Source of the DNA: Chloroflexota bacterium
Lineage (GTDB): Bacteria; Chloroflexota; Anaerolineae; J102
DNA length: 64,000 nt
Assembly: GCA_013151415.1 (NCBI GenBank)
Contig: JAADII010000116.1
Coordinates: forward strand, 24,512-88,511
Direction: 5' to 3'
Part shown: positions 1 to 64,000 of the stretch, piece by piece
Layout of the letters: each line of letters opens with the position of its first letter
Numbering within the stretch: position 1 is the first letter of the stretch
Notes under the pieces: generated by a model
What the model was told of the DNA's origin: nothing
The model's database searches: none
The model's input: the letters and a program-made list of their open reading frames with translations, nothing else
Position numbers and translations under genes: made by a program

Positions 1-761
1 TTGAGTGCGACCTGGGCGGGCGTCTTGCCGCCATGACCCTCCCCGATTTCGCGCATTAGGGCGATAAGCGGTTGCACTCGCTCCAACATGTTTCGGCGAA
101 AACGCAATCGACGCAAACCCGGCGGCCGCGACTGAGGTGAATACTTGCCGGTGAGCAAGCCCTGCGCCAAAGGGCTGTAAGCGATGAGTGTGACGCCCTG
201 TTCTCGGCAATAGTCAAGCAAGCCGCTTTGCTCGGGTTGGCGATAAAGCAAGCTATAAGAAACCTGGTTGGATGCGAGCGCGAGACCGCGGCGGGCCAAA
301 GCCGCAACGGCCCGTTGGGTCTGTTCGAGATTGTAGTTGGAAACGCCCACCGCGCGCACCAACCCCGCTTCAACGGCGTCGGCCATGGCGTTCATCCAGC
401 TTTCGATGGAAACCGGCGGAAAGGGCCAATGCATTTGGTAGAGATGCACCTGTTCCATATGCAGCCGTTTCAAACTTTTGTTCAGAGCCTTGGATAGCCA
501 ACGCGCCGAGACGCGATAAGGATAGGGAAAACACTTGGTGGCGACGACCAGCGGCGTATTGCAAAGGTGGATCAGACGCCCCACCAGGCTTTCGGAGCGA
601 CCGCGACCGTAGATTTCCGCGGTGTCTAGAAAATTGATGCCGGCAGCAACCGATGCTTCGAACGCCTGGCGAATGTCGTCGTCTCCAAATCCCTTGCCAT
701 AGCCCCACATCAAGCGATCGCCCCAGGCCCATGTCCCCAAACCAACGACGCTGATGCTCAT
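1..761 (-). CDS. Aldo/keto reductase family oxidoreductase, partial. The C-terminus runs off the window start.
   Basis: Manual reverse-strand translation from the ATG at 761..759 gives MSISVVGLGTWAWGDRLMWGYGKGFGDDDIRQAFEASVAAGINFLDTAEIYGRGRSESLVGRLI... and stays open to position ~3. The GxGTWxxG and LDTAxxYG motifs are typical of AKRs. It is absent from the ORF track because no stop codon lies inside the window. Confidence 0.6.
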   Translation of the reverse strand, partial: MSISVVGLGTWAWGDRLMWGYGKGFGDDDIRQAFEASVAAGINFLDTAEIYGRGRSESLVGRLIHLCNTPLVVATKCFPYPYRVSARWLSKALNKSLKRLHMEQVHLYQMHWPFPPVSIESWMNAMADAVEAGLVRAVGVSNYNLEQTQRAVAALARRGLALASNQVSYSLLYRQPEQSGLLDYCREQGVTLIAYSPLAQGLLTGKYSPQSRPPGLRRLRFRRNMLERVQPLIALMREIGEGHGGKTPAQVAL

Positions 762-819
762 ATGGGTTCGCCCCAGCTGCACTTGGTCTGGAAAGGAGGT
801 CTTTTCATTCATTGCCCTA

Positions 820-2124
820 TCATTGCTCCTCGATGCTTAACGGCAAGCCGTCAGGGTAAAATATGCGCGTCCATTGCATAGGCTCGACCGCCATGCCGTT
901 GATGCGCAGCTCCCAATGCAGATGAGCGCCTGTCGAGAGCCCGGTTGTGCCCACCAATCCAATGGGCTGCCCGCGCGCGACGCGTTGGCCAGGCTCTACG
1001 TCGATGCTGGAAAGATGCCAGAAGTTGGAGTAGACGCCCATGCCGTGGTCGATGATGACCGCGCCCCCGCGTACGAACAGCTCATCGGCCAACGCGATGA
1101 CGCCATCGGCGGGAGCCAAAATGGGCGCGCCCTCGCTTGCGGCCCAATCGGATCCTGCGTGAAAAGAGCTCACCGGCCCACCGTTGTAGCTGCGCCTCGT
1201 GCCAAAGGGCGAAGTCTGCACATGCCCTTCGCCAATAGGAAAGCGAAACGGGCCGCGCCATAAGCGCTCTGGCGTCACATTCGCCCAAACTTTCTGCACG
1301 CGCGTGAGCTCTTCGCGCACGCGCGTCCGATCCCGCAGAATGCCGCCTTTGGACGGAGGCAGCACGATATTTTGAACCAGATAATCGCCGGGCAGAATAT
1401 CGATTTCGCGACGAACCGTCGTCTGACCAATTTCAATGATTAGGGGAAACAGCCCCGGTTCGAGCAGCGCGTCTGTAGGGATGAGCGCGCTATAACGATG
1501 ACCTAAATCGCTTAAGCCCTCGTAAACAAAGGTGAGTGATTGCTCGTTGAAACGAGCCCGGGGCGGTATGCGTTTGTTGAGCGTCACGCGAGCCACTCCG
1601 GTGCGCCCACGAACAATGGTCGGCGTATAGGCGACTTGAACGAATGGAGGGGGCAAATTGGCGGACGATGGGGCGGGAATGCGAATTTCGGGCTCAGTAA
1701 GCAAGAATTCGGCGCGAGCCGGGCCATTGGCTTGCAATAGTTGCTCAGGTTCGAGACCCAGACGACGGGCCAAACTGGACAGGTCTTCACGCGGCCGCAT
1801 GGCATGGGGGGTCACGCGCCATGTTCGCGTCGTCGACGCGGCCGGCATTGCGGAAGAGGGTTGGGATATCGCGTTTGCGGGCGCAGCGCCTGCCGGAGCG
1901 GGAATGACCAGGGATTGGCCTGCATATATCAGATCGGGATCCGTGATATCATTGGCATCGACGATGGCTTGAACCGAGACATCGTATTGCGCGGCGATTG
2001 CGGCCAAGGTTTCGCCAGGTTGCACCACGTGGACGCGCGGCGCGAGCGGCTGAGCCCATGGCTGTTGCAACGGCCCAGCCAACGCCAACCATAAAGAGAG
2101 TAAAACAGCCTGGAGGATGCTCAT
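820..2124 (-). CDS. Secreted LysM-domain M23 family metallopeptidase
   Basis: Signal-like N-terminus MSILQAVLLSLWLALAG (start chosen at an internal Met, with cat at 2122-2124). LysM motif VHVVQPGETLAAIAAQYDVSVQAIVDANDI. C-terminal M23 motifs HAGSDW...IIDHGMGVYSNFWHLSS...GTTGLSTGAHLHWEL. Confidence 0.8.
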   Translation of the reverse strand: MSILQAVLLSLWLALAGPLQQPWAQPLAPRVHVVQPGETLAAIAAQYDVSVQAIVDANDITDPDLIYAGQSLVIPAPAGAAPANAISQPSSAMPAASTTRTWRVTPHAMRPREDLSSLARRLGLEPEQLLQANGPARAEFLLTEPEIRIPAPSSANLPPPFVQVAYTPTIVRGRTGVARVTLNKRIPPRARFNEQSLTFVYEGLSDLGHRYSALIPTDALLEPGLFPLIIEIGQTTVRREIDILPGDYLVQNIVLPPSKGGILRDRTRVREELTRVQKVWANVTPERLWRGPFRFPIGEGHVQTSPFGTRRSYNGGPVSSFHAGSDWAASEGAPILAPADGVIALADELFVRGGAVIIDHGMGVYSNFWHLSSIDVEPGQRVARGQPIGLVGTTGLSTGAHLHWELRINGMAVEPMQWTRIFYPDGLPLSIEEQ

Positions 2125-2341
2125 CTTTTCTAGCTTACCGCAGATCGCGAAATGGGCCAAATTGCCGGATGGGATTTGCAAGAGCGCCTTTTATGCGTTC
2201 ATGCATGGCCGTTAGACCGCCCTCGTTTGCTGTGCAAGCTCTCTTGGAGAGGGTTCTTTGGCGCTGTTTGGGCTAACAGGGAGGTGCATAATGCGCCTGA
2301 TGTGGAATTTATTCTTATCGTCCACCAAAACCGTCTTTTTG

Positions 2342-2370
2342 TTGTTTTTCGTCGATTACTATGCTACAAT
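2342..2370 (+). promoter_or_regulatory. Candidate sigma-70 promoter (TTGTTT, 17 nt, extended TGcTACAAT) in the AT-rich divergent region upstream of the PLD-family gene
   Basis: -35 TTGTTT at 2342-2347, a 17-nt spacer, TG at 2362-2363 and -10 TACAAT at 2365-2370. It lies in the lowest-GC stretch between two divergent genes. Confidence 0.3.
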
Positions 2371-2490
2371 GGAATCACTCATAGATTGTAATAGCCATGC
2401 TCTAATGCATGATGCATGATTGGCGATGGCATGCATAGCGATAACATATTGAGTGAACGGCATGCGTTTTTCTATGAAGTGTGAATCTGG

Positions 2491-4554
2491 GTGAAAGCAG
2501 GCTCCTTCTCCATTTTATCCGTCACCTCGATGAGACACAGGGATTCTCGACTTCAACGCATTTTTCTTGTCCTCGTCCTTGTTCTTGCGCTGGCGGCCTG
2601 CGTCGACTCGTCTCCGGCCGCGGACGCGACGCCCACGACGCAAACCGCGTTTGAGCCTCCGGCCAGGGCGGCCCCGCAGGAGCTGTGGGTGTTGCCAGAT
2701 GATGGCGTCGAGCCGCTGATCAGCCTTATTGGCTCAGCGCAGAGGTCGATTCGTTTCAAGGTGTATTTGCTAACACGCGAGGATATTCGAGCGGCTTTGG
2801 TTCGGGCGGCGAATCGGGGTGTGAATGTGCGGGTGTTTATAGAGCGAGAACCCATTGGGGGTGGGGCGAGCAATCGTGAGAGTTATGAAAAATTGCGTGA
2901 AAACGGCGTCGATGTGCGTTGGGCGTCGGGACGCTTTCGTCTCATGCATGAAAAAACGCTGGTGGTGGACGATGAAACCGCATTGGTGGCCACCTTCAAC
3001 AATACAAACGCGGCTTTCACTCAAAATCGTGAATACGGATTACTCGTCCGCTCTCCACTCTTGGTGACGGATGTCATCCATGTGTTCGACGCCGATTGGA
3101 CGCAGAGCCCCTATCAGCCGCGAGAGGGTGGCGCTGTGGTTCTCAGCCCTGACAACAGTCGCGCTCGCATCGAGAGCCTTATCGCCGAGGCGCAATCCAC
3201 TCTTTGGCTGGAGCAGGCCTCGCTGCTCGATGACGCGGTCACCGATCTTTTGGTTGACGCCGCGAAACGGGGTGTGGACGTGGTTTTCATTGGGCCTTTA
3301 CGTTCAGGTGAAGAGGATTACTCATGGCCCAATTATCAACGTTTGCTCGAATCCGGCGCGCGCGTGGCGCGCTTGGGCGCTCCTCAAGTCCATGCGAAGG
3401 TCATTTTGGTCGATGAGCGCATTGCGTTGATTGGCTCCATAAACCTCACCTATTCCTCGCTAGAACTGAATCGGGAATTGGCCGTTCTCACCACGGATTC
3501 CGGCGTTTTGGCGCGGCTGCGCGCCACGCTTGCGTCAGATATGGCTCAAGCGCAACCCTTGCAGGCTGGAGGCCCCGCTCGAGAACGGTTGGTTTCTTGG
3601 CGGGATGCGCCCAATTACATGGGGCGAGAGGTGACGGTCGAGGGAGCGGTGGTTCGAACTTACAACTCGGGTAAGGTGGTCTATCTCAATTTCGATGAAG
3701 ATTACCGCACTACGCTGAGCATCGTCATTTTTCGAGACGATTGGGACAAATTCCCGCAACCGCCAGAGACGCACTATCGCGATCAGGTCATTCGGGTCAA
3801 GGGGTTGGTGAAGGAATACAAGGGCCGGCCAGAGATCGTGGTTTCGTCGCCCGAGCAGATCGAGGTTGTGGCTGCGGCGCTCCCATCCCGTCCTGAAGCC
3901 ACCCCTCGACAATCTGCCGAACCGCCGGTCATCTCTTGGCGAGATGCGTCCGAGTTTGTCGGACAACAAGTGGTGGTGGAGGGGAAAATCGTTCGCACGT
4001 ATGATTCGGGCAAGGTGACCTTTCTCAACTTCACCGAAGATTGGCGAGGAACCTTGAGCATCGTCATCTTTGCCTCGGACATAGACAAATTTCCCCAATC
4101 GCCCGCTTCCTATTATCGAGATCGCTTCATTCGGGTGAGGGGTCGAATCAAAGAATACAAAGGCGCTCCTGAAATCATTGTGGAATCACCCGCTCAGATC
4201 GAGATCATGAGCGGTTCGGCCGATGACGACGCTCTCGCCACGCGCCCGCCGCCTTCTACGCCCACCGGCGTGGTCCCCTGGTTGGATGCGGGACAATATG
4301 TGGGTCAAACCATCACGGTGGAAGGGCGCGTGGTGCAGACGCATGACGCGGGCTCCATTACGTTTCTTAATTTTTCGCGCCAGCGAGGGCAATTCGTGGC
4401 GGTGGTTTTCGCCGAAGATTACGAGCGTTTTCCCAAACCTCCGGCCGAGATGTATGAGGGCCAACGTTTGTGGATCACGGGTTTGGTAAGTGAATATCGC
4501 GGCATTCCGCAGATCGTCGTCCGTTCGCCAGAGCAAATTGAAATATTTCCTTGA
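2491..4554 (+). CDS. Secreted or lipoprotein phospholipase-D-family enzyme (two HKD motifs, Nuc/cardiolipin-synthase-like) with three tandem C-terminal OB-fold-like repeats
   Basis: N-terminal signal with LALAAC lipobox-like motif. HKD motifs LMHEKTLVVDDETALVATFNNT and VHAKVILVDERIALIGSINLT. Three repeats of about 110 aa follow, each W(R/L)DAxxYxGxxVxVEGxVVxTxxxGxxxFLNF...SIVIF...IRVxGxxKEYKGxPEIxVxSPxQIE. Confidence 0.7.
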   Translation: MKAGSFSILSVTSMRHRDSRLQRIFLVLVLVLALAACVDSSPAADATPTTQTAFEPPARAAPQELWVLPDDGVEPLISLIGSAQRSIRFKVYLLTREDIRAALVRAANRGVNVRVFIEREPIGGGASNRESYEKLRENGVDVRWASGRFRLMHEKTLVVDDETALVATFNNTNAAFTQNREYGLLVRSPLLVTDVIHVFDADWTQSPYQPREGGAVVLSPDNSRARIESLIAEAQSTLWLEQASLLDDAVTDLLVDAAKRGVDVVFIGPLRSGEEDYSWPNYQRLLESGARVARLGAPQVHAKVILVDERIALIGSINLTYSSLELNRELAVLTTDSGVLARLRATLASDMAQAQPLQAGGPARERLVSWRDAPNYMGREVTVEGAVVRTYNSGKVVYLNFDEDYRTTLSIVIFRDDWDKFPQPPETHYRDQVIRVKGLVKEYKGRPEIVVSSPEQIEVVAAALPSRPEATPRQSAEPPVISWRDASEFVGQQVVVEGKIVRTYDSGKVTFLNFTEDWRGTLSIVIFASDIDKFPQSPASYYRDRFIRVRGRIKEYKGAPEIIVESPAQIEIMSGSADDDALATRPPPSTPTGVVPWLDAGQYVGQTITVEGRVVQTHDAGSITFLNFSRQRGQFVAVVFAEDYERFPKPPAEMYEGQRLWITGLVSEYRGIPQIVVRSPEQIEIFP
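3591..4551 (+). repeat. Three tandem intragenic repeats (about 339 bp each) encoding OB-fold-like modules of the PLD-family protein
   Basis: Repeat starts near 3591, 3927 and 4270. The conserved protein pattern is visible in the translation. Confidence 0.7.
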
Positions 4555-4895
4555 TTCGTCATGCTTGATACGCTTCCGACCATTTTGTTTACACAACCCT
4601 CCATTGCCATTACAATATGAATGCCTTTGGGTCTTGCCCATGCCTTGCGAGCGAATAATGCATCACGTTGTTCCCATCGTTTCATGGTTCATGGGCTTTG
4701 GCCTTTATTTTCATTCATGATGGTTTCATTCTCCCCAGCCTCTCGCGAACGTCCGCTCATCTTTTTCCGGCGCATGCTGTTTTGTTCGTCTGGCGCTGGA
4801 AATTGCGTTGCGCCTTGCCAGGTCTTTTCAGGTGGGCGGCTTTCATCTCCTCGTTTCTTGAAGGTCATTGCATCTTGGAATATCGATAACACGCC

Positions 4896-5978
4896 ATGGA
4901 CATAGGTATTATTGGTTTGCCCAACAGCGGCAAGACCACTCTATTCAACGCGCTCACCCGCGGCACAGTTGAGACTGCGGGCTATACATCAGGCCGAATG
5001 GAAGTGCACACGGCTATCGTGCAGGTCCCCGACCCGCGCCTGGATCGTCTGGGCGACATGTTTCGCCCCAAAAAGCTCACGCATGCGCATATCACCTATC
5101 GCGATATCGCCGGTTTGGCGCGCGGTATCGGCGAGGCCGGTGGCCTGGCCGGCCCTTTGCTCAATGAAATTGGTCAAAACGACGCGTTGCTTCTGGTCGT
5201 GCGAGCGTTCGAGGACCCAAACATCCTCCATCCCGAAGAGAGCATTGATCCGGCCCGCGATATCGAGTTGGTCGAGACCGAACTTATGCTCAACGATATG
5301 CTCATTATCACAAAACGCTTGGAGCGCATCGACCAGCGCGTGGGCAAAGGCGGCGATCCCAAGGAGGTGGCCGCAATGAAACGAGAGCGCGAGATCCTGG
5401 CGCGGTTGCTGGAACATTTGGAAACCGAGCGACCTTTGCGCGAGTTCGAGTTGGCGCCCGATGAGGAGAAGCTGCTGCGCGGGTTTAGCCTGCTTTCGCA
5501 GAAACCGTTGCTTGTGGTGCTAAACATCGACGAAGACGCGGATGAACGCATGGCGGAAGCGTTTTCCACCCCGACGCGACCCGCCATCGCCTTGCGCGGC
5601 CAACTTGAAGCTGAGCTCGCGCAAATGGAGCCGGATGAAGCAGCGGAGTTTCTGGCCGAATTTGGCATCGAAGAGCCAGGGTTCAACCGCGTTATTCGCG
5701 CCAGTTACGAGTTGATGGATGTTATTTCTTTTTTCACGGTAAGTGAAGAGGAGGTGAGATCCTGGACGATCCGCAAGGGTGCGACCGCCTTGGATGCGGC
5801 CGCCGCTGTGCATAGTGATCTTGCTCGCGGGTTTATTCGCGCCGAGGTTATCGCCTTTGACGAACTGGTGGCGGCCGGATCGTTAGCCGAAGCGCGCCGT
5901 CGCGGGCTGTTGCGGCTGGAGGGCAAGGAATATGTGGTGCAAGATGGCGAAATCGTTCATATTCGTTTCGCATTATGA
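4896..5978 (+). CDS. ychF: Ribosome-binding ATPase YchF (Obg-family GTPase/ATPase with C-terminal TGS domain)
   Basis: MDIGIIGLPNSGKTTLFNALT G1 motif, DIAGL G3 motif, and the C-terminal TGS-like segment FFTVSEEEVRSWTIRKGATALDAAAAVHSDLARGFIRAEVI. Confidence 0.9.
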   Translation: MDIGIIGLPNSGKTTLFNALTRGTVETAGYTSGRMEVHTAIVQVPDPRLDRLGDMFRPKKLTHAHITYRDIAGLARGIGEAGGLAGPLLNEIGQNDALLLVVRAFEDPNILHPEESIDPARDIELVETELMLNDMLIITKRLERIDQRVGKGGDPKEVAAMKREREILARLLEHLETERPLREFELAPDEEKLLRGFSLLSQKPLLVVLNIDEDADERMAEAFSTPTRPAIALRGQLEAELAQMEPDEAAEFLAEFGIEEPGFNRVIRASYELMDVISFFTVSEEEVRSWTIRKGATALDAAAAVHSDLARGFIRAEVIAFDELVAAGSLAEARRRGLLRLEGKEYVVQDGEIVHIRFAL

Positions 5979-6015
5979 GCAAAACGGCGCGGTTTGGCAT
6001 TTCGATCCAATGGCG

Positions 6016-6056
6016 AGAAAAAAGAACGACTCCTTACAACGGAGTCGTTCTTTCAA
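6016..6056. terminator. Bidirectional intrinsic terminator between convergent ychF and the HdeD-like gene
   Basis: Perfect 12-bp inverted repeat AAGAACGACTCC (6022-6033) / GGAGTCGTTCTT (6041-6052) with a 7-nt loop. It is flanked by an A-run upstream and TTTCAA downstream. Confidence 0.55.
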
Positions 6057-6082
6057 TATGCGTGAAGGAAAAAGATGTTGGA

Positions 6083-6616
6083 TTACGGCTTAAGCTTGAA
6101 CGCGGCGACCAAGGCAAAGATGCCAAAGACGAGGCCGAAGGAGCCCAACACGAAGGGCAGCGCGGCCGCGCCGATGAGGGGATTGGCCATCAGCACAGCG
6201 CCGAAGAGAATGCTTAACACGCCCAAGACGCCAATGCCCCAGCCTCCGCCCTGGAAGGCCTGGATCAAATTGATCACGCCAATGACCACGCCAAAGATGC
6301 CCATCACCCAAACCCCGGTGGCCGGCACGATGATCGTGCTAATCAGGGGATGTTGGAGAATGAGCAAGCCGGCCATGATGCCGATGACGCCGGAAAATAG
6401 TTTCCAGCCCCAAGACGTATTGTCGATGAAAATGCTCACGATGGCGAAAATGCCGGTAATGAGCCAATAGACGCCGAGGAATGTCACCAAAGCAAACATG
6501 GTGACGCCGGGCGAAGTGAGCAGCAACACGCCGATGATGATGGCGGCGATGCCTTCGAGGAGCACAACCCACCAGGGGATCATGCCGCCGTCGGGAGCCA
6601 TGGTGTCGGTGGCCAT
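6083..6616 (-). CDS. HdeD-like / DUF308 family integral membrane protein
   Basis: Six predicted TM helices with repeated GxxxLxxGIxxIxxG patterns (WWVVLLEGIAAIIIGVLLL, GVYWLITGIFAIVSIF, GIMAGLLIL, GIFGVVIGVINL, GVLSILFGAVLM). Confidence 0.5.
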   Translation of the reverse strand: MATDTMAPDGGMIPWWVVLLEGIAAIIIGVLLLTSPGVTMFALVTFLGVYWLITGIFAIVSIFIDNTSWGWKLFSGVIGIMAGLLILQHPLISTIIVPATGVWVMGIFGVVIGVINLIQAFQGGGWGIGVLGVLSILFGAVLMANPLIGAAALPFVLGSFGLVFGIFALVAAFKLKP

Positions 6617-7019
6617 AAGGGTCCTCCTTTATGATGAGAGTATGGCGATTGAGACAAGGCTAAACCGAAGTCATCTTGAAAATCAATCGTCTTCGCGCGA
6701 ATGCGCGAATAGATGATGGAATGAATAGGACAAGGCGCGTTCCCCCCAATGGGGCTGGCGTCCAAAGAAATCGAGCTTTTTGCCGAATTCTTGTCCCGGA
6801 ATCATTGAGAAGAGGCTCAGAGCCAATGAAACGCAGGTTTTCAATATGACTTTGTTTAGTGAAACAGAATCATTATAACTGACGCTTCGTTGGGACACAA
6901 AATATGTCGCGTAGGGGGTGATTGAATCAGAACCGCGGCGTTCTCGCCTACTCGGCCTCGCGGTTTTCTCGATTCAAGGTCTTTTGTTTTGCCGCGCCAG
7001 AAGCCATGAAAGAAAAGGC

Positions 7020-8666
7020 TCAACGAGTGATGGCGTTGATGTTCGCGTCTCGGCAATCGCACGCTTTGGCCGCGCGACCGTTTGGCCCTTTCAAACCGCC
7101 CTGATATTCAAAACGACCGAACGCTCGCCAGCCCTCCATGTCGAAGGGTGCGGGGCCTGCGGCCGCCACCCACATGCCGTTATACATGCGCGCGAAGTGC
7201 ACATGCGAGCTGTCGGCCATGCCGCCTTCACACGCGGGCCGTCCCACTTTGTCACCGGCCTTCAAGACAACGCCCTGTTGTGGACGGTCGGTGATATGCA
7301 GATACTGAAGGACCCACCCTGTATGTGGGTTGCCGTCGCCATCGAGATCGAGCAAAACCTGGCCCTCTTCACTGCGCGCGACCACGCCCTCCGCCGCCGC
7401 GCGAGCCCAGGTTTGCGCGGGAATGCAGGTTCCGGGCGTCACATCTTCGGGCACCAGGTCCAGGGCCGCCCAAGCACTACCAGATCCCCAAGCGCCATGA
7501 GGGCCTCCGGTGAGAAACCATGTCTCGCCTTTGGCCCAGGGCAATAGCAGGTCGGGTTGGGTTAGGCCGGCTGGGAGGGGCGGGCCTGCATCCAATGCCA
7601 TGGGATCGCCGAACAGCCGTTGATATGCGTCTGAAAAGGCTTGTATTTCGGCTTCGAAGTCGGCCCATTTGCTGTCGCGGGCCAACGCCCGCTGTATGGC
7701 CACTGTGGCCGGGTTCAGGCCCGGCGCGGCGCGTGCAACCACCCCGTTGTAAAAGCGAATGGCGGTTTCACCCCGGTCTTGCCAACCATAATAACCGCGG
7801 TTCAGTTCCTCCGCGGCCCATTCCAATTGAGACCATAAGCCAGACGCCCCGCCAAAATGACCTAATGGATAGTCAATCGCTCGCGACGACGGCTCTGGAT
7901 TGGTCACCCAGCCGCCGCGCGCCTCCAATAGGGCCAACAGAACGCGCGGGCCTACACTATAATGATCGGCGATGCGGTTCAATATCTCGGCTCCGCTCAT
8001 CTCTCGCCCCCCGGGCATGCGCCGGCGATATGTGGCGAGATAGCCCCCCTGCCCCTGCACAAACGCTTCTATATCAAAATCGTTGTAGGCCGGGCCGTAG
8101 ACGAATTCGCTGTCGGGAATCAGGATATCCGCTGGCGTCAGACGGCGGGTGTGGTGCGGAATCACCAGCATTTGTCCGATGGCGAGCATGTTGGGGTTGT
8201 CGAGCTCGCTGTATTTGATGATATCGGCCACGCTCACGCGATAACGCGCGGCAATGCCGGATAGAGTTTGATTTTCGTATACGCGAATAAATTCCAACGC
8301 CGCGTCGGGCGGAACTGTGGGACCAGGCGTGGGCGCGAGAGGTCGGGTGGGCGTGGCGGTGGGTGTGAGCGTAGGCGTGAGTGTAACCGTGGGCGATGAG
8401 GTCGGCGTGCGCGTGGGCGGGGGGGGTGTGGGGGTGGCTGTGAGCGTGGGCGTTAGGGTGGGCGTGTTTGTGGCGGAAACCGCCGCGACAAACGGCTCGC
8501 TCCCAACGCGCGCCGCGGTGGGCGCGATGGCGGCCGACCGACATCCCGCCAACAGCCCGGCCCATAGCGCGATAATCCAAATTCGTCTGTCGATCAATCG
8601 CGTCATGTAAAAAATATCGACAATCAGACGATAAGGCCGATGGGACAATGGCCTGATGACCGCCAT
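7020..8666 (-). CDS. Secreted LysM-domain protein with a C-terminal M23-like peptidase domain and a Pro/Thr-rich linker
   Basis: Signal/TM N-terminus, a PT-rich linker (TPTLTPTLTATPTPPPP...) and LysM EFIRVYENQTLSGIAARYRVSVADIIKYSEL. The C-terminal HxH region (SSHVHFARMYNG) is M23-like. Confidence 0.6.
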   Translation of the reverse strand: MAVIRPLSHRPYRLIVDIFYMTRLIDRRIWIIALWAGLLAGCRSAAIAPTAARVGSEPFVAAVSATNTPTLTPTLTATPTPPPPTRTPTSSPTVTLTPTLTPTATPTRPLAPTPGPTVPPDAALEFIRVYENQTLSGIAARYRVSVADIIKYSELDNPNMLAIGQMLVIPHHTRRLTPADILIPDSEFVYGPAYNDFDIEAFVQGQGGYLATYRRRMPGGREMSGAEILNRIADHYSVGPRVLLALLEARGGWVTNPEPSSRAIDYPLGHFGGASGLWSQLEWAAEELNRGYYGWQDRGETAIRFYNGVVARAAPGLNPATVAIQRALARDSKWADFEAEIQAFSDAYQRLFGDPMALDAGPPLPAGLTQPDLLLPWAKGETWFLTGGPHGAWGSGSAWAALDLVPEDVTPGTCIPAQTWARAAAEGVVARSEEGQVLLDLDGDGNPHTGWVLQYLHITDRPQQGVVLKAGDKVGRPACEGGMADSSHVHFARMYNGMWVAAAGPAPFDMEGWRAFGRFEYQGGLKGPNGRAAKACDCRDANINAITR

Positions 8667-8695
8667 CGTCCCATCGATGTCGTCGCCTGTTGAGA

Positions 8696-10180
8696 CTATT
8701 CGGGTTGGGCCAGCGTAAAGATGAGCGCGCCGCCAGGATAGCGGAGCGTAAGTTCGTCTCCCTCGATGACAAAGTCGGTCACCTGGGCCAGGTTGAGCAA
8801 GTATTGCGTCTCTTGAGCCATGATGATCTCTTCACAGACGCGACGCGATGCGGTGATATCGCTAAAGGCGATAGCTCCGTGCGTTGCGCTGCCGGTGATC
8901 TCGTAAGAGGCGGTGTATTGGTTACAGCCGGTCGAACCGGAGAGCTTCCCGCGCTCGAATTCCGCTGTAATGGGCGCTTGCTCTAAAGCGGCTTCTAGCT
9001 GCCACAAAACGCCTTCTAGCGATGCATTGATCTCGATGGAAAGGCTGACGGCATGGCTGAGACCGTTTTCATCGATGACCGTGAGCATTACCTCGTAGGT
9101 TCCGGGTTCTTCATATGTGGTGGTCACCTTGCTTTCTCTCGGGCCGGATGGCGTTTCGCCATTGCCCAGATCCCAGGCGTAGTTGACGATGGGACTGCTG
9201 CCGGCTTGCGAGCCGGTGGCGTCGAAAGTGACTTTCTCGCCCATAACGGCTTGCGCAGGCCCCTGAATTATGGCTGTGGGCGGCGTTTCTTCTGCCGGTT
9301 CGATGGTGATCTCCACCACGGCCTCGCTTGTCTCCCCAGCGTTATCGGTGACTATCAATGTCACTTGATACGCGCCGGCCTCGGCGTATGTGTGTTCGAC
9401 CACTGCGCCGACGCCTTGGGCGCCATCGCCAAAGTTCCATGCGTAGTTGACAATGGGTCGCCCGCCTGTAGACGCGGAGCCGTCGAATCGAACCGCTTCG
9501 CCGGCTTTGGCCAAAGCCGGCCCTTGGATGACCGCTTTGGGAGGCTCGGCTTGCTCTTCGATGCGCACTTGCACGCTGGTGGAGTCGCTGAGCCCTTTCT
9601 CGTCGGTGACGGTGAGGGTGACGATGTAAGCGCCGGGCAAGTCATAGACATGCGTCACAGTCGCTCCTTGCCCTCCTGCCCCGTCGCCAAAGTCCCAATC
9701 GAAACGAACCAGCGCGGTCGCTCCTGCGGAGGGGCTGCCATCGAATGTCATCGCTTTGCCCACCTCCCCGCGCGTGGCCGCGTCGATAACGGCCTTGGGC
9801 GGCCGGCCCGGCTCAGGGGTGGCCACAGGCGTTGCGGTGGGCGGTGGTGGGGTGGGTTGCTCGCGGCCGCCAACGAAGCCGGAGCCAACAACGAACGCGC
9901 TGACCGCACACAAGCTGGCCACTGCAATGACCAACAAACCAATCAGGATGGTGACAGTGCGCTTTTGCTTGTTGACGTCCTTGGTGTCGGTCTCTATTGG
10001 CGCGGTTTCGCTTTCGCTCTCCGATGCAATGGCTTCGGCTTGGGTCTGCGTTTCGGCCGCGTCCGTTTCCGTTTCGACGCCGCTTTCAGATGTCCTGGCC
10101 GTCTCGTCGGGTTGGGTGATGGCAGGCTGCTCTTCGGCTCCATCATTGGGTTGTATGTCATGATTCTCCATCGGGCGCAC
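8696..10180 (-). CDS. Membrane-anchored surface protein with three PKD domains and a C-terminal META (HslJ-like) domain
   Basis: Acidic disordered N-terminus, one TM helix (VTILIGLLVIAVASLCAVSAFVV), and three PKD-like repeats (VRFDGSASTGG...YAWNFGDG...HTYAEAGAYQVTLIVTD). The C-terminus has a META-like segment WQLEA...LSGSTGCNQYTASYEI...RRVCEE. Confidence 0.7.
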   Translation of the reverse strand: MRPMENHDIQPNDGAEEQPAITQPDETARTSESGVETETDAAETQTQAEAIASESESETAPIETDTKDVNKQKRTVTILIGLLVIAVASLCAVSAFVVGSGFVGGREQPTPPPPTATPVATPEPGRPPKAVIDAATRGEVGKAMTFDGSPSAGATALVRFDWDFGDGAGGQGATVTHVYDLPGAYIVTLTVTDEKGLSDSTSVQVRIEEQAEPPKAVIQGPALAKAGEAVRFDGSASTGGRPIVNYAWNFGDGAQGVGAVVEHTYAEAGAYQVTLIVTDNAGETSEAVVEITIEPAEETPPTAIIQGPAQAVMGEKVTFDATGSQAGSSPIVNYAWDLGNGETPSGPRESKVTTTYEEPGTYEVMLTVIDENGLSHAVSLSIEINASLEGVLWQLEAALEQAPITAEFERGKLSGSTGCNQYTASYEITGSATHGAIAFSDITASRRVCEEIIMAQETQYLLNLAQVTDFVIEGDELTLRYPGGALIFTLAQPE

Positions 10181-10267
10181 TCCTTTGGTGTTGGGGTTGA
10201 TTCGTGATCAAAACTGGATGATCAAAACTCTAAGGGCGGGCGCGGCGAAGATTTCCCGGCTTGTTGA

Positions 10268-10819
10268 TCATCCACTTCGCCTTTTCAATCGTCGCTGCAG
10301 ACGGCGAAGAAGGCGTTCATTCTGAACGGCTGGCCAGGCGTATATCACATAAGTCCGGGCCAATTTGTCGTGGAAACCCTGGCGTCGGTCGTCAATGGCG
10401 ATCCACAGAAAGCCCAGACCCAGGGGCGCGAAGCTGAACGCATAGGCCACGTATCGCCAAACGCTGCGCAAAAAGGAAAGGGGCCGGCCATCGGTCTGAA
10501 CGATGCGCACGCCTACAAGACCCTTGCCAATGCTCTGGCCAGCCAGAGTCCAGCTCACGCCATAATAAAGAACGGGAATGAGCGCCAGGATGATGAGCTT
10601 GGCCCACCGCCCCACATGGCACATCCAGAATCGAACCGCCGCGCCCGAGCCACTGACCGCGCAGTTGTCGGGATCGACGCCCATGCCCTGAAAGAGGAGA
10701 TTGAACATCCAGGCCGACACGCCCACCACAATGGCTATCAGGGCCGTATCGATGAGAAAGGCGATAAGCCGACTCATGCAGCCGGCATATTCGCCCTGAT
10801 ACGTTCGCTCTTCCATCAT
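10268..10819 (-). CDS. RDD family membrane protein
   Basis: RLIAFLIDTALIAIVV near the N-terminus, conserved R..D..D spacing, three TM segments, and ...DRRQGFHDKLARTYVI at the C-terminus. Confidence 0.7.
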   Translation of the reverse strand: MMEERTYQGEYAGCMSRLIAFLIDTALIAIVVGVSAWMFNLLFQGMGVDPDNCAVSGSGAAVRFWMCHVGRWAKLIILALIPVLYYGVSWTLAGQSIGKGLVGVRIVQTDGRPLSFLRSVWRYVAYAFSFAPLGLGFLWIAIDDRRQGFHDKLARTYVIYAWPAVQNERLLRRLQRRLKRRSG

Positions 10820-11778
10820 GGCGCCTCATCGTGGTTCTCGAGCGTCTGCTTCTGACGACGGACGCGGATCGTGTCGGATAGGGCTTTTACTTTGGGGGGC
10901 GAGGGCGGAAGCTCCTCGCGTGGCGGGCGTCGAAGCAGGGCGCGCGCCAGAGTTTCGATAAGAGAGTCGCCGGTGACGGTGCGCTCCCTCACTTCCTCGA
11001 CGAGTTGTCCGGCCATGCTCAGGCTTTGGCCTTGTACGAGCGATTGCACCGCGTCGGGGTTTTCTTGTTGCAGATATTCGATGTAAGTGTCGCCCTGAAC
11101 CTGCACCAGCATGCGAATGGAGGGGTCTTGGGCCAGCGCTTGAACGATTTCCGCGATGGCGTCTTCGGTTATCGCGCGCGTCAGCGCGCGACTGCGCTCC
11201 TCTTCCTGACCGCCCAACTCGATCCAGCGCTCGACCTGCGCCTGGCCGCGGATGGCGGCCTCTTCCACTCGGCGGCGGATGGGCTGGGCCAACCGGCTGT
11301 TGGTCATGGGCGATGTGGCTGAAAGACCCATTTGCGCGGCCGCGTTGGCCAAGCGCCATCCAAGACGAAAGCCCTGTCGCGGGATTTCAGAAGCCTCGAT
11401 CATGAGGCCAACAAGCCCGCGTCGAAATCGGTCTGTCGCTGTATTTTCAGATTTGGGGGCCGCCGGGGCGATGACGGCTTCGCGCGCGGCCGCGTCCGCT
11501 TCTTGCAACAAGCGCAAGAGCAATTCGGCGCCCTCGACGCCCGCGCCAATGAGCAACCGCACCAACGCGCGATAGGCGTCGAAGGTTTCTTCATGCGGCC
11601 CAACAGCCAGGGTCGCATGTTCTGTCGCGACCTCCCCGGCGTCTTCCTGCTCATCTTTGGCTGCGTCCTGTGCCCGGGGTTCCGCGGTTGGCGAGACGCG
11701 GTCTTCCTCCGGCATGGCGGTTTCGGTCGAGAAAGAGGACGATTGGGTGGGATTGGGGAGGCGCGTGGGCTCTGTCAT
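10816..11778 (-). CDS. Hypothetical protein (alpha-helical, acidic N-terminus), translationally coupled to the RDD gene downstream
   Basis: Long ORF in an operon. The N-terminal extent is uncertain: the first 4 codons overlap the adk stop region by 4 nt (11775-11778) as in a coupled operon, and the 3' end overlaps the RDD start by 4 nt. No recognisable domain by eye. Confidence 0.4.
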   Translation of the reverse strand: MTEPTRLPNPTQSSSFSTETAMPEEDRVSPTAEPRAQDAAKDEQEDAGEVATEHATLAVGPHEETFDAYRALVRLLIGAGVEGAELLLRLLQEADAAAREAVIAPAAPKSENTATDRFRRGLVGLMIEASEIPRQGFRLGWRLANAAAQMGLSATSPMTNSRLAQPIRRRVEEAAIRGQAQVERWIELGGQEEERSRALTRAITEDAIAEIVQALAQDPSIRMLVQVQGDTYIEYLQQENPDAVQSLVQGQSLSMAGQLVEEVRERTVTGDSLIETLARALLRRPPREELPPSPPKVKALSDTIRVRRQKQTLENHDEAP

Positions 11779-12458
11779 GTCGCTGTCTCGGAAAGAAGGT
11801 GGCGCTCGGCCAAGGTTTGAATCAGCGCCTGTTGCACTTCGTCGGGAGGACGATTGCCGTTGATTTCGGCCAGGAGTCCCTTGGCGAAGTAGTAGCCCAC
11901 CAGAGGCGAGGTCTGACGATAGTATACATAAAGTCGGTGTTTGATGGTTTCTGGCTTGTCGTCGTCGCGCTGATAAAGTTCACCGCCGTCGATATCGCAC
12001 ACGCCGTCAATTTTGGGCGGTTTGAATTCGACATGGTAAACCGCGCCGCACGAGCGGCAGACGCGACGGCCTGAAAGGCGACGAATCACTTCGCTGTCGT
12101 CGACCAGCAGCAAAGGCGCCAGGCTTACGCCGCCTTCGTCTTGAAGCATCTCGTCTAGCGCGACGGCCTGATGAAGATTGCGAGGGAATCCATCGAAGAT
12201 CGCGCCGTGAGCGCAATCGGAACGGCTGAGGCGCTCTTCCACCATGCGGATGGTGACTTCATCGGGCACGAGCTCGCCCGCATCCATATAGCGTTTGGCC
12301 AGGAGGCCAAGCTCGGTTTTGTTCTTGAGGTTGTAGCGGAAGAGATCACCGGTGGAAATTTGCGGAATGCCCAGTTTATCCTGCAACATTCGCGATTGGG
12401 TGCCCTTGCCCGAACCGGGCGGGCCAAGGAAGATGAGATAGGTCTTGGAGGCGCTCAT
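11775..12458 (-). CDS. adk: Adenylate kinase with zinc-binding LID
   Basis: P-loop GPPGSGKGTQ, the NMP-binding segment, and a LID with CRSCG...CDIDGGEL (Cys4 zinc knuckle). Confidence 0.95.
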   Translation of the reverse strand: MSASKTYLIFLGPPGSGKGTQSRMLQDKLGIPQISTGDLFRYNLKNKTELGLLAKRYMDAGELVPDEVTIRMVEERLSRSDCAHGAIFDGFPRNLHQAVALDEMLQDEGGVSLAPLLLVDDSEVIRRLSGRRVCRSCGAVYHVEFKPPKIDGVCDIDGGELYQRDDDKPETIKHRLYVYYRQTSPLVGYYFAKGLLAEINGNRPPDEVQQALIQTLAERHLLSETAT

Positions 12459-12476
12459 GACTAATGTGGATGTGGT

Positions 12477-13424
12477 TTAGAAATGAGTGAAATAGAGGAT
12501 GGCGACCGAAGAGAGTCCCCAGGCGATGGCAGTGAAGAAAAGATGCTTGTCCTTGAAAAGGAGTTCGTCTGGCGAGCCGCCAAGCTCTTTGACGCGAACA
12601 AGGTAAATATAGCGAAAGAGAAAATAGACCACAAAGGGGATGGTCAGCATCATCAAATCGTTTTTCGGCAAGTTTTCGGCCGAAAAGGTGTAAAGAGAAT
12701 AGGCCACGATGGTGGCTGCGGTCATAATGCCGATGAGTTGATCCAGCAAAGGCACCGTGTATTCGTCGAGGATGGCGCGATGGTTGCCGGCCTCTTTGTC
12801 CAGCGAGGTGATCTCGGCGCGACGCTTTCCCAAGGCGATAACCAAGGCGATGAAGGTGACGCACACATAGAGCCAGGGTGAAAATCGCTCGACCTGAACC
12901 ACGATCGCGCCTGCGAGCACGCGCAAAACAAAACCCATCGCCACGATCATGGCATCGACAATGACAACATGTTTGAGGTAAAATGAATATGCGACGTTGG
13001 TCAAGAAGTAGAGCAGCGTGACCGCGGCCAAAGTCCAATCCAGCGCGAACGCCGCCGATAAGGCCATGAGCAACAGCCCAATCATGGCGGCTATGGCCAC
13101 CCAGGGCGATAACGCGCCCGAGGCCAGAGGTCGATTTCGCTTTGTGGGATGCGCCCGATCTTTTTCAATGTCCACCAGATCGTTGAGCAAATAAACCGAA
13201 CTCGACACCAGGCAAAAGATCACAAAGGCCCCGACGGTGCGCATCAAGGGTTGCGGCTGCATGAACTTGACATCGAACACCAAGGCCGCAAACACAATCA
13301 GGTTTTTGCTCCACTGACGCGGTCGCATAGCCCGCCAAAGCTCGCGCAGAGTGAAGCCGAGGCTAGACTTCGTCTGTACGGCGTCTGTTTGAATCTCTCC
13401 CTGGGATGATGGTGCGGTTGTCAT
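12477..13424 (-). CDS. UbiA-family prenyltransferase (decaprenyl-phosphate phosphoribosyltransferase-like)
   Basis: NDLVDIEKD (NDxxDxxxD) motif followed by KRNRPLASG, with about 8 TM helices. The N-terminal RPRQWSKNLIVFAALVF is typical of the DPPR-synthase subgroup. Confidence 0.7.
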   Translation of the reverse strand: MTTAPSSQGEIQTDAVQTKSSLGFTLRELWRAMRPRQWSKNLIVFAALVFDVKFMQPQPLMRTVGAFVIFCLVSSSVYLLNDLVDIEKDRAHPTKRNRPLASGALSPWVAIAAMIGLLLMALSAAFALDWTLAAVTLLYFLTNVAYSFYLKHVVIVDAMIVAMGFVLRVLAGAIVVQVERFSPWLYVCVTFIALVIALGKRRAEITSLDKEAGNHRAILDEYTVPLLDQLIGIMTAATIVAYSLYTFSAENLPKNDLMMLTIPFVVYFLFRYIYLVRVKELGGSPDELLFKDKHLFFTAIAWGLSSVAILYFTHF

Positions 13425-13578
13425 AAGCGATTGCGCGTCATCAGAGAGATGAAAGCGGTTTGCGCCAACCAGGCGTGCAATGACCCGGCAACCAACCTGG
13501 AGTTTTGGATTGCGGACTTTGGACGCATCATAGCGCCGTATCTTAATCCCGACTCCGCCAAGAGGTCAAGTTATTTCG

Positions 13579-14355
13579 ATGGCAAAAATCCGGCTCGACC
13601 AATTGCTTGTGGCGCGCGGCCTGTGCGAAAGCCGCGAACAAGCGCAACGACTGATCATGAGCGGCAATGTGTTGGTGCATGATCGCCCTCTCACCAAGCC
13701 GGGCTCCCGCGTGAGCGACGATGCTGAGGTGCGGTTGCGCGCCAGGCCCCAATATGTGAGTCGCGGGGGCGAAAAGTTGGCCGCCGCCCTGGATGCATTC
13801 GCCATCGAGCCCAAAGGCTGGGTTTGCGCAGATATTGGCGCTTCCACAGGAGGTTTCACCGATGCGCTTCTTCAGCGCGGCGCGGCGCGAGTGTATGCCA
13901 TCGATGTGGGCTACGGACAATTGCATTGGCGTTTGCGACAAGACCCGCGCGTGGTGGTGATGGAGCGAACCAACGCGCGCCATTTAGTGGCCCTGCCCGA
14001 TCCCATCGATTTGGTGACCATTGACGCGTCCTTTATTTCGCTCAAATTGCTTTTGCCCGCGGCTCGGCGTTTGCTGCGACCGCAAGGCATGATTGTGGCC
14101 CTGATCAAACCTCAGTTCGAGGCCGGACGCGAACAGGTGGGCAAAGGGGGCGTTGTGCGCGATCCGGCTGTTCATCGCCGCGTGCTCAAAGATATGCTCT
14201 CGTGGACGGCCGAGGAAGGGTTTTCGCCTCAAGACCTGATCCCCTCTCCGCTGTTAGGCCCGAAAGGAAACCGCGAGTTTTTGTTGTGGCTGTGGCCAAG
14301 CCAGCCCACTCGGCCTCTTTCGCTGCGCGAACGGCTCGCCCGCTCCATGGGCTAG
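13579..14355 (+). CDS. tlyA: TlyA-family rRNA 2'-O-methyltransferase (S4 domain plus FtsJ-like MTase)
   Basis: N-terminal S4-like [29 protein letters not shown], then the MTase region [32 protein letters not shown]. Confidence 0.85.
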
Positions 14356-14467
14356 ATGGCAAGACCCAAGAAAAGCGAGCATTGGGGCGGCATTTTTCAA
14401 ACCCACGCGCCCTGGTCTGGTCGTCTAACGGCTAGACGCGTTTTATCAAGCGCCAAACACCCCCTTT

Positions 14468-14884
14468 CTATTGCGCTGCGCGGATGCCGTAGTGGGTGCG
14501 CCGGCCGCCGATGACGCGTAAGATGGTGTTTGGATCGCGCCAGGGCAAATATTCATGAATCTCGCGGGGGCTGAGCGGACGATTGCCATTGATCAGAAAT
14601 ACGCGAAAGACGGCCGCAGCAATGGGCAACGATTCATGGATGTATCCGGGGTCGTTTGCGCAACGGGTGCGCAAACACATTTCCAACGCGTCCGCTCGCG
14701 TCACCTCCGCCGTTTCGGGATCGATCCAGTCCACTTCCTGCGAATCCAATGCAGGATCAAACCGTTCTCGACATTCTTCGCACAGTTGTTCGTAAAGATA
14801 AAGACGATAATTGCGGTCGTGGCTCGACCACCACTCCCAGTCGATATGAAAGGGCGTATCAATAGTCGGTCGTTTCCAGGCCAT
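14468..14884 (-). CDS. Hypothetical protein (Cys- and Trp-rich, about 139 aa), downstream partner of the 525-aa hypothetical
   Basis: ORF-track ORF 14468..14977 trimmed to the internal Met (MAWKRPT...) so that it does not overlap the upstream gene's stop at 14896. No recognised domain. Confidence 0.4.
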   Translation of the reverse strand: MAWKRPTIDTPFHIDWEWWSSHDRNYRLYLYEQLCEECRERFDPALDSQEVDWIDPETAEVTRADALEMCLRTRCANDPGYIHESLPIAAAVFRVFLINGNRPLSPREIHEYLPWRDPNTILRVIGGRRTHYGIRAAQ

Positions 14885-14895
14885 ATGTTTTTTCC

Positions 14896-16473
14896 TTAAA
14901 TGCTCCAGTAGCCGCTGCCCGTATCGACAGCGCCGGGAAGTTGGGCCAGGGTCGCGAAAATAGGCCCCGGCGGACATCGGCGCACGACATTGATGGCGCT
15001 ATATAATGTCTTGACATGAACCACGCCCTGAGGGCTCAGTTTGATGAGTTCGGGCGCGATCTGGCGCACCAGCTCTTCAACGCTGACGCCCTTGTCTCTG
15101 AGCATCTGAGCATATTCGGCCATGGCTTCATCATCCGCCACTTGCAAAACGAGGTGATCGTCGAACACAAAGGAGAACTGGTAGCGCAACATTTCAAAGG
15201 TGAGGCGTCCTTCGGTGACATAAGCGGTGCGCACCCATTCTCGCCGCGGGCGGTGCGGCTTGAAGTCCACCACCACTTCGCCCGGCGCTTCACCGCGCTC
15301 CACCGAAATGCGAACGCCCACGGCCAGCTTGTGTTGTTTGTACCACTCGCGCAGCCCGGCCACGTAACGCCCTTCATGAACCACCCAACCGGGAAAACGA
15401 TTGCCCCATCGGCCATCGATAAAGGTCACGGCCGTGGCGAAACCATCGCCTTTGGGGAAAAATGCGCGCAGGTTGGGCGGCAAGGGCAGGGTTCCCGAAA
15501 CCAAATGCGGATAGATGAGATGCACCACGGCCGAGTTCATGGCCGGGGGCGCCTCTTCGGCAAGGCCGCCCTCCGTCCACTCGTCGTTCAGCTCCCATTC
15601 CGCCTGGAGCAATTCCACACTCAAAGCGGCGCGGTCATATTCGACCGGCTCATATTGCAAGATGGGCGGTGTTTCCACAGCTTCGGGCGGCATCATGCGA
15701 CGCAAGAACCAAAGCATCTTTCCCTGCTCGCCCACTTGAGCGAACCGTTCATCTTGATAAAGCGCGGTTTCCAAGGAAAAAATTCGCACCGATTCGGGAA
15801 TGTCGAGGTCGAGTTCCACCGTTTCCAATAACGCGTCTGTGCTCATTGGCGCCGCATTGACATCGATGGCGGCTTCGGCGATGTTGAGGTGGCCAAGATT
15901 CACTTCCACCATTTGGTCGGTGGTCAGCCATAGCGCGCCCGCACTCACGAAAATATCGGGATGTTCGCGCAAATGGGCCTCTAGCCGCGGGAGCAAAGCG
16001 TCTTTCACCTGAGCCAGAATCTCGGGCGGCGTGAGCAGATCTTGCGCATCGAAAATCACTTCGTCGCTTTCGCGATTAAGCGCATGCGGCGCGGCCAGAT
16101 TGGCGGCAAACATGCGCTTTTCGCTCGCGTTTTCAAAGCGCACTGTAATCACATCGAAGGGCCCATATTCAGGATTATCGCCCGCGCGCATGTCTACAAC
16201 TTCGGCCAGACGGAAGTTGAAATGAGGAAAGACCACCCGATCGCCCACCTTATAGGCTTCTTTTGGATCATAAAGCAGGCCGCGCGTCAGCTCTTTGCGG
16301 ATCCGGCTTTCCTCGAGTTCTTGACGGCGCTGAATCAGCGCAATGGCCAGACTTTCGAGACGCTGCGGTTCATCCGCTTCGGCCAATAATTCATATAAGA
16401 ATTCGTGGTCCGAATCATCGATTTCGTATTCTTCCCGCCAGTAAGCGGGGTCTTGAGTTTGTCGTTGGATCAC
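14896..16473 (-). CDS. Hypothetical protein (525 aa), no recognisable domain
   Basis: Long uninterrupted ORF in a GC-normal region with host-like codon usage. Annotated from ORF integrity only. Confidence 0.45.
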   Translation of the reverse strand: MIQRQTQDPAYWREEYEIDDSDHEFLYELLAEADEPQRLESLAIALIQRRQELEESRIRKELTRGLLYDPKEAYKVGDRVVFPHFNFRLAEVVDMRAGDNPEYGPFDVITVRFENASEKRMFAANLAAPHALNRESDEVIFDAQDLLTPPEILAQVKDALLPRLEAHLREHPDIFVSAGALWLTTDQMVEVNLGHLNIAEAAIDVNAAPMSTDALLETVELDLDIPESVRIFSLETALYQDERFAQVGEQGKMLWFLRRMMPPEAVETPPILQYEPVEYDRAALSVELLQAEWELNDEWTEGGLAEEAPPAMNSAVVHLIYPHLVSGTLPLPPNLRAFFPKGDGFATAVTFIDGRWGNRFPGWVVHEGRYVAGLREWYKQHKLAVGVRISVERGEAPGEVVVDFKPHRPRREWVRTAYVTEGRLTFEMLRYQFSFVFDDHLVLQVADDEAMAEYAQMLRDKGVSVEELVRQIAPELIKLSPQGVVHVKTLYSAINVVRRCPPGPIFATLAQLPGAVDTGSGYWSI

Positions 16474-16629
16474 TCCTGTTTACTCCGAATTAGGCGATGA
16501 ACATGGATCAATAGGGCGTTGTCAACAGGTTTGCTTGGCGCTCGTCATATAGACTTGCGCCTGAGCGAATCTTGAGATTTTCATTGTCTGTGAAGTATAA
16601 CGCAAGAACAGGGGTTTTTCCAAAGCCCT

Positions 16630-17943
16630 TTACGGCCCCGGCGTGACATTGGCCCATGAAGGCGGAGGCGGGCATTCTTGCTGAGGCTCTTGCGCAGGGC
16701 GGGGAATGGGCGGGGCCTCGAACAGGCTTTCGATGGCCCGATGCACCTTATCGCCATCAGACGTGACCAGATAAGCCCCGCTGGGCAAGTAAAGCCGCTT
16801 GGTGTATTGCGAGTCAAGCACCAGCGCATGCACGTCTTGCATATTGATGCCGCTGGCCATCTGCGCCAGCCCCACCAGGTCCATCAGGCTTAGATTGGTG
16901 CTAAAATAATCTTTGAAAATGCCCCACAGTTTGGGAATCTGGCTGAGAACTCCCGCACGGACAAATTGCTCGCGCGCGGCGGATAGGAATATCTGCTGAC
17001 GTCGGGCGCGAGAATAATCGGATGAGCCGTAACGATAAGTGACGAACTTCAACGAGGTCTCGCCATCGAGATGATTAGGCCCCGCGGGCAAATGCAAAAT
17101 ATCGCCAATGCCAGCGCCATCAGGCAGGGGCGCGTAATCCCAGAATTCGCAGGGCAGGGTCACATCCACGCCCCCTAATGCGTCGATAATCTCTACAAAG
17201 CCCTGGCGGTGCAATCGCGCGTATTTATCCAGGCGGATGCCAAAATTATAGGCGAACGTTCTTTGCAAAAGGCCAAATCCCCCTCCTTCCGCGCCAAAAT
17301 AATCGCCGATAAAGTCGAGTTGATTGATGCGACGATAACCGACTTCGGGCACATAGGCCCAATAGTCGCGAGGGAAAGAGATGATGCCCACGCGATTGTT
17401 TTCCCTATCCACCACCACCAGGAGCATGGTGTCGGTGCGCCAATCGCCGCGCCCCGGACGCAGATCACTGCCTAACAAGAGGATGTTCTGGGTGTTGGCC
17501 AGCGTCTGGGAAGGGGGGGCGGGGGTGGGAATGCAATCGACATAGGGGGTGCAGCCGGGGGGATTGTCGGTGGCCGCGCCTGCATCGATGGTGTTGGTGA
17601 GGCTTTCGGATGGGGCCGTTTCTTCGGTGGGAATAGACGTGGCCGTGGGGTGGGGCGTGTTGGTGGGGGTGGTCGTGAGCGTTGGGGTGGCGGTGGAGGT
17701 GGCGGTGGACGATATCGCGGGCGTTTTGGTCGATGCAAGCGTGGATGTGGGTGTGGAAGTGGGTGCGGGCGTTGGCGTGGCCGTGGGAGAGGGCCGCTCT
17801 GTGGGCGTGGCCGATGGCGAGCGCGTGGCCGCGCTCGTGGGCGCCGCGGCCGCTGCATCAGGCGTTGGCGTGGCGACCGGCGCCGCGCAGGCCGTAAACC
17901 AGAGCGCAAAAAGAAGAACGACGAATGAGCGGTGGAATTTCAT
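16630..17943 (-). CDS. LCP family (LytR-CpsA-Psr) cell-envelope polymer transferase with a Thr/Pro-rich linker
   Basis: Start trimmed to MKFHRSFVVLLFALWFTACAAP (cat at 17941-17943) to avoid overlap with the upstream paralog. LCP motifs LLLGSDLRPGRGDWRTDTMLLVVVD and GIISFPRDYW. Confidence 0.75.
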   Translation of the reverse strand: MKFHRSFVVLLFALWFTACAAPVATPTPDAAAAAPTSAATRSPSATPTERPSPTATPTPAPTSTPTSTLASTKTPAISSTATSTATPTLTTTPTNTPHPTATSIPTEETAPSESLTNTIDAGAATDNPPGCTPYVDCIPTPAPPSQTLANTQNILLLGSDLRPGRGDWRTDTMLLVVVDRENNRVGIISFPRDYWAYVPEVGYRRINQLDFIGDYFGAEGGGFGLLQRTFAYNFGIRLDKYARLHRQGFVEIIDALGGVDVTLPCEFWDYAPLPDGAGIGDILHLPAGPNHLDGETSLKFVTYRYGSSDYSRARRQQIFLSAAREQFVRAGVLSQIPKLWGIFKDYFSTNLSLMDLVGLAQMASGINMQDVHALVLDSQYTKRLYLPSGAYLVTSDGDKVHRAIESLFEAPPIPRPAQEPQQECPPPPSWANVTPGP

Positions 17944-17974
17944 ATGTAATGCCTTATGATCTCCAAGGATTGAC

Positions 17975-19246
17975 TCAACGGCAATTGCGCGGCTTTTGCG
18001 GCGATTTGAGAATGGTGGGTTTATCCCAGATATGAAGGATGCCGTTTTGTATCGCGTCCATGCGAGGCAGCAACACGGCCGCGCCTTGAGGCGTGGTCCA
18101 ACTATCGGTCTCCTTGAAACCAATGACGAAGCCGTGCGCCTTGTCCGGATCGACCTGAAGCCCCAAGCGCGCCAGCGTGATGATGTCGGTGAAACCCAAA
18201 TCGGTTTCGATAGCGCCTCTGAGCGCATCGTAGAGCGCGGGAAGGCGAGTGATGACATTGATCTCTCGAGCGCGATTGCGCACGGCAATGAGCACGCGTT
18301 GCTGACGTCGCGCTCGGTCTACGTCGCTGGTGGATTTGCGTTCGCGCACATATCGTAGCGCGAAAAGGCCATCCATGTGATACTCGCCCGGCTCCAAGGT
18401 TTGCCACACCAGTTCCTTGCTGCCAGGCTCGCGCGGAAAACGGCCGCTAATGGGGCAATCCACTTTGACATCAATGCCGCCCAATGCATCGATCACATCT
18501 TGGAAGCTTTTGAAATCGATCTTGACGTAATTGTCGATGCGAATGCCGAAGTTTTGCGCCAGCGTTTCTTCGAGCAAACCCACGCCGCCGCTTTTGTAGT
18601 CATAGAGCTCGCCAAAGAAGGTGGCGGTGTTGATGCGATTCTCTCCCACTGTGGGGATTTTCACCCACAGGTCGCGAGGGAACGAGATCACTCCCACCTC
18701 TTTGCGCGCGAAGTCTACGGCTACGACCATGATCACATCCGAACGCCAGGGTTGCCCTTCGACGCGTTCGTCTGAGCCGAGCACCAATATATTGAGGGTG
18801 TGGTCGATGCCTAAAGGACGGTCTTCTGCTGTGGGGGTGGGTTCGACCACAGCCACTGTGGCGGGATTGGCCGTGGGCGAGGGTTCGATCAGGGCGACGG
18901 TCGCGACCGCGGGCGGCTCGGCCGCGGTTGGGGTGGGCGGCTGCGACGGCGGCGTGGCTGTGGTTTCGTCTATGGCCGCCGGGGGCGGAGGCGGGTTTGG
19001 AGGAACCTTGATGCGCACAGGAGTGCGCGGGGGCGTGGGGTTGGGGTATGCTTGTTCTATCTGGCCATCCTCGGTCCCGGCCGAGGCGTCCGCCGCCGGT
19101 GAATTGGATGTTGCTCCCGGGATGGGCACAGGCGCGCTGGCTGGCGTGACCGAGGGTTGCGGGATGAGTAGCATCCCGCCAGGCGCCGCGTTGCACGCAG
19201 CCAACAGCAGGAGAAGGGGGAAAAGATAAATTATCGAGCGGCGCAT
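17975..19246 (-). CDS. LCP family (LytR-CpsA-Psr) protein, tandem paralog
   Basis: Signal/lipobox-like MRRSIIYLFPLLLLLAACNA, a P-rich linker, then ILVLGSDERVEGQPWRSDVIMVVAVD and GVISFPRDLW. Confidence 0.75.
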   Translation of the reverse strand: MRRSIIYLFPLLLLLAACNAAPGGMLLIPQPSVTPASAPVPIPGATSNSPAADASAGTEDGQIEQAYPNPTPPRTPVRIKVPPNPPPPPAAIDETTATPPSQPPTPTAAEPPAVATVALIEPSPTANPATVAVVEPTPTAEDRPLGIDHTLNILVLGSDERVEGQPWRSDVIMVVAVDFARKEVGVISFPRDLWVKIPTVGENRINTATFFGELYDYKSGGVGLLEETLAQNFGIRIDNYVKIDFKSFQDVIDALGGIDVKVDCPISGRFPREPGSKELVWQTLEPGEYHMDGLFALRYVRERKSTSDVDRARRQQRVLIAVRNRAREINVITRLPALYDALRGAIETDLGFTDIITLARLGLQVDPDKAHGFVIGFKETDSWTTPQGAAVLLPRMDAIQNGILHIWDKPTILKSPQKPRNCR

Positions 19247-19352
19247 TGGCGGAGCACCTTTCTGGTTGGAAAATGACGTCCAATGTCCGGAGCCCGAAGC
19301 TCAGACGAGGAGGTCTCGGGACGATAAGACAGTGGTCGTTTGGTTTATGGTC

Positions 19353-20288
19353 TTATGTTGATCGACGTAGGCCATTTTCATCGCTATCGGCCGATGGTCG
19401 TCCGTGTCGCAAGCATTCGAGAATGGCGGGTGCGATGCCGGTGAGGTCGTTCACCTGACGAAAGTGACGCGCGCCAGGCCCCCAAACGATGAGCGGCGCG
19501 GGATTGTAGGTGTGTCCTTTCGTGCTGGGGTCTTCCAGATTGCCGTGATCGGAGGTGATAAGCAATGTCGCCTGGGGTGGCAGCGTTTCCAAAAGGCCGC
19601 CGAGCATGGCGTCGATGCGTTGCAGGGTTTCGACCGGCGACCAGGCGATGCGACGATGACCGCATAGATCGGGAAGGAAGGTTTCCCAAAGCGTGAGATC
19701 ATGACGCGCGGCGAGCCGCGCCAGCCGCTGACCCGCCCTTTCGGGTGCGACGTAAGGCAATTCGGGCGCATAGGATGCGCGAGCCAATTCATGGGTGATG
19801 TCCCAATAAACAGCGCGGCCGCGAGCGAGGTCATCGAAATCGCGAAATCGCAGCCCCGCGGCCATGTTGGCCCATGTTGTGGCCGAATGACGATTGCGTC
19901 GATTCGCGCGCGTCCAATAATAGGGGCTGTAGGCATTGGCGAATGTCACGCGGAAACCGCTTTCTTTCGCCTTTTTAAGAAAACTATGCTTGGCAATGGT
20001 ATCACGTAACGCCCGAGTTGGAAAAGCGCTAATGTGCATGCCCTCGAGTTGAGGCCCATTGACGCCTGTAAAGAGCGTGGTTTGGCCAGTGGCGCTTTGG
20101 GGCAAGCCCTCTACGCCGAGACAAGCGTCGATGCCGCGAAAGAGGTGGTCCGCGCGGTCGATTTCATGCTCGGCCGTTAGCGGGCCGCCGCAGAGGCGCT
20201 CGAGCGCAGGATATCGCGTCTTGGCAAAGGGATTGGAGGGATGATTGGGGCCAAGGCCGACGCCGTCTAAAAAGATGAAAAGGAGCAT
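19353..20288 (-). CDS. Alkaline-phosphatase-superfamily metalloenzyme-domain protein (cofactor-independent phosphoglycerate mutase / phosphopentomutase-like)
   Basis: Start set at MLLFIFLDGVGLG, 2 nt after the cinA stop. A C-terminal LLITSDHGN motif is typical of the AP-superfamily metal site. Confidence 0.55.
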   Translation of the reverse strand: MLLFIFLDGVGLGPNHPSNPFAKTRYPALERLCGGPLTAEHEIDRADHLFRGIDACLGVEGLPQSATGQTTLFTGVNGPQLEGMHISAFPTRALRDTIAKHSFLKKAKESGFRVTFANAYSPYYWTRANRRNRHSATTWANMAAGLRFRDFDDLARGRAVYWDITHELARASYAPELPYVAPERAGQRLARLAARHDLTLWETFLPDLCGHRRIAWSPVETLQRIDAMLGGLLETLPPQATLLITSDHGNLEDPSTKGHTYNPAPLIVWGPGARHFRQVNDLTGIAPAILECLRHGRPSADSDENGLRRST

Positions 20289-20290
20289 GT

Positions 20291-21529
20291 TCAGTCCTGA
20301 GTTGTCGGCTGCGGGCTTTTGATGGTCTTGTAAAGTCGCATCAGACTGCGAACAGCCAGCCAATTGGCGGTGAACTCATCAACGCCGCCAATTGGAAGAC
20401 GTTTGAGAATGAAATTATGGGGCGTGAGGATGGCCATCCAGGTGTGGCCTCGTTCTGACGACCAGAAACCCTGGTTGGGCTGGGCCGTGCCCAGCAGGGC
20501 CAACACATAATCCGCTGCCGTGCGTTCGCTGGCGGCTAACGCCACGCGACGAGCCGAGATTTCATCCGGGCCCAGGGGGCCTGGCGCGCCATATCGCTGC
20601 TCCAGTTTGGCATAATCCAGGGTGTGAAATGTTTCGGCCAGCACATCTTGCTCGGCCTGGCCAAAATAGCTGGCCGCGCGCCCCTGGCTGTTGGTCTCCA
20701 CCAGAGTCAACTTGGCCTCGCGCTTGCGCAGCTGGGCCGCAATGACGCTGCCCAATGTCTCGTGATCCACCCCATACACCCATGGCGCCAATCGCTCCTT
20801 GATTTCGTTTTCGACCGGCGCGATGAGGGCCAGGGCCCCTTCGCGAGTCGCGGCCCGCGCCGTGATGCGCACATCGACCCGACCCAAGTGCGCGGCGAGA
20901 CCCACTGTAGGGTTGGCCGCGCGCATCAGATGGCCAATACGCTCGTCGATGTCGCTTTCACCCAATCCCGCGGTGTGCACAGTGCGCGCTAGGATAACGG
21001 TTTTCTCGCCGCCCATTTTGGCCTGCAAATAGGGCAAAACATGGTCCGCCAACATGCGTTTCATTTCGCGCGGCACGCCCGGCATGCAGATAATGGCGGT
21101 GCGCTCTGTCTCGACAATGAAGCCAGGAGCGGTGCCAATGGGGTTGGAGAGCGCTATCGCGCCTTCAGGCAAATAGGTTTGGCGTAAGTTGTTTTCGGTC
21201 GGAGTCCGGCCCCAGGCGGCATACATGGCCCTGAGTTGCGCTTCCAATTCGGGCCGGGGCTTTAAGGGCCGTCCTGTCGCTTCGGCTACGGCTTCGCGGG
21301 TGATGTCGTCCACGGTGGGGCCGAGACCGCCAGTGACCAAAATAACGTCTGAACGACTCATGCCCAAGCGCAAGACTTGCGCCAGACGTTGACGATTGTC
21401 GCCCACGGTGGTCTTGTAATAGAGGTTGACGCCCGCATCTCTCAATGCGCGGGCAATGTAAGCGGCGTTGGTGTCTACAATTTCGCCGAGAAGGATTTCG
21501 GTGCCGGTGGTGACGATTTCAGCTTTCAT
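20291..21529 (-). CDS. cinA: CinA-family protein (MocF-like plus PncC-like nicotinamide-nucleotide amidohydrolase domains)
   Basis: MKAEIVTTGTEILLGEIVDTNAAYIARAL...VILVTGGLGPTVDDITREA, the canonical CinA N-terminus. Confidence 0.85.
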   Translation of the reverse strand: MKAEIVTTGTEILLGEIVDTNAAYIARALRDAGVNLYYKTTVGDNRQRLAQVLRLGMSRSDVILVTGGLGPTVDDITREAVAEATGRPLKPRPELEAQLRAMYAAWGRTPTENNLRQTYLPEGAIALSNPIGTAPGFIVETERTAIICMPGVPREMKRMLADHVLPYLQAKMGGEKTVILARTVHTAGLGESDIDERIGHLMRAANPTVGLAAHLGRVDVRITARAATREGALALIAPVENEIKERLAPWVYGVDHETLGSVIAAQLRKREAKLTLVETNSQGRAASYFGQAEQDVLAETFHTLDYAKLEQRYGAPGPLGPDEISARRVALAASERTAADYVLALLGTAQPNQGFWSSERGHTWMAILTPHNFILKRLPIGGVDEFTANWLAVRSLMRLYKTIKSPQPTTQD

Positions 21530-22671
21530 GGCGCGTGCGAGGCGCGATGGTAGTCGTCAATGGTTTCTTGATAGATGCCAAGCAGCCGTTGCGTAAGCAC
21601 TGGCACGCTAAAACGCTCCGCGTTGGCCCGCGCAGCCCGTCCCATGGCCCTGGCTCGACCCGGATTGCGCACCAAAAGCAAGATGTTCTCAGCAAATTCG
21701 ATCTCGTCTTCCACCGAAACCAGACAATCGACCCCGGGCCGCGCGCTTTCGAGCAACGCCACGCTGTTCACCAACACCAGGGGCAGGCCCGCGGCCATGG
21801 CTTCAAGCACCACCAGCCCCTGCGTTTCGGTGGTCGAGGCGAAGACGAAAATGTCGCTGGTGAGCAATTCTCTCGGCACCTGATCGAAAGGCACAGGCCC
21901 CAAAAAGTTTACGCGCGCGGCGACGCCAAGGCTCTCGGCATATTTTCCCAGCGCGCCCAATTCGGGACCGCCGCCCACCACCTTCAAATGGAGAGCCGGG
22001 TCTTCGGCCGCGGCGCGGGCGAACGCGCGCAAAAGGAAATCGAGATTTTTCTCTTTGGCCACCCGGCCCACATAAACCAGTTGTTTGCGCTTATCGTTGA
22101 TCAAAGGCGGATGCTGACGCGGGGGAAAGACCGACAAATCCACCGGCGTGGGCAAGATGTCTACAGGCCGTTCGATGCGATATTCGGGCAAAAGCTCCAG
22201 CACTCGAGCCGAAGGCGCGATGATGCGATGCGCCTGGTTGGCGTAGTCCCCCACCAAACGCTTGGTCAAGCGTTTGGCGATGTCGGTTTCGAACCCCACA
22301 TAATGGGTGTATTCGTGATAAAGGGTGTGAAAGGTGAAAACAAGTGGAATGCCCAACGCCTGACTAAAATTGACGGCCTCTTTGCCAAGAATAAAAGGAT
22401 GATGCGCGTGGAGCACCTGTAGTTTGAGTCGCGGCACCAGCCATGTGATTTGGGGCGCCATCACCACGGGAAAGGTGTAATCCATGCGCAGCGGCACGGC
22501 TGGGTAACGAAAGATGAACGGCTCGTCATCTTCGTACCCGCGACCTTCGGGCGCGAACAAAGCCACAAAATGTCCAGCCTCCTCCAGCCCTTTGCGATAA
22601 AGGCTGATGGAGCGCACAACGCCGCTGATTATGGGCTTGTAGGCGTTGCTGAACATGCCGATGCGCATCAT
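21526..22671 (-). CDS. Glycosyltransferase family 4 (GT-B, group 1)
   Basis: MRIGMFSNAYKPIISGV N-terminus and a C-terminal E..G....EAMAAGLP.V nucleotide-sugar-binding motif (ETQGLVVLEAMAAGLPLV). It overlaps cinA by 4 nt. Confidence 0.8.
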   Translation of the reverse strand: MMRIGMFSNAYKPIISGVVRSISLYRKGLEEAGHFVALFAPEGRGYEDDEPFIFRYPAVPLRMDYTFPVVMAPQITWLVPRLKLQVLHAHHPFILGKEAVNFSQALGIPLVFTFHTLYHEYTHYVGFETDIAKRLTKRLVGDYANQAHRIIAPSARVLELLPEYRIERPVDILPTPVDLSVFPPRQHPPLINDKRKQLVYVGRVAKEKNLDFLLRAFARAAAEDPALHLKVVGGGPELGALGKYAESLGVAARVNFLGPVPFDQVPRELLTSDIFVFASTTETQGLVVLEAMAAGLPLVLVNSVALLESARPGVDCLVSVEDEIEFAENILLLVRNPGRARAMGRAARANAERFSVPVLTQRLLGIYQETIDDYHRASHAP

Positions 22672-22740
22672 GAGTCGTGTTCTTGATGGTTGGAAAAGGG
22701 CGAGAGTGGGTGATGAGCAACGCGGCTTACGCGCTGCGAC

Positions 22741-24075
22741 TCACACGCCCAGTTGGGCCAGGGTGAGCACATTGCGCAGATGACGGGCTACGGCTTTCTG
22801 GTTTTCGTCATCGGCCGCTTGTTTCTCAATGGCCTCGATGCTCTCTCGCAAGAAATCTAGAAATTCCGGCGTGATCTCCTCTTTGTGCTCCTGCAACACG
22901 GCCTTGACCCCCTGTGGATATTCAGCTTCGGTGAGCAGGTAGAGCAAGCGAATTTCAGGCGGGATCGCTTGCTCCATCGTCTCGGTAATGATGCGCCACA
23001 GTTCTTTCAAACGCTCGCTCGCCGCCGTGGCTCCTCGTTGCTGAGCTTCTTCGATATTGGCCAGGAGCACGGTCATTACGGTTTGGTCAATGTAAGGCAG
23101 CATTTCGCGCACGGCCTTTTCCATGTCCGGTGCCGCGAGAAGCGTTTGCAAAACCTGGTTTGCTTCGGCCAAGACCTGTTGGTCGGCCGCCTGCAAGATG
23201 TTGAGCACCTCGAGAATGCGCTCCCGTTTGGCCTCTTGCGCTTCGCGTTCGTCAGGCGGCAAAGCCTCGATGCGTTCGGCCAGCTCGAGGAAGAATGAGT
23301 AATCCATCAAGGGACGGGCGGCTACGGCGATGGCCTCGGCTTCATCCATATCGGCTTTGAGAATGGCCTCGAGCACAGAGCGACGAGTGGGGCGCTCGCC
23401 CAGGCGCTCCACGGCCTGACGCTGCTTGAGCACCTTGCGCCCAAATTCGGTGATGGGCAAGAGCCGCTCTTCCAACTCGGCCAGTGATTTGGCGGCCTCC
23501 TCCCGCGCTTCGGCCTGGGCCGAAAGCTGAAAACTGCGCAGGATGCGGAAAAACTCTTCGTCGAGCAGTGCTTCGTTTTCCTTGACCGTGACATTGAAAG
23601 CGATGCCGTCGTTTTGAATGCGGGCCAGTTCCTCCACTAACTGCGCCTTTTTACGGCTGGCCTCCAACATTTCGGGCGTGACCCCCTCGAAGCCCAAAAG
23701 CTTTTCGAGAAGGCTGTCCATGGTGAGAAATTGCTGCGGGGTCAGCATGTAGCCGCGACGTTTTTCCGCAGGCAGCGAATCCATAAGCGCCTTGGTCAGG
23801 TCGCCGATGAGCTTCTGGCGTTGATTTTCAGAGAGGTTTAATTGCGGTGGGATGAATACGGCCAGAAACTCATGTTCGGGATCATGATAGAGCAAAGGCG
23901 CAGCCACATAATTGACCTGTCTGCAATGAGGGCACTGGCTGGCGTTGAGCTGACCGGCCAGGACCACTTGTTTGAGCTCGGGGGTTTCCCCCACGTCTAC
24001 GACATGAAAAATGGGCGCTTGATACTGCGCGCCGCAATGTGGGCAGGGAATGGTGGTCGTGGTAGGAGGGAGCAT
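22741..24075 (-). CDS. CpXC-domain protein (N-terminal Cys4 zinc ribbon) with a long alpha-helical repeat region
   Basis: CPHCG...18 aa...CPHC zinc ribbon (CpXC-like), followed by about 330 aa of Glu/Leu/Ala-rich helical repeats. Confidence 0.5.
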   Translation of the reverse strand: MLPPTTTTIPCPHCGAQYQAPIFHVVDVGETPELKQVVLAGQLNASQCPHCRQVNYVAAPLLYHDPEHEFLAVFIPPQLNLSENQRQKLIGDLTKALMDSLPAEKRRGYMLTPQQFLTMDSLLEKLLGFEGVTPEMLEASRKKAQLVEELARIQNDGIAFNVTVKENEALLDEEFFRILRSFQLSAQAEAREEAAKSLAELEERLLPITEFGRKVLKQRQAVERLGERPTRRSVLEAILKADMDEAEAIAVAARPLMDYSFFLELAERIEALPPDEREAQEAKRERILEVLNILQAADQQVLAEANQVLQTLLAAPDMEKAVREMLPYIDQTVMTVLLANIEEAQQRGATAASERLKELWRIITETMEQAIPPEIRLLYLLTEAEYPQGVKAVLQEHKEEITPEFLDFLRESIEAIEKQAADDENQKAVARHLRNVLTLAQLGV

Positions 24076-24159
24076 GAGGTTGGGTTGGGGTTAGAGTTGA
24101 AATCAAAGATGGGGGTTGAATTTAGCTGGTTTTGGCGTGGGCTTGGCTTCAAGCCGAGA

Positions 24160-24696
24160 CTAATCGGTGAGTTCGTTGTGTTCACGCGTTTCAAAATATT
24201 CGCGATAGAGTTGAGCGCGACGGCGATAGGTGGCCGCGCCGCGCGCGCCTTCGGCCCGGCCGGCTTCGTCCAACTCGCGCACGACGCGCGCGGGCGCGCC
24301 CATGGCCAGAGCGCCGGCGGGAATGCTGGCCCCCGGAGGAACCACCGCGCCCGCGGCCACAATCGCGCCAGCGCCAATATGCGCGCCATTGAGCACGGTG
24401 GCGTTCATGCCAATGAGCGCGCCGTCGTCGATGGTGCACCCATGCACCACCGCGGCGTGGCCAATGGTGACGTTGGCGCCGATGCGAGTGGGATAGCCCG
24501 GGTCTGCATGCACGACCACATTGTCCTGAATGTTGGTTCCTGGCCCCACCTCGATCTCGTCTGCGTCGCCGCGCAAAACAGCGCCGAACCAGATGCTGGC
24601 TTCGGCGCCGATGGTGACGTGGCCGATGACGGTGGCGGTGGGGGCGATGAATGCAGTGGGATGAATTCTGTCAGGTTGATGAGTGATAGCGTCCAC
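24160..24696 (-). CDS. Gamma-class carbonic anhydrase family / hexapeptide-repeat protein (PaaY/YrdA-like)
   Basis: IHPTAFIAPTATVIGHVTIGAEASIWFGAVLRGD plus left-handed beta-helix hexapeptide repeats and a conserved His triad context. Confidence 0.8.
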   Translation of the reverse strand: MDAITHQPDRIHPTAFIAPTATVIGHVTIGAEASIWFGAVLRGDADEIEVGPGTNIQDNVVVHADPGYPTRIGANVTIGHAAVVHGCTIDDGALIGMNATVLNGAHIGAGAIVAAGAVVPPGASIPAGALAMGAPARVVRELDEAGRAEGARGAATYRRRAQLYREYFETREHNELTD

Positions 24697-25159
24697 GGCT
24701 GGTTGATTTGGTCCGTTGTCAGGTTTTCTGGTTTGTCCTCGCGGCGAGCGTCCCTGCCAGGGCGTGCGATCCCTGTCTTGGGTGGGGCGTTGCTCGTCGA
24801 AAGGATATCAACTTGAACACAATAACACATAAGTTTAGCACGAATGAGCCAATAGGGCCTAATCATGGCTTTCGCGAAAGGCGATGTTGGCCGCAATCCA
24901 TGAGTCGAGAAGCAAACAAGGGCGGGTGGAGCGGGCCTTTGGAAGAGCCCCGAATGAGGGAGCGCCGTTTCGACCAACGCGTTTTTGAAGGATGCGTCCG
25001 ATCCAGTACAATTGCATTATGGCGCAGGCGATGCAGTTGCTCACCTGGAATTTTCGCGCATCCTGAGAGTCCAAATCGAGACCACAACGACGCGGTGGAG
25101 TATGCCGAATGCCCCCATGACCATCATCACCTCTCCCATCGCTATGTGAAGGGCCATCC

Positions 25160-26023
25160 ATGAAACATCAATCTATTTTGAAGAAAGATCTCACCGAGAT
25201 TTTTGGCGAGCCGCCCGCTCGCATCGAGCCTTTGAGCGGCGGTTGCGTGGGCGAGGTGTATCGCGCGCAAATGCAAGACGGTCGGGCCTTTGTGGTGAAG
25301 GTGGACCAAAGCCAAACGCCGGTGTTGGCGCGCGAAGCGTTCATGCTACGTTATTTGCTCGAGCGTAGCGAACTCCCGGTTCCGCAAGTGATCCATGATT
25401 CTCCACGGCTGTTGGTGATGGAGTTTTTGCCGGGAAGCAGCCATTTTTCTCGGGCCGCACAGCAACACGCGGCCGATCTGTTGGCTGCATTGCACGCCAT
25501 CTCCGCGCCGGCGTTTGGTTTGGAGCAAGACACCCTTATCGGCGGTCTGCATCAACCCAACCCCTGGACCGCCTCCTGGCTCGATTTCTTCCGCGAAAAC
25601 CGCTTGCTTTTCATGGCGCGTGAAGCTTTGAACGCGGGGCGCTTGCCCGCCCGCATCTATGCTCGGGTGGAGAAATTGGCCGGGCGTTTGGAACGATGGT
25701 TAGAGCCGCCCGACAAACCCTCTCTCATCCACGGCGATGTTTGGACGACCAATGTGCTGGCCCAAGGCGACCGAATCACCGGCTTTCTCGATCCGGCCAT
25801 TTACTACGCTCATCCAGAGATCGAACTGGCGTTCATCACCCTGTTTCACACCTTCGATGAAGCGTTTTTTCATCATTATGCAGAACAACGCCCCATTGCG
25901 CCGGGTTTTTGGGAAGCGCGACGCGATCTATACAATCTGTATCCCCTCTTGGTTCATGTGCGTCTTTTTGGCGGGGGCTATGTGGGCTCGGTGGAGCGAA
26001 TTCTGGCGCGCTTTGGGGTCTGA
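25160..26023 (+). CDS. Fructosamine/ketosamine kinase family protein (APH-like fold)
   Basis: Catalytic-loop motif LIHGDVWTTNVL and the overall length and pattern of fructosamine-3-kinase relatives. Confidence 0.7.
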   Translation: MKHQSILKKDLTEIFGEPPARIEPLSGGCVGEVYRAQMQDGRAFVVKVDQSQTPVLAREAFMLRYLLERSELPVPQVIHDSPRLLVMEFLPGSSHFSRAAQQHAADLLAALHAISAPAFGLEQDTLIGGLHQPNPWTASWLDFFRENRLLFMAREALNAGRLPARIYARVEKLAGRLERWLEPPDKPSLIHGDVWTTNVLAQGDRITGFLDPAIYYAHPEIELAFITLFHTFDEAFFHHYAEQRPIAPGFWEARRDLYNLYPLLVHVRLFGGGYVGSVERILARFGV

Positions 26024-26098
26024 AATCTGTTTTGGAAGCGCATCGTCCCTGATAATGCAACCGGCCACAGGTTTCGTGGCCGGTTGCTAACTTTTGTT

Positions 26099-27388
26099 TT
26101 AGGCCGCCGAAGCGAACGCGCGCGCAGCCGCCTCGAGGGTGGCGTCGATTTCCGCTTCGTTGTGCGCGGTGGAGAGAAAGCCCGACTCGAACTGGGACGG
26201 CGCCAGATAGACCCCTTGCGCCAGCATTTCCTGGAAATAGACCGCGAAACGTTGGCCATCCGCGCGCGCGGCCGAATCCCAATCGGTGACCGGCTCGGAC
26301 GCGAAGAACACGCCGAACATGCTACCCAGGCGTTGCGCGACGATGTCCACGCCCGCGGCCCGCGCGGCCTCTTCCAATCCGGATATCAAACGCGTCCCCA
26401 CCCGCTCGTAGTGAGCCCAGGCGTCGGGAGATCGCAACTGTTTCAAGGTGGCGATGCCCGCGCTCATGGCCAGGGGATTGCCCGAAAGCGTGCCCGCCTG
26501 ATAGACCGGCCCGGCCGGCGCGACCATTTCCATGATCTCGCGGCGACCGCCATACGCGCCCACGGGCAGACCGCCGCCGATGACTTTGCCCAATGTGGTC
26601 AGATCGGGCTTCACATCATAGAGCGCCTGCGCGCCGCCCGGATGCACGCGAAAGCCGGTCATGACCTCGTCGAAGATGAGCAACGCTTCGTGCGCGGCCG
26701 TGATCTCGCGCAGACCCGGCAAGAAATCGGGCTTGGGCGGGATCATGCCCATGTTGCCCGCGACCGGCTCGACAATGACCGCGGCGATGTCACGTGGGTG
26801 CTGATCGAAAAGCTGCGCCACCGAATCGAGATCGTTGAAGCGCGCGAGCAACGTGTCTGCGACCGTGGCCGGCGGCACGCCCGGCGAATCGGGCAGGCCC
26901 AGCGTGGCCACGCCCGAACCGGCCTTCACCAATAGCATGTCGGCATGGCCGTGGTAATTGCCCACGAATTTCACGATCTTGTGGCGACCGGTGAACGCGC
27001 GCGCCAGGCGCAGCGCGCTCATCACAGCCTCGGTGCCCGAATTGACGAAACGCACCATCTCGATGTTGGGCATGAACGTGCGGATGAGTCGGGCCAGCTC
27101 GATTTCCAGGGGGCTGGGCGCGCCGAAGCTCGCGCCCCTGGCCGCGGCCTCCTGAATGGCCTGGGTCACCGCGGGGTGCGCGTGGCCCAGGGCCAGCGGC
27201 CCCCACGAAAGCACATAATCGATGTAACGATTGCCGTCCACATCGACCAGATACGCGCCTTCCCCCCGCTCGATGAACAACGGTTGACCGCCCACCGCGC
27301 GAAACGCGCGCACCGGCGAGCTTACGCCGCCCGGCATCAAAGTCTTTGCTTCGGCAAAAAGGGAGATGGAAGTGGAAATGGTGTTCAT
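26099..27388 (-). CDS. hemL: Glutamate-1-semialdehyde 2,1-aminomutase
   Basis: [21 protein letters not shown]...YIDYV and a PLP-lysine region, over full length. Confidence 0.95.
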
Positions 27389-27394
27389 GGTTTC

Positions 27395-27418
27395 AGTTCA
27401 CCGTTCACAGTTCAGAGT
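27395..27418 (-). promoter_or_regulatory. 24-nt conserved intergenic motif ACTCTGAACTGTGAACGGTGAACT (copy 1 of 2) in the hemE-hemL spacer, sense orientation on the minus strand
   Basis: Plus strand reads agttcaccgttcacagttcagagt. Its reverse complement matches the nuoH-nuoI spacer motif at 22/24 positions. Confidence 0.6.
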
Positions 27419-27425
27419 TGGCGGT

Positions 27426-28517
27426 TTAGGATTCAGAGTCGCCCGTTGGTTGGCGATGGTTGGTCTGCTCATGCACATAATCCACGAGCCGCTTCACATG
27501 GTCGCGAGGCGTGGTGGGGAGAATGCCGTGCCCGAGATTGAAAATGTGCCCTGGCCGACCGTTGGCCCGATTGAGCACATCATCGATTCGCGCCCGCAGT
27601 TCGGGCCAGGGGGCCATCAGGGCTATGGGATCAAGGTTGCCCTGGATGGCTTTTTCCTCGCCGATGCGCGTCCAGAACCAATCCAACGGCATGCGCCAGT
27701 CCACGCCGATGACATCGCCGCCGCAAGCCGCGACATCGTCGATATAGGCCGCGGTTCCGGCGCTGAAGTTGATGATGGGGACGTTGGCTTGCTGCAAAGT
27801 GCGGAAGAGTTCGACATTGTACGGGCGAACATAGCGCAAATAATCGGCCTGGCTTAAGGCCGCGCCCGCCCACGAATCGAAGACTTGCAGGGCCGACGCG
27901 CCGGCTTCCACCTGTTTGAGCAGGTAATCGGCCTGCACCGTGACCAATTTTTTCATCAGGCGACCCCAGGCTTCGGGTTCGCGCATCATCAGGCTCTTGG
28001 TCTTGGCGTAGGTCTTGGAGCCGCGGCCTTCGATGGCGTAACTGGCCAGAGTGAACGGCGCGCCGGCAAAGCCGATGAGCGGGATGCCGCGCGAGGTGAG
28101 CTCTTCGCTTGCAAGCCGGATCGCGGTCAGGGTGTACCGAAGGATCGTCTGTTCGGCTGGAGGCGTGGATAGCCGCTCGATGTCGTAAATGGTGGAGATG
28201 GGATTGTCGAGCAAGGGGCCAATGCCCGGCACGAAATCGAGATTCAGCCCCATGCCCACCAAAGGCGGGAGAATGTCGGCGAAGATGATGGCCGCGTCCA
28301 GATCGAAGGCCTCGATGGGTTGTAAGGTCACCTCGGCCGCGAGCTCGGGCGTGGTGATCATGTCCATCATGCTGTATCGCGCTCGCAACTCGCGATATTC
28401 GTGCATGTATCGCCCGGCCTGGCGCATCAGCCAAACCGGCGTGTGAGCCGCGCGCTCGCGACGACATGCTTGCAGAAAAGGGGAGTTTTCAAGTGATGAG
28501 GCCATGTTCATATTCAT
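27426..28517 (-). CDS. hemE: Uroporphyrinogen decarboxylase
   Basis: [17 protein letters not shown] signature near the N-terminus, over full length. Confidence 0.9.
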
Positions 28518-29554
28518 TCTTCGTGCAGCCAGCGGGCCGCGTCTTTGGCGTGATAGGTGAGAATAAGGTCTGCGCCGGCGCGCTTGATGCCGAGCAGGGT
28601 TTCCAATGTCACTTTCCGCTCGTCCAGCCAGCCCCTGGCCGCGGCCGCTTTGATCATGGCGTACTCACCGCTGACGTTATACGCAGCCAGCGGCAATTGT
28701 GGGAAGGCCGCTTTCACGCGCGCGATGACATCGAGATAAGCCAGGGCGGGCTTGACCATGAGAAAATCGGCGCCCTCCTCCACATCCAGCCCGGCCTCGC
28801 GGAGGGCTTCGCGCGCGTTGGCCGGGTCCATCTGGTGAGATTTGCGATCTCCGAACTGGGGCGCGCCCTCGGCCGCATCGCGAAACGGCCCATAAAACGC
28901 GGACGCGTATTTCACCGCATAGGACATGATGGCGATGTGTTGGAAGCCGTCATCATCCAACGCCCCGCGAATGGCCTGCACCATGCCATCCATCATGCCG
29001 CTGGGCGCGACGATGTCCGCGCCGGCATTGGCATGGGAAACCGCCACTCGACCCAGGATGTCGAGCGTGTCATCGTTCATGATCTCGCCATCCAGGTCGA
29101 GCAGGCCGCAATGCCCGTGGTCGGTGTATTCGCACAGGCACACATCGGTGATGACCACAAGTTCGGGCGCGGCCTGCTTGAGCTCGCGTATGGCCTGCTG
29201 CACGATGCCATCCTCCGCGAAGTTCTCCTGGCCCACCGGGTCTTTGCTCGCGGGGATGCCAAAGAGAATAACCGCGGGAATGCCCAGGCTGAGAATCTCT
29301 TCGGCCTCCGCGGCCAGTTGGTCGATGGAGAGTCGAAACTGGCCGGGCATGGAGGGGATGGGATGGCGCACCCCGCGGCCATGTTGGACGAAAAGAGGAT
29401 AAATGAAATCCGCGGGATTCAATTCGGTCTCGCGCACCATGCGTCGCAATGGTTCGCTGCGACGCAACCGGCGCGGACGGATGGGGAGATTGTATGTGAT
29501 CCACATAAGCTGAAATCGAGTTACTAATGAGATGACAAGATCGATGCTGGCCAA
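28514..29554 (-). CDS. hemB: Porphobilinogen synthase (delta-aminolevulinic acid dehydratase)
   Basis: [21 protein letters not shown]-terminus, an active-site Lys context, and the metal-binding Cys cluster [14 protein letters not shown]. Confidence 0.95.
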
Positions 29555-29595
29555 AGTAATCCCACACTTCCAGGTGGGGCATTTAAGACCAAATA

Positions 29596-29604
29596 TGCTA
29601 GAAT
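29596..29604 (+). promoter_or_regulatory. Candidate extended -10 element (TGcTAGAAT) only 7 nt upstream of the PIN-gene ATG; the transcript may be near-leaderless
   Basis: TG at 29596-29597 and TAGAAT at 29599-29604, with the ATG at 29612. No clear -35 was found. Confidence 0.3.
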
Positions 29605-29611
29605 TGTCAGT

Positions 29612-30064
29612 ATGAAACGGGTCTATCTCGATTTATGCGCCATTCAGCGACCGCTCGATACGCCGAAGCATATTCGGATCATCCTTGAGTCTGAAGCAAT
29701 TCTTGGCATCTTGCGATTTTGCGAGCTCGGCGAGATCGAAATCGTGTCTTCTGACGCACTGGTCTACGAGGCCCAACGCAATCCGCTGGCGCTACGTCGA
29801 GAGCACGCCTTTTCTGTACTGGAAAAGGCTAAGGAACACGTTTCAATCGGAACGCGGAGTGAGCAACGCGCTCAAGAATTCTTGACTCGTGGTCTTAAGC
29901 CATTGGATGCTTTGCACCTGGCGCTGGCCGAAAAAGCCGGAGTCGATTATTTTTGCACTTGCGATGACCGTTTTTTACGAAAGGCCAGGAGAATGCAAGA
30001 CCTTTCTGTTATGGTAGTTTCTCCACTCGAGTTGATCGAAGAGGTGGAAACTTATGGTGATTGA
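29612..30064 (+). CDS. PIN-domain protein (VapC-like predicted ribonuclease)
   Basis: Acidic residues at canonical PIN spacing: D7 in VYLDLCAI, E in ILESEA, D in [13 protein letters not shown], and the C-terminal TCDDRF motif. GC is noticeably lower than in the flanking hem genes. Confidence 0.6.
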
Positions 30065-30278
30065 AACTAAACCTCTCATAGACGTGAATCGGCGAGCCAT
30101 TCATCTGCTTTACAAGGAGCTCGGCATCGTGGATGCGGTCCGCTTTATGCGGCAGTTTGCGGTGGGTTTTGGCGACTACACCGAAGAACGCGACATCCTC
30201 TTTGCAGATCAGAGCCTGGAGGACATCCTGGCCGAAATCGCCGCAAGAAGAAGCGATGTCTCCGTTGTTAAAGAGTAG
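30054..30278 (+). CDS. Small protein (74 aa) overlapping the PIN gene by 11 nt; putative cognate partner (antitoxin-like or DUF433-like) of unknown function
   Basis: ATG at 30054 lies inside the last codons of the PIN ORF. The C-terminal LEDILAEIAA resembles a DUF433-like helical tail. No confident family assignment. Confidence 0.35.
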   Translation: MVIETKPLIDVNRRAIHLLYKELGIVDAVRFMRQFAVGFGDYTEERDILFADQSLEDILAEIAARRSDVSVVKE

Positions 30279-30280
30279 AT

Positions 30281-31060
30281 TTACTCGGCGCTTACAGCAG
30301 TAAAATATGCAGCCAGGGCCTGGACAAGGTGGGGCATGGTGTGACGCGTGGGAACGACGTGGACGGGCAAGCCGACCGCTCGGCACGCGCGCGCGGTAGT
30401 CGGGCCGATGCAGGCGATGACCGCGTCGCGCGTGATTTTCTGAATGAGCGGTTCGGGTTTGGTGATGTCAAGAAAATGGTGAACCGCGGAGGGGCTGGCG
30501 AAGATGATGGCGTCGAAACCGCTTGCCAGGCGGGCGAGAGCCGCTGGATCGGGTGAAGGGGGTGCAGCATCGTAAAGGGGGATGTCGTCCACCTGCGCCC
30601 CGCGGCGACGAAGAATCTCAATGATTTCGGGCCGTCCCTTGCGCGAGCGGGGAAGCAGAACGCGACGACCGCGCACATCACCCAGGCCGCGGGCCAGGGC
30701 TTCGCCCGTGAATTTATCGGGGATGAAATCAACGCGCACCCCGCGCGCTTCCAAGAGTTGGGCCGTGGCCGCGCCCACCGCAGCCACTTTTGGGCCGTTC
30801 GTCCTCCTTGAAACTTGCCCCTGCCCCAAATTTTCGGCAAAGAAGCGCACCGCGTTGGCGCTGCTAAAGATCACCCAATCATAATCAGCCAGATGCGGTC
30901 TGACCCGCTTGAGCTCAGGTGAATCGAGGGCGATGAAAGTGATGGCGGGAAAGAGAATAGCTTCCGCGCCCAGGGCCTCGAGCAAAGCTTTTGTTTCAAC
31001 GGCCTGCTCTGCGCTACGCGTGATCACGACCCGGCGGTTGGTCAAGGGTTTAGCGCTCAT
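30281..31060 (-). CDS. hemD: Uroporphyrinogen-III synthase
   Basis: Start trimmed to MSAKPLTNRRVVITRSAEQAVETKALLEALGAEAI (the track ORF extends upstream into hemC). HemD-like two-lobe pattern with VAAVGAATAQLL and IACIGPTTA. Confidence 0.8.
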   Translation of the reverse strand: MSAKPLTNRRVVITRSAEQAVETKALLEALGAEAILFPAITFIALDSPELKRVRPHLADYDWVIFSSANAVRFFAENLGQGQVSRRTNGPKVAAVGAATAQLLEARGVRVDFIPDKFTGEALARGLGDVRGRRVLLPRSRKGRPEIIEILRRRGAQVDDIPLYDAAPPSPDPAALARLASGFDAIIFASPSAVHHFLDITKPEPLIQKITRDAVIACIGPTTARACRAVGLPVHVVPTRHTMPHLVQALAAYFTAVSAE

Positions 31061-31976
31061 AAACCAGCAACTCCTTTGCGCCTTGCTCGAGCGCTTGTTG
31101 AGCCATGCGACGGCCCAAGGCCTCGGCGTCCGATCCGCTCCCCTCCACCCGCACCACGGCCCCGCCATCCACGGCCGCGACCAGGGCGGTGAGATGGATT
31201 TCACGATTCGGCGGAGGCGCGTACGCGGCCACGGGCGTGGAGCATCCCGCGCCCAACGCATGCATGAACGCGCGCTCGGCCACCACCGCGGCCTCCACTT
31301 CGGGCTGATGGATGGCCTGCAAGATGCGCCGCGTGCGTTCGTCGTCGCCGCGACACTGCACGGCCAGCGCGCCCTGACCCGGCGCGGGCAACATCAACCC
31401 CAGCGGAAGGCGCTGACGGATATGGCGCTCGAGACCCAACCGCTCGAGACCGGCCGCGGCCATGATCGCGGCGTCGTATTGGCCTTCCATCACTTTGCGC
31501 ACGCGGGTCTCCACATTGCCGCGGATGGATTTCACCTGCAAATCAGGGCGATGATGCAAAATTTGCGCCTGTCGCCGCAAGCTGCTGGTCCCCACCACCG
31601 AGCCGGGCGGCAACGTCTCCAACGTCCACGGCTCCCGCGCCACCAACACATCCCGCACATCGGCTCGCCCCACCAGCGCGCCCAACACCAGCCCCTGGGC
31701 ATTCTCCACAGGCAAATCTTTGAGCGAGTGCACGGCCAGGTCGATCTCGCCCTCTCGCAACGCGCGCTCCAATTCCTGCGTAAAAAGTCCCTTGCCGCCG
31801 ATTTTGGGCAAGGCCAGATGAAGCGTCTTGTCACCCCGGGTGACGAAAGGTCGCGTCCGGCATTCGATCTCCGGCCAGGCGCGACCGATTAGCTCGATGA
31901 TGTGGTTCGTTTGCCACATCGCCAGCTTCGATGTGCGGGTTCCGATGATGAGGGCGGTTTTCATGGAAAAAGACAA
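31050..31976 (-). CDS. hemC: Hydroxymethylbilane synthase (porphobilinogen deaminase)
   Basis: IGTRTSKLAMWQT...VHSLKDLP...GTSSLRR...RGNVETR canonical motifs. Confidence 0.95.
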   Translation of the reverse strand: MSFSMKTALIIGTRTSKLAMWQTNHIIELIGRAWPEIECRTRPFVTRGDKTLHLALPKIGGKGLFTQELERALREGEIDLAVHSLKDLPVENAQGLVLGALVGRADVRDVLVAREPWTLETLPPGSVVGTSSLRRQAQILHHRPDLQVKSIRGNVETRVRKVMEGQYDAAIMAAAGLERLGLERHIRQRLPLGLMLPAPGQGALAVQCRGDDERTRRILQAIHQPEVEAAVVAERAFMHALGAGCSTPVAAYAPPPNREIHLTALVAAVDGGAVVRVEGSGSDAEALGRRMAQQALEQGAKELLVYER

Positions 31977-32043
31977 AAATTCGTGTTAATTCGTTTCATT
32001 CGGGTCAAAAAAATCAAGGGCAATTTCGTCAGAGCGCGGGTTC

Positions 32044-33297
32044 TTAACTCAACCCAAAAAGTTCGCGCACGGTTTGTTCGTATGGCTCGATCTCTCCGAG
32101 TGCGGCTTTCTGGCGCAATCTGACGGTGGGTTCATGCAAAAGTTTGTTCATTAGGGCCTGGGAAAAATATTGAAGCTGGCGGCGAGTGGGTTCATCCACC
32201 TCGCCCAGATAGCGCATGGTGCGTTCTAGCTCGTAATGTCGGATAGCCTCGGCTTTTTCGCGTAATTCGCGGATAAGTGGACGAATGGCCAGCTCGCGTA
32301 ATTCCACGGTCAGCTTGGCCATTTCTTCGTCGATGATCGCTTCGACCGCGGGCGCGCACCGTTGCCGAGCGGCCAGACCTTGATCCACCTGCTGTTTGAG
32401 CTGATCGATGCCGATAAGATGGAAGCCGTCGATGTCTGCGGCGTTCGCAGCGATGTTTTGAGGAACGGCAATGTCGACAGCCGCAAGAGGGCGGCCTTGC
32501 CGACGCTTCATCACCCTTTCGAGCAGCCCGCGGTCAATAAGCGGTTCGGGCGAGGCGGCCGCGGTGAGGGCCACATCAGCCCAAACAAGGGCTTCTTCCA
32601 GTTGGTCCAGCCCCCACAGCCGATGGCCATGTTCGAGCGCTTCCGCGCGAGCGCGTTCGGGGCGACGGTTGACAATGCCGATCGTACGCACCCCGCGGCC
32701 GCGCAAGGATTTTAAGCCCAGGCGACCCATTTCACCATAACCCACCACCAGGCCGCGCGCGGCTTGTGGTTTGTCCACGCTTGCAAGCAGGGCCTGAATG
32801 GCCACCGAGCTCATGCTAACGGGATGGCGGCTGATCGCGGTTTCGTTACGAGCGCGTTTGCCCGCGCGCACCGCGGCGCGAAAGATCGCGTTCAGTTGCG
32901 GACAAATGGTTTTTTGCGAGATGGCCGTTTCCCAGGCGTCGGTCACCTGTCCCAATATTTGCGATTCGCCCAAGACCATGGATTCCAACCCCGCGGCCAC
33001 GCGCATTAGGTGCTTTTGGGCCTCTTCTCCTCGGAAAATGCGTCCGTTTTCCTGCAATGTTTGCAGCGGGATTCCTGTGATGTCTGCGATCTCGGTTAGG
33101 AGCGCATTGGGCGAAACAGGAAAGCGCTCTTCATTAATATATAATTCGGCCCGGTTGCAGGTGATCAGGCTCACATAACCTATCTGAACCCGACGCTTAT
33201 CGCAAACTTGGGCGATGGCTCGGGCGATGTCGGCCCGTTGTTCGACGGCCGCGGTTTGATAGGCCCAACTGAGACAGAAAACGGTGGATGAGGGCAT
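32044..33297 (-). CDS. hemA: Glutamyl-tRNA reductase
   Basis: The LITCNRAELY catalytic Cys motif, an NADPH-binding GxGxxG (VVGYGEMGRLG), and a dimerisation helix over full length. Confidence 0.9.
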   Translation of the reverse strand: MPSSTVFCLSWAYQTAAVEQRADIARAIAQVCDKRRVQIGYVSLITCNRAELYINEERFPVSPNALLTEIADITGIPLQTLQENGRIFRGEEAQKHLMRVAAGLESMVLGESQILGQVTDAWETAISQKTICPQLNAIFRAAVRAGKRARNETAISRHPVSMSSVAIQALLASVDKPQAARGLVVGYGEMGRLGLKSLRGRGVRTIGIVNRRPERARAEALEHGHRLWGLDQLEEALVWADVALTAAASPEPLIDRGLLERVMKRRQGRPLAAVDIAVPQNIAANAADIDGFHLIGIDQLKQQVDQGLAARQRCAPAVEAIIDEEMAKLTVELRELAIRPLIRELREKAEAIRHYELERTMRYLGEVDEPTRRQLQYFSQALMNKLLHEPTVRLRQKAALGEIEPYEQTVRELFGLS

Positions 33298-33858
33298 AAG
33301 GCGTATGACAATATAAGCGGTGGTGAGCGAAATGTTGCGCAGTCTCGCCCCACCTTATGCCATTCCCGGTCAAATTGTATATGATCTATGTCACATTTTC
33401 GTACTTTTTTATAGATTTCTGTAGATTTCTAATCGCGATTTCATCTCATTGGCTCGATCTCGCCCCTCGGATGCCGGCGCATGCCGTAGCTGGCTCCACA
33501 TATGCGCGATGACCAGGCCATGATTCAGCTTGTTTTACAGCCATCACTCGGCCAGTAAAAGGCTCCTCTGGCTTTGGTCATGAACACGCGATCTCAGCAG
33601 GCTCTCAATCGCCATCCAGTCACATCGACGATGGGTGAGGCAACTCAACCGCCTTCACCGGCGCGCGAACGTCAAGATTTGGATAATGAAAGAGGGCGAA
33701 CCAGGCCAAATCATGATAGAACAGAAGGCATCGCTCTCGCAACCCCTGCCGGTTGCAAATAATGGTGCGCCGCGCTCTCTTTGATTTGGTTGGATCGTTT
33801 TGTGATTGGTTTCTGCATTACAAAACTGGTGGCGACTCGCTTTTTCCAACAAGGGGAG

Positions 33859-33888
33859 TTGACGAGCGGGCAAGCCTCGTGATAGAAT
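33859..33888 (+). promoter_or_regulatory. Candidate sigma-70 promoter of the nuo operon (TTGACG, 18 nt, extended TGaTAGAAT)
   Basis: -35 TTGACG at 33859-33864, TG at 33880-33881, and -10 TAGAAT at 33883-33888, about 55 nt upstream of the nuoA ATG. Confidence 0.35.
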
Positions 33889-33941
33889 CCACGAACTTGT
33901 AGCAAGCATCACAACTCATCTCTTCCAACAGGGTTGTCCTC

Positions 33942-34298
33942 ATGGTTCTTGACTACCTACCCCTGCTCATCCTTTTCATTATTGCCGCCGGATTCGCGGC
34001 CATTGCCATCATTCTTCCCACGGTGCTCGGCCCGCGAAACCCCAACAAAATGAAGCAGGAACCCATCGAATCGGGCATGATCCCCTTCATGCAGGCGTGG
34101 CGTCGCTTTCCCGTGCAATATTACATGGTGGCGATGCTTTTCATCATCTTCGATATCGAGGTGATCTTTTTCTATCCCTGGGCCGTGGTGTTGGGCAAAT
34201 TAAAACTCTTTGGCTTGATCGAGATGGCCATCTTCTTGGGCATCTTGCTCATCGGCTATTTCTATGTTTGGCGCAAAGGCGCGTTCGAGTGGCAATAG
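33942..34298 (+). CDS. nuoA: NADH-quinone oxidoreductase subunit A
   Basis: 118 aa with 3 TM helices and the conserved FFYPWA pattern. Confidence 0.9.
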   Translation: MVLDYLPLLILFIIAAGFAAIAIILPTVLGPRNPNKMKQEPIESGMIPFMQAWRRFPVQYYMVAMLFIIFDIEVIFFYPWAVVLGKLKLFGLIEMAIFLGILLIGYFYVWRKGAFEWQ

Positions 34299-34307
34299 GA
34301 GCAACTC

Positions 34308-34844
34308 ATGGGTCTCGAAACTCATTTATCCAATAGTGGCGTGATCACCACCTCGCTGGAATATATGGTCAACTGGAGTCGGCGCAACTCGGTCTGGCCC
34401 CTGTTGTTCGGCCTGGCCTGCTGCGCCATCGAGATGATCACCACCGGCACCGCGCGGCACGACATCGCCCGTTTTGGCAGCGAGCTTTTCCGCGGGTCTC
34501 CGCGGCAAGCCGATTTGATGATTGTGGCCGGTCGGGTGAGCAACAAGATGGCGCCGGTGATCAAACGTCTTTACGACCAGATGCCCGAACCCAAATGGGT
34601 TATCGCCATGGGCATTTGCGCCAGCGCGGGCGGGCCATTCAACAACTACGCCATCGTGCAGGGCGTGGACAAGATCATCCCGGTCGATGTCTATGTGCCC
34701 GGCTGCCCTCCCCGCCCCGAAGCCCTGCTCTACGCGCTGACCCAGCTCCAGGCCAAAATCGATAAAGAAAAGCTCACCGACCACAACGCCACCCCCGAAC
34801 CGGTCGCGCCCGACATCGTAGCCGACCTCCCGCCGTTACCTTAA
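34308..34844 (+). CDS. nuoB: NADH-quinone oxidoreductase subunit B (N2 cluster subunit)
   Basis: CCAIEM...GxC...CPP cysteine motifs ([27 protein letters not shown]). Confidence 0.95.
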
Positions 34845-35018
34845 TAGATACTGGATAGTAGATACTGGATAGTTAGATACTGGATAATAGATATTGGGTA
34901 TTGGATAGTAAATGTTCGATATGAGTACGAAAAGCCCACTACCATCACAATATCCAATACCTAATACCTAATATCCCAAATACCCAATATCCAATACCCA
35001 AACACCCAAAACCCACCC
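34845..35018. repeat. AT-rich imperfect palindromic intergenic element (TAGATACTGGATAG tandem units on the left arm, TATCCAATACC units on the right arm) between nuoB and nuoCD
   Basis: Left arm tagatactggatag occurs 3 times in tandem; the right arm carries inverse complements. GC is about 30%, versus more than 60% in the flanking genes. Confidence 0.6.
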
Positions 35019-36761
35019 ATGCTCGACCCCATCGTTTCTCTCCGCGAAGCGTTTCCCGACGACGTATTGGATAGCAAGGTCTATCGCCAGACGCCCATCG
35101 TCACCGTGCGGGCGGATAAGCTGCTCGAGGTGATGCGCTTTCTGCGCGATGACCTGAAATACAACCTGCTCAGCGATCTCACGGTCGTCGATAATCTTCA
35201 TCTGCCCGAATTCAACGGCTCGGACGCGCGTTTCGTGGGCGTGTACCAATTGCGCAGCATCGAGCGCGACGGCGAATTGCTGCAGATCAAAGCGCCCATG
35301 CCGGGCGGCGATAACCCGGCCATCCCCAGCGTCACCTCGCTGTGGCCGGGTGCGAACTGGTACGAACGCGAGGCGTATGATCTCTTTGGCGTGAACTACA
35401 CAGGCCATCCCGACCTGCGTCGTCTGCTCATGCCCCATGACTGGGTGGGCCATCCTTTGCGCAAGGATCAGCCTTTGGGCGGTGAAAGAGTGCCCTTCAC
35501 CCTGACCTGGGAGGACGAGGAGTTTGCGCATCTGGGCCGACAGATCATGCGGCCCTTGCAAACGCCCGAACCTGTGCCCAGCCGCATGGACACGCGGCAT
35601 ATGGTGGTGAACATGGGGCCGCAACATCCCGCAACCCACGGCGTGTTGCGCCTGATTGTGGAGCTGGACGGCGAGACCATTGTGGCCGTGGAGCCGGACA
35701 TCGGCTATCTGCACAGCGGCTTCGAGAAACAGGGCGAAAACGTCCGATACAAGGACTTCACCTATTACACCGACCGCATGGATTATGTCTCGGCCATGCA
35801 AAACAATCTGGCCTATTCGCTGGCCGTGGAGAAGCTGTTAGGGGTCGAGGCCCCGCCGCGAGCCCAAGCCATTCGCGTCATCGTGGCCGAGCTTCAACGC
35901 ATCGCCAGCCATCTGGTGTGGTTGGCGACCCACGCGTTGGACGTGGGCGGCACGGGCCTGGCGCTGCTGATGTACGCGTTTCGCGAGCGCGAGGCCATCC
36001 TCGACCTGTTCGAGATGGTGTGCGGCGCGCGGCTGACCACTTCCTATATTCAGGTGGGCGGGGTGCAGTGGGATTTGCCGCCCGCGTTCGAGCCGCGGCT
36101 GCGCGAGCTGCTGGCCATCTTGCCGGAGCGGTTCGACGAATACGAACGCATGCTCACCGACAATCCCATCTGGCGCAAGCGGCTTGAGGGCGTGGGCTAT
36201 CTCAGCGCGGAAGACGCCATCGCCATGAACGTGACCGGCCCCATGCTGCGCGGTAGCGGCGTGAAATACGACCTGCGCAAGGCCCAGCCCTACTGCAATT
36301 ACGACCAGTACGATTTCGAGATACCCTGTTACACCGAGGGCGACAGTTACGCGCGCTATTTCGTGCGCATCGAGGAGATGCGGCAATCGCGACGCATCGT
36401 CGAGCAGGCCCTGGACAATCTGCCCGATGGCGATTATCGGCTGGACGACCCCAAAATCGCGCCGCCGAAACGAGACCTCCTGGACCAGAGCATGGAGGCC
36501 CTGATCCACCATTTCAAGCTGTTCACCGAGGGCTTCCGACCGCCGGCCGGCGAGGCCTATCACGGCATTGAGGCGTCCAAGGGCGAGATGGGCGTTTATC
36601 TCGTCTCGGATGGCGGGCCAAAGCCCTACCGTTGCCGGGTGCGCACGCCCAGCTTCGCCAATCTCCAGGCCATCGAAATCATGTCCAGAGGACACCTTTT
36701 CTCCGACCTCGTCACTGTCATCGGCTCGATCGACATCGTGCTGGGTGACGTGGATAGATAG
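35019..36761 (+). CDS. nuoCD: NADH-quinone oxidoreductase subunit C/D (30-kDa and 49-kDa subunits in one ORF)
   Basis: N-terminal NuoC-like region of about 170 aa, followed by NuoD with [18 protein letters not shown] and C-terminal RxxSF..L..IE..S...L.D motifs. Listed as one ORF in the provided track; continuity not independently re-translated. Confidence 0.9.
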
Positions 36762-36770
36762 GAGACGATG

Positions 36771-36806
36771 AGACGATAAGACCATCGTCCCATCGTCTTA
36801 TCGTCT
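36771..36806 (+). promoter_or_regulatory. Stable stem-loop (12-bp perfect stem AGACGATAAGAC / GTCTTATCGTCT, 12-nt loop) in the nuoCD-nuoEF spacer
   Basis: The inverted repeat is read directly from the sequence. Adjacent gacgat(g/a)aga tandem words allow alternative pairings. Confidence 0.45.
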
Positions 36807-36871
36807 GACCTCACGCGAACAAATTTCTAACCATATTCGAGACAACATTGCCCCGTTAGCAAACGTCACTC

Positions 36872-38743
36872 ATGCTCTCTGACACTGCACGTTCTGAAAT
36901 TCAGGCCCTGATGGGCCGTTATCCACAGCCTCGCTCCGCGATCTTGCCCGCGCTTTATGTGGCGCAGCGCGAGATCGGCTGGCTTCCCACCGAGGCCATG
37001 GACGAAATCGCGACGCTCTTTGGCATGGAGCCGATGGAGGTGTACGCCATCGCCGGCTTCTACAACATGCTGTATAAGGAGCCAAAGGGCCGCTATCATA
37101 TCGAAATCTGCACCAATGTGCCCTGCAAGCTGCGCGGAGCCGACAAGATGGCCGAGCACTTGCAAAAACGGTTGGGCGTCGGCTTTGGCGAAACCACCGA
37201 GGACGGTCAGTTCACCCTCGATCACATGGAGTGTTTGGGGTCGTGCGCGACCGGGCCTATGTTCTTCGTGCGACGCAGCGGCAGCGATTGGGGCCGGTAT
37301 TATGAAGACCTCACGCCAGAACGCATCGACGCGATCCTGGAAGATTTGCTTTCGGGTGAGGATTGGCCCATGGAGCGCTCGCCGGCCGGGCCATACCATC
37401 ACGACCATCATCCCGAGACCAACTTCCTCCTGGCCCGCATCGACAAGCCCGACAGCCACACCATTGAGAGTTACCTGGCCGATGGCGGTTATCAGACCGC
37501 GCCCAAAGTGCTGGCCATGTCGCCGCAAGAGGTTATCGACGAGGTGAAAAAGGCCGGGGTGCGCGGTCGCGGGGGCGCGGGGTTCCCGGCCGGGGTGAAG
37601 TGGGGCTTCATCCCCAAAGACCTGTATCCGCGCTATCTGGTGGTCAATGCGGATGAGTCGGAGCCGGGCACGTTCAAGGATCGGCTCATCATCGAATACG
37701 ACCCGCACGAATTGCTCGAGGGCATCATCTGCACGGCCTGGGCCATCCAGGCGCACTACGCCTTCATTTATATACGCGGAGAATACATGTTCGGCGCGCA
37801 GCGCCTAAACCAGGCCATCGCCGAGGCCAAAGCGCGCGGTTTTCTGGGCAAGCATATTTTCGGCACGGATTTCGATCTGGAAGTGATCGTGCATCGCGGC
37901 GCGGGCGCGTACATCTGCGGCGAAGAAACCGCGCTGCTCAGCTCGCTCGAGGGCTATCGCGGCCATCCCCGACTCAAGCCCCCCTTCCCCGCGGTGGCCG
38001 GGCTTTACGCCAAGCCCACCATCGTCAACAACGTGGAGACCATCTCGCATGTGCGCCATGTGCTCGAGCATGGCGCGGATTGGTATCGCCAATGGGGCAC
38101 AGAACGGAGTCCGGGCTTCCAGTTGATCTGCCTGAGCGGCCAGGTGAAGAAGCCGGGCGTGTATGAAATTCCCTACGGAACCACGTTTCGCGAGCTGATC
38201 TACGACATGGCCGGGGGCACGGTGGATGATCGACCCATCAAGAGCATCATCCCCGGCGGCCTCTCCATGCCCCACATCCTGCCCGACAAGCTCGACATCG
38301 GCATTGATTTCGAGTCGTTGCAACAGGCCGGTTCGTTGCTCGGCTCGGGCGGCGTGATCGTCATTTGCGAGGGCGAGAACATCGTCCCCATCACCCGGCG
38401 CACATTGGGCTTCTACCGCGAAGAGTCCTGCGGCAAGTGTTCGCCCTGTCGCGAGGGCGTCGGCTGGATGGAGAAGATCCTCAAGCGCGTCGAGGCCGGC
38501 CAGGGAACGCTGAGCGACCTGGACACCATGGAACGGGTCACCAAGTATATCGAGCAACAGTCCTTCTGCCCCTTTGGCCCGGCCGCGGTGTGGGGCTTGC
38601 AGAGCACATTGCGTCATTTCCGCAGCGAATTCGAGGCGTACATTCTGGAAACCAACCCCGACCAGGAGAAGCCCTCATTGCCCGCGCGGCCCATCTACCG
38701 GCCCTATGTGGGCGAGCCGCTGGAAAACATGTTGGATGACTAA
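36872..38743 (+). CDS. nuoEF: NADH-quinone oxidoreductase subunits E and F (24-kDa and 51-kDa subunits in one ORF)
   Basis: N-terminal NuoE [2Fe-2S] motifs CTNVPC...CLGSC, then NuoF with the GRGGAGFP FMN/NADH site and C-terminal CGKCSPCREG and SFCPFGP cysteines. Listed as one ORF in the provided track, which is unusual; continuity not independently re-translated. Confidence 0.85.
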   Translation: MLSDTARSEIQALMGRYPQPRSAILPALYVAQREIGWLPTEAMDEIATLFGMEPMEVYAIAGFYNMLYKEPKGRYHIEICTNVPCKLRGADKMAEHLQKRLGVGFGETTEDGQFTLDHMECLGSCATGPMFFVRRSGSDWGRYYEDLTPERIDAILEDLLSGEDWPMERSPAGPYHHDHHPETNFLLARIDKPDSHTIESYLADGGYQTAPKVLAMSPQEVIDEVKKAGVRGRGGAGFPAGVKWGFIPKDLYPRYLVVNADESEPGTFKDRLIIEYDPHELLEGIICTAWAIQAHYAFIYIRGEYMFGAQRLNQAIAEAKARGFLGKHIFGTDFDLEVIVHRGAGAYICGEETALLSSLEGYRGHPRLKPPFPAVAGLYAKPTIVNNVETISHVRHVLEHGADWYRQWGTERSPGFQLICLSGQVKKPGVYEIPYGTTFRELIYDMAGGTVDDRPIKSIIPGGLSMPHILPDKLDIGIDFESLQQAGSLLGSGGVIVICEGENIVPITRRTLGFYREESCGKCSPCREGVGWMEKILKRVEAGQGTLSDLDTMERVTKYIEQQSFCPFGPAAVWGLQSTLRHFRSEFEAYILETNPDQEKPSLPARPIYRPYVGEPLENMLDD

Positions 38744-38798
38744 CGCCTGGTTCAAAGTTTCTGGTTCCTGGTTCAAGGTTAACGCCACCACCCGCCAC

Positions 38799-38875
38799 TT
38801 GACACTTGACACTTGACACCTGACACCTGACCCTTGACACCTGACACTTGACACTTGACACTCAACACCTGACCC
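38799..38875 (+). repeat. Eleven tandem heptad repeats (T/C)TGAC(A/C)C, consensus TTGACAC, ending 3 nt before the nuoG ATG
   Basis: Read directly: ttgacac x3, ctgacac, ctgaccc, ttgacac, ctgacac, ttgacac x2, tcaacac, ctgaccc. They are preceded by ctggttcaa(a/g)g mini-repeats at about 38746-38780. Confidence 0.85.
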
Positions 38876-38878
38876 CTC

Positions 38879-41401
38879 ATGTCCGATTGGATCACCATCA
38901 CCATCGACGGCAAAGAAATCCAGGCCAAGCCGGGCGAACTGCTCGTGGACGCCGCGGCTCGCGCCGGTATCCATATTCCCGTTTTTTGCTATCATCCCAA
39001 GCTCGATCCTTTGGGCGCGTGCCGCATGTGTTTGGTCGAGGCCGAGGGGCGTCGCGGCAAGATGCTCATCACGGCCTGCACCACGCCCGTGGCCGATGGC
39101 GGCGTCTATTATTACGAATCGGAGCGGGCCGTGGACGCGCGTCAGGGCACGCTCGAACTCATTCTCATCAATCATCCCCTCGATTGCCCCATCTGCGATA
39201 AGGGCGGCGAGTGCCCCTTGCAAGACCAAACCCTCGAGCACGGGCCGGGCAAGTCCCATTTTTGGGAGGAAAAAAACCACAAGGCCAAGCATTATCCCCT
39301 CAGCGATCTGATCATGCTCGACCAGGAGCGTTGCATCGTTTGCTGGCGCTGCATTCGCTATCTGGAAGAGTGGGAGGACAAGCCGCAGTTGGGGCTGTTC
39401 CATCGCGGGGGCGAGACCGTCATCGACAAGTTCCCCGACGGCAAGCTGGACGCCTACACCAGCGGCTCCATCATCGACATCTGTCCGGTGGGCGCGCTGA
39501 CCAACCGCCTGGCCCGCTTCTCCTATCGACCCTGGGAGCTGGAGAAAACGCCCTCTATTTGCACGCATTGCGGCATGGGTTGCAACCTGCGCATCGACAG
39601 CCGCACCCATCGCATCCGCCGCAATGTCGCGCGAGAAAACGCGGCCGTCAACGATGAGTGGATCTGTGACAAAGGCCGTTTCGCGATGGGCTTCGCGTCC
39701 CATCCCGAACGCTTGCAAGAACCGCTGGCCCGCATCAACGGCGAGCTTCGCCCCGTCTCCTGGCCCGAGGCGCTGGATCGGGTGGTTCGGGGCCTGAAGC
39801 GGGTGGTCGAGACGCACGGCCCGGCCGCGGTGGCCGCGATTGGCTCGGCCAAGCTGTCCAACGAGGCCAATTATCTGCTGGCCAAGTTCATGCGCGGGGT
39901 TGTCGGCTCGAACAATCTCGACTTTCGCGAGGGATCGGCCGTGGTGGCCGACCCGCGCGGGATCCCCTCGCTGGCCGACGCCCGCGACGCGGATGTGATC
40001 GTCCTCATGGGCTGCGATCCCGGCGAGGAGATGCCGGTGCTGGCCAATTTCCTCAAACGCGCGGTCCTTCGCGGGGGCGCGAAGATGATCATTGTGCACC
40101 CGCGAGCCATCGAGCTGACGCAATACGCGGCCGCGTTCATCAATCCCACCATTGGCGCGGAGAGCGCGGCCTTCGACGCGCTGACGCGCGCCACCCTGGA
40201 CGCGAGCGACGCCATCATCCCCGATTGGCTGCCCGAGGTGGAGGAGGCGGCTCAAGTGGCCGGGATTTCGGTCGAGGATGTACGCGAGGCCGCGCGGCTG
40301 TTGTCACAGGCCAAACGGCCCTTCATCGTCTACGGCGTGGATTACGCCTGGGGATACGGCGCGCGCAACCTGGTCACGGCCCTAACCAACTGGGTGGTGG
40401 CCGCGGGGCATGGCGAGCGGCTGGGCTTTTTGCACAGCCAGGCCAACGCGTTGGGCGCGGCCGATATGGGCATGGCGCCCGACCGGCTACCCGGTCATCG
40501 GCCCCTGAGCGACGCCCGCGCCCGCCGCGAACTGGAGGCTCGCTGGCAAACCGAAATCCCCACCCAGCCCGGCCTCAGCTACGGCGCGATGATGGCTTCG
40601 ACCCCTGACCGCATCCGCGCGCTCTATCTCATGGGCGCGGACCCGGTGGGTGAGAAGCCCGCGGACGCGAAAGCGCTGGCCGAACTCGATTTCCTGGTGG
40701 TGCAGGACATGTTCCTGACCGAGAGCGCGAAGCTGGCCGACGTGGTGCTGCCGGCCGCGTCCTATGCCGAAAGCCGGGGCACGTTCACCAACACCGAGCG
40801 CCGCGTTCAGCGCGCGCCCCAGGCTGTGCGCACGGTGGGCAAGTCGGTGGCCGACTGGGCCATCCTCATGCACCTGGCCCGCCGTTACGCGCCCGACAAG
40901 AAGGACGCCTGGGACACGCCCTCGGTGGACGCGATTTTTGCGGAAATCGCGGAGGTGGTTCCGGCCTATCGCGGCATGAGCTGGGAAAATCTGGGCGAGA
41001 GCGGCCAACAATGGCCCAGAGACGCGGTTTCCCTCTCGCGCGAGCTGCGGCCGCACAGCGGCGCGGCCATCCCGCCCAGCCCGGATTATCCTTTCCGGCT
41101 GGTGGTGGGCTCGTTGTTGTGGGATGGCGGGACCGTGTTCGCGGCCACGCCGCAAATGGCCGGTCTGGCGCGTCAGGCGGCCTGGCTCCACCCTGACGAC
41201 GCGGCCCGTTTGGGCGTTCAGGAGGGCGACGCCATCGAAATTCGCTCTCGCGGCGGTTCGATCCGAACTTTCGCACACCTCGATCCCTCCATCAAACCCG
41301 GTTCGGTCTTCGCGCCTTATTCGTTCCCGGCCGCGCCCGTGGGCAACCTCTTCGACGATTATGTCCCTCGCACCTCGGTCGCGATTGAAAAGGTGACATG
41401 A
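38879..41401 (+). CDS. nuoG: NADH-quinone oxidoreductase subunit G (75-kDa subunit, molybdopterin-oxidoreductase-like)
   Basis: N-terminal 2Fe-2S/4Fe-4S cysteine clusters (CYHPKLDPLGACRMCLVE, HPLDCPICDKGGECPLQD, CIVCWRCIRY, CPVGAL), then a long MopB-like domain. Confidence 0.95.
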   Translation: MSDWITITIDGKEIQAKPGELLVDAAARAGIHIPVFCYHPKLDPLGACRMCLVEAEGRRGKMLITACTTPVADGGVYYYESERAVDARQGTLELILINHPLDCPICDKGGECPLQDQTLEHGPGKSHFWEEKNHKAKHYPLSDLIMLDQERCIVCWRCIRYLEEWEDKPQLGLFHRGGETVIDKFPDGKLDAYTSGSIIDICPVGALTNRLARFSYRPWELEKTPSICTHCGMGCNLRIDSRTHRIRRNVARENAAVNDEWICDKGRFAMGFASHPERLQEPLARINGELRPVSWPEALDRVVRGLKRVVETHGPAAVAAIGSAKLSNEANYLLAKFMRGVVGSNNLDFREGSAVVADPRGIPSLADARDADVIVLMGCDPGEEMPVLANFLKRAVLRGGAKMIIVHPRAIELTQYAAAFINPTIGAESAAFDALTRATLDASDAIIPDWLPEVEEAAQVAGISVEDVREAARLLSQAKRPFIVYGVDYAWGYGARNLVTALTNWVVAAGHGERLGFLHSQANALGAADMGMAPDRLPGHRPLSDARARRELEARWQTEIPTQPGLSYGAMMASTPDRIRALYLMGADPVGEKPADAKALAELDFLVVQDMFLTESAKLADVVLPAASYAESRGTFTNTERRVQRAPQAVRTVGKSVADWAILMHLARRYAPDKKDAWDTPSVDAIFAEIAEVVPAYRGMSWENLGESGQQWPRDAVSLSRELRPHSGAAIPPSPDYPFRLVVGSLLWDGGTVFAATPQMAGLARQAAWLHPDDAARLGVQEGDAIEIRSRGGSIRTFAHLDPSIKPGSVFAPYSFPAAPVGNLFDDYVPRTSVAIEKVT

Positions 41402-41459
41402 TGCTCGCCATGAAATCACCGTCTTACTGACCCATTATTCACCGATCACCCTGTCCTCT

Positions 41460-42485
41460 ATGGAAATTCTCATCATCTCCATCATCAAAAGCCTGGCGCT
41501 GATCGTCATTTTGCTAACGGGCTTCGCGTATCTGACCTATTATGAGCGCAAGCTGTTGGCGCGGTTCCATGTGCGCTTGGGGCCAAACCGGGCCGGCCCG
41601 CGCGGGCTGCTGCAACCCATCGCGGATGCGGTCAAGGCCATCTTCAAAGAGGAGATCGTGCCCGACCATGTGGACAAGCCCGTCTATCTTTTGGCTCCGG
41701 CTCTGGCGCTTATTCCGGCCCTGGTCGCGTTCGCGGTCATTCCTGTGGCCCCGGCCATGACGTTGTTTGGCCGCACCATTGATTTCGCGGTGGCCGACAT
41801 CAATGTGGCTTTGCTCTATGTGGTGGCCATCACCAGCGTGGGCACGTATGGCGTCATTTTGGGCGGCTGGAGCAGCAACAACAACTATTCGCTGTTGGGC
41901 GCGCTGCGCACGGCCTCGCAGATGATCAGTTATGAATTGCCTCTGGGCATCTTATTGGCCGCGATTGTGCTCAGCACCAACATCGGCCGTGAGATGGGCA
42001 CGCTCAGCCTGCACGAGATCGTGTTGCAGGATCGGCCCTGGTGGTTGTGGTTGTGGCTCTGGCTCGCTTTTCCCGTTTTCTTCATTGGCGTGCTGGCGGA
42101 AAGCAATCGCAGCCCCTTCGACCTGCCCGAGACGGAAAATGAGCTCATCGCCGGGTTCCAGATCGAGTATGGCGGCATCAAATTCGCGCTCTTTTTCATG
42201 GCCGAGTACATCCACATGATCACCGGCTCTGCGCTCATGGCCACGCTCTTCTTTGGCGGCTGGCGCGGGCCTTTTGTGGTTCCGGGCACCTGGCACGGCG
42301 CGCTTATCGGCTTTGGCTGGCTCTTTATTAAGATTCTGGCTTTGTTGTTCCTGTTCATTTGGGTGCGCGCGAGCGTGCCCCGCGTGCGCTACGATCAGCT
42401 TCTTCATTTCTGCTGGAAGTTCCTCACCCCGCTCTCCATCGCCTACCTCGTCATCACCGCGGTCATTGTCGTGTTCGCAGGATGA
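41460..42485 (+). CDS. nuoH: NADH-quinone oxidoreductase subunit H
   Basis: 8 TM helices with the conserved R(F)DQL and YERK(L)L(A) motifs ([18 protein letters not shown]). Confidence 0.95.
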
Positions 42486-42495
42486 TTTGGAACAC

Positions 42496-42519
42496 ACTCT
42501 GAACTGTGAACCGTGAATT
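42496..42519 (+). promoter_or_regulatory. 24-nt conserved intergenic motif ACTCTGAACTGTGAACCGTGAATT (copy 2 of 2) in the nuoH-nuoI spacer
   Basis: 22/24 identical to the sense-strand motif in the hemE-hemL spacer (reverse complement of 27395-27418). Confidence 0.6.
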
Positions 42520-42555
42520 CCGAACCCTAACCCCCTCTCTCTTTCTCAACCTCTC

Positions 42556-43035
42556 ATGTCCGGACTAAAAGACGTTTACGAAAGCGCCCGCGAGATCGGC
42601 AAGGCCATGGGGCTCACGCTCAAGACCCTGGCCACCGAAAAACCGATCACCGTAGAATATCCCGACCAGCCCATGGCCGTGTATCCGCGCTTTCGCGGGC
42701 GGCACGAGCTGCGCCGCTATGAAAACGGCATGGAGCGTTGCATTGGCTGTTGCCTGTGCGAGGCGGCCTGCCCCACCGGCGCCATCTATGTCGAGGCCGA
42801 GGAGAACGATCCCGACAACCCCATCTCGCCGGGTGAACGACACGCCAAAGTGTACGAAGTGAATCTGCTGCGCTGCATCTTCTGCGGCGATTGCGAACGC
42901 GCCTGCCCCACCGAGGCCATTGTGCTCGGCCATTACATCGACCTGGCCAGTTACGATCGCCGCGACTTTATTCTGACCAAGGAAGATTTGCTCAACCCGC
43001 CCGAACCGAACACCATCATTCGGCCTGCGGGATGA
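42556..43035 (+). CDS. nuoI: NADH-quinone oxidoreductase subunit I (2x[4Fe-4S] ferredoxin)
   Basis: [12 protein letters not shown] and [12 protein letters not shown] motifs. Confidence 0.95.
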
Positions 43036-43109
43036 GATTTGGAGATTGCATCAGCCCTTTCGGGCTTCGCAATGACGCATCCTTTTAACGCAACACGCAC
43101 TACGCAATC

Positions 43110-43616
43110 ATGGCACTTCTACTCTTTCTAGCCCTGGCCCTTGTGGCGCTGCTCGCCGCGGTTGGCATGGTGACCAGTCGCAATGCAGTGCATAGCGCCC
43201 TGTTCATGTTGGTGAATTTCGCGGTCTACGCCATCTTTTATATCATGCTCAACGCTCAATTTCTGGGCGTGGTGCAGGTTATCGTTTATGCTGGGGCCAT
43301 TGTCGTGCTGTTCCTCTTCGTCGTCATGCTCATTGGCGGCGAGATCGGCGCGGTTCGCAGTTCATTGCGGCGCTACACTTACGCGGCCGCCTTGATTCTC
43401 GGCGCGTTGTTCGTCGCGATGATCGGTCTCGGCATCGCCCAAACCATATCGACGGACCAAACCGTGGCGGGCGCTCCGGCGGCCGGCGGGGTGGAGGCCA
43501 TCGGCATGGCCCTGTTCACCACCTATCTTTTGCCCTTCGAGCTGGCGTCGTTGCTCTTGCTGGCGGGCATGGTGGGCGGCGTGGCCCGCCGTTACAAAGC
43601 CCTCGATGAGGATTGA
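43110..43616 (+). CDS. nuoJ: NADH-quinone oxidoreductase subunit J
   Basis: Five-TM hydrophobic protein of typical length in the conserved operon position. Confidence 0.85.
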   Translation: MALLLFLALALVALLAAVGMVTSRNAVHSALFMLVNFAVYAIFYIMLNAQFLGVVQVIVYAGAIVVLFLFVVMLIGGEIGAVRSSLRRYTYAAALILGALFVAMIGLGIAQTISTDQTVAGAPAAGGVEAIGMALFTTYLLPFELASLLLLAGMVGGVARRYKALDED

Positions 43617-43619
43617 ACC

Positions 43620-43922
43620 ATGGTTCCCATCACCTATTATCTCATCCTATCTGCGGTGATCTTCACCATTGGCGCGGTGGGCGTGCTGGTTCGCCGCAAC
43701 GCCATCATGATTTTCATGTGCATCGAGTTGATGCTTAACAGCGTCAACCTCACGCTGGTGGCCTTCGCCAATCAATGGGGCAATCTCAACGGCCAGATTT
43801 TCGCCTTCATCATCATGGCCGTGGCCGCGGTCGAGGTGGCCGTGGGTCTGGCCATCGTCATGGCCATTGTGCGCCACAAAGACACCACCAACGTCGATGA
43901 AATCCATTTATTGAAGTGGTGA
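43620..43922 (+). CDS. nuoK: NADH-quinone oxidoreductase subunit K
   Basis: 100 aa with 3 TM helices and the conserved E in ELMLNSVNL. Confidence 0.9.
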
Positions 43923-43926
43923 AGCT

Positions 43927-45879
43927 ATGATTTTCGATTACGCCTGGCTGATTCTTTTGTTCCCGGCCCTGGGTTTGCTTTTCAACGCCTTCTTTGGGCG
44001 ACGCGTCGGGCATAAAGTCGCGGCCATTGTCGCCAATCTGGCCGTGGCGCTCTCTTTCCTCATGGCCGTGGCCCTGGCCATGGGTCTCAGCGCACTGCCC
44101 GGCGATGAGTCCAGCGTCGAGGTGTTGCTTTGGCCCTGGATACATATTGCCGGTTTTCAGGTGGACATGGCCCTGCTCATCGATCCGCTGTCGTCGGTCA
44201 TGATACTGGTCGTGACCGGCATCGGCCTGCTCATCCACATCTACTCGGCCACATATATGAAGGTGGATGACGAGCACCAGCCCATGGACGAGCGCCGCTA
44301 TGCACGGTTCTTCGTGTATATGAACCTGTTCATTCTCATGATGCTCACGCTGGTGCTGGCCAACAATTACGTCATGCTCTATCTCGGCTGGGAAGGCGTG
44401 GGGTTGGCTTCCTACCTGCTCATCGGGTTCTGGTTCTACAAACCCTCCGCGGCCGACGCGGCCAAGAAGGCGTTTCTGGTCAATCGCGTGGGCGATTTCG
44501 GCATGGCCCTGGCCATCATGTGGATGTTCTTCCTCTTTGGCAAGGAGGCCGGAAGTCTCTCCTTCGACGCGGTGTTCGCGGCTCTGGAAACGGCGTCGCC
44601 CGCGGTCGTGGCCGCGCTGACCGGCGTGACCTTGCTTTTGCTTTTGGCCGCGACCGGCAAATCCGCACAAATCCCGCTCTTTGTGTGGTTGCCCGACGCC
44701 ATGGAAGGCCCCTCGCCCGTCTCGGCCCTCATTCATGCCGCGACCATGGTCACGGCCGGCGTCTACATGCTGGCCCGCTCGCACCCTCTGCTCGAACTCG
44801 CGCCGGCCACCATGACGCTCATCGCCTGGATCGGGGGATTGACCGCATTGATGGCCGCGAGCATCGCTATAGTGCAAACCGATCTCAAGCGCATTCTGGC
44901 CTACTCCACCATTTCGCAGTTGGGCTATATGTTTTTGGGTGTGGGCGTGGGCGCGTATGTGGCCTCGGTCTTTCATCTTTACACCCACGCCTTTTTCAAG
45001 GCCTTGCTCTTCCTCGCGGCCGGGTCGGTCATGCACGCGCTGCACGGCGAGCTCAACATCGACCTCATGGGCGGCCTGCGCAAGAAACTGCCCGTCACCT
45101 ACGCACAGTTTCTCATCGGCGCGCTGGCCCTGGCCGGATTCCCCCTCCTTTCAGGCTACTGGTCCAAAGACGCCATTCTCTTGGGCGCGTTTGTCACCTC
45201 TTATCCGCTCTACGCCATCGGCCTTTTCACGGCTTTGCTCACCGCGTTCTACTCGTTGCGCGCGGTCTATCGCGCGTTCCACGGCCAACCGCGCGACGAA
45301 CATCTCTACGACCATGCGCACGAACAACCTCGTGGCATGACCTGGCCCCTTTGGGCGCTGGCCTTCGGCGCGGTTTTTGCTGGTTTGCTTGGCCTGCCCG
45401 CGATTTTCGGCAAGGAATTCGGCTTTCCCGTGGGCAATCTCATCGAGGGTTGGCTAAAGCCCACATTTGAAGGTTTGTCCGAACCTCATGTGGCGTTTTC
45501 CACTGAGATGGCGTTGTTCATTTCTTCAGGTTTTGTGGCGCTCATCGGCATCTATCTGGCCTATGCGCGCTATGTCAAACAGTCCGGCTGGACGCTTTCG
45601 TTGCAAAAAGCGCTATCGCCTTTGCAACCGGCTCTGGAGAACAAGTATTGGGTCGATGAAATCTACTTCGCGGTCATCGTCAACCCGCTGCGAGCGCTGG
45701 CCCGATTCTTCGCCACCGGAGCCGAGGGCGTCATCGACGGCGTGGTCAACGGCGTGGGCGCGGTGACCACGGCCGCGGGCGTGGGCATCGCCCGTCTTCA
45801 AACCGGCCTGCTCAGTTGGTACGCTCTCTCCCTCTTCCTCGGCGTGGTTTTGCTGTTGATTTACTTCGTTTTTGCATAG
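43927..45879 (+). CDS. nuoL: NADH-quinone oxidoreductase subunit L (antiporter-like)
   Basis: 650 aa. The Mrp-antiporter-like core has WLPDAMEGPSPVSALIHAATMVTAGVY. Confidence 0.95.
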   Translation: MIFDYAWLILLFPALGLLFNAFFGRRVGHKVAAIVANLAVALSFLMAVALAMGLSALPGDESSVEVLLWPWIHIAGFQVDMALLIDPLSSVMILVVTGIGLLIHIYSATYMKVDDEHQPMDERRYARFFVYMNLFILMMLTLVLANNYVMLYLGWEGVGLASYLLIGFWFYKPSAADAAKKAFLVNRVGDFGMALAIMWMFFLFGKEAGSLSFDAVFAALETASPAVVAALTGVTLLLLLAATGKSAQIPLFVWLPDAMEGPSPVSALIHAATMVTAGVYMLARSHPLLELAPATMTLIAWIGGLTALMAASIAIVQTDLKRILAYSTISQLGYMFLGVGVGAYVASVFHLYTHAFFKALLFLAAGSVMHALHGELNIDLMGGLRKKLPVTYAQFLIGALALAGFPLLSGYWSKDAILLGAFVTSYPLYAIGLFTALLTAFYSLRAVYRAFHGQPRDEHLYDHAHEQPRGMTWPLWALAFGAVFAGLLGLPAIFGKEFGFPVGNLIEGWLKPTFEGLSEPHVAFSTEMALFISSGFVALIGIYLAYARYVKQSGWTLSLQKALSPLQPALENKYWVDEIYFAVIVNPLRALARFFATGAEGVIDGVVNGVGAVTTAAGVGIARLQTGLLSWYALSLFLGVVLLLIYFVFA

Positions 45880-45991
45880 TTGGATATTGGATATTAGATA
45901 CTAGATATTAGATATTAGATATTCTTCAATACCCAATATCCAATACCCATTGTCCAATACCCAATATTCATTACCCATTATCCAAATATCC
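45880..45991. repeat. AT-rich imperfect palindromic intergenic element (GGATATTGGATATTAGATA left arm, TATCCAATACCC right arm) between nuoL and nuoM. It belongs to the same family as 34845-35018.
   Basis: Read directly: ttggatattggatattagatactagatattagatattagatatt, then aatacccaatatccaatacccattgtccaatacccaat.... GC is about 30%. Confidence 0.6.
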
Positions 45992-47476
45992 ATGGATTTC
46001 ACATCCTTGCCTCTTCTTTCCCTGATCCTTTGGCTGCCTTTGGTGGGTGCGCTGCTGCTGATGTTCCTCTTTTCTGAGCGAAGCATCAAAGTGGCCGCGT
46101 TGCTCATCAGCCTGGCCGATTTCGCGCTTTCGCTGGGCCTGCTGGCCGGTTGGCGAAGCACGGGCGCGATGCAGTTCGAGGAGTTCATGCCCTGGATAAC
46201 GCAGTTGAACATCAACTATCACCTGGGCGTGGACGGCATCAGCCTTTTCCTGGTGCTCCTCACCACTTTGATGGGGCCCATCGTCGTGCTCTTCTCTTGG
46301 AACAACATCCAGGAGAACTTACGCGCGTTTCTGATCTTGCTGCTCGTGCAACAGACGGCCATGTTGGGCGTGTTCATGGCCCTGGATTTGATCCTTTTCT
46401 TCCTCTTCTGGGAGATGAGCATCATCCCCATGTATTTCCTCATCGGCAAGTGGGGCTCGGGACGGCGAGTCTATGCGGCCACCAAGTTCCTGCTCTACAC
46501 GTTGGCCGGCTCCGCCTTCATGCTCATCGCCATCATCGCCTTGTATGTGGTCACAGGCAGTTTCGATTGGGTTGATCTGCGCGGGGCGACGCTCACGCCC
46601 GCGCTGGAATTCTTGGCGTTCTGGGCTTTCGCCATTGCTTTCGCGGTGAAGGTGCCCCTTTTCCCGCTTCACACCTGGTTGCCCGACGCGCACGTGCAAG
46701 CGCCCACCGCGGGTTCGGTCATTCTGGCCGGCATTTTGCTGAAGATGGGCACCTATGGCTTTCTGCGCTTCTCGTTGCCCCTCTTCCCTCAGGCCGCAGT
46801 GACTTACGCGCCCTGGCTGGCCGGCGTCGCCATCATCGGCATCCTTTACGGCGCTCTGACCGCCCTGGTGCAAAAGGACGTGAAATCTCTGGTCGCGTAT
46901 AGCTCCATCGCCCATCTGGGTTTCGTCATGTTGGGCATCGTCACCTTCACCAGCCAGGGGCTATCGGGCGCGGTGTTGCAAAACATCAATCATGGCCTCT
47001 CCACGGGCGCGTTGTTCCTCCTGGTGGGCATGCTCTACGACCGCCGCCACACGCGCATGTTGGCCGATTACGGCGGCTTGTGGAAACAGGCTCCTCTGTT
47101 CAGCGCCATCTTCGTGCTGGTGGCCATGTCTTCCGTAGGCCTGCCAGGCTTGAACGGCTTTGTGGGCGAATTCACCATTCTCGTGGGCGCGTTCCGCGTG
47201 AACATGATCTGGGCCGCGTTGGGCACATTGGGCATCATCTTCGCGGCCTGGTATCTGCTCACGGCCGCGCGCGGGCTGCTGTTTGGCCCTCTGGACGAAA
47301 AGAACAAAGACCTGCCTGACCTGAACCGCCGCGAGTTCTGGCTGCTGGTTCCCATTCTCATTCTTTTCTTCATTATCGGTCTTTTCCCCAACCTCTTCTT
47401 CGACAAAATCAATCCCTCGGTCGAGGCGCTCATGCGCGATGTGGGCCAGGCGGCCATCGTGCGGGTTGTCGATTAA
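45992..47476 (+). CDS. nuoM: NADH-quinone oxidoreductase subunit M (antiporter-like)
   Basis: Start trimmed to MDFTSLPLLSLILWLP (atg at 45992) because the longer ORF begins inside the AT-rich repeat. Conserved WLPDAHVQAPTAGSVILAGILLKMG. Confidence 0.9.
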   Translation: MDFTSLPLLSLILWLPLVGALLLMFLFSERSIKVAALLISLADFALSLGLLAGWRSTGAMQFEEFMPWITQLNINYHLGVDGISLFLVLLTTLMGPIVVLFSWNNIQENLRAFLILLLVQQTAMLGVFMALDLILFFLFWEMSIIPMYFLIGKWGSGRRVYAATKFLLYTLAGSAFMLIAIIALYVVTGSFDWVDLRGATLTPALEFLAFWAFAIAFAVKVPLFPLHTWLPDAHVQAPTAGSVILAGILLKMGTYGFLRFSLPLFPQAAVTYAPWLAGVAIIGILYGALTALVQKDVKSLVAYSSIAHLGFVMLGIVTFTSQGLSGAVLQNINHGLSTGALFLLVGMLYDRRHTRMLADYGGLWKQAPLFSAIFVLVAMSSVGLPGLNGFVGEFTILVGAFRVNMIWAALGTLGIIFAAWYLLTAARGLLFGPLDEKNKDLPDLNRREFWLLVPILILFFIIGLFPNLFFDKINPSVEALMRDVGQAAIVRVVD

Positions 47477-47515
47477 GAGAAACCCCTCTGCTCCGATAGC
47501 GTAGTCGATTTCGAT

Positions 47516-48982
47516 ATGAACCTCTCCTCCCTCAACTGGAACAGCCTACTTCCCGAACTTGTCATCGTCGCGACGTCGCTGATCGTGTTGATCACGGCGG
47601 TGGTGGGCAAAGTGAGCCGCGTGGATCGCATCGCGCGCGGCCATGCGCTGGCCGTGGTCACCCTCATCGGCCTGCTGATTGCAGCCGGGCTCACCATCAT
47701 GCAACTGTCGCAGCCGGCAAGCGATTTCATGGGCATGGTGCAATCGGACGCGCTCAGCCATTATCTCAATCTGGTCATCTTGTTGGCCGCGGCGCTGGCG
47801 GTGTTGCTGGCCTGGGACTATCTGGGACGATTCACCTACAGCTTCAGCGAATTCTATTCCCTCTTGCTCCTGGCCGTGGCCGGGATGATGTTCTTGGGCA
47901 AATCGACCGAGCTGATCACGCTTTTCGTCAGCCTGGAGATTCTCTCCATCTCCCTCTATATCCTCACCGGTTTCAATCGCCACCAGCTGGCCAGCGCCGA
48001 GGCGTCGCTCAAGTATTTTCTGTTGGGCGCGTTTGCATCGGGGTTCATCGTCTATGGCGCGGCTCTGCTCTACGGCGATACGGGGAGCACCTGGTTCTCG
48101 GACATCGCGGCCAACGCGTCGGGCGGCTTCCTCACCCTGGCCGGATTCGCGTTGTTGCTGGTGGGATTCGCGTTCAAGATCGCTGCGGTTCCCTTCCACA
48201 TGTGGACGCCGGACGCGTATCAGGGCGCGCCCACGCCGGTGACGGCCTTCATGTCGGTGGGGACCAAGGCCGCGGCCCTGGTTGCGCTCTTCCGCGTGTT
48301 GCAGAGCGCGGTCAGCGCGCCATACGAAACCTGGGCCTGGGCGCTGGCCATTCTCTCGCTGCTCACCATGACCGTGGGCAATGTGGCCGCGCTGCGTCAG
48401 ACCAGCATCAAGCGTCTGCTGGCCTATAGCTCCATTGCCCAGGCCGGTTATATGCTCATCGGACTGGTCGCGGGCACGGTGCTGGGCCTGCAAGCCATGC
48501 TGTTTTATCTCTTCGCCTACGCGTTCATGAACATCGGCGCGTTTGCGTGCGCGTCCTTGCTGGAAAGCGACGATTGGAGCGAGCTTCAGGACGCAAGCAT
48601 GGCCAACGCCCGCGGCCTTTTCAGCCGTCAGCCCTTGCTTGCCACGGCCCTGGCCATCTTCATGTTTTCCCTGGCCGGCATCCCGCCCCTGGCCGGATTC
48701 TTCGGCAAGCTTTATCTCTTCGACGCGGCCATCGACGCGGGCTGGCTGTGGCTGGCCCTGGTTGCAGTCATCAACAGCGTGATCAGCGCTTATTACTACA
48801 TGCGCGTGGTCGTGGTCATGTTCATGGAAGCGCCCGATGAATCCACCCGCGTGCGTCTACCCATCCCCGATTCGGCCATCCTGGCCATCGTCATCGCGGT
48901 GTTGGGCGCGCTTTTGCTGGGCATCCTGGCCGGACCGAGCTTCGCGTCGTTGGGACAGGCCGTGGTGGCATGGCGGTTTTGA
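47516..48982 (+). CDS. nuoN: NADH-quinone oxidoreductase subunit N (antiporter-like)
   Basis: 14-TM protein with the conserved HMWTPDAYQGAPTPVTAF. Confidence 0.9.
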   Translation: MNLSSLNWNSLLPELVIVATSLIVLITAVVGKVSRVDRIARGHALAVVTLIGLLIAAGLTIMQLSQPASDFMGMVQSDALSHYLNLVILLAAALAVLLAWDYLGRFTYSFSEFYSLLLLAVAGMMFLGKSTELITLFVSLEILSISLYILTGFNRHQLASAEASLKYFLLGAFASGFIVYGAALLYGDTGSTWFSDIAANASGGFLTLAGFALLLVGFAFKIAAVPFHMWTPDAYQGAPTPVTAFMSVGTKAAALVALFRVLQSAVSAPYETWAWALAILSLLTMTVGNVAALRQTSIKRLLAYSSIAQAGYMLIGLVAGTVLGLQAMLFYLFAYAFMNIGAFACASLLESDDWSELQDASMANARGLFSRQPLLATALAIFMFSLAGIPPLAGFFGKLYLFDAAIDAGWLWLALVAVINSVISAYYYMRVVVVMFMEAPDESTRVRLPIPDSAILAIVIAVLGALLLGILAGPSFASLGQAVVAWRF

Positions 48983-49156
48983 GGGTAATCGAAAGTTTTC
49001 GCCTGAGGAAATTGACGCCTTGATAGACTGGCTACGTAAATCGATCGGGGTCGTAATGGAATACGGCTTAAAAGAATAGACATGGCATCGAAACTTCACC
49101 TTACGAAGCGCGCGTAAATCGCCAAGCGTTTCTCGTTCTTGGGTGAATTGTCGCGA

Positions 49157-49217
49157 AGCCCTCGTATGTATGAGGGTTTAAGTCGGCTCAGTTGAGTCGC
49201 ACTTGGCGTGAAGTGCG
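49157..49217 (+). terminator. Two consecutive hairpins downstream of nuoN (CCCTCgta...tatGAGGG then TTTA; CGCACTT-ggcgtg-AAGTGCG). Candidate operon terminator, with no strong U-tract.
   Basis: Inverted repeats read at 49159-49176 and 49198-49217. The second has a perfect 7-bp stem. Confidence 0.3.
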
Positions 49218-49285
49218 ATGCAACTATCACAGACATTCACGCGCCGCCGGCTAAAACGATGGAGTCACGGCGGATTTTGACAAAG

Positions 49286-49315
49286 TTGAGAAGATGGCCA
49301 ATGGCAAGGTATAAT
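49286..49315 (+). promoter_or_regulatory. Candidate promoter of the ATPase/DUF4276 pair (TTGAGA, 18 nt, TATAAT)
   Basis: -10 TATAAT at 49310-49315 and -35-like TTGAGA at 49286-49291. A perfect TTGACA at 49277-49282 is 27 nt away and was not used. Confidence 0.35.
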
Positions 49316-49354
49316 CTTTCCGCATATGCTCCAAATCGAGTATAAACCGAGGCA

Positions 49355-50497
49355 ATGACGCGAGGGTCACTGATGGCATCTCTTCTGTTGGAAAGCATAA
49401 CACTTCAAGGTTACAAATCCATACGCGAGGCCAAGATCGCGTTAGCCCCTATCAACGTGCTCATCGGAGCCAATGGTTCGGGGAAGTCCAATTTCATTAC
49501 CCTTTTCAGGTTCATGAACAGAGTTATGAACCTGGGAATGCAGAAACATGTGGCCCAGGCGGGAGGAGCCGACCAGATACTTCATTACGGTCGCAAGACC
49601 ACAGAACGCCTATACATCGAATTGTGGTTCCGCACAGGCGAGAACACCGCGAATGGTTATGCCTGCTCACTCATCCCGACCGCCGAAGACTTGCTTGTGT
49701 TCGACGAAGAACGCATTTTTTTCCACGATCGCCGGCGTTACGGACGACCATACGAAAGCAAGGCGTCCACCAAAGTGCACGACGAGACGAGGTTGCTCGA
49801 TTGGCACCAGAATAAAGACCAAGTTGCACACTATGTGTTAAGAGCGCTGCGTTCGTGGCAGCTCTACCACTTCCACGACACCAGCGAAACAGCCCGTGTC
49901 AAGCAAACGGGTGACATCCACGACAACCTGTTTCTCCGCCCTGATGCATCGAATCTGGCGGCTTATCTCTTCCTACTGCGTGAGACAGAGCCCGAATACT
50001 ACCATAATATTGTGGAAACTGTTCGGATGGCCGCGCCCTTTTTCGGTGATTTTGTCTTGCGTCCCTCCCCATTCAATCCCGAAAAAATCCGCCTCGAATG
50101 GCAAGAGCGGGGATCAGACATCCTTTTTGGCCCGCACACACTGTCCGATGGAACGCTGCGTTTCATTTGTCTGACGACCCTATTCTTACAGCCACCGGAC
50201 CGCTTGCCGGCAACCATTGTCTTGGACGAACCTGAATTGGGTCTTCATCCATTCGCGATCACGCTCCTGGCCAACATGATTCGAAGCGTTTCCGAACACA
50301 CCCAGGTCATCCTCGCCACACAATCTGTCACCCTGGTGAACCAATTCGCCCCGCAAGACATCCTTGTCGCCGACCGCATCAAAGGGGAATCCATCTTCCG
50401 TCGTTTGTCTGAGGAAGAGATGATCGCCTGGTTGGAAGATTACGGCCTTGGAGATCTATGGGAGAAAAACCTATTGGGAGGACGGCCGGCGTTATGA
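49355..50497 (+). CDS. ABC-type (AAA_21/AAA_15-like) ATPase, first gene of a two-gene putative defence module
   Basis: Walker A GANGSGKSN, signature-like LSDGTLRF, Walker B IVLDEPELGLHP and H-loop ILATQS. The gene is lower-GC than its surroundings. The start could be M1 or M7. Confidence 0.75.
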   Translation: MTRGSLMASLLLESITLQGYKSIREAKIALAPINVLIGANGSGKSNFITLFRFMNRVMNLGMQKHVAQAGGADQILHYGRKTTERLYIELWFRTGENTANGYACSLIPTAEDLLVFDEERIFFHDRRRYGRPYESKASTKVHDETRLLDWHQNKDQVAHYVLRALRSWQLYHFHDTSETARVKQTGDIHDNLFLRPDASNLAAYLFLLRETEPEYYHNIVETVRMAAPFFGDFVLRPSPFNPEKIRLEWQERGSDILFGPHTLSDGTLRFICLTTLFLQPPDRLPATIVLDEPELGLHPFAITLLANMIRSVSEHTQVILATQSVTLVNQFAPQDILVADRIKGESIFRRLSEEEMIAWLEDYGLGDLWEKNLLGGRPAL

Positions 50498-51162
50498 AGA
50501 AGGTGCTGATCTATGTGGAAGGCCAAACAGAGGAGACCTTTGTGCGCGATGTGGTGGGACCCTTCTTGGCGGACAAACATATATATTTGGTTCCTATTCT
50601 GGCTCGAACCAAACGCACCCGATCTGGTCGCGCTTTCAAAGGCGGAATTGTCTCATACAAACAGGTGCGAAGGGATATCATTCGCATATTAAACGACAGC
50701 AGTGCAAGCTTAGTCACTACGATGATTGATTACTACGGACTACCCAACGATTTTCCCGGCAAATCCAACATGCCGTCGGGAACGCCATACCAACGAGTCA
50801 CCCACCTGGAAGACGCTTTTCGGCGCGATATCAGTCATCCCCGGTTTACTCCTTTTCTGACGCTACACGAATTTGAGGCGTTGCTGTTTGCTCAGCCAGA
50901 GGAAATTTTACGCGCCTTTCCCGAAACACCACAAGCAGACCGCCTGATAACCGAACTGTCGAAGGCTTCCCCTGAAGAAATCAACGAAGGGCCGCAGACC
51001 CATCCGGCCGCACGGATCATCCGCTATATCCCGCATTACAGAAAGCCTTTGCACGGTCCGATAATCACGCGTCGAATAGGGCTATCAGTGATTCGTTCCA
51101 AATGCCCGCATTTTGACCAATGGGTGACCTTGTTGGAAACACCCATCAACCGAAAAACTTGA
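50494..51162 (+). CDS. DUF4276-like protein (predicted Toprim/RloB-like nuclease partner of the ABC ATPase)
   Basis: ATGA start/stop overlap with the upstream ATPase (translational coupling). N-terminal MKKVLIYVEGQTEETF is typical of DUF4276 proteins. Length is 222 aa. The family call is from recall of the motif, not from an HMM. Confidence 0.55.
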   Translation: MKKVLIYVEGQTEETFVRDVVGPFLADKHIYLVPILARTKRTRSGRAFKGGIVSYKQVRRDIIRILNDSSASLVTTMIDYYGLPNDFPGKSNMPSGTPYQRVTHLEDAFRRDISHPRFTPFLTLHEFEALLFAQPEEILRAFPETPQADRLITELSKASPEEINEGPQTHPAARIIRYIPHYRKPLHGPIITRRIGLSVIRSKCPHFDQWVTLLETPINRKT

Positions 51163-51185
51163 ACGTGATAGTTTTAGGAGGCGAT

Positions 51186-51500
51186 ATGATTGTTCGCATG
51201 TGGCATGGCCGCGTTCCAACAAGCAAAGCTCAGGAATATCGAGCGTTTCTCAATGCGCGAGCGATACCCGACTATCAATCGGTCGAGGGCAACATCAGCG
51301 TTCACATTCTCGAGCGAACCGAGGGCGAAGTCACCCATTTCATCACCATGACATTCTGGGAAAGCCTGGACGCGATTAAAGCGTTCGCCGGGGAAGACAT
51401 CGAGGCTGCGAAATACTATCCCGAAGACAAAGACTTCCTGCTCGAGTTCGAACCCCGCGTCGTGCATTACGAAGTGGTGGGGCGATCGAAACCAAGCTGA
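51186..51500 (+). CDS. Antibiotic-biosynthesis-monooxygenase (ABM/Dabb)-like small protein
   Basis: About 105 aa with a ferredoxin-like beta-alpha-beta pattern (MIVRMWHGRV...HFITMTFWESLDAIKAF). Start trimmed to the ATG at 51186. Confidence 0.45.
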   Translation: MIVRMWHGRVPTSKAQEYRAFLNARAIPDYQSVEGNISVHILERTEGEVTHFITMTFWESLDAIKAFAGEDIEAAKYYPEDKDFLLEFEPRVVHYEVVGRSKPS

Positions 51501-51511
51501 ACCCTCTTTCC

Positions 51512-52498
51512 ATGGGGACAAAACTTGAAAATTCAGCGCGCCTCTGGTTTAATGATGCACGCGCCCGATCGAGCAAGAGAGATCGGGCCGCGTTGTTTAT
51601 GATCAGAAATCCCTCACGCCACAATACCCTCTTCTTTTTGCTCACATTTATGGTCGCGGCCCTGGCCTTGACATTTGCCGCGCCCATGATTGCGGGGGCA
51701 TATCCGTGTGATATTGATTGGGATATGGGGGAGCGCGGATTCTGTGTGCGTCCGCCCACGCCCGAACCCGGGCCGGGTTGGTTCACTTATACAGTGAAAG
51801 CGGGCGATACGTTGTGGTCGATTGCCGCGCGTTATCAGTTGGATGTGGACACCCTGCGCTATAGCAATCCCGCGCTCATGCGAAACCCCGATCGCCTGGC
51901 CATTGGCGAGCAGGTGCGGATTTTGCCAATTCTGGGCGCGATCCACCGAGTGAAACAAGGCGAGAGCCTGGAAGATATCGCCCAACGTTGGAATGTGACG
52001 CCGGAAGAAATTCGGAACTATCCCGCCAATCGCGCGCGCGTTCGGCGGCTAAAATCCGGGGATGAGCTCGTCATTCCCGGCGGTTATCTGGAATTGAACA
52101 TCCCCCCACCCGCGCCTTCTCCTGGCTCGACCTTCGCCTGGCCCTTGCGTGGATGGATAACCCAAGGGTATTCGGCCAAACATCGCGCTCTGGATATCGC
52201 CACGGCTTATGCCGCGCCCGTGTACGCAGTCGGCGATGGCGTGGTGGCTCGCGCGGGTTGGTTGTTCACTGGCTACGGTTATTCGGTCATTATTAACCAC
52301 GGCAACGGGCTGCAAACGCTTTATTCCCATATGAAGGGCCCGCTTGTGCGCGTGGGCGCACGCGTCAAGCGAGGCCAAATGATCGGCCAGGTGGGTTCGA
52401 CGGGTCGCTCCACCGGGCCGCATGTGCATTTCGAGGTGCGAAAGAATAACGTTCGCGTTGATCCTACCCCCTATCTTCCCCCGCCGCCTCCGCGTTGA
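51512..52498 (+). CDS. Secreted peptidase with two LysM domains and a C-terminal M23 domain
   Basis: LysM1 YTVKAGDTLWSIAARYQLDVDTLRYSNP and LysM2 HRVKQGESLEDIAQRWNVTPEEIRNYP. M23 motifs HRALDIAT...IINHGNGLQTLYSHM...GSTGRSTGPHVHFEV. Confidence 0.8.
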   Translation: MGTKLENSARLWFNDARARSSKRDRAALFMIRNPSRHNTLFFLLTFMVAALALTFAAPMIAGAYPCDIDWDMGERGFCVRPPTPEPGPGWFTYTVKAGDTLWSIAARYQLDVDTLRYSNPALMRNPDRLAIGEQVRILPILGAIHRVKQGESLEDIAQRWNVTPEEIRNYPANRARVRRLKSGDELVIPGGYLELNIPPPAPSPGSTFAWPLRGWITQGYSAKHRALDIATAYAAPVYAVGDGVVARAGWLFTGYGYSVIINHGNGLQTLYSHMKGPLVRVGARVKRGQMIGQVGSTGRSTGPHVHFEVRKNNVRVDPTPYLPPPPPR

Positions 52499-52649
52499 TG
52501 ATGGATCCCCGCTGAAAACGATTTCATTGACATAATGTACAAAATCATATCGGTTTAGCAGGTTTTTGGCCCTGAACTTGGGTGGTTTTTTTACCGGGTG
52601 GTCCTCAGGGTGAAAACGATTTCAGCCCGCGCTTTCAAACGCCGAAGGC

Positions 52650-53207
52650 TTAATCGCCGGACGCAGAATGCGCAGGCGTGGGCGAGGGCGTGGGGGTTTC
52701 GGTTGGCGCAGGAGTTGGGCTGGGCGTGGGCGAAGGCGTGGGCGTTGATGTGGGGGTGGGTGAAGGCGTGGGGGTGTTGGTGGGCGGCGGAAAGAGCAGG
52801 GGCGTGTCGCTTTGCGGTTGCGAGGGCGCCAATGGCTGCACAACGGGAGGGCCGAGAGGGAAATCGCCTCGCCACATAAAGGTGAGCAGCGCGGCCAACA
52901 CCAACACGGCGAAAGCTGGCGCGGCCCACGCCAGGAGACGGTTCAAGCGGCCCCCGCGAGAGGCCGACGCCTGTCGCGCCGCGCTTTCGGCCGCCGCGGT
53001 GAGAAAGGCCGAGCGTCCCGGACGCAATCCATGCGGGGGCGGGGGCGCGTCGGCCAGGCTGTGTTGCACCTGACGAGCGACAAAGATCAGCGCGCGCTCC
53101 TCCGCGGGCAATTGCTGCATTGTCGCGCCGCTCTTGCCCTCGATAAGTTCGTCGATGGCTCGATCGAGCAGCAGGTCTCGGTCGGCTGAAGATGGGCGAA
53201 TGTTCAT
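52650..53207 (-). CDS. Anti-sigma factor (single TM, Pro/Thr-rich extracytoplasmic tail)
   Basis: 4-nt overlap with the upstream ECF sigma gene. TM helix LLAWAAPAFAVLVLAALLTFMW and a PTPSPTPTSTPTPSPTP tail. Confidence 0.55.
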   Translation of the reverse strand: MNIRPSSADRDLLLDRAIDELIEGKSGATMQQLPAEERALIFVARQVQHSLADAPPPPHGLRPGRSAFLTAAAESAARQASASRGGRLNRLLAWAAPAFAVLVLAALLTFMWRGDFPLGPPVVQPLAPSQPQSDTPLLFPPPTNTPTPSPTPTSTPTPSPTPSPTPAPTETPTPSPTPAHSASGD

Positions 53208-53770
53208 TGCACAAGGGTTGGGGAGAGGATTTTGCGCAAATTAGCCAGCCCGCGGCGTTGAAGCGCTCGTACGGCCTCTTCAGTCTTGCCCAAAATCGCG
53301 GCCACTTGAGGCGCGGTCATTCCTTCGCCAAATCGAAGCAAAATAACGTCTCGTTGATCATCGGTCAACTGATCAATGGCCTTTCGTAGCGTCTCGCTCT
53401 GTAGGCGCTGCCCTACAAGATGCTCCGGGTGCGATTCGGGCGGCATGGCGATGCCCTCATGCAGACTGCTGGTGGGGCGCCGTTTGTTGTAACGAGAATC
53501 ATCGACGATGACATTGTACGCAATGCGATAAAGCCAGGATTGAAGCGCATCGCGAGCAAACTTGTCGCGATCCAGCGCTTCCAACATTTTCAAAAAGACG
53601 ACGCCGGTCAGGTCTTCAGCGCGGTGCGAATCGCCAACATGACGATAAATGTAGGCGTAAATCTTATGGGCGTAAGTGTCGTAGATGGTGGCCAATGCTT
53701 GGGGGTCGCGCTGTCTGGCTCGTTCCAGCAAATCCGCCTGATCGACCATGGGCGAGCGTCCTTCGTGCAA
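53204..53770 (-). CDS. ECF-family RNA polymerase sigma-70 factor
   Basis: Region 2 with YRHVGDSHRAEDLTGVVFLKM...WLYRIAYNVIVD and region 4 with LTDDQRDVILLRFGEGMTAPQVAAILGKTEEAVRALQRRGLANLRK. Confidence 0.85.
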   Translation of the reverse strand: MHEGRSPMVDQADLLERARQRDPQALATIYDTYAHKIYAYIYRHVGDSHRAEDLTGVVFLKMLEALDRDKFARDALQSWLYRIAYNVIVDDSRYNKRRPTSSLHEGIAMPPESHPEHLVGQRLQSETLRKAIDQLTDDQRDVILLRFGEGMTAPQVAAILGKTEEAVRALQRRGLANLRKILSPTLVQ

Positions 53771-53865
53771 TAAAAAAAGCGCCGGGCGCCATCAGGCCGC
53801 ATGGTTAGGCTGGCGTGGCCTGCGTCACCTATACTGACGCCGAGCGCTTGAGTTTCGGTATGACT

Positions 53866-54777
53866 TTATAGCCGCCGCGCGCCGCATTGGCGGCAAAATC
53901 GATCCGATTCCGCGAATTTAGCGCCGCATTGGCGGCAAAATCGGTCGCGGCCGGTTGTTTCGGCCCCTTTCGCTTTGCCCTTTTTTCGCGCTCGGACCGC
54001 GGGCGCGACCGTTTCGAACTCATCTTCGCGACCACTTCGCCAGAGCAAGACCAAGCCGCCGATAATGAGAATGACGGCCAATCCTCCCAGCCCCCACACA
54101 ATATAATTGGGCGAGGGGGCGGCGGCCTGCGTTGCGGGAGGTGCGGGTTGCGGCGGCGCGGGGGCGGGCGCAGAGGCTGGGTTTGTCCATGCACCCGTGG
54201 GGTTGTTGTAGGAGATGTTTTGCACCAAATCGCTATTTGCACTGAGCGCGCCCACTTCTCGCACAAAAAGGGGCGCGTTGTCGGGCGCGGCCCCGGCCGA
54301 TTGCAATGGCGGATCACTGCTGATCTCTTCGCTTCCCGGCGGCAATAGCGCTTCGATGATGGCCTGATCGGCCTGCACATAGCCCGCAGGCAGATCAAAA
54401 CGCGCGTCGCGACGCGCGTCCGTCGTCTTCATGGCCGCGTAATACTCTATCCGAAAGCGATCGCCATCGGACAGAAGCGAAATGATCTGAAAACCATTTT
54501 CGCTGCCCGCGATGTTCCATTCGGCATTCAACAACGAGCCGTCCGCGCCTGAGGTGGCCACTGCATTGATTTGTGCATCGGCCGGAATGGGAAAACGAAC
54601 GGTTTGGCCGGCTTGCGGCAATGCGCCGTCGATGATGACCAGAAGACGAGGATCATCATATTCGGGCCACAACGCCACGCGCAGCATTTTGAGCGGCGTG
54701 GCCTCTTGCGCAAACGCGGGGCCAAACGCCAGGAGCGCCACAACGAGTAAGAGGGGGGCGAATCGTTTCATTTTCAT
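53866..54777 (-). CDS. Secreted/membrane protein with a C-terminal TM helix and a duplicated cytoplasmic zinc-ribbon (RFCRQCGA x2)
   Basis: Signal MKMKRFAPLLLVVALLAFGPAFAQ, a late TM helix LGGLAVILIIGGLVLLW, then DRFCRQCGAKFAESDRFCRQCGARRL. The duplication is visible as a 21-bp direct repeat at about 53880-53950. Confidence 0.5.
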   Translation of the reverse strand: MKMKRFAPLLLVVALLAFGPAFAQEATPLKMLRVALWPEYDDPRLLVIIDGALPQAGQTVRFPIPADAQINAVATSGADGSLLNAEWNIAGSENGFQIISLLSDGDRFRIEYYAAMKTTDARRDARFDLPAGYVQADQAIIEALLPPGSEEISSDPPLQSAGAAPDNAPLFVREVGALSANSDLVQNISYNNPTGAWTNPASAPAPAPPQPAPPATQAAAPSPNYIVWGLGGLAVILIIGGLVLLWRSGREDEFETVAPAVRARKKGKAKGAETTGRDRFCRQCGAKFAESDRFCRQCGARRL

Positions 54778-54920
54778 GCGATGTTATTTTTCAATCAGAG
54801 GTTTGGGTTCCGAAATCCGAGATCGAAAATCGGAACAAGGGATCGATGCGTTTGACGCCCGGTAGTATAGCATGGAAGGGGATTTTGGGGAACCGGTGAA
54901 AGTAAGCGTTTTTTGACCAT

Positions 54921-54991
54921 AAAAAAAGACGATAGGACGTGGAACGATGGGCTTTCGTTCGAGAATCGCCCCCGTCCCGACCTATCGTCTT
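54921..54991 (-). terminator. Intrinsic terminator of the nrdR-nrdJ operon (11-bp stem AAGACGATAGG / CCTATCGTCTT with a structured loop, followed by a U7 tract on the minus strand)
   Basis: Plus strand: aaaaaaa (54921-54927), gacgatagg ... cctatcgtctt (to 54991). On the minus strand the stem is followed by TTTTTTT. Confidence 0.55.
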
Positions 54992-55041
54992 TGGGTCGCG
55001 CGTTTATGCAAGGTCGAAAATGGTCTTCGCGCGACGCTGGT

Positions 55042-57525
55042 TTAGCACTCGCTATAACCGCAATTGATGCATTTCTTGCAGCCTTCAACGTACATCACGC
55101 TGGCCTGACCACATTCTGGGCAAAGGTCGCCGATCTGATTCAGGGGGAGCTCCATCTGCTCGGCCGGCGGCGGAGGGGACCCGGTGAGCAATTCGGTCTC
55201 CATCTCGTTTAGATATTCACTGAGCACCTGGGCGATGGCATCGGGAAGCGAGCGCACGCGACCCGCGCCGAATCCCAACGAGCGACCGCCGCCAATGCCC
55301 GCCAACTGATAGACGATCTGCTGCAGGCGCTCCGATGGATCAAGCGGGCTGGGCATGCGCAAGATGTAACTCATCAAACGGCCCAGCGCTTCGGACACCG
55401 ATGCCACATCGGATCCGGCCTTGCCCACATTCAAGAACACCTCGAAGGGTTCGCCATTCTCTGTGCTGTTCACGGTAATGTAAGCTGTGCCCAAAGGCGT
55501 GGGCTGGCGATACGTTGAGCCGCGCAGCCGGGTGGGGCGGTGCTTGCGGGTGGGCGCGGGCGGCGCCACCGGTTCACTGGGCGGGGTCAACACCGGAGCC
55601 GCGCCGTTCTGTTGTTTTTTGGCCTCCGCCACCGCTTTCGTTTCCAACACCACCTCTTTGCGACTGCCGGTCACATACACTGTCAGGCCTTTGCAGCCCA
55701 GGTCCCAGGCCAGTTGGTACGCGGTTTTTACATCTTCGACCGTGGCGTCGGGCGGAAAGTTCGCGGTTTTCGCGATGCTGTTGTCAACAAAGCGTTGCAG
55801 CGCAGCCTGCATATAAACGTGCTCTTCGGGCGTCACGTCCATGCTAACCACAAAGGTGTGTAGGATGTCGGCGGGCAATTCGCCGATGTGTTGGCAGGTG
55901 CCTGAATGAAGGATTTCGTCAATAATCCGTTCGCGTTGCTCACCCTCGATGCCGGCGCGTTCCAATGCTTTCATGAATAGCGGGCTCACATAGGTGAGCG
56001 CCACATCGCCTTCAGCTTCCTTTACATAACGAGTGTAAGCCAGCGCAAACACCGGCTCGCAGCCATAGCCTTCACACCCTGTCACTGTGCCTATGGTGCC
56101 TGTGGGCGCGATGGTGGTTTGCGCCCCGTTGCGGATGCCATGCGCCTTGAGACCGGCTACAATGGCTTCCCAGTTTAGGGGCGGCCGGCCAAAATCGTGT
56201 GAATAGGGATTGAGCGGGGTTGGAGGTTGCCATCGAAGATTTTGCGGATCATAAATCGAGCCGCGAATGGCCGGGAAGGGGCCTCGCTCGCGCGCCAATT
56301 CGATGGACGCGCGCATGGCGTGAAAGCGCACAAATTCCATGATCTGCCCGGCCAGGTCCAGGGATTCTTCTGAACCGTAGCGCACGCCCAACATATACAT
56401 CACGTCGGCCAGGCCCATGACGCCCAGCCCGATGCGTCGCACCCGATGCGCGGCCTCTTTCAGTTGTGGCACGGCTGGCACATAGGCGTTGGCTTCGACA
56501 ACATCATCCAGGAAACGCGTGGCCAGGCTCACACTCTGTTCCAACGCATCCCAATCGATTGCGCCCTTCTCGTTCACATGGCGAGCCAAATTGATGGAGC
56601 CCAAACAACAATTTTCATATGGGCCAAGCCATTGCTCGCCGCACGGATTCGTCGCTTCCAGATCATACAAATGAGGCACGGGGTTGGTGCGGTTGGCCGC
56701 GTCGATGAAAAGCACGCCCGGTTCGCCGTTGCGATGCGCATAGGTGGCGATTTTGTCGAACAATTCGCGAGCGTTCACTGTGCGCCACACTTTGCCTGTG
56801 CGCGGATTCACCAGATCGAAATCGCGGTCTTCCCGAACGGCTTTCATGAATGCATCGGTGACGCCGACCGAAATATTGAAATTCGTGATTTTCCCTTCAT
56901 CGGCCTTGCAGGTGATGAATTCTTCGATGTCGGGGTGATCGACGCGCAACACGGCCATGTTTGCGCCGCGCCGCGTGCCGCCTTGGGCGATGACGCCAAA
57001 GGCCTTGTCATACGCCTCCAAAAAGCCCACCGGCCCGGTGGCGATGCCGGCCGAGGTCATCACTTTGTCGCCGCGCGGCCGTAGGCGACTGAAGGAAAAT
57101 CCGTTTCCGCCGCCCGTTTGTTGAATCAGGGCCGCGTTGCGCATGGTTTGAAAAATGCCATCCGGGTGCTTGCCCATGTCGTCTTCGATGGGCAGCACGA
57201 AACAGGCCGCGAGCTGGCCCAACGGCGTGCCCGCGCCGGTGAATGTGGGTGAATTGGGAAAGAAGCGCAATTCGGTGATGAGATCATAAAATTCGTGGGT
57301 GACGACGCCCACTTCGCCGCCGAAATAAGATTCCACTTTGGCCACATGGCTGGCCACGCGGTAAAACATCTGCGCCGGCGTTTCCAGGGGGCGGCCATTG
57401 AGCCCCTTGCGCAAGTAGCGGCGCTTTAGCACCTCGATGCTGTTGGGCGAGAGACGAATGGTTTCGTCGCGAACATAATCAGGGTACGCGCTTTCGCTCT
57501 GTTTTGAGTGCGTTTTCGCGTTCAT
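55042..57525 (-). CDS. nrdJ: Class II (adenosylcobalamin-dependent) ribonucleoside-diphosphate/triphosphate reductase
   Basis: 827 aa. N-terminal [26 protein letters not shown], class II active-site motifs ([18 protein letters not shown]), and the C-terminal Zn motif CPECG...[12 protein letters not shown]. Confidence 0.9.
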
Positions 57526-57705
57526 TTCAGAGATGCTCCTTGGGCGTGAGAGGTGGGGGAAAGGTAGCGGGATTGGTAATTTGAAGTTATGACTCTCTGC
57601 GCCTCTATATGTTTTTGGGGCGGAAAAATCCCCCGGCGAGAAACCGAAGCCGACCTCCGCTCCGGTTAACTCGTCAACGAGGGTGAGAGAGATTCTTTTC
57701 GTCGA

Positions 57706-58152
57706 TTATTCACGACCCATCAAGCGGTCGATCTCCCGCCGCACCGCTTCCAGGTCGGGTAATTCCATATAAACGGTGGCGAAACGGATATAGGCCACAG
57801 GATCGATGGCCTTCAGCCTATCCAACACCATGTTGCCGATGGTCGAACTGGGGATTTCGGCTTTGCCTGCTCCGTAAACATACTCCTCGATCTGCTCGAC
57901 GATCCCTTCCAGATCGGCCATGGCGATGGGACGCTTGGCGCAAGCCACGCGAATGCCGTTCAGCAATTTGGTGCGATCGAAAGGCTCGCGGCGTCCGTCC
58001 GATTTGACAATATGCACCGCCGTGCTGATTTGTTCATAGGTTGTGAATCGCTTGCCGCACTGCTTGCACAGCCTTCGGCGGCGAATGCCGTCACCCGAAT
58101 CACGCGTATCGATCACGCGTGACTGCGTGTGACCACAATGAGGACATTTCAT
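57706..58152 (-). CDS. nrdR: Transcriptional repressor NrdR (zinc ribbon plus ATP-cone)
   Basis: Start trimmed to MKCPHCGHTQSRVIDTRDSGDGIRRRRLCKQCGKRFTTYE (cat at 58150-58152), followed by an ATP-cone. Confidence 0.9.
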   Translation of the reverse strand: MKCPHCGHTQSRVIDTRDSGDGIRRRRLCKQCGKRFTTYEQISTAVHIVKSDGRREPFDRTKLLNGIRVACAKRPIAMADLEGIVEQIEEYVYGAGKAEIPSSTIGNMVLDRLKAIDPVAYIRFATVYMELPDLEAVRREIDRLMGRE

Positions 58153-58190
58153 AGTTTTATGTCTAAATATGGTGGTTTTTTTTAGCCCAA

Positions 58191-58206
58191 ACACAATATC
58201 TAGTAT
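58191..58206. promoter_or_regulatory. Candidate NrdR box (ACACAATATCTAGTAT; 14/16 match to the palindromic NrdR-box consensus acaCwAtATaTwGtgt), just downstream of a candidate nrdR promoter
   Basis: Read directly. It lies 12-27 nt downstream of the extended -10 at 58218-58226 on the minus strand, so it would overlap the transcription start. Confidence 0.4.
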
Positions 58207-58217
58207 ATGGGGAAGAG

Positions 58218-58247
58218 AGTATAGCACATCTTTCCTTGCTCCTGCAA
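58218..58247 (-). promoter_or_regulatory. Candidate sigma-70 promoter of nrdR-nrdJ (minus strand: TTGCAG, 18 nt, extended TGcTATACT)
   Basis: Plus-strand ctgcaa at 58242-58247 gives -35 TTGCAG. Plus agtatagca at 58218-58226 gives TGCTATACT on the minus strand. Confidence 0.35.
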
Positions 58248-58606
58248 AGCTCCTTTTCACAGCTTCGGCCTTTGTCTTGGCAGGCTGGCGCTGTTGGTCG
58301 CCCCCTTTCCTGTCGCCACTTCCCCTCCTGCGCCGCTCGGCCAGAGGGCGCGGCGCAGGAGGGGATTCCCGGCCCCAAGCCCAAAACATGCCCGCTTTTC
58401 CCCTCTTTTTGCGCCCAAATCGGGGCAAAAGTCGGGCGTCATGATGCAAACAAAAAGAAGCGCTCTCTTGTGAGCGCTTCTTCTAGCCGCATAACATGGG
58501 CGGAACTCATGCGCAGAGCATGTTTTTACGCGTCGCACATCGCGCGCGTCGCGCAAAGCCTCCCATCGAACTGTTACGAAATTTTAAGCTTTTTTCAACG
58601 TTCAGT

Positions 58607-59689
58607 TCAAGACGTCTGGCGACGATGGCGCGAGCGTCGGAGGAACGTGGGGATTTCCAGATCCGCGTCGTCGTAGGTGCGGGTGGGGAAATCGATGGTT
58701 TTGCTCGAGGTCGCGGGTTGTTGTTCGGAATGAGCGGCATCGAAACCCGTGGCGATGACTGTAATGCGCAATTCGTCGTTCAAGCTGGGATCGATGACCG
58801 CGCCGAAGATGATGTTCGCTTCGGGATGGGCGGTTCGACGGATGATCTCGGCCGCTTCGTTCACCTCGAACAGGCTCATGTCTGGGCCGCCCGTGACATT
58901 GAATAGAATGCCGCGCGCGCCGTCGATGCTGATGTCCAGCAGTTGCGAATGAATGGCCTCTTCGGCCGCCTGTTGCGCCCGATTTTCACCTCGGCCCGAG
59001 CCTATGGCCATCAAGGCCGCGCCGCCCTCGCTCATGATCGAGCGCACGTCCGCGAAGTCGAGGTTAATGAGACCCGGAATGGTGATCAATTCGCTGATGC
59101 CCTGAATGCCTTGGCGCAATACGTCGTCGGCCGTGGCGAAAGCCTCCTGAATGCTGGCTCGCTTGTCCACGATCTGCAGAAGCCGGTCGTTGGGAATGAC
59201 GATGAGGGTGTCTACATGTTCTTGAAGCGCGGCCGCGCCCTCTTCGGCCAGCTGTCGCCGCCGGGTTCCCTCAAAGGTGAAGGGTTTGGTGACGACGCCA
59301 ATGGTGAGCGCGCCGGTCTCTCGGGCCAGGCGCGCGATCACGGGCGCCGCGCCTGTGCCTGTGCCGCCGCCCAAACCCGCGGTCACGAAGATCATGTCCG
59401 CGCCTTTGAGGATCTCCATGAGCTCCTCGGCCGATTCCTCGGCTGCGCGTTGGCCGATGTTGGGATCGCCGCCCGACCCCAAACCTTTGGTTAGCTTATC
59501 GCCAATGCGCACGCGCAAGGGCGCTTCCGCCAGCATGAGCGCCTGGGCGTCGGTGTTCACAGCCACGAATTCAACGCCCTGAATGCCTTCGTTGATCATT
59601 CGGTTCACCGCGTTGCCGCCGCCGCCGCCCACGCCGATGACCTTGATCTGGGCCAGGTTTTCTACGTAGGGTTGTGATGCTTTGCGCAT
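58607..59689 (-). CDS. ftsZ: Cell division GTPase FtsZ
   Basis: [13 protein letters not shown] tubulin signature, the T7 loop NLDFADV, and a C-terminal variable tail. Confidence 0.95.
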
Positions 59690-59812
59690 GAATGTCGCCT
59701 CCTGAAAAAAACGGTTGTTGTGCGCCGGTTTTTGGCTGCACGGGGGAAAAACAACGCGTTCTCCCTTATCATAACCGGCGCAGCGAAAAATCTCAAACTT
59801 ATGTTTGGCTGG

Positions 59813-61027
59813 TTAGCCAGGCAGTAAACTTCGGAGCCATTCGCGTAAACGAGGCATCATCGGCGATTGGCGCCGCACGTGCTCGGTGGGCCCGCGGCGA
59901 ACCCCCCAAAGCAAGAGCCCCAAACCTGTGGCGTAGGCCGGGGTCAGCCATTGGCGGTGCACATCGCCCACGCTATTGGGAATGCCGGTGCGCACCGGCA
60001 TGCGGAAGACCCAACGCCCCATTTCCTTCACGCCCTGCAATTGCGCAGAGCCGCCTGTAAGCACCACGCCGGCCGGAAGCAGGCCGTCGTAGCCCGAGCG
60101 TTTGATCTCCCGTCGGATGAGCAGCAAGATCTCCTCGCTGCGCGCTTCCAGAATTTCGGCAATATAGCGTCGCGATATGGCTTGCACCGACGCGTCGCCA
60201 AACGCGGCCGCGCTCACCGTCTCATCTTCGGCCACCCGTTCGGGAAGCGCGTGTCCGTAGCGGACTTTGAGATGTTCGGCCGCATCCAAGGGCGCTCGCA
60301 ATCCTACGGCCAGGTCTCGCGTGAGATTGTCTCCTCCCACATCGAGCACGCTGGTGTGCCAGACCGAGCCGTTGAGAAAAATGGCGATATCGGTGGTGCC
60401 GCCGCCGATGTCGGCCAGGGCCACCCCCAGCTCGCGCTCTTCGGGCGTGAGCACGGCCTCGCCGCTGGCCAGCGGCTCCAACACAAGCTCCTCGATGACT
60501 ACGCCATTGCTTTGGATGCACTTGACCAGGTTATTGATGGCCGCTGTGGCTCCGGTAATAATGTGTGCGTTCACCTCGAGCCGATAGCCGTGCATGCCAA
60601 TGGGTTCCTGAACGCCCTCTTGCTGGTCGATAGTGAAGTTGCGGGCGATGGTGTGAATGATCTCGCGGTCTGAGGGGATGGGGATCGCGCGGGCGGCGTC
60701 GAGCGCGCGGTCTACGTCGTGGCGGGTGATGCTGCGTCCGCGAGGAATGGCCACCGCGCCCACCCCGTTGTGCGAGCTGATATGACCGCCCACGATGCCC
60801 ACATAAGCGCTGCGCACCGGCGTCTCCGCGTCCTGCTCGGCCTTTTCAATGGCCTCGGCAATGGCCTCGGTCGCGGCCGAGACGTTGACAACCACGCCTT
60901 TGTGCAATCCTCGGCTGCGCGCGCGGCCCGCGCCCAACAGGCGCAGATGACCTTCGGGCGAGGCTTCAGCGATAAAGGTGCAAATTTTGGTCGTGCCAAC
61001 ATCAATGGCGGCGATTATCTCGGACAT
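59813..61027 (-). CDS. ftsA: Cell division protein FtsA (actin-like ATPase)
   Basis: AIDVGTTKICTFIAE phosphate-1 motif, DIGGGTTDIAIF phosphate-2, and LTGGSAQLQGV adenosine motif. Confidence 0.9.
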   Translation of the reverse strand: MSEIIAAIDVGTTKICTFIAEASPEGHLRLLGAGRARSRGLHKGVVVNVSAATEAIAEAIEKAEQDAETPVRSAYVGIVGGHISSHNGVGAVAIPRGRSITRHDVDRALDAARAIPIPSDREIIHTIARNFTIDQQEGVQEPIGMHGYRLEVNAHIITGATAAINNLVKCIQSNGVVIEELVLEPLASGEAVLTPEERELGVALADIGGGTTDIAIFLNGSVWHTSVLDVGGDNLTRDLAVGLRAPLDAAEHLKVRYGHALPERVAEDETVSAAAFGDASVQAISRRYIAEILEARSEEILLLIRREIKRSGYDGLLPAGVVLTGGSAQLQGVKEMGRWVFRMPVRTGIPNSVGDVHRQWLTPAYATGLGLLLWGVRRGPTEHVRRQSPMMPRLREWLRSLLPG

Positions 61028-61056
61028 GGTTCTTTCTCTCCTACCTACCTCCGACC

Positions 61057-61935
61057 TCAGCGCCAGTAGGGTCGGCTATAACGGAGGTCCACTTCTTGCA
61101 CGGCAGCATTGTCTTGCAAAATTTGCCTGCGCATGGCCTCCCACATGCTTAGTTTTTCGCGCATGTTATCGGCCGATCCTAAAAGCACGCGCCAGCCTTC
61201 GGGGCTGAAGAAGAAGAGCCCATACGGCTCTTGATAACGGAATGTGTTCACCTCGGGCAATGTTTGCGAGATATAAAGGATGGCTTCCAACAAGGCCGAA
61301 TCGATTTCTCGATCATTTTGGCGCACGACTCCGTTTTCGTCGATGAGTTTGATCAGATCGTCGCGCGCGGTTACGGCCGGGCTGACCACGCCTTCCTCAT
61401 CGATCCAGAACGATTCGTTTTGCACTTGATAAAGCACGATCGGCTCCCGTTCGATGACCTCGATGCGCATTTCCGCGGGCAAACGCAATGTCACGTTGGC
61501 GTCGCGCACATGAGGCAGCTCTAAAACGCGCGCCCGAATCGCGTCGGCGTCGATGAGAAAGATGCTCGAGGGTGTATTGTAAGCGCGTCTCAAGACGGTT
61601 TCGGGGTTGGTGTAGCGCGCATGGCTCACCTCGGCTGCATAGACGGTGAAGCGCGGCGCGCGGACGCCATAAATCAGGCCGGCCAGGCCCATGACCAGCA
61701 TGAGAAGGGCCAAAACATGGCTGCGTCGCCAGGGATGGCGGCGAATGCGACGCCACGCTCGTCTAAATCCCGAGGCGCGGCGCACGCGTCGCGCGTTTTT
61801 CTTGGATGTTCGTAGTTTGCGAACGTCCAAGATAGCGGGCGCGGTTACTTGAAAACGCCGTTTTGGCGCGCGGCGCTTTTTTCGCTTGGCTTCGCCCTTC
61901 TTACGCGTGGGGCTTTGTCGGTAGTAACTTGGCAT
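61057..61935 (-). CDS. ftsQ: Cell division protein FtsQ/DivIB (basic N-terminal tail, single TM, POTRA domain)
   Basis: Arg/Lys-rich cytoplasmic tail, TM helix VLALLMLVMGLAGLIYGV, and a POTRA-like FTVYAAEVSHARYTNPETVLRRA. Position between ddl and ftsA. Confidence 0.75.
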   Translation of the reverse strand: MPSYYRQSPTRKKGEAKRKKRRAPKRRFQVTAPAILDVRKLRTSKKNARRVRRASGFRRAWRRIRRHPWRRSHVLALLMLVMGLAGLIYGVRAPRFTVYAAEVSHARYTNPETVLRRAYNTPSSIFLIDADAIRARVLELPHVRDANVTLRLPAEMRIEVIEREPIVLYQVQNESFWIDEEGVVSPAVTARDDLIKLIDENGVVRQNDREIDSALLEAILYISQTLPEVNTFRYQEPYGLFFFSPEGWRVLLGSADNMREKLSMWEAMRRQILQDNAAVQEVDLRYSRPYWR

Positions 61936-62017
61936 GAGGCCCTGATGGAGGGTGGGGGCGGGTTTCTTGCAACGGGCTTTCAGCCTGATGGCGCGCCTTC
62001 ACCCGATGATGAAAGCG

Positions 62018-63040
62018 TCAGCGCTCCAGCGCCAATTCGATGAGACGATCGATGAGTTGGGGATAGGAAAGACCGCTGGCGAGCCATAGTTTGGGATACA
62101 TGCTGATGCTGGTGAAACCGGGGATGGTGTTCACCTCGTTGAGAAATATCTCGCCCGCGACATCGTCTAGAAGAAAGTCGACGCGCGCCATGCCGCGGCC
62201 GTCGATGGCTCGAAACGCGTCCAAAGCCATGCGTTGAATGGCGGCTTGCTGTTCGGGCGAGAGCGGCGCAGGGATGATCTCGCGACTGGCGCCATCTAAA
62301 TATTTGGCCGCGTAGTCGTAAAATTCGTTGCTGGGCACGATCTCTCCTGGTATAGAGGCTTGTGGGTCTTCATTGCCCAAAATCGATATCTCGATTTCGC
62401 GAACATTGGGCACGGCTTGCTCCACCACAAGTTTTCGGTCGTATTTCGAGGCTAGGGTCAGGCCCGAGACGAGTTCATCTCGATCATGGGCCTTGGTGAC
62501 GCCCACGCTCGACCCCAGGTTCGCAGGCTTAACGAACATGGGATACGTCAGCGACGCTTCCAGATGGGCGATGGTCGCTTCGGGAAAGCGTCGCCAATCG
62601 CGGCGCAAAAGAGGCCGCCAGGGCGTTTGGGGCAGGCCATAAGCCGCGAACATCATCTTGGCCGCGACTTTGTCCATGGCCAGGGCCGAAGCCAACACGC
62701 CGCATCCCACATAAGGGATGTCGGCCAGTTCCAAGAGTCCTTGCAATGAGCCATCTTCACCATACGGGCCGTGCAACACGGGGAATAGCACATCTAAGCC
62801 GGCAAGATGCTCCGGCCTTGGCCAACGGGGCGCGTCTTCGTCTGCCAGCTCGCCCCGAAGCAGGCGCGGCAACGCGTCCTCGCCAAAAAGCCAGCGGCCG
62901 TTCTTGTCGATGCCAATGTGCACAATTTCATAGCGCGCTTTATCCATGGCCTGCAAAATGGATTGCACGCTAATGAGACTGACTTCGTGTTCGTCGGAGC
63001 GTCCGCCAAAGAGGACGCCCACTCGTAGTTTGGAGGGCAT
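62018..63040 (-). CDS. ddl: D-alanine--D-alanine ligase
   Basis: RVGVLFGGRSDEHEVSLISV N-terminus, an ATP-grasp region, and the C-terminal NEVNTIPGFT motif. Confidence 0.9.
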   Translation of the reverse strand: MPSKLRVGVLFGGRSDEHEVSLISVQSILQAMDKARYEIVHIGIDKNGRWLFGEDALPRLLRGELADEDAPRWPRPEHLAGLDVLFPVLHGPYGEDGSLQGLLELADIPYVGCGVLASALAMDKVAAKMMFAAYGLPQTPWRPLLRRDWRRFPEATIAHLEASLTYPMFVKPANLGSSVGVTKAHDRDELVSGLTLASKYDRKLVVEQAVPNVREIEISILGNEDPQASIPGEIVPSNEFYDYAAKYLDGASREIIPAPLSPEQQAAIQRMALDAFRAIDGRGMARVDFLLDDVAGEIFLNEVNTIPGFTSISMYPKLWLASGLSYPQLIDRLIELALER

Positions 63041-63114
63041 ATTGCTTGGTGAATGGCTGATATCCGAGGCCCACCTCCATGATGGGCCGGCCGGACAAGA
63101 AAGAGGCGTGTTGT

Positions 63115-63981
63115 TTAGATGATCTGGATTTCGGGCTCCAGCCTGACGCCAAAACGGCGAAGCACTTCTTCTTGGATGCGAGTCATGAGGGCCAGCACGT
63201 CGGCCGCTGTGGCGTCGCCGAGGTTGATGATGAAGTTGGCGTGTTTCTTGCTAACGCAGGCGCCGCCAATGGTGAGACCTTTCAAACCCGCGGCCTCGAT
63301 TAGTCGTCCGGCGTAATCTCCGGGCGGGTTTTTGAATATGGAACCCGCGCTTTTGTTCACCGGCTGGGTGCGACGACGATGCGCAATGTAGGCTTCTGCG
63401 CGCTTTTGAGCTTCTCGCGTGGGATCGGGCTGCAATTGGAAGAGGGCCTCCAGCACCACCCACGGCCTGGATGAGCCGGCCAGACGACGTTTGAGCATCG
63501 AGGTGCGATAGTCGAAAGCAAGCTCGTGGGCGGCCATTTCGACCACCTCACCGTTGCGCCAGAGACGAATGCGACGCAATGAATCGGCCGTGCATTGGCC
63601 ATGAGCGCCGGCGTTGCCCACCACCGCGCCGCCCACGGTGCCGGGCACGCTCACAGCCCATTCGAGACCGGCCAGCCCGCGACCTAAGCTGGCTCGGGCC
63701 AATTGCGCCAGGGGCGCGCCGCTTTCTGCGCGCACCAATGGGGGCGCGCCTTCTGGCCAGCGCACTTCGCGACATTGGTTTAGCAATACCAGGCCGGCTA
63801 CGCCCTCGTCGCGAATGAGCACATTGGAGCCGCCGCCTAAGATGAGAAAGGGCGCGCGGTGGCGGTGCAGCAGATCGAGCGCGTTGATCAGGTTTTCGAT
63901 GCGATGCAAGGTGAGCAGCATTTCGGCTGGGCCGCCAATGCGAAAGCTTGTATATGGCGCCAGCGGCTGGTTGAATTGCAA
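63115..63981 (-). CDS. murB: UDP-N-acetylenolpyruvoylglucosamine reductase
   Basis: FAD-binding [13 protein letters not shown]...[10 protein letters not shown] and the C-terminal GSIFKNP...AGRLIE motifs. Confidence 0.9.
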
Positions 63982-64000
63982 TCCGTATCGACCGAATTGG

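Follow-up and report, generated by a model that had tools for sequence, protein, structure and literature searches.

The 112 bases between nuoL and nuoM (45880-45991) in the window, the whole stretch of 64,000 nucleotides that was analysed, are a compound heptanucleotide simple-sequence repeat (SSR) of the STRR/LSSR kind, and not a discrete mobile element, a gene or an RNA gene. The spacer shares a conserved layout with other nuo spacers, in which the stop codon of the upstream gene is succeeded by a G-richer, often C-poor array and the next start codon is reached through a second array, poor in G and rich in C/A/U. This layout persists within the clade, whereas the sequence does not. Hairpin-forming heptamer repeats, known mainly from cyanobacterial operons, are also present in an essential respiratory operon, that of complex I, in Chloroflexota.

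The repeat is untranslated and occupies exactly the nuoL-nuoM spacer. The nuoL ORF (43927-45879, + strand; TIGR01974 NuoL profile, E = 5.6e-214) ends in a TAG at 45877-45879, as read from the sequence, and the repeat begins directly 3´ of it. The left (5´) array (45880-45923, + strand) consists of approximately six heptamers, two of TTGGATA and four of TTAGATA/CTAGATA, followed by TT; the whole array holds a single C, and its TTAGATA/CTAGATA units place TAG in all three frames. A 4 nt loop, CTTC (45924-45927, + strand), separates it from the inverted right (3´) array (45928-45991, + strand), which has approximately nine heptamers, CAATACC/CAATATC and the decayed variants CATTGTC, CAATATT, CATTACC and CATTATC, and whose last base abuts the ATG at 45992. 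Only one G is found in the 68 nt from 45924 to 45991. The right array contains no ATG, GTG or Shine-Dalgarno (SD) motif; an in-frame TTG at 45950 keeps the leader from being entirely devoid of start codons. The GC content of the spacer is 38%, compared to ~59% for the window. Both words quoted in the original prediction for this spacer were located, GGATATTGGATATTAGATA at 45882-45900 and TATCCAATACCC at 45937-45948.

Several searches support the repeat structure. Tandem Repeats Finder (TRF) reported two repeats of period 7, GATATTA at 45883-45923 (5.9 copies, 91% matches) and CAATACC at 45927-45985 (8.4 copies), with the right array also called at periods 7/14/28. An inverted-repeat search returned 43 nt arms at 45881-45923 and 45928-45970 that are 77% complementary across the 4 nt loop. 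A strict lag-7 scan of the 64 kb identified four segments (195 nt), compared to 0.05 in shuffles; all lie in nuo spacers, and one (45878-45926) coincides with the left array.

The longest nuoM ORF (508 aa) begins inside the right arm, at TTG 45950, just as the original prediction had noted, and we also agree with its view that the repeat is non-coding and adjoins the true start codon. The gene starts at ATG 45992 (nuoM, 494 aa, 45992-47476, + strand; TIGR01972 NuoM profile, E = 1.3e-179), and the 14 codons from TTG 45950 (LSNTQYSLPIIQIS, 45950-45991, + strand) are an artefact. Although this stretch is in frame with nuoM, the NCBIfam NuoM profiles begin only at residues 18-23 of the 508 aa ORF, and the 14 putative residues are simply the translated heptamer repeat. 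Translation from ATG 45992 gives the N-terminus MDFTSLPLLS; most of the 40 closest homologues listed begin at the equivalent of this ATG, with MDLTSLPLLS. A database protein that is 100% identical over 494 aa (P0001, ‘Chloroflexi bacterium’, with Caldilineales as its nearest relatives) is annotated from the same ATG, and DNA homology to the close relative L120 resumes exactly at 45992. We therefore rejected a coding right arm, with a 14-residue N-terminal extension of NuoM, on the combined weight of the profiles, the homologue N-termini, the identical protein and the homology break, which leave that reading with next to no probability. Longest-ORF calls in this lineage will include translated repeat at gene starts.

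The nuoB/nuoCD spacer (34845-35018, + strand) is a sister of the nuoL-nuoM spacer. It likewise comprises two heptamer arrays, a left one of ~10 TAGATAC/TGGATAG units and a right one of ~9 CAATATC/CAATACC/TAATACC units, separated by a unique loop of ~45 nt; the right array is followed by CCCAAAACCCACCC and then by the ATG at 35019, with no G within the last 60 nt. An exact 22-mer, AATACCCAATATCCAATACCCA, is common to both spacers (34979-35000 and 45928-45949), and the repeat parts align with 74% column identity (MAFFT). Allowing up to two mismatches, AATACCCAATATCC has 10 matches in the window, all within the two spacers, compared to 0.25 in shuffles and with 10 reached in 0 of 100 shuffles. 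The shared word family, the shared two-arm layout and the relationship on alignment were thus correctly anticipated. The further description of the spacer as the second copy of a palindromic element stood for the related arms and layout and fell for the notion of a discrete element with copies. The two spacers have only heptamer units in common, with no unique core and no defined ends, and they differ in loop length (4 vs ~45 nt) and in unit counts. The heptamer array of the nuoL-nuoM spacer was also found at at least 119 public-genome loci in many phyla, with 3 to more than 14 units, unrelated flanks and, often, arrays of quite different heptamers alongside, and the same architecture recurs in neighbouring nuo spacers with other heptamers as its units.

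Most spacers of the window’s nuo operon, which includes nuoE, nuoF and nuoG as judged by profile search, carry such arrays with varying units. The spacer between nuoCD and nuoEF (36762-36806, + strand) follows the same principle with an 8 nt unit, forming an octamer hairpin from GAGACGAT x3 and CATCGTC x3. Between nuoEF and nuoG (38746-38873, + strand), a CCTGGTT-type array precedes 11 copies of CACTTGA/CACCTGA (TRF score 107), with 5 nt left between the last copy and the nuoG ATG; the two arms lack complementarity. The nuoH/nuoI spacer holds TGAACTG, TGAACCG and TGAA (42490-42512, + strand), then a tail rich in C and free of G that reaches the nuoI ATG (42556), and the nuoJ leader holds ACGCAAC, ACGCACT and ACGCAAT (43089-43109, + strand), ending 1 nt before ATG 43110. 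The heptamer of the nuoH/nuoI spacer also occurs between hemE and hemL (TGAACTG, TGAACGG and TGAACTG; 27394-27419, − strand; flanking genes Pfam URO-D and Aminotran_3), where it ends 5 nt before the hemL ATG at 27388. Overall, heptamer or octamer arrays or G-poor, C-rich tails ending in C before the ATG precede nuoCD, nuoEF, nuoG, nuoH, nuoI, nuoJ and nuoM, and an SD motif is absent before all seven. SD use is low across the window, where only 12 of the 46 first-ATG starts have an SD-like motif.

The nuo operons of relatives also carry arrays in most spacers, in examples (L122, L204, L206 and L121) whose NuoM proteins are 70-76% identical to that of the window. Considering spacers of at least 45 nt from seven loci, the 5´ half exceeded the 3´ half in GC skew for 28 of the 29 nuo spacers, and the best autocorrelation lag of the 3´ half was 7 for 20 of them. 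The last 40 nt before the start codon contained mostly 0-6 G, against ~30% G in the window, and mostly 13-21 C (18 spacers, four loci). In the L122 G/H spacer, for instance, four copies of TTAGTTA/TTGGTTA are followed by four of TAACCAA and a C-rich tail, the L204 G/H spacer has TTAGAGA x3 then TCTCCAA x3, and the L206 H/I spacer has TTAATGA x5, then CCCAATA x3, then the ATG; the L121 I/J spacer contains CCAATACCCAATATCCATTATCC. The G-poor rule is not absolute, given that a few relatives have purine-rich leaders with SD-like repeats (L120 M/N and L122 J/K). Spacers in relatives’ nuo operons also hold inserted genes for CopG, PIN and methyltransferase proteins.

The nuoL-nuoM junction itself documents how completely the sequence is exchanged. 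In L120 (~86-90% DNA identity), homology at the 3´ end of nuoL (90% identity) extends to 45872 and resumes in nuoM (86% identity) at exactly 45992, and we obtained no alignment between these positions; the L120 spacer, 178 nt long, is unrelated in sequence and closes with TAATCAT/TAATCTT heptamers at the ATG. The L121 spacer is only 10 nt, and that of L122 differs from the window’s. Among more distant NuoM relatives (48-63% identity) from a metagenome scan, spacers are mostly at most 40 nt and many have a GGAG-type SD; this set serves as an outgroup and says little about turnover. L122 and L123, the only near-identical pair, are 99.94% identical with 8 SNPs in 12.9 kb, and no indel or SNP, and no change in unit number of the kind by which phase-variable SSRs (contingency loci) switch expression, falls in any of their spacer arrays, which indicates that slippage is not fast on short time scales. 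Turnover could instead proceed by replacement.

Taken by class, the spacer has the properties of an SSR. It has tandem 7 nt units, in 5.9 and 8.4 copies by TRF and beyond what shuffles give in the lag-7 scan, it lies in non-coding DNA between the nuoL stop (45879) and the nuoM ATG (45992), its unit is dispersed over two loci in the window and the public loci as variable-length arrays, and it varies at the same position, with complete replacement in L120, absence in L121 and a different spacer in L122. Neither strand of 45880-45991 has an intrinsic terminator by scan, the stem being AT-rich with no T run after it, no promoter-like site was detected within these positions, and no tRNA was found that would account for the element. 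Promoter and terminator counts for the operon did not exceed those of shuffles. Rfam returned 0 matches at gathering thresholds in the 64 kb; the sub-threshold matches were solely eukaryotic miRNA-precursor hairpins, which scored 17-32 bits where the thresholds are 53-230. Within the operon region, a single strong promoter-like site was detected, and it precedes nuoA (33859-33888).

The consensus sequences of the cyanobacterial STRR1-3 repeats are CCCCAGT, TTGGTCA and CAACAGT. STRR heptamers reportedly occur in filamentous cyanobacteria, also as hairpin-forming arrays and in nif clusters (Mazel et al., 1990; Jackman & Mulligan, 1995). The nuoL-nuoM spacer is not an STRR in the strict cyanobacterial sense, since its host belongs to Chloroflexota (Caldilineales-like, ~59% GC) and is not a heterocystous cyanobacterium, and its units, TTGGATA and CAATACC, are not those of the canonical consensus. 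It resembles STRRs in having 7 nt tandem units in intercistronic operon spacers, arrays able to fold into a hairpin, and a structured layout that is retained among close relatives despite great variability in sequence; we did not find a description for STRRs of the strong polarity seen here in nearly all spacers, with the G-richer array 5´ and the G-poor one 3´. The CCAATAC unit also occurs in Nostoc (loci L011, L012 and L002), beside GGGGACT arrays that we take to match the STRR1 consensus. A close architectural counterpart is provided by the hairpins of 7 bp repeats between hupS and hupL in filamentous cyanobacteria (PMC2670836).

Other heptamer families share part of this pattern. TAACTGA arrays in marine Beggiatoaceae, some Cyanobacteria and Bacteroidetes stop one to a few nt short of start codons without ribosome-binding sites (MacGregor, 2015; PMC4679880). 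Like the arrays described here, they are mostly intergenic tandem heptamers, oriented to the downstream ORF and scattered in phylogenetic distribution. In contrast, the TAACTGA unit contains G and stop codons, a single unit dominates each genome and the arrays are small, with 2-6 copies in the reference genome, whereas the nuo operon combines many units and adds a second, partly complementary array upstream. Heptamer SSRs are over-represented in many bacteria, for which slippage was proposed as the cause (Mrazek, 2007, as cited in PMC4679880 and PMC4692102), and they fall under the long simple sequence repeats (LSSR, 5-11 nt) of prokaryotes (Mrazek, 2007, as cited in PMC4679880). GGGAATC/GGGGAYT repeats have been described in Xanthomonas and Nostoc (Rehm, 2015; PMC4692102). 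LSSRs and GGGAATC repeats are likewise over-represented heptamers with an intergenic bias, variable in length and sequence at the same positions in close relatives, and with inverted arrangements of stem-loop potential, one example lying within an operon (pecE-pecF). Unlike the AT-rich nuoL-nuoM spacer, which has no G runs and a nearly G-free start-proximal half, GGGAATC/GGGGAYT repeats have a high G content and were examined for their ability to form G-quadruplexes.

RNA folding of the spacers is strongly strand-asymmetric. The sense strand of the nuoL-nuoM spacer folds at -25 kcal/mol (z = -2.75 relative to shuffles), and the antisense strand at -52.3 kcal/mol (z = -8.6, with 0 of 200 shuffles as good); the values for 34845-35018 are -37.2 (z = -2.4) and -72.5 (z = -5.9). 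G.U pairs are more numerous in the antisense folds (7 vs 2 in the nuoL-nuoM spacer and 15 vs 2 in 34845-35018). The octamer hairpin at 36762-36806 has a sense fold of -37.4 kcal/mol (z = -4.1), and the nuoEF/nuoG spacer folds no better than shuffles on either strand. Within the sense fold of the nuoL-nuoM spacer, the first ~43 nt of the right array can pair with the left array, leaving the last 21-28 nt largely single-stranded, with only a weak 5 bp local hairpin. Over 18 nuo spacers from four loci, the sense fold is the weaker one in 15, because the sense strands are depleted in G and enriched in A and C, so that their complements are rich in G and U. The excess of antisense folding is a general by-product of G-depleted leaders and no evidence for an antisense RNA.

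Given these features, we lean towards a spacer that was built by slippage and whose G-poor 3´ part acts as an unstructured, SD-less leader, a role suggested by its base composition. Replication slippage on heptamer units would create and remodel the arrays, and the two arms probably stay related through fold-back (hairpin-templated) copying; together the two processes may cause unit sequences and array lengths to change quickly from species to species. In the transcript, the left array and approximately the first six units of the right array would pair into an imperfect stem-loop of moderate stability directly downstream of the nuoL stop codon. The end of the G-poor array would remain largely single-stranded up to the AUG, and translation would begin, independently of an SD, at the first AUG open to ribosomes (45992). 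A G-free stretch holds no start codon because ATG, GTG and TTG all contain G, and it would be expected to hold no SD-like motif either; A-for-G substitutions in the left arm are predicted to weaken the sense-RNA stem, which would fit a leader role. In keeping with the leader model, CCAATAY arrays at Chloroflexota loci had a plausible gene start at most 80 nt downstream in 19 cases on the G-poor strand versus 7 on the other strand; across all phyla, the counts for a start at most 40 nt downstream were 24 versus 12, a weak orientation bias. The model gives no reason for the C-poor 5´ array or for the 7 nt unit.

The stem-loop could itself be functional, protecting the nuoL mRNA from 3´ exonucleases, marking an RNase site or coupling translation, roles of the sort suggested for STRR hairpins in the hup and nif operons of cyanobacteria. 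The nuoL-nuoM and nuoB/nuoCD spacers both have the inverted arrangement, as do L122 G/H, L204 G/H and L206 I/J, K/L and M/N, and the sense folds of the nuoL-nuoM, nuoB/nuoCD and nuoCD/nuoEF spacers are better than shuffles. For STRR hairpins between hupS and hupL, the proposed functions are higher transcript stability or translational coupling (PMC2670836), and a stem-loop at a processing site of nifH1 lengthens transcript half-life (PMC4284476). We nevertheless consider this unlikely. The sense stems are systematically weakened by A.C oppositions, as reflected in the weaker sense folds, and many spacers of the same polarity have non-complementary arms, visibly so in L122 I/J, L122 M/N and L206 H/I and also in the window’s own nuoEF/nuoG spacer. 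The structure is absent at the L121 junction and replaced by unrelated sequence in L120, and differential segment stability has no obvious use when all complex I subunits are needed 1:1. The far stronger antisense folds and their additional G.U pairs could instead mean that the minus strand is the relevant one, either as an antisense RNA hairpin or as a single-stranded DNA hairpin for transposase or recombinase recognition or for replication pausing. This appears improbable, as the minus strand has no promoter-like or terminator-like site at the spacer, the Rfam search gave no family and only the generic sub-threshold hairpins, and the spacer sequence is not conserved in close relatives. The fold asymmetry also extends to nuo spacers without a real hairpin, and we set an antisense RNA aside given that G depletion of the sense strand explains it.

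Two further proposals draw on the shared sequence and on the composition of the right arm. REP/BIME elements are imperfect palindromes in intercistronic spacers of enterobacterial operons and have been proposed to stabilise mRNA. Their units are near-identical, ~35 nt long and conserved in sequence, are not tandem heptamers, and are linked to a dedicated transposase-like protein. The nuoL-nuoM repeat is likewise an imperfect palindrome in a polycistronic intercistronic spacer, though no conserved unit of the REP kind was found in it. Insertion of a small non-autonomous MITE-like or REP/BIME-like element, twice in the nuo operon, would account for a 22-mer and a two-armed layout common to two loci, for a spacer that is AT-rich relative to the genome and for presence and absence at the same junction among relatives, whose nuo spacers do accept inserted genes. 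We rejected a discrete mobile element and regard such an origin as quite improbable, since a unique core and conserved termini are lacking, the flanks show no target-site duplication, all similarity is confined to the tandem unit, which is widespread with unrelated flanks, the two spacers differ in unit variants as well as in unit number and loop, and neighbouring spacers show the same design in other units. Rho loading sites are described as C-rich and G-poor. On composition, with a single G in the 68 nt before nuoM and the C-rich, G-poor last 40 nt of most spacers, the tract could be a rut-like site that makes nuoM-nuoN transcription depend on efficient translation initiation, while the left arm would cover part of the tract. 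Before nuoM, the tract is rich in A and U and not strongly so in C, and a polarity site has no obvious benefit where all operon products are needed 1:1, making this a very improbable function.

Returning to the SD-less leader, we tentatively raise a wider and rather doubtful possibility, that spacers of Caldilineales-like Chloroflexota, and perhaps also of other low-SD lineages such as filamentous cyanobacteria and Bacteroidota, follow a polarity-constrained heptamer design. A G-richer array, often with stop codons, would follow the upstream gene, and a G-poor array, in which start codons and SD-like motifs could not arise, would extend to the next AUG. Heptamer SSRs would then not be junk and might be the raw material of a platform for SD-independent (re)initiation or, alternatively, a binding lattice for a protein with a 7 nt footprint, for example S1 or cold-shock-domain proteins. 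If true, this would explain the long-noted excess of intergenic heptamer repeats in bacteria. The combination of a constant layout with complete sequence turnover offers a testable hypothesis that connects the excess of 7 nt repeats with SD-independent initiation.

The spacer between nuoL (43927-45879) and nuoM (45950 or 45992 to 47476), both assigned by NCBIfam and on the plus strand, is exactly the gap from the nuoL stop codon (TAG, 45877-45879) to the first nuoM ATG at 45992, and its GC content is 38% compared to ~59% in the window. On the plus strand, this 45880-45991 sequence consists of a left array of ~6 TTGGATA/TTAGATA units (45880-45923), a 4-nt loop, and a right array of ~9 units, CAATACC/CAATATC and decayed variants (45928-45991). 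Complementarity between the arms (45881-45923 and 45928-45970) is 77%. The spacer lacks a Shine-Dalgarno (SD) motif, and a single G occurs in its final 68 nt. The repeat feature is confirmed and is far above chance expectation: a 14-mer, AATACCCAATATCC, allowing up to 2 mismatches, has 10 matches in the 64 kb, all within the nuoL-nuoM and nuoB-nuoCD spacers (0.25 in shuffles), and the four strict period-7 segments in the window lie only in nuo spacers (0.05 in shuffles). The word family and layout are those of the nuoB-nuoCD spacer (34845-35018), as originally predicted, and an exact 22-mer, AATACCCAATATCCAATACCCA, is common to both. We also noted a perfect 10-nt palindrome in ATCCATGGAT at 45983-45997, centered on the nuoM start codon; the fold predicted for the sense strand shows it as a weak local hairpin of 5 bp that includes the UG of the AUG.

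The longest nuoM ORF begins, as had been noted, at a TTG within the right arm (45950), which would make part of the element coding. This extension is ruled out by four observations. NuoM profiles start at residues 18-23 of the TTG-45950 ORF; a database protein 100% identical to NuoM is 494 aa long, so that its start corresponds to ATG 45992; and translation from ATG 45992 gives MDFTSLPLLS, where most of the closest homologs listed begin MDLTSLPLLS. Finally, the DNA of a relative with a 93% identical NuoM (locus L120) aligns at 90% identity up to 45872 and at 86% from exactly 45992, with nothing aligning in between. The same evidence bears out the original prediction that the element is non-coding and adjoins the true nuoM ATG.

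The source is a Chloroflexota MAG whose closest NuoM relatives are Caldilineales/Caldilineae, and the orthologous nuoL-nuoM junction is different in each relative. L120 has 178 nt of unrelated sequence with TAATCAT/TAATCTT heptamers up to the ATG, L122 has 273 nt ending in three CAACACG units, L121 has 10 nt, and the L204 junction is split by an inserted PMT_2-family gene (8038-9987). The same architecture, with other units, was found at further junctions in the relatives' operons: in L122, four TTAGTTA/TTGGTTA, four TAACCAA and a C-rich tail between nuoG and nuoH, and six GTGAAAC followed by seven CCAATCT/CCAATAA between nuoI and nuoJ; in L204, three TTAGAGA followed by three TCTCCAA between nuoG and nuoH; in L206, five TTAATGA, three CCCAATA and then the ATG between nuoH and nuoI; and in L121, CCAATACCCAATATCCATTATCC between nuoI and nuoJ. 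Three giant spacers of 302-449 nt in L206, a Caldilineales MAG (4481-4782, 6353-6801 and 7619-8005), carry GGTT/GGTTAGTT arrays, an AT-rich center and then CCAA/CAATCAA/CACGCAC arrays, making them very long imperfect palindromes within an essential operon. Relatives' nuo spacers also contain other whole genes, a methyltransferase (L204, 5220-5954), a PIN toxin and its small partner ORF (L205, 7334-7969) and a CopG antitoxin (L123, 2242-2520), indicating that these spacers tolerate insertions.

In 28 of 29 spacers from seven loci (each 45 nt or longer), the 5´ half had the higher GC skew; skew of the 3´ half was negative in 27, and the best autocorrelation lag of that half was 7 in 20. The 5´ arrays tend to be C-poor. 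In 18 spacers from four of the seven loci, G is scarce in the 40 nt leading up to the start, mostly 0-6 residues compared to ~30% in the window. In relatives whose NuoM is more distant (48-63% identity), most spacers are no longer than 40 nt, a GGAG-type SD motif is present in many, and only a few show a period-7 signal. The arrays are the same in L122 and L123, a near-identical pair of strains (8 SNPs in 12.9 kb); together with the L120 break, this indicates that turnover is complete at ~10-14% DNA divergence and not visible at 0.06%. Polarity and period are thus conserved in the clade while the sequence is not, and this combination of transcription-relative polarity (28/29 spacers) with complete sequence turnover is the aspect that deserves further study.

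Folded as RNA, the minus strand of the nuoL-nuoM spacer is more stable (-52.3 kcal/mol, z -8.6) than the mRNA strand (-25 kcal/mol, z -2.75), as is that of the nuoB-nuoCD spacer (-72.5 versus -37.2 kcal/mol), which could suggest an antisense RNA. However, the antisense strand also had the better fold at 15 of the 18 nuo spacers analyzed, some of them without a real hairpin, promoter and terminator scans of the minus strand at the spacer found none, and an Rfam search matched no family; an antisense RNA is considered unlikely. The stronger antisense fold arises because A's in the sense left arm oppose C's in the right arm, positions that are G.U pairs on the antisense strand, and the general asymmetry follows from sense strands that are poor in G and rich in A and C. 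We read it as part of a tendency toward a weakly structured mRNA leader.

The spacer is a compound heptamer simple-sequence repeat (SSR), untranslated and reaching the start codon. Its arrays probably originate and are remodeled through slippage on 7-nt units, a cause proposed for heptamer SSR excess in general (Mrazek 2007, as cited in PMC4679880 and PMC4692102), with fold-back copying between arms a probable contributor. The predicted fold suggests imperfect pairing, in the mRNA, of the left array with the initial units of the right array, leaving the last 21-28 nt before the AUG largely single-stranded. Every one of ATG, GTG and TTG includes a G, so that a leader free of G offers neither false starts nor SD-like sites and would suit SD-less initiation. 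With the first ATG of each ORF taken as an approximate start, which makes these counts rough, SD-like motifs precede only 12 of 46 window starts and CTC directly precedes the ATG at ~9 of 46 (expected <1; for example 33942, 34308, 36872, 38879 and 42556). This lineage may use CTC ATG as a Kozak-like start context.

A scan of public genomes with AATAYCCAATAYCCAATAYCC gave at least 119 loci with CCAATAY-type arrays; by entry name, those listed include ~42 from Chloroflexota, 17 from Cyanobacteria (mostly Nostoc) and ~23 from Bacteroidota, the remainder including Spirochaetes, Armatimonadota and CPR bacteria. The listed arrays often adjoin a second array built on another, G-rich heptamer, which in Nostoc is GGGGACT, a match to STRR1 of the cyanobacterial heptamer repeat class (STRR). 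Flanks are unrelated among the listed loci, which share neither core nor ends and so are not a mobile element family; the nuoL-nuoM spacer itself does not qualify as a MITE/REP-like element, an intrinsic terminator or a member of any Rfam family. The element has the defining features of a heptanucleotide SSR, and the original description of it as the second copy of a discrete palindromic element did not hold, no common core or ends being found. Among Chloroflexota loci with CCAATAY arrays, 19 have a plausible start no more than 80 nt downstream on the G-poor strand, versus 7 on the other strand; the bias is weak across all phyla (24 versus 12, within 40 nt). The element's nearest known counterparts are the STRR repeats of filamentous cyanobacteria, among them 7-bp-repeat hairpins of unexplained function between hupS and hupL (PMC2670836); the strict STRR definition does not apply because host and unit consensus both differ. 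In Beggiatoaceae, Cyanobacteria and Bacteroidetes, TAACTGA arrays stop one or a few nt short of start codons lacking ribosome-binding sites (PMC4679880), and Xanthomonas and Nostoc heptamer repeats include inverted arrangements and one intra-operon example (PMC4692102). The heptamer-repeat class is known but functionally unexplained; what is new here is the phylum.

Two further patterns were seen among the public loci. The Candidatus Haliotispira prima chromosome (L017, L048, L088, L089, L107) carries a dispersed repeat, a TTGACT-17-TATAAT promoter-like site directly followed by (ATCCAAT) x6, of which at least three copies can fall within 8 kb. In some Chloroflexota MAGs (L095 ~6026, L096 ~80-120, L101 ~6484), CCAATAY/RTATTGG arrays and hairpin pairs seemingly lie inside long ORFs; all six frames of the CCAATAY unit are free of stop codons, which could make in-frame insertions tolerable.

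Other window spacers also contain arrays. Following the fused nuoCD gene (nuoC-nuoD, 35019-36761, 580 aa) and preceding nuoEF (nuoE-nuoF, 36872-38743, 623 aa), an octamer hairpin on the plus strand (36762-36806; GAGACGAT x3 facing CATCGTC x3) is the operon's best sense-strand hairpin (-37.4 kcal/mol, z -4.1). The plus-strand nuoEF-nuoG spacer (38746-38873) has a CCTGGTT-type array and then (CACTTGA/CACCTGA) x11, stopping 5 nt before the nuoG ATG; its arms are not complementary and it folds no better than shuffles. On the same strand, ACGCAAC ACGCACT ACGCAAT precedes nuoJ, and TGAACTG/TGAACCG precedes nuoI (42490-42512). The heptamer TGAACTG/TGAACSG is common to this nuoH-nuoI spacer and the unrelated minus-strand hemE-hemL spacer (27394-27419), where three TGAACTG units stop 5 nt before the hemL ATG. 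GC-rich 6/12-nt tandem arrays with units GTGGGC, GTGGCGGTGGG and GGCGTG are present at 8327-8466, 17639-17780 and 52675-52786; the array at 8327-8466 lies in a minus-strand ORF of 548 aa that has a LysM domain, where it probably specifies a low-complexity segment rich in Pro, Arg and His. The next gene after nuoN encodes an AAA ATPase (49355-50497) weakly similar to anti-phage components, namely MADS3 (E 1e-27, far under the family cut-off) and the N-terminus of the retron Eco8 effector; the gap in front of it (372 nt) carries a strong promoter-like site (49286-49315, 11/12 matches).

Follow-up and report, generated by a model that had tools for sequence, protein, structure and literature searches.

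A stand-alone HEC-01 gene pair encoding an SMC/Rad50-like ATPase and a DUF4276 protein: a candidate anti-phage cassette beside a nuo operon in a Chloroflexota bacterium

Two overlapping open reading frames, coding for an ABC-type ATPase and a DUF4276 protein, are flanked by the nuo operon on one side and by ABM and LysM-M23 genes on the other in a 64-kb stretch of DNA from a Chloroflexota bacterium (the whole stretch that was analysed, hereafter the window). The question raised by this locus is whether the two genes constitute an anti-phage module and, if so, of which family. The original prediction, made from the sequence, had assigned them to the architectural class of OLD, Gabija, PARIS and Septu, where a small Toprim-like nuclease partners an ABC ATPase, and in this central inference it was right. 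It had also described the pair as uncharacterised and its family as undecided; this was overturned by full-length matches of both proteins to PADLOC models of HEC-01, a system published in 2024 and tested twice in E. coli. Both proteins are already deposited at NCBI as NOX62485.1 and NOX62486.1, the latter (ORF2) under the name "DUF4276 family protein". The features of the locus, in window coordinates, are as follows.

48983..49372, no strand: AT-rich spacer (48% GC) separating ORF1 from the nuoN stop codon, containing the promoter candidate
49286..49315, + strand: sigma-70-like promoter candidate (TTGAGA, 18-nt spacer, TATAAT; 11/12 matches), some 58 nt ahead of position 49373, where ORF1 starts
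49373..50497, + strand: ORF1 (HEC-01A), a 374-aa SMC/Rad50-like ABC ATPase head lacking a coiled coil, Pfam AAA_21/AAA_15
50494..50497, + strand: ORF1/ORF2 stop/start overlap, ATGA
50494..51162, + strand: ORF2 (HEC-01B), a DUF4276 protein of 222 aa, predicted to have a Toprim-type fold and a helical C-terminal half
51186..51500: ABM gene (Pfam ABM, 1.1e-5, barely over the cutoff)
51512..52498: LysM + Peptidase_M23 gene (Pfam)

The ATGA overlap was found exactly where it had been reported, and it implies translational coupling of ORF1 and ORF2. Alternative starts of ORF1 are an ATG at 49355, with GAGG just 2 nt before it, and position 49385, which is used in the 370-aa NCBI model. The promoter is a candidate by virtue of its position and match quality, since promoter-like sites are no commoner in this region than chance would give (2 found, 2.0 expected). 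No other recognisable element was found in the spacer: no Rfam family was matched, folding of its 390 nt gave no excess of RNA structure (z −0.5), and no similarity to any related locus was detected.

The pair clearly belongs, by its sequence matches, to HEC-01, a catalogued family of candidate anti-phage systems. ORF1 was matched by the PADLOC HEC-01A model PDLC04175 with an E value of 8.8e-148 (490 bits; ORF residues 8–378, model positions 2–362 of 363), and ORF2 by the HEC-01B model PDLC04188 with an E value of 5.5e-78 (ORF residues 1–216, model positions 12–225 of 230). All five PADLOC models matched by ORF2 were HEC-01B models, and at E ≤ 0.01 no other PADLOC family was found for it. HEC-01 calls for adjacent A and B genes on the same strand, which is the arrangement here, with the two overlapping. 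Gene order, two-gene architecture, ABC ATPase fold and the predicted OLD-like Toprim partner are likewise those of HEC-01. The system was described as Hma-embedded candidate 01, in which an ABC ATPase accompanies a TOPRIM protein whose metal site resembles that of OLD (Payne et al. 2024, 10.1101/2024.01.29.577857). The present copy differs in lying outside any Hma or other modification system, alone by the nuo operon and the ABM/LysM-M23 genes; such embedding was the route by which HEC-01 was discovered and is no condition for its detection by PADLOC.

ORF1 was matched by Pfam AAA_21 (8.8e-29), and the ABC head fold, Walker A (GANGSGKSN), ABC signature (LSDGTL) and Walker B (IVLDEPELGLHP) were all present. 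The core residues of these motifs are invariant among 56 homologues, those conserved being G32–K38 of Walker A, S258-D-G260 of the signature and D285-E286 of Walker B; a family motif YHFHDT at 165–170 and the C-terminal tail LGDLWEKNxxGGRP are also conserved. The ATPase core had thus been read correctly, but the H-loop reported with it had not: the switch histidine is absent, its position reading A-T316-Q317-S318, with Q317 invariant in the 56 sequences. A sequence search of the PDB with ORF1 returned weak matches to SMC3 and OLD.

The 222-aa product of ORF2 (MKKVLIYVEGQTEETF) was matched by Pfam DUF4276 (PF14103) at 4.6e-52 and 177.5 bits (cutoff 30.2) over positions 1–192 of 192, as had been proposed from its N terminus. 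DUF4276 has been placed in the Toprim superfamily (PMC12065111). The acidic residues E9, E13, D79, E126 and E128 (and E161) are invariant, this set being unchanged in relatives down to 39% identity, and H125 and K184 are nearly invariant. In the AF2 model the first beta strand (residues 2–8) is followed directly by E9, the Toprim glutamate, and a strand at 71–79 ends at D79-Y80-Y81, in which D79 is invariant and the third position is a conserved tyrosine. The predicted likeness to Toprim nucleases therefore held for the glutamate after the first strand but not for the DxD motif, which reads D-x-Y (here D-Y-Y) across the family; the ligands missing from this motif may be supplied by the invariant E126 and E128. 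By alignment scores, the best structural match to the model was the C-terminal region of BpOLD, the active-site residues of which have been assigned roles (PMC6755086). The E-x3-E spacing of E9/E13 is identical to that of E400/E404 of BpOLD, D79 closes strand 3 at the position of D455, and H125-E126-x-E128 opens the next helix as do T506 and E508. A sequence search of the PDB with the DUF4276 profile yielded one spurious coiled-coil match and nothing else. In ORF1, the glutamine at the switch-histidine position suggests that catalysis may be unusual.

Membership of the better-known systems of this class was rejected in each case. In the OLD family (class 1, P2 Old and TsOLD; class 2, BpOLD and Gabija GajA) an ABC ATPase is combined with a Toprim and a helical domain, as is predicted here, and the E-x3-E pair and first Asp of ORF2 resemble E400/E404/D455 of BpOLD. 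OLD proteins, however, are single polypeptides, whereas here there are two ORFs joined by a stop/start overlap; Tyr replaces the second Asp of DxD, the pair has no UvrD/GajB helicase beside it, and the PADLOC Old (4.1e-16) and GajA (1.6e-11) models matched only in part. PARIS consists of the AriA ABC ATPase and the DUF4435 Toprim nuclease AriB, with Ocr as its trigger and tRNA as its target, neither of which is known to apply to the present pair; the partner here is DUF4276 instead, ORF2 had no match to AriB/DUF4435, and ORF1 matched AriA at 3e-28 as against 8.8e-148 for HEC-01A. Septu was rejected on a PtuA score of 18.8 bits (cutoff 500) and the lack of an adjacent HNH gene, and AbiL on model scores and missing partners.

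MADS resembles the pair in having an ABC ATPase, Mad3, with a DUF4276-type Toprim protein, Mad4, and mad3 models do match ORF1 (PADLOC 3.7e-22; NCBIfam 97.2 bits); the NCBIfam score lies far below the MAD3 equivalog cutoff of 420, and no mad genes are adjacent. Variants of NsnC in Menshen bear DUF4276 or RloB C-terminal domains (PMC12065111). That system thus shares a DUF4276 Toprim effector working with an ABC ATPase, and NsnB scores 1.4e-16 to ORF1, but it comprises three genes, including a ParB-like or NsnA component, none of which occurs by the pair. The recF model TIGR00611 gave ORF1 no more than 25.8 bits, its cutoff being 172, and a MANTIS preprint proved unrelated to the pair.

Base composition and codon usage were computed across the window. 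At 51.5%, the GC content of positions 48983–51500 is lower than that of any other 2.5-kb segment of the 64 kb (segment mean 58.7%, sd 2.3%). The AT-rich island that had been estimated by eye is therefore real, but the contrast given for it (50 versus more than 60%) was overstated, the flanks being at 61.1% upstream and 59.4% downstream, a dip of 7–10 points. It appears sharper because the nuo genes have an unusually high GC3 (0.80–0.83; gene mean in the window 0.70). GC3 was 0.61 (z −1.2) for ORF1 and 0.54 (z −2.2) for ORF2, and in atypicality of codon usage ORF2 ranked second (z 2.0) and ORF1 third (z 1.5) among 49 genes, so that the deviation expected of foreign DNA was found in both measures. 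Copies from at least 15 phyla are 45–84% identical to the pair, as compared with at most 53% for the best nuoN relatives found in metagenome contigs. On GC content, codon usage and this cross-phylum identity, the pair was probably acquired horizontally, as had been proposed. Insertion cannot be shown by synteny, because the nuoN relatives are so distant and in no case is nuoN followed by ABM, LysM-M23 or the pair. No mobility gene or tRNA-type target marking an insertion was found around the pair, and no significant direct or inverted repeats flank the island.

Among related loci the pairing is strict. The ATPase gene immediately precedes the DUF4276 gene in all 78 testable loci, from at least 15 phyla, with a 4-nt NTGA overlap in 41 of them and a distance within about 3 nt in most others. 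Identity in one gene tracks identity in the other (r 0.71), the ATPase being the more conserved partner in 57 of 73 loci. The family is under strong purifying selection (pN 0.10–0.28); only pN and pS are given, since synonymous sites are saturated and dN/dS is not properly computable. When 384 neighbouring proteins were clustered no conserved third gene emerged, no neighbour family being present in more than 7 of the 78 loci. It had been asked whether the pair travels with defence genes, and this applied to some relatives: the two closest immediately follow a type IIG RM enzyme (E = 0), another lies between HmaA (2.3e-218) and a DUF1156 methylase, and others between type III MTase-like and REase-like genes. 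It did not apply to most of the 78 loci, where the immediate neighbours are housekeeping genes (methyltransferases in about 4 of 66 upstream and helicases in about 4–5 of 72 downstream positions), nor to the present locus, the rest of the window being housekeeping with no other defence system in its 64 kb. Carriage on plasmids is rare (13 of 72,556), and the pair was absent from 50,697 phage records.

Published phage assays of HEC-01 conflict. The discoverers, testing it in E. coli, saw no protection against any of their phages (10.1101/2024.01.29.577857), whereas one representative was reported in 2026 to protect E. coli B from at least one of T4, T5 and T7, no fold-protection value for HEC-01 being stated in the text (PMC12881386). 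An anti-phage role of the present copy is put forward as a candidate function. The reading preferred here, to which a probability of roughly 0.7 is given, is that the pair is an intact stand-alone HEC-01 cassette in which an SMC/Rad50-like ATPase and a metal-dependent nuclease of the Toprim family act against phage or mobile elements in the manner of OLD, Gabija and PARIS. By analogy with these three, the most likely course of action would be as follows. The two proteins would form a complex in which the ATPase heads serve as sensor and switch, engaging in an ATP-dependent manner on foreign nucleic acid or a phage protein. The engaged ATPase would license or release the Toprim nuclease, which would cut nucleic acid, either nicking or degrading DNA as do OLD and GajA or cleaving tRNA as does AriB. 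Replication of the phage or other mobile element would thereby be stopped, by abortive infection or by direct clearance. Counted against the reading as a defence nuclease were the Tyr for the second DxD Asp and the Gln for the switch His, along with the housekeeping neighbours, the lack of another defence system in the window, the rarity on plasmids, the absence from phages and the null assay of the discoverers.

In another reading HEC-01 would not be a simple split OLD nuclease. The E-x3-E, D-x-Y and H-E-x-E set, the invariant Gln and the LGDLWEKNxxGGRP tail could mark a slowly hydrolysing switch by which an RNA-directed effector (PARIS-like, tRNA-cleaving) is first sequestered and later set free, or a function other than phage defence; this is considered unlikely, and if it were true the stand-alone copy would offer a clean minimal system in which to study the mechanism. 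A slightly smaller chance still is given to the pair being an accessory module that needs a DNA-modification partner (RM type IIG/III, Hma or MADS-like), for example processing DNA that the partner has flagged, which would make the present copy an orphan of little or no activity. The fusion of the closest relatives into same-strand RM or Hma gene arrays would fit such dependence, as would the discovery of HEC-01 through embedding in these systems, the failure of stand-alone HEC-01 to protect in the discoverers' assay and the related Mad3–Mad4 pair within MADS. Yet at most of the 78 loci the neighbours are housekeeping genes and a conserved third gene is lacking, while the pair stays intact and under strong purifying selection, the window copy retains every invariant residue and its own promoter-like site, and one cloned HEC-01 cluster was reported to be protective in E. 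coli B.

Two further explanations are regarded as improbable, to about the same degree. RecFR, a vertically inherited repair system, also combines an SMC-like ATPase with a Toprim protein, although RecR is not known to be a nuclease. The pair might serve DNA maintenance in the manner of RecF and RecR, or might act in repair or control of the cell cycle as an analogue of Cran1, an archaeal ATPase of the OLD family, but for core repair one would expect vertical inheritance and conserved synteny. HEC-01 is distributed patchily and across phyla at high identity, with variable genomic context and copies inside RM/Hma systems and on plasmids, and the composition of the present copy is atypical. The tight coupling of the genes, their stand-alone occurrence in many unrelated settings and on some plasmids, and the Pfam label of AAA_21 ("putative AbiEii toxin, Type IV TA system") would suit a selfish, toxin-antitoxin-like cassette, a nuclease toxin restrained by the ATPase and persisting through post-segregational killing with no benefit to the host. 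Against such addiction, neither an antitoxin-like DNA-binding domain nor, by the promoter, an operator repeat for autoregulation was found, and conservation is higher in the larger protein (57/73 loci); addiction also overlaps with abortive-infection defence and does not exclude it.

As an already catalogued HEC-01 pair the finding is real but ordinary, and this locus by itself establishes no new principle. What is gained is an annotation, "stand-alone HEC-01 candidate defence system" in place of "AAA family ATPase / DUF4276 family protein", and little beyond it. Since the phage assays of HEC-01 conflict, the comparative details (strict two-gene autonomy, invariant E9/E13/D79/E126/E128, Gln at the switch position, an ATPase more conserved than the nuclease) could guide mutagenesis should the family be taken up for study.

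The ABM gene, which had been thought to ride on the same island, does not belong to the module: at 0.63 its GC3 is the same as in the LysM-M23 gene, it does not stand out by codon usage, and no ABM homologue occurs within 10 kb of the pair in the 78 related loci. The one other PADLOC-type match of note in the window was to a solitary PLD protein, 45 kb away.

The locus was assigned, with a probability of about 0.7, as an intact stand-alone HEC-01 module (Hma-embedded candidate 01, a PADLOC candidate anti-phage system), in which an ABC ATPase (ORF1) would serve as sensor or switch controlling a Toprim nuclease effector (ORF2) that would act on invading nucleic acids. The features of the locus are as follows.

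47516-48982: nuoN, the last nuo gene (Pfam Proton_antipo_M), preceding ORF1
49286-49315: near-consensus promoter-like site (TTGAGA, 18-nt spacer, TATAAT)
49373 (more likely) or 49355 to 50497, + strand: ORF1, 374 aa from 49373
50494-50497, + strand: ATGA overlap of ORF1 and ORF2
50494-51162, + strand: ORF2, 222 aa
51186-51500, + strand: ABM-fold gene, 105 aa (Pfam ABM, 1.1e-5)
51512-52498: LysM + M23 peptidase gene, downstream of the ABM gene

The ORF1 ATG at 49373 has GAGGG 6 nt upstream, and the 374-aa form is the JGI call. A 12-codon extension of ORF2 from an in-frame ATG (50458-50493, beginning MGEKPIGRTAGV) was rejected as the N-terminus, being a side effect of the conserved ORF1 DLWEKN codons in another frame; some gene callers use this upstream start in ORF2 homologues (P0032, P0052). 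Past the nuoN stop, the frame at 48984-49076 (+) reads GNRKFSPEEIDALIDWLRKSIGVVMEYGLKE to a stop and is protein-like in look; it lacks a separate start codon beyond nuoN and any match in Pfam or in the fetched loci, and may represent the remains of a gene or have arisen by chance. The ABM gene starts 23 nt past ORF2, behind GGAGG, and ends 11 nt ahead of the LysM-M23 gene. ORF1, ORF2, ABM and LysM-M23 may be co-transcribed, although ABM lies outside the conserved module.

ORF1 was matched by Pfam AAA_21 (8.8e-29), AAA_15 and SMC_N, and over its full length by PADLOC HEC-01A model PDLC04175 (8.8e-148). ORF2 was matched over its full length by Pfam DUF4276 (4.6e-52), and in PADLOC only by HEC-01B models (PDLC04188, 5.5e-78). 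Other defence ATPase models matched ORF1 far more weakly (AriA 3e-28, mad3 3.7e-22, AbiLi 1.6e-19, Old 4e-16, GajA 1.6e-11), and the NCBIfam models for MAD3 (97 bits; cutoff 420) and PtuA (19 bits; cutoff 500) were rejected. The architecture given in the original prediction, an ABC ATPase with a small nuclease-like partner, is right, and the ATGA overlap it described is present. Its view of the pair as an uncharacterised member of an undecided family did not hold: HEC-01 is already catalogued and partly tested, nothing at the locus is unexpected for it, and identical proteins, encoded on a 114,829-bp contig of a Chloroflexota MAG, are in NCBI (NOX62485.1, AAA family ATPase; NOX62486.1, DUF4276 family protein).

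The definition of HEC-01, an Hma-embedded pair of ABC ATPase and TOPRIM protein, comes from Payne et al. (bioRxiv 10.1101/2024.01.29.577857), who noted its OLD-like metal site; in their tests with a panel of E. coli phages it was not protective. Han et al. (PMC12881386), whose text gives no magnitude, report protection of E. coli B from at least one of the phages T4, T5 and T7 by one HEC-01 cluster of cold-seep MAG origin. In the Menshen analysis (PMC12065111), both RloB and DUF4276 are assigned to the Toprim superfamily, and DUF4276 is linked to Mad4 of MADS; the AAA_15/21 tree of the PARIS paper takes in DUF4276 partners.

In the predicted ORF2 model (pLDDT 88.5), a helical half comes after a beta-alpha core (strands 2-8, 30-36, 71-79 and about 118-122). 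Foldseek ranked 6nk8_B, the C-terminal region of the class 2 OLD nuclease BpOLD, at the top as a weak match (E 4.6e-3, TM about 0.4). In BpOLD, metal A is bound by E400, D455 and D457 and metal B by E404, T506 and E508, with K562 nearby (PMC6755086). ORF2 E9 immediately follows beta-1 and E13 lies four residues further, the same E-x3-E spacing as in BpOLD; in the model D79 ends beta-3 and H125-E126-F127-E128 opens the next helix. E9, E13, D79, E126 and E128 are invariant even in homologues of only 39-43% identity and K184 is nearly invariant; the second Asp of the canonical Toprim DxD is a conserved Tyr. From these positions we infer a putative residue-to-residue mapping onto BpOLD. Translational coupling would yield both proteins in a fixed ratio, and, on the model of OLD, Gabija and PARIS, they would act as a complex; complex formation, trigger, substrate and outcome are all presumed.

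Searches with ORF2 returned 1705 proteins from a clustered database and, from 1.84 billion sequences, 3691 50%-identity representatives at E <= 1e-3 (2352 at <= 1e-10). At least 564 genome loci encode relatives; the best 80 fell in Chloroflexota, Acidobacteriota, Verrucomicrobiota, Planctomycetota, Bacteroidota, Ignavibacteria, Calditrichia, Spirochaetes, Myxococcota, Gammaproteobacteria (Xenorhabdus, Pectobacterium), Cyanobacteria, Nitrospirales, CPR and others. An ORF1 homologue lay directly upstream in 78/78 loci with room for one, with the window's 4-nt overlap in 41. Identities of the two genes to the window pair co-varied (r 0.71), the ATPase being the more conserved in 57 of 73 loci. 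For the three nearest loci pN was 0.10-0.28 with pS saturated (0.74-0.87), which indicates strong purifying selection and old divergence; the best nucleotide identity was 72%. When 384 neighbour proteins were clustered, no family recurred in more than seven loci, clusters mirroring shared taxonomy, and ABM, nuoN and LysM-M23 neighbours were absent from related loci except for one weak LysM match. From these comparisons the cassette is an autonomous unit of two genes. The ABM gene, originally taken to ride on the same island, was rejected as part of the module and is a bystander, being absent beside relatives and not atypical in codon usage (GC3 0.63, equal to that of the LysM-M23 gene).

The predicted AT-rich stretch after nuoN was confirmed: 48983-51500 has 51.5% GC, the minimum among all 2.5-kb windows of the 64 kb (mean 58.7%, sd 2.3%), with flanks of 61.1% and 59.4%. 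The dip is real but moderate, and appears sharper because GC3 is very high (0.80-0.83) in the adjoining nuo genes. GC3 was 0.54 for ORF2 (z -2.2) and 0.61 for ORF1 (z -1.2), and by synonymous-codon likelihood they ranked second and third in atypicality of 49 genes. A horizontal origin is supported by composition and codon usage, by the varied context, and by identities of 45-84% across phyla, against at most 53% for the best nuoN relatives found; no insertion scar or empty site was demonstrable at the locus.

The two closest relatives (ORF1 84%, ORF2 71% identical) directly follow a full-length type IIG RM enzyme. In another, HmaA (2.3e-218) and a DUF1156 methylase flank the pair, the Hma embedding behind the family name, and in a Bacteroidota/Ignavibacteria group the pair is bracketed by type III MTase-like and REase-like genes. 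In one more relative the flanking genes are dsbA and gyrB, and among immediate neighbours methyltransferases made up about 4 of 66 upstream and DEAD/SNF2 helicases about 4-5 of 72 downstream, the remainder being mostly housekeeping. The alternatives to a HEC-01 defence module were an accessory module that needs an RM or Hma partner and would be an orphan here, a RecFR- or Cran1-like maintenance function, and a selfish addiction cassette. The count for the pair on plasmids was 13/72,556, and none was found in phage records. Window genes are housekeeping (nuo, ribonucleotide reductase, ftsZ/ftsA, ddl, adenylate kinase and others), with no second defence system within the 64 kb.

In a Calditrichia MAG (L004:7235-8795), a set of three genes (about 249, 148 and 125 aa) precedes the HEC-01 pair, and a similar set, matched on gene sizes alone, occurs downstream of it in the closest metagenomic relative (L168:5001-6567). 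The L168 proteins had no PADLOC match or precomputed Pfam family, and a scan of the 124-aa L004 gene gave no match; the set could be another embedded cassette.

Elsewhere in the window, 29612-30278 (+) holds the most codon-atypical gene (z 2.7, GC 50%), which encodes a 150-aa PIN-domain protein (Pfam PIN 4.9e-10), and after it a 74-aa ORF that overlaps it and has no Pfam match; the two could form a VapC-like toxin pair on a second small low-GC islet. A solitary 687-aa protein (2491-4554, +) matched PADLOC DrmC models (1.2e-31). It combines two PLD HxK motifs (PLDc_2 8.3e-49) with three OB-fold repeats, its N-terminus resembles that of a lipoprotein, and a secreted PLD-type nuclease is a likelier identity for it than a DISARM component. 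An ECF-type sigma factor gene (53204-53770, -; Sigma70_r2/r4) is overlapped downstream by a gene for a 185-aa Pro/Thr-rich protein (52650-53207, -) with no Pfam match, probably its anti-sigma factor.
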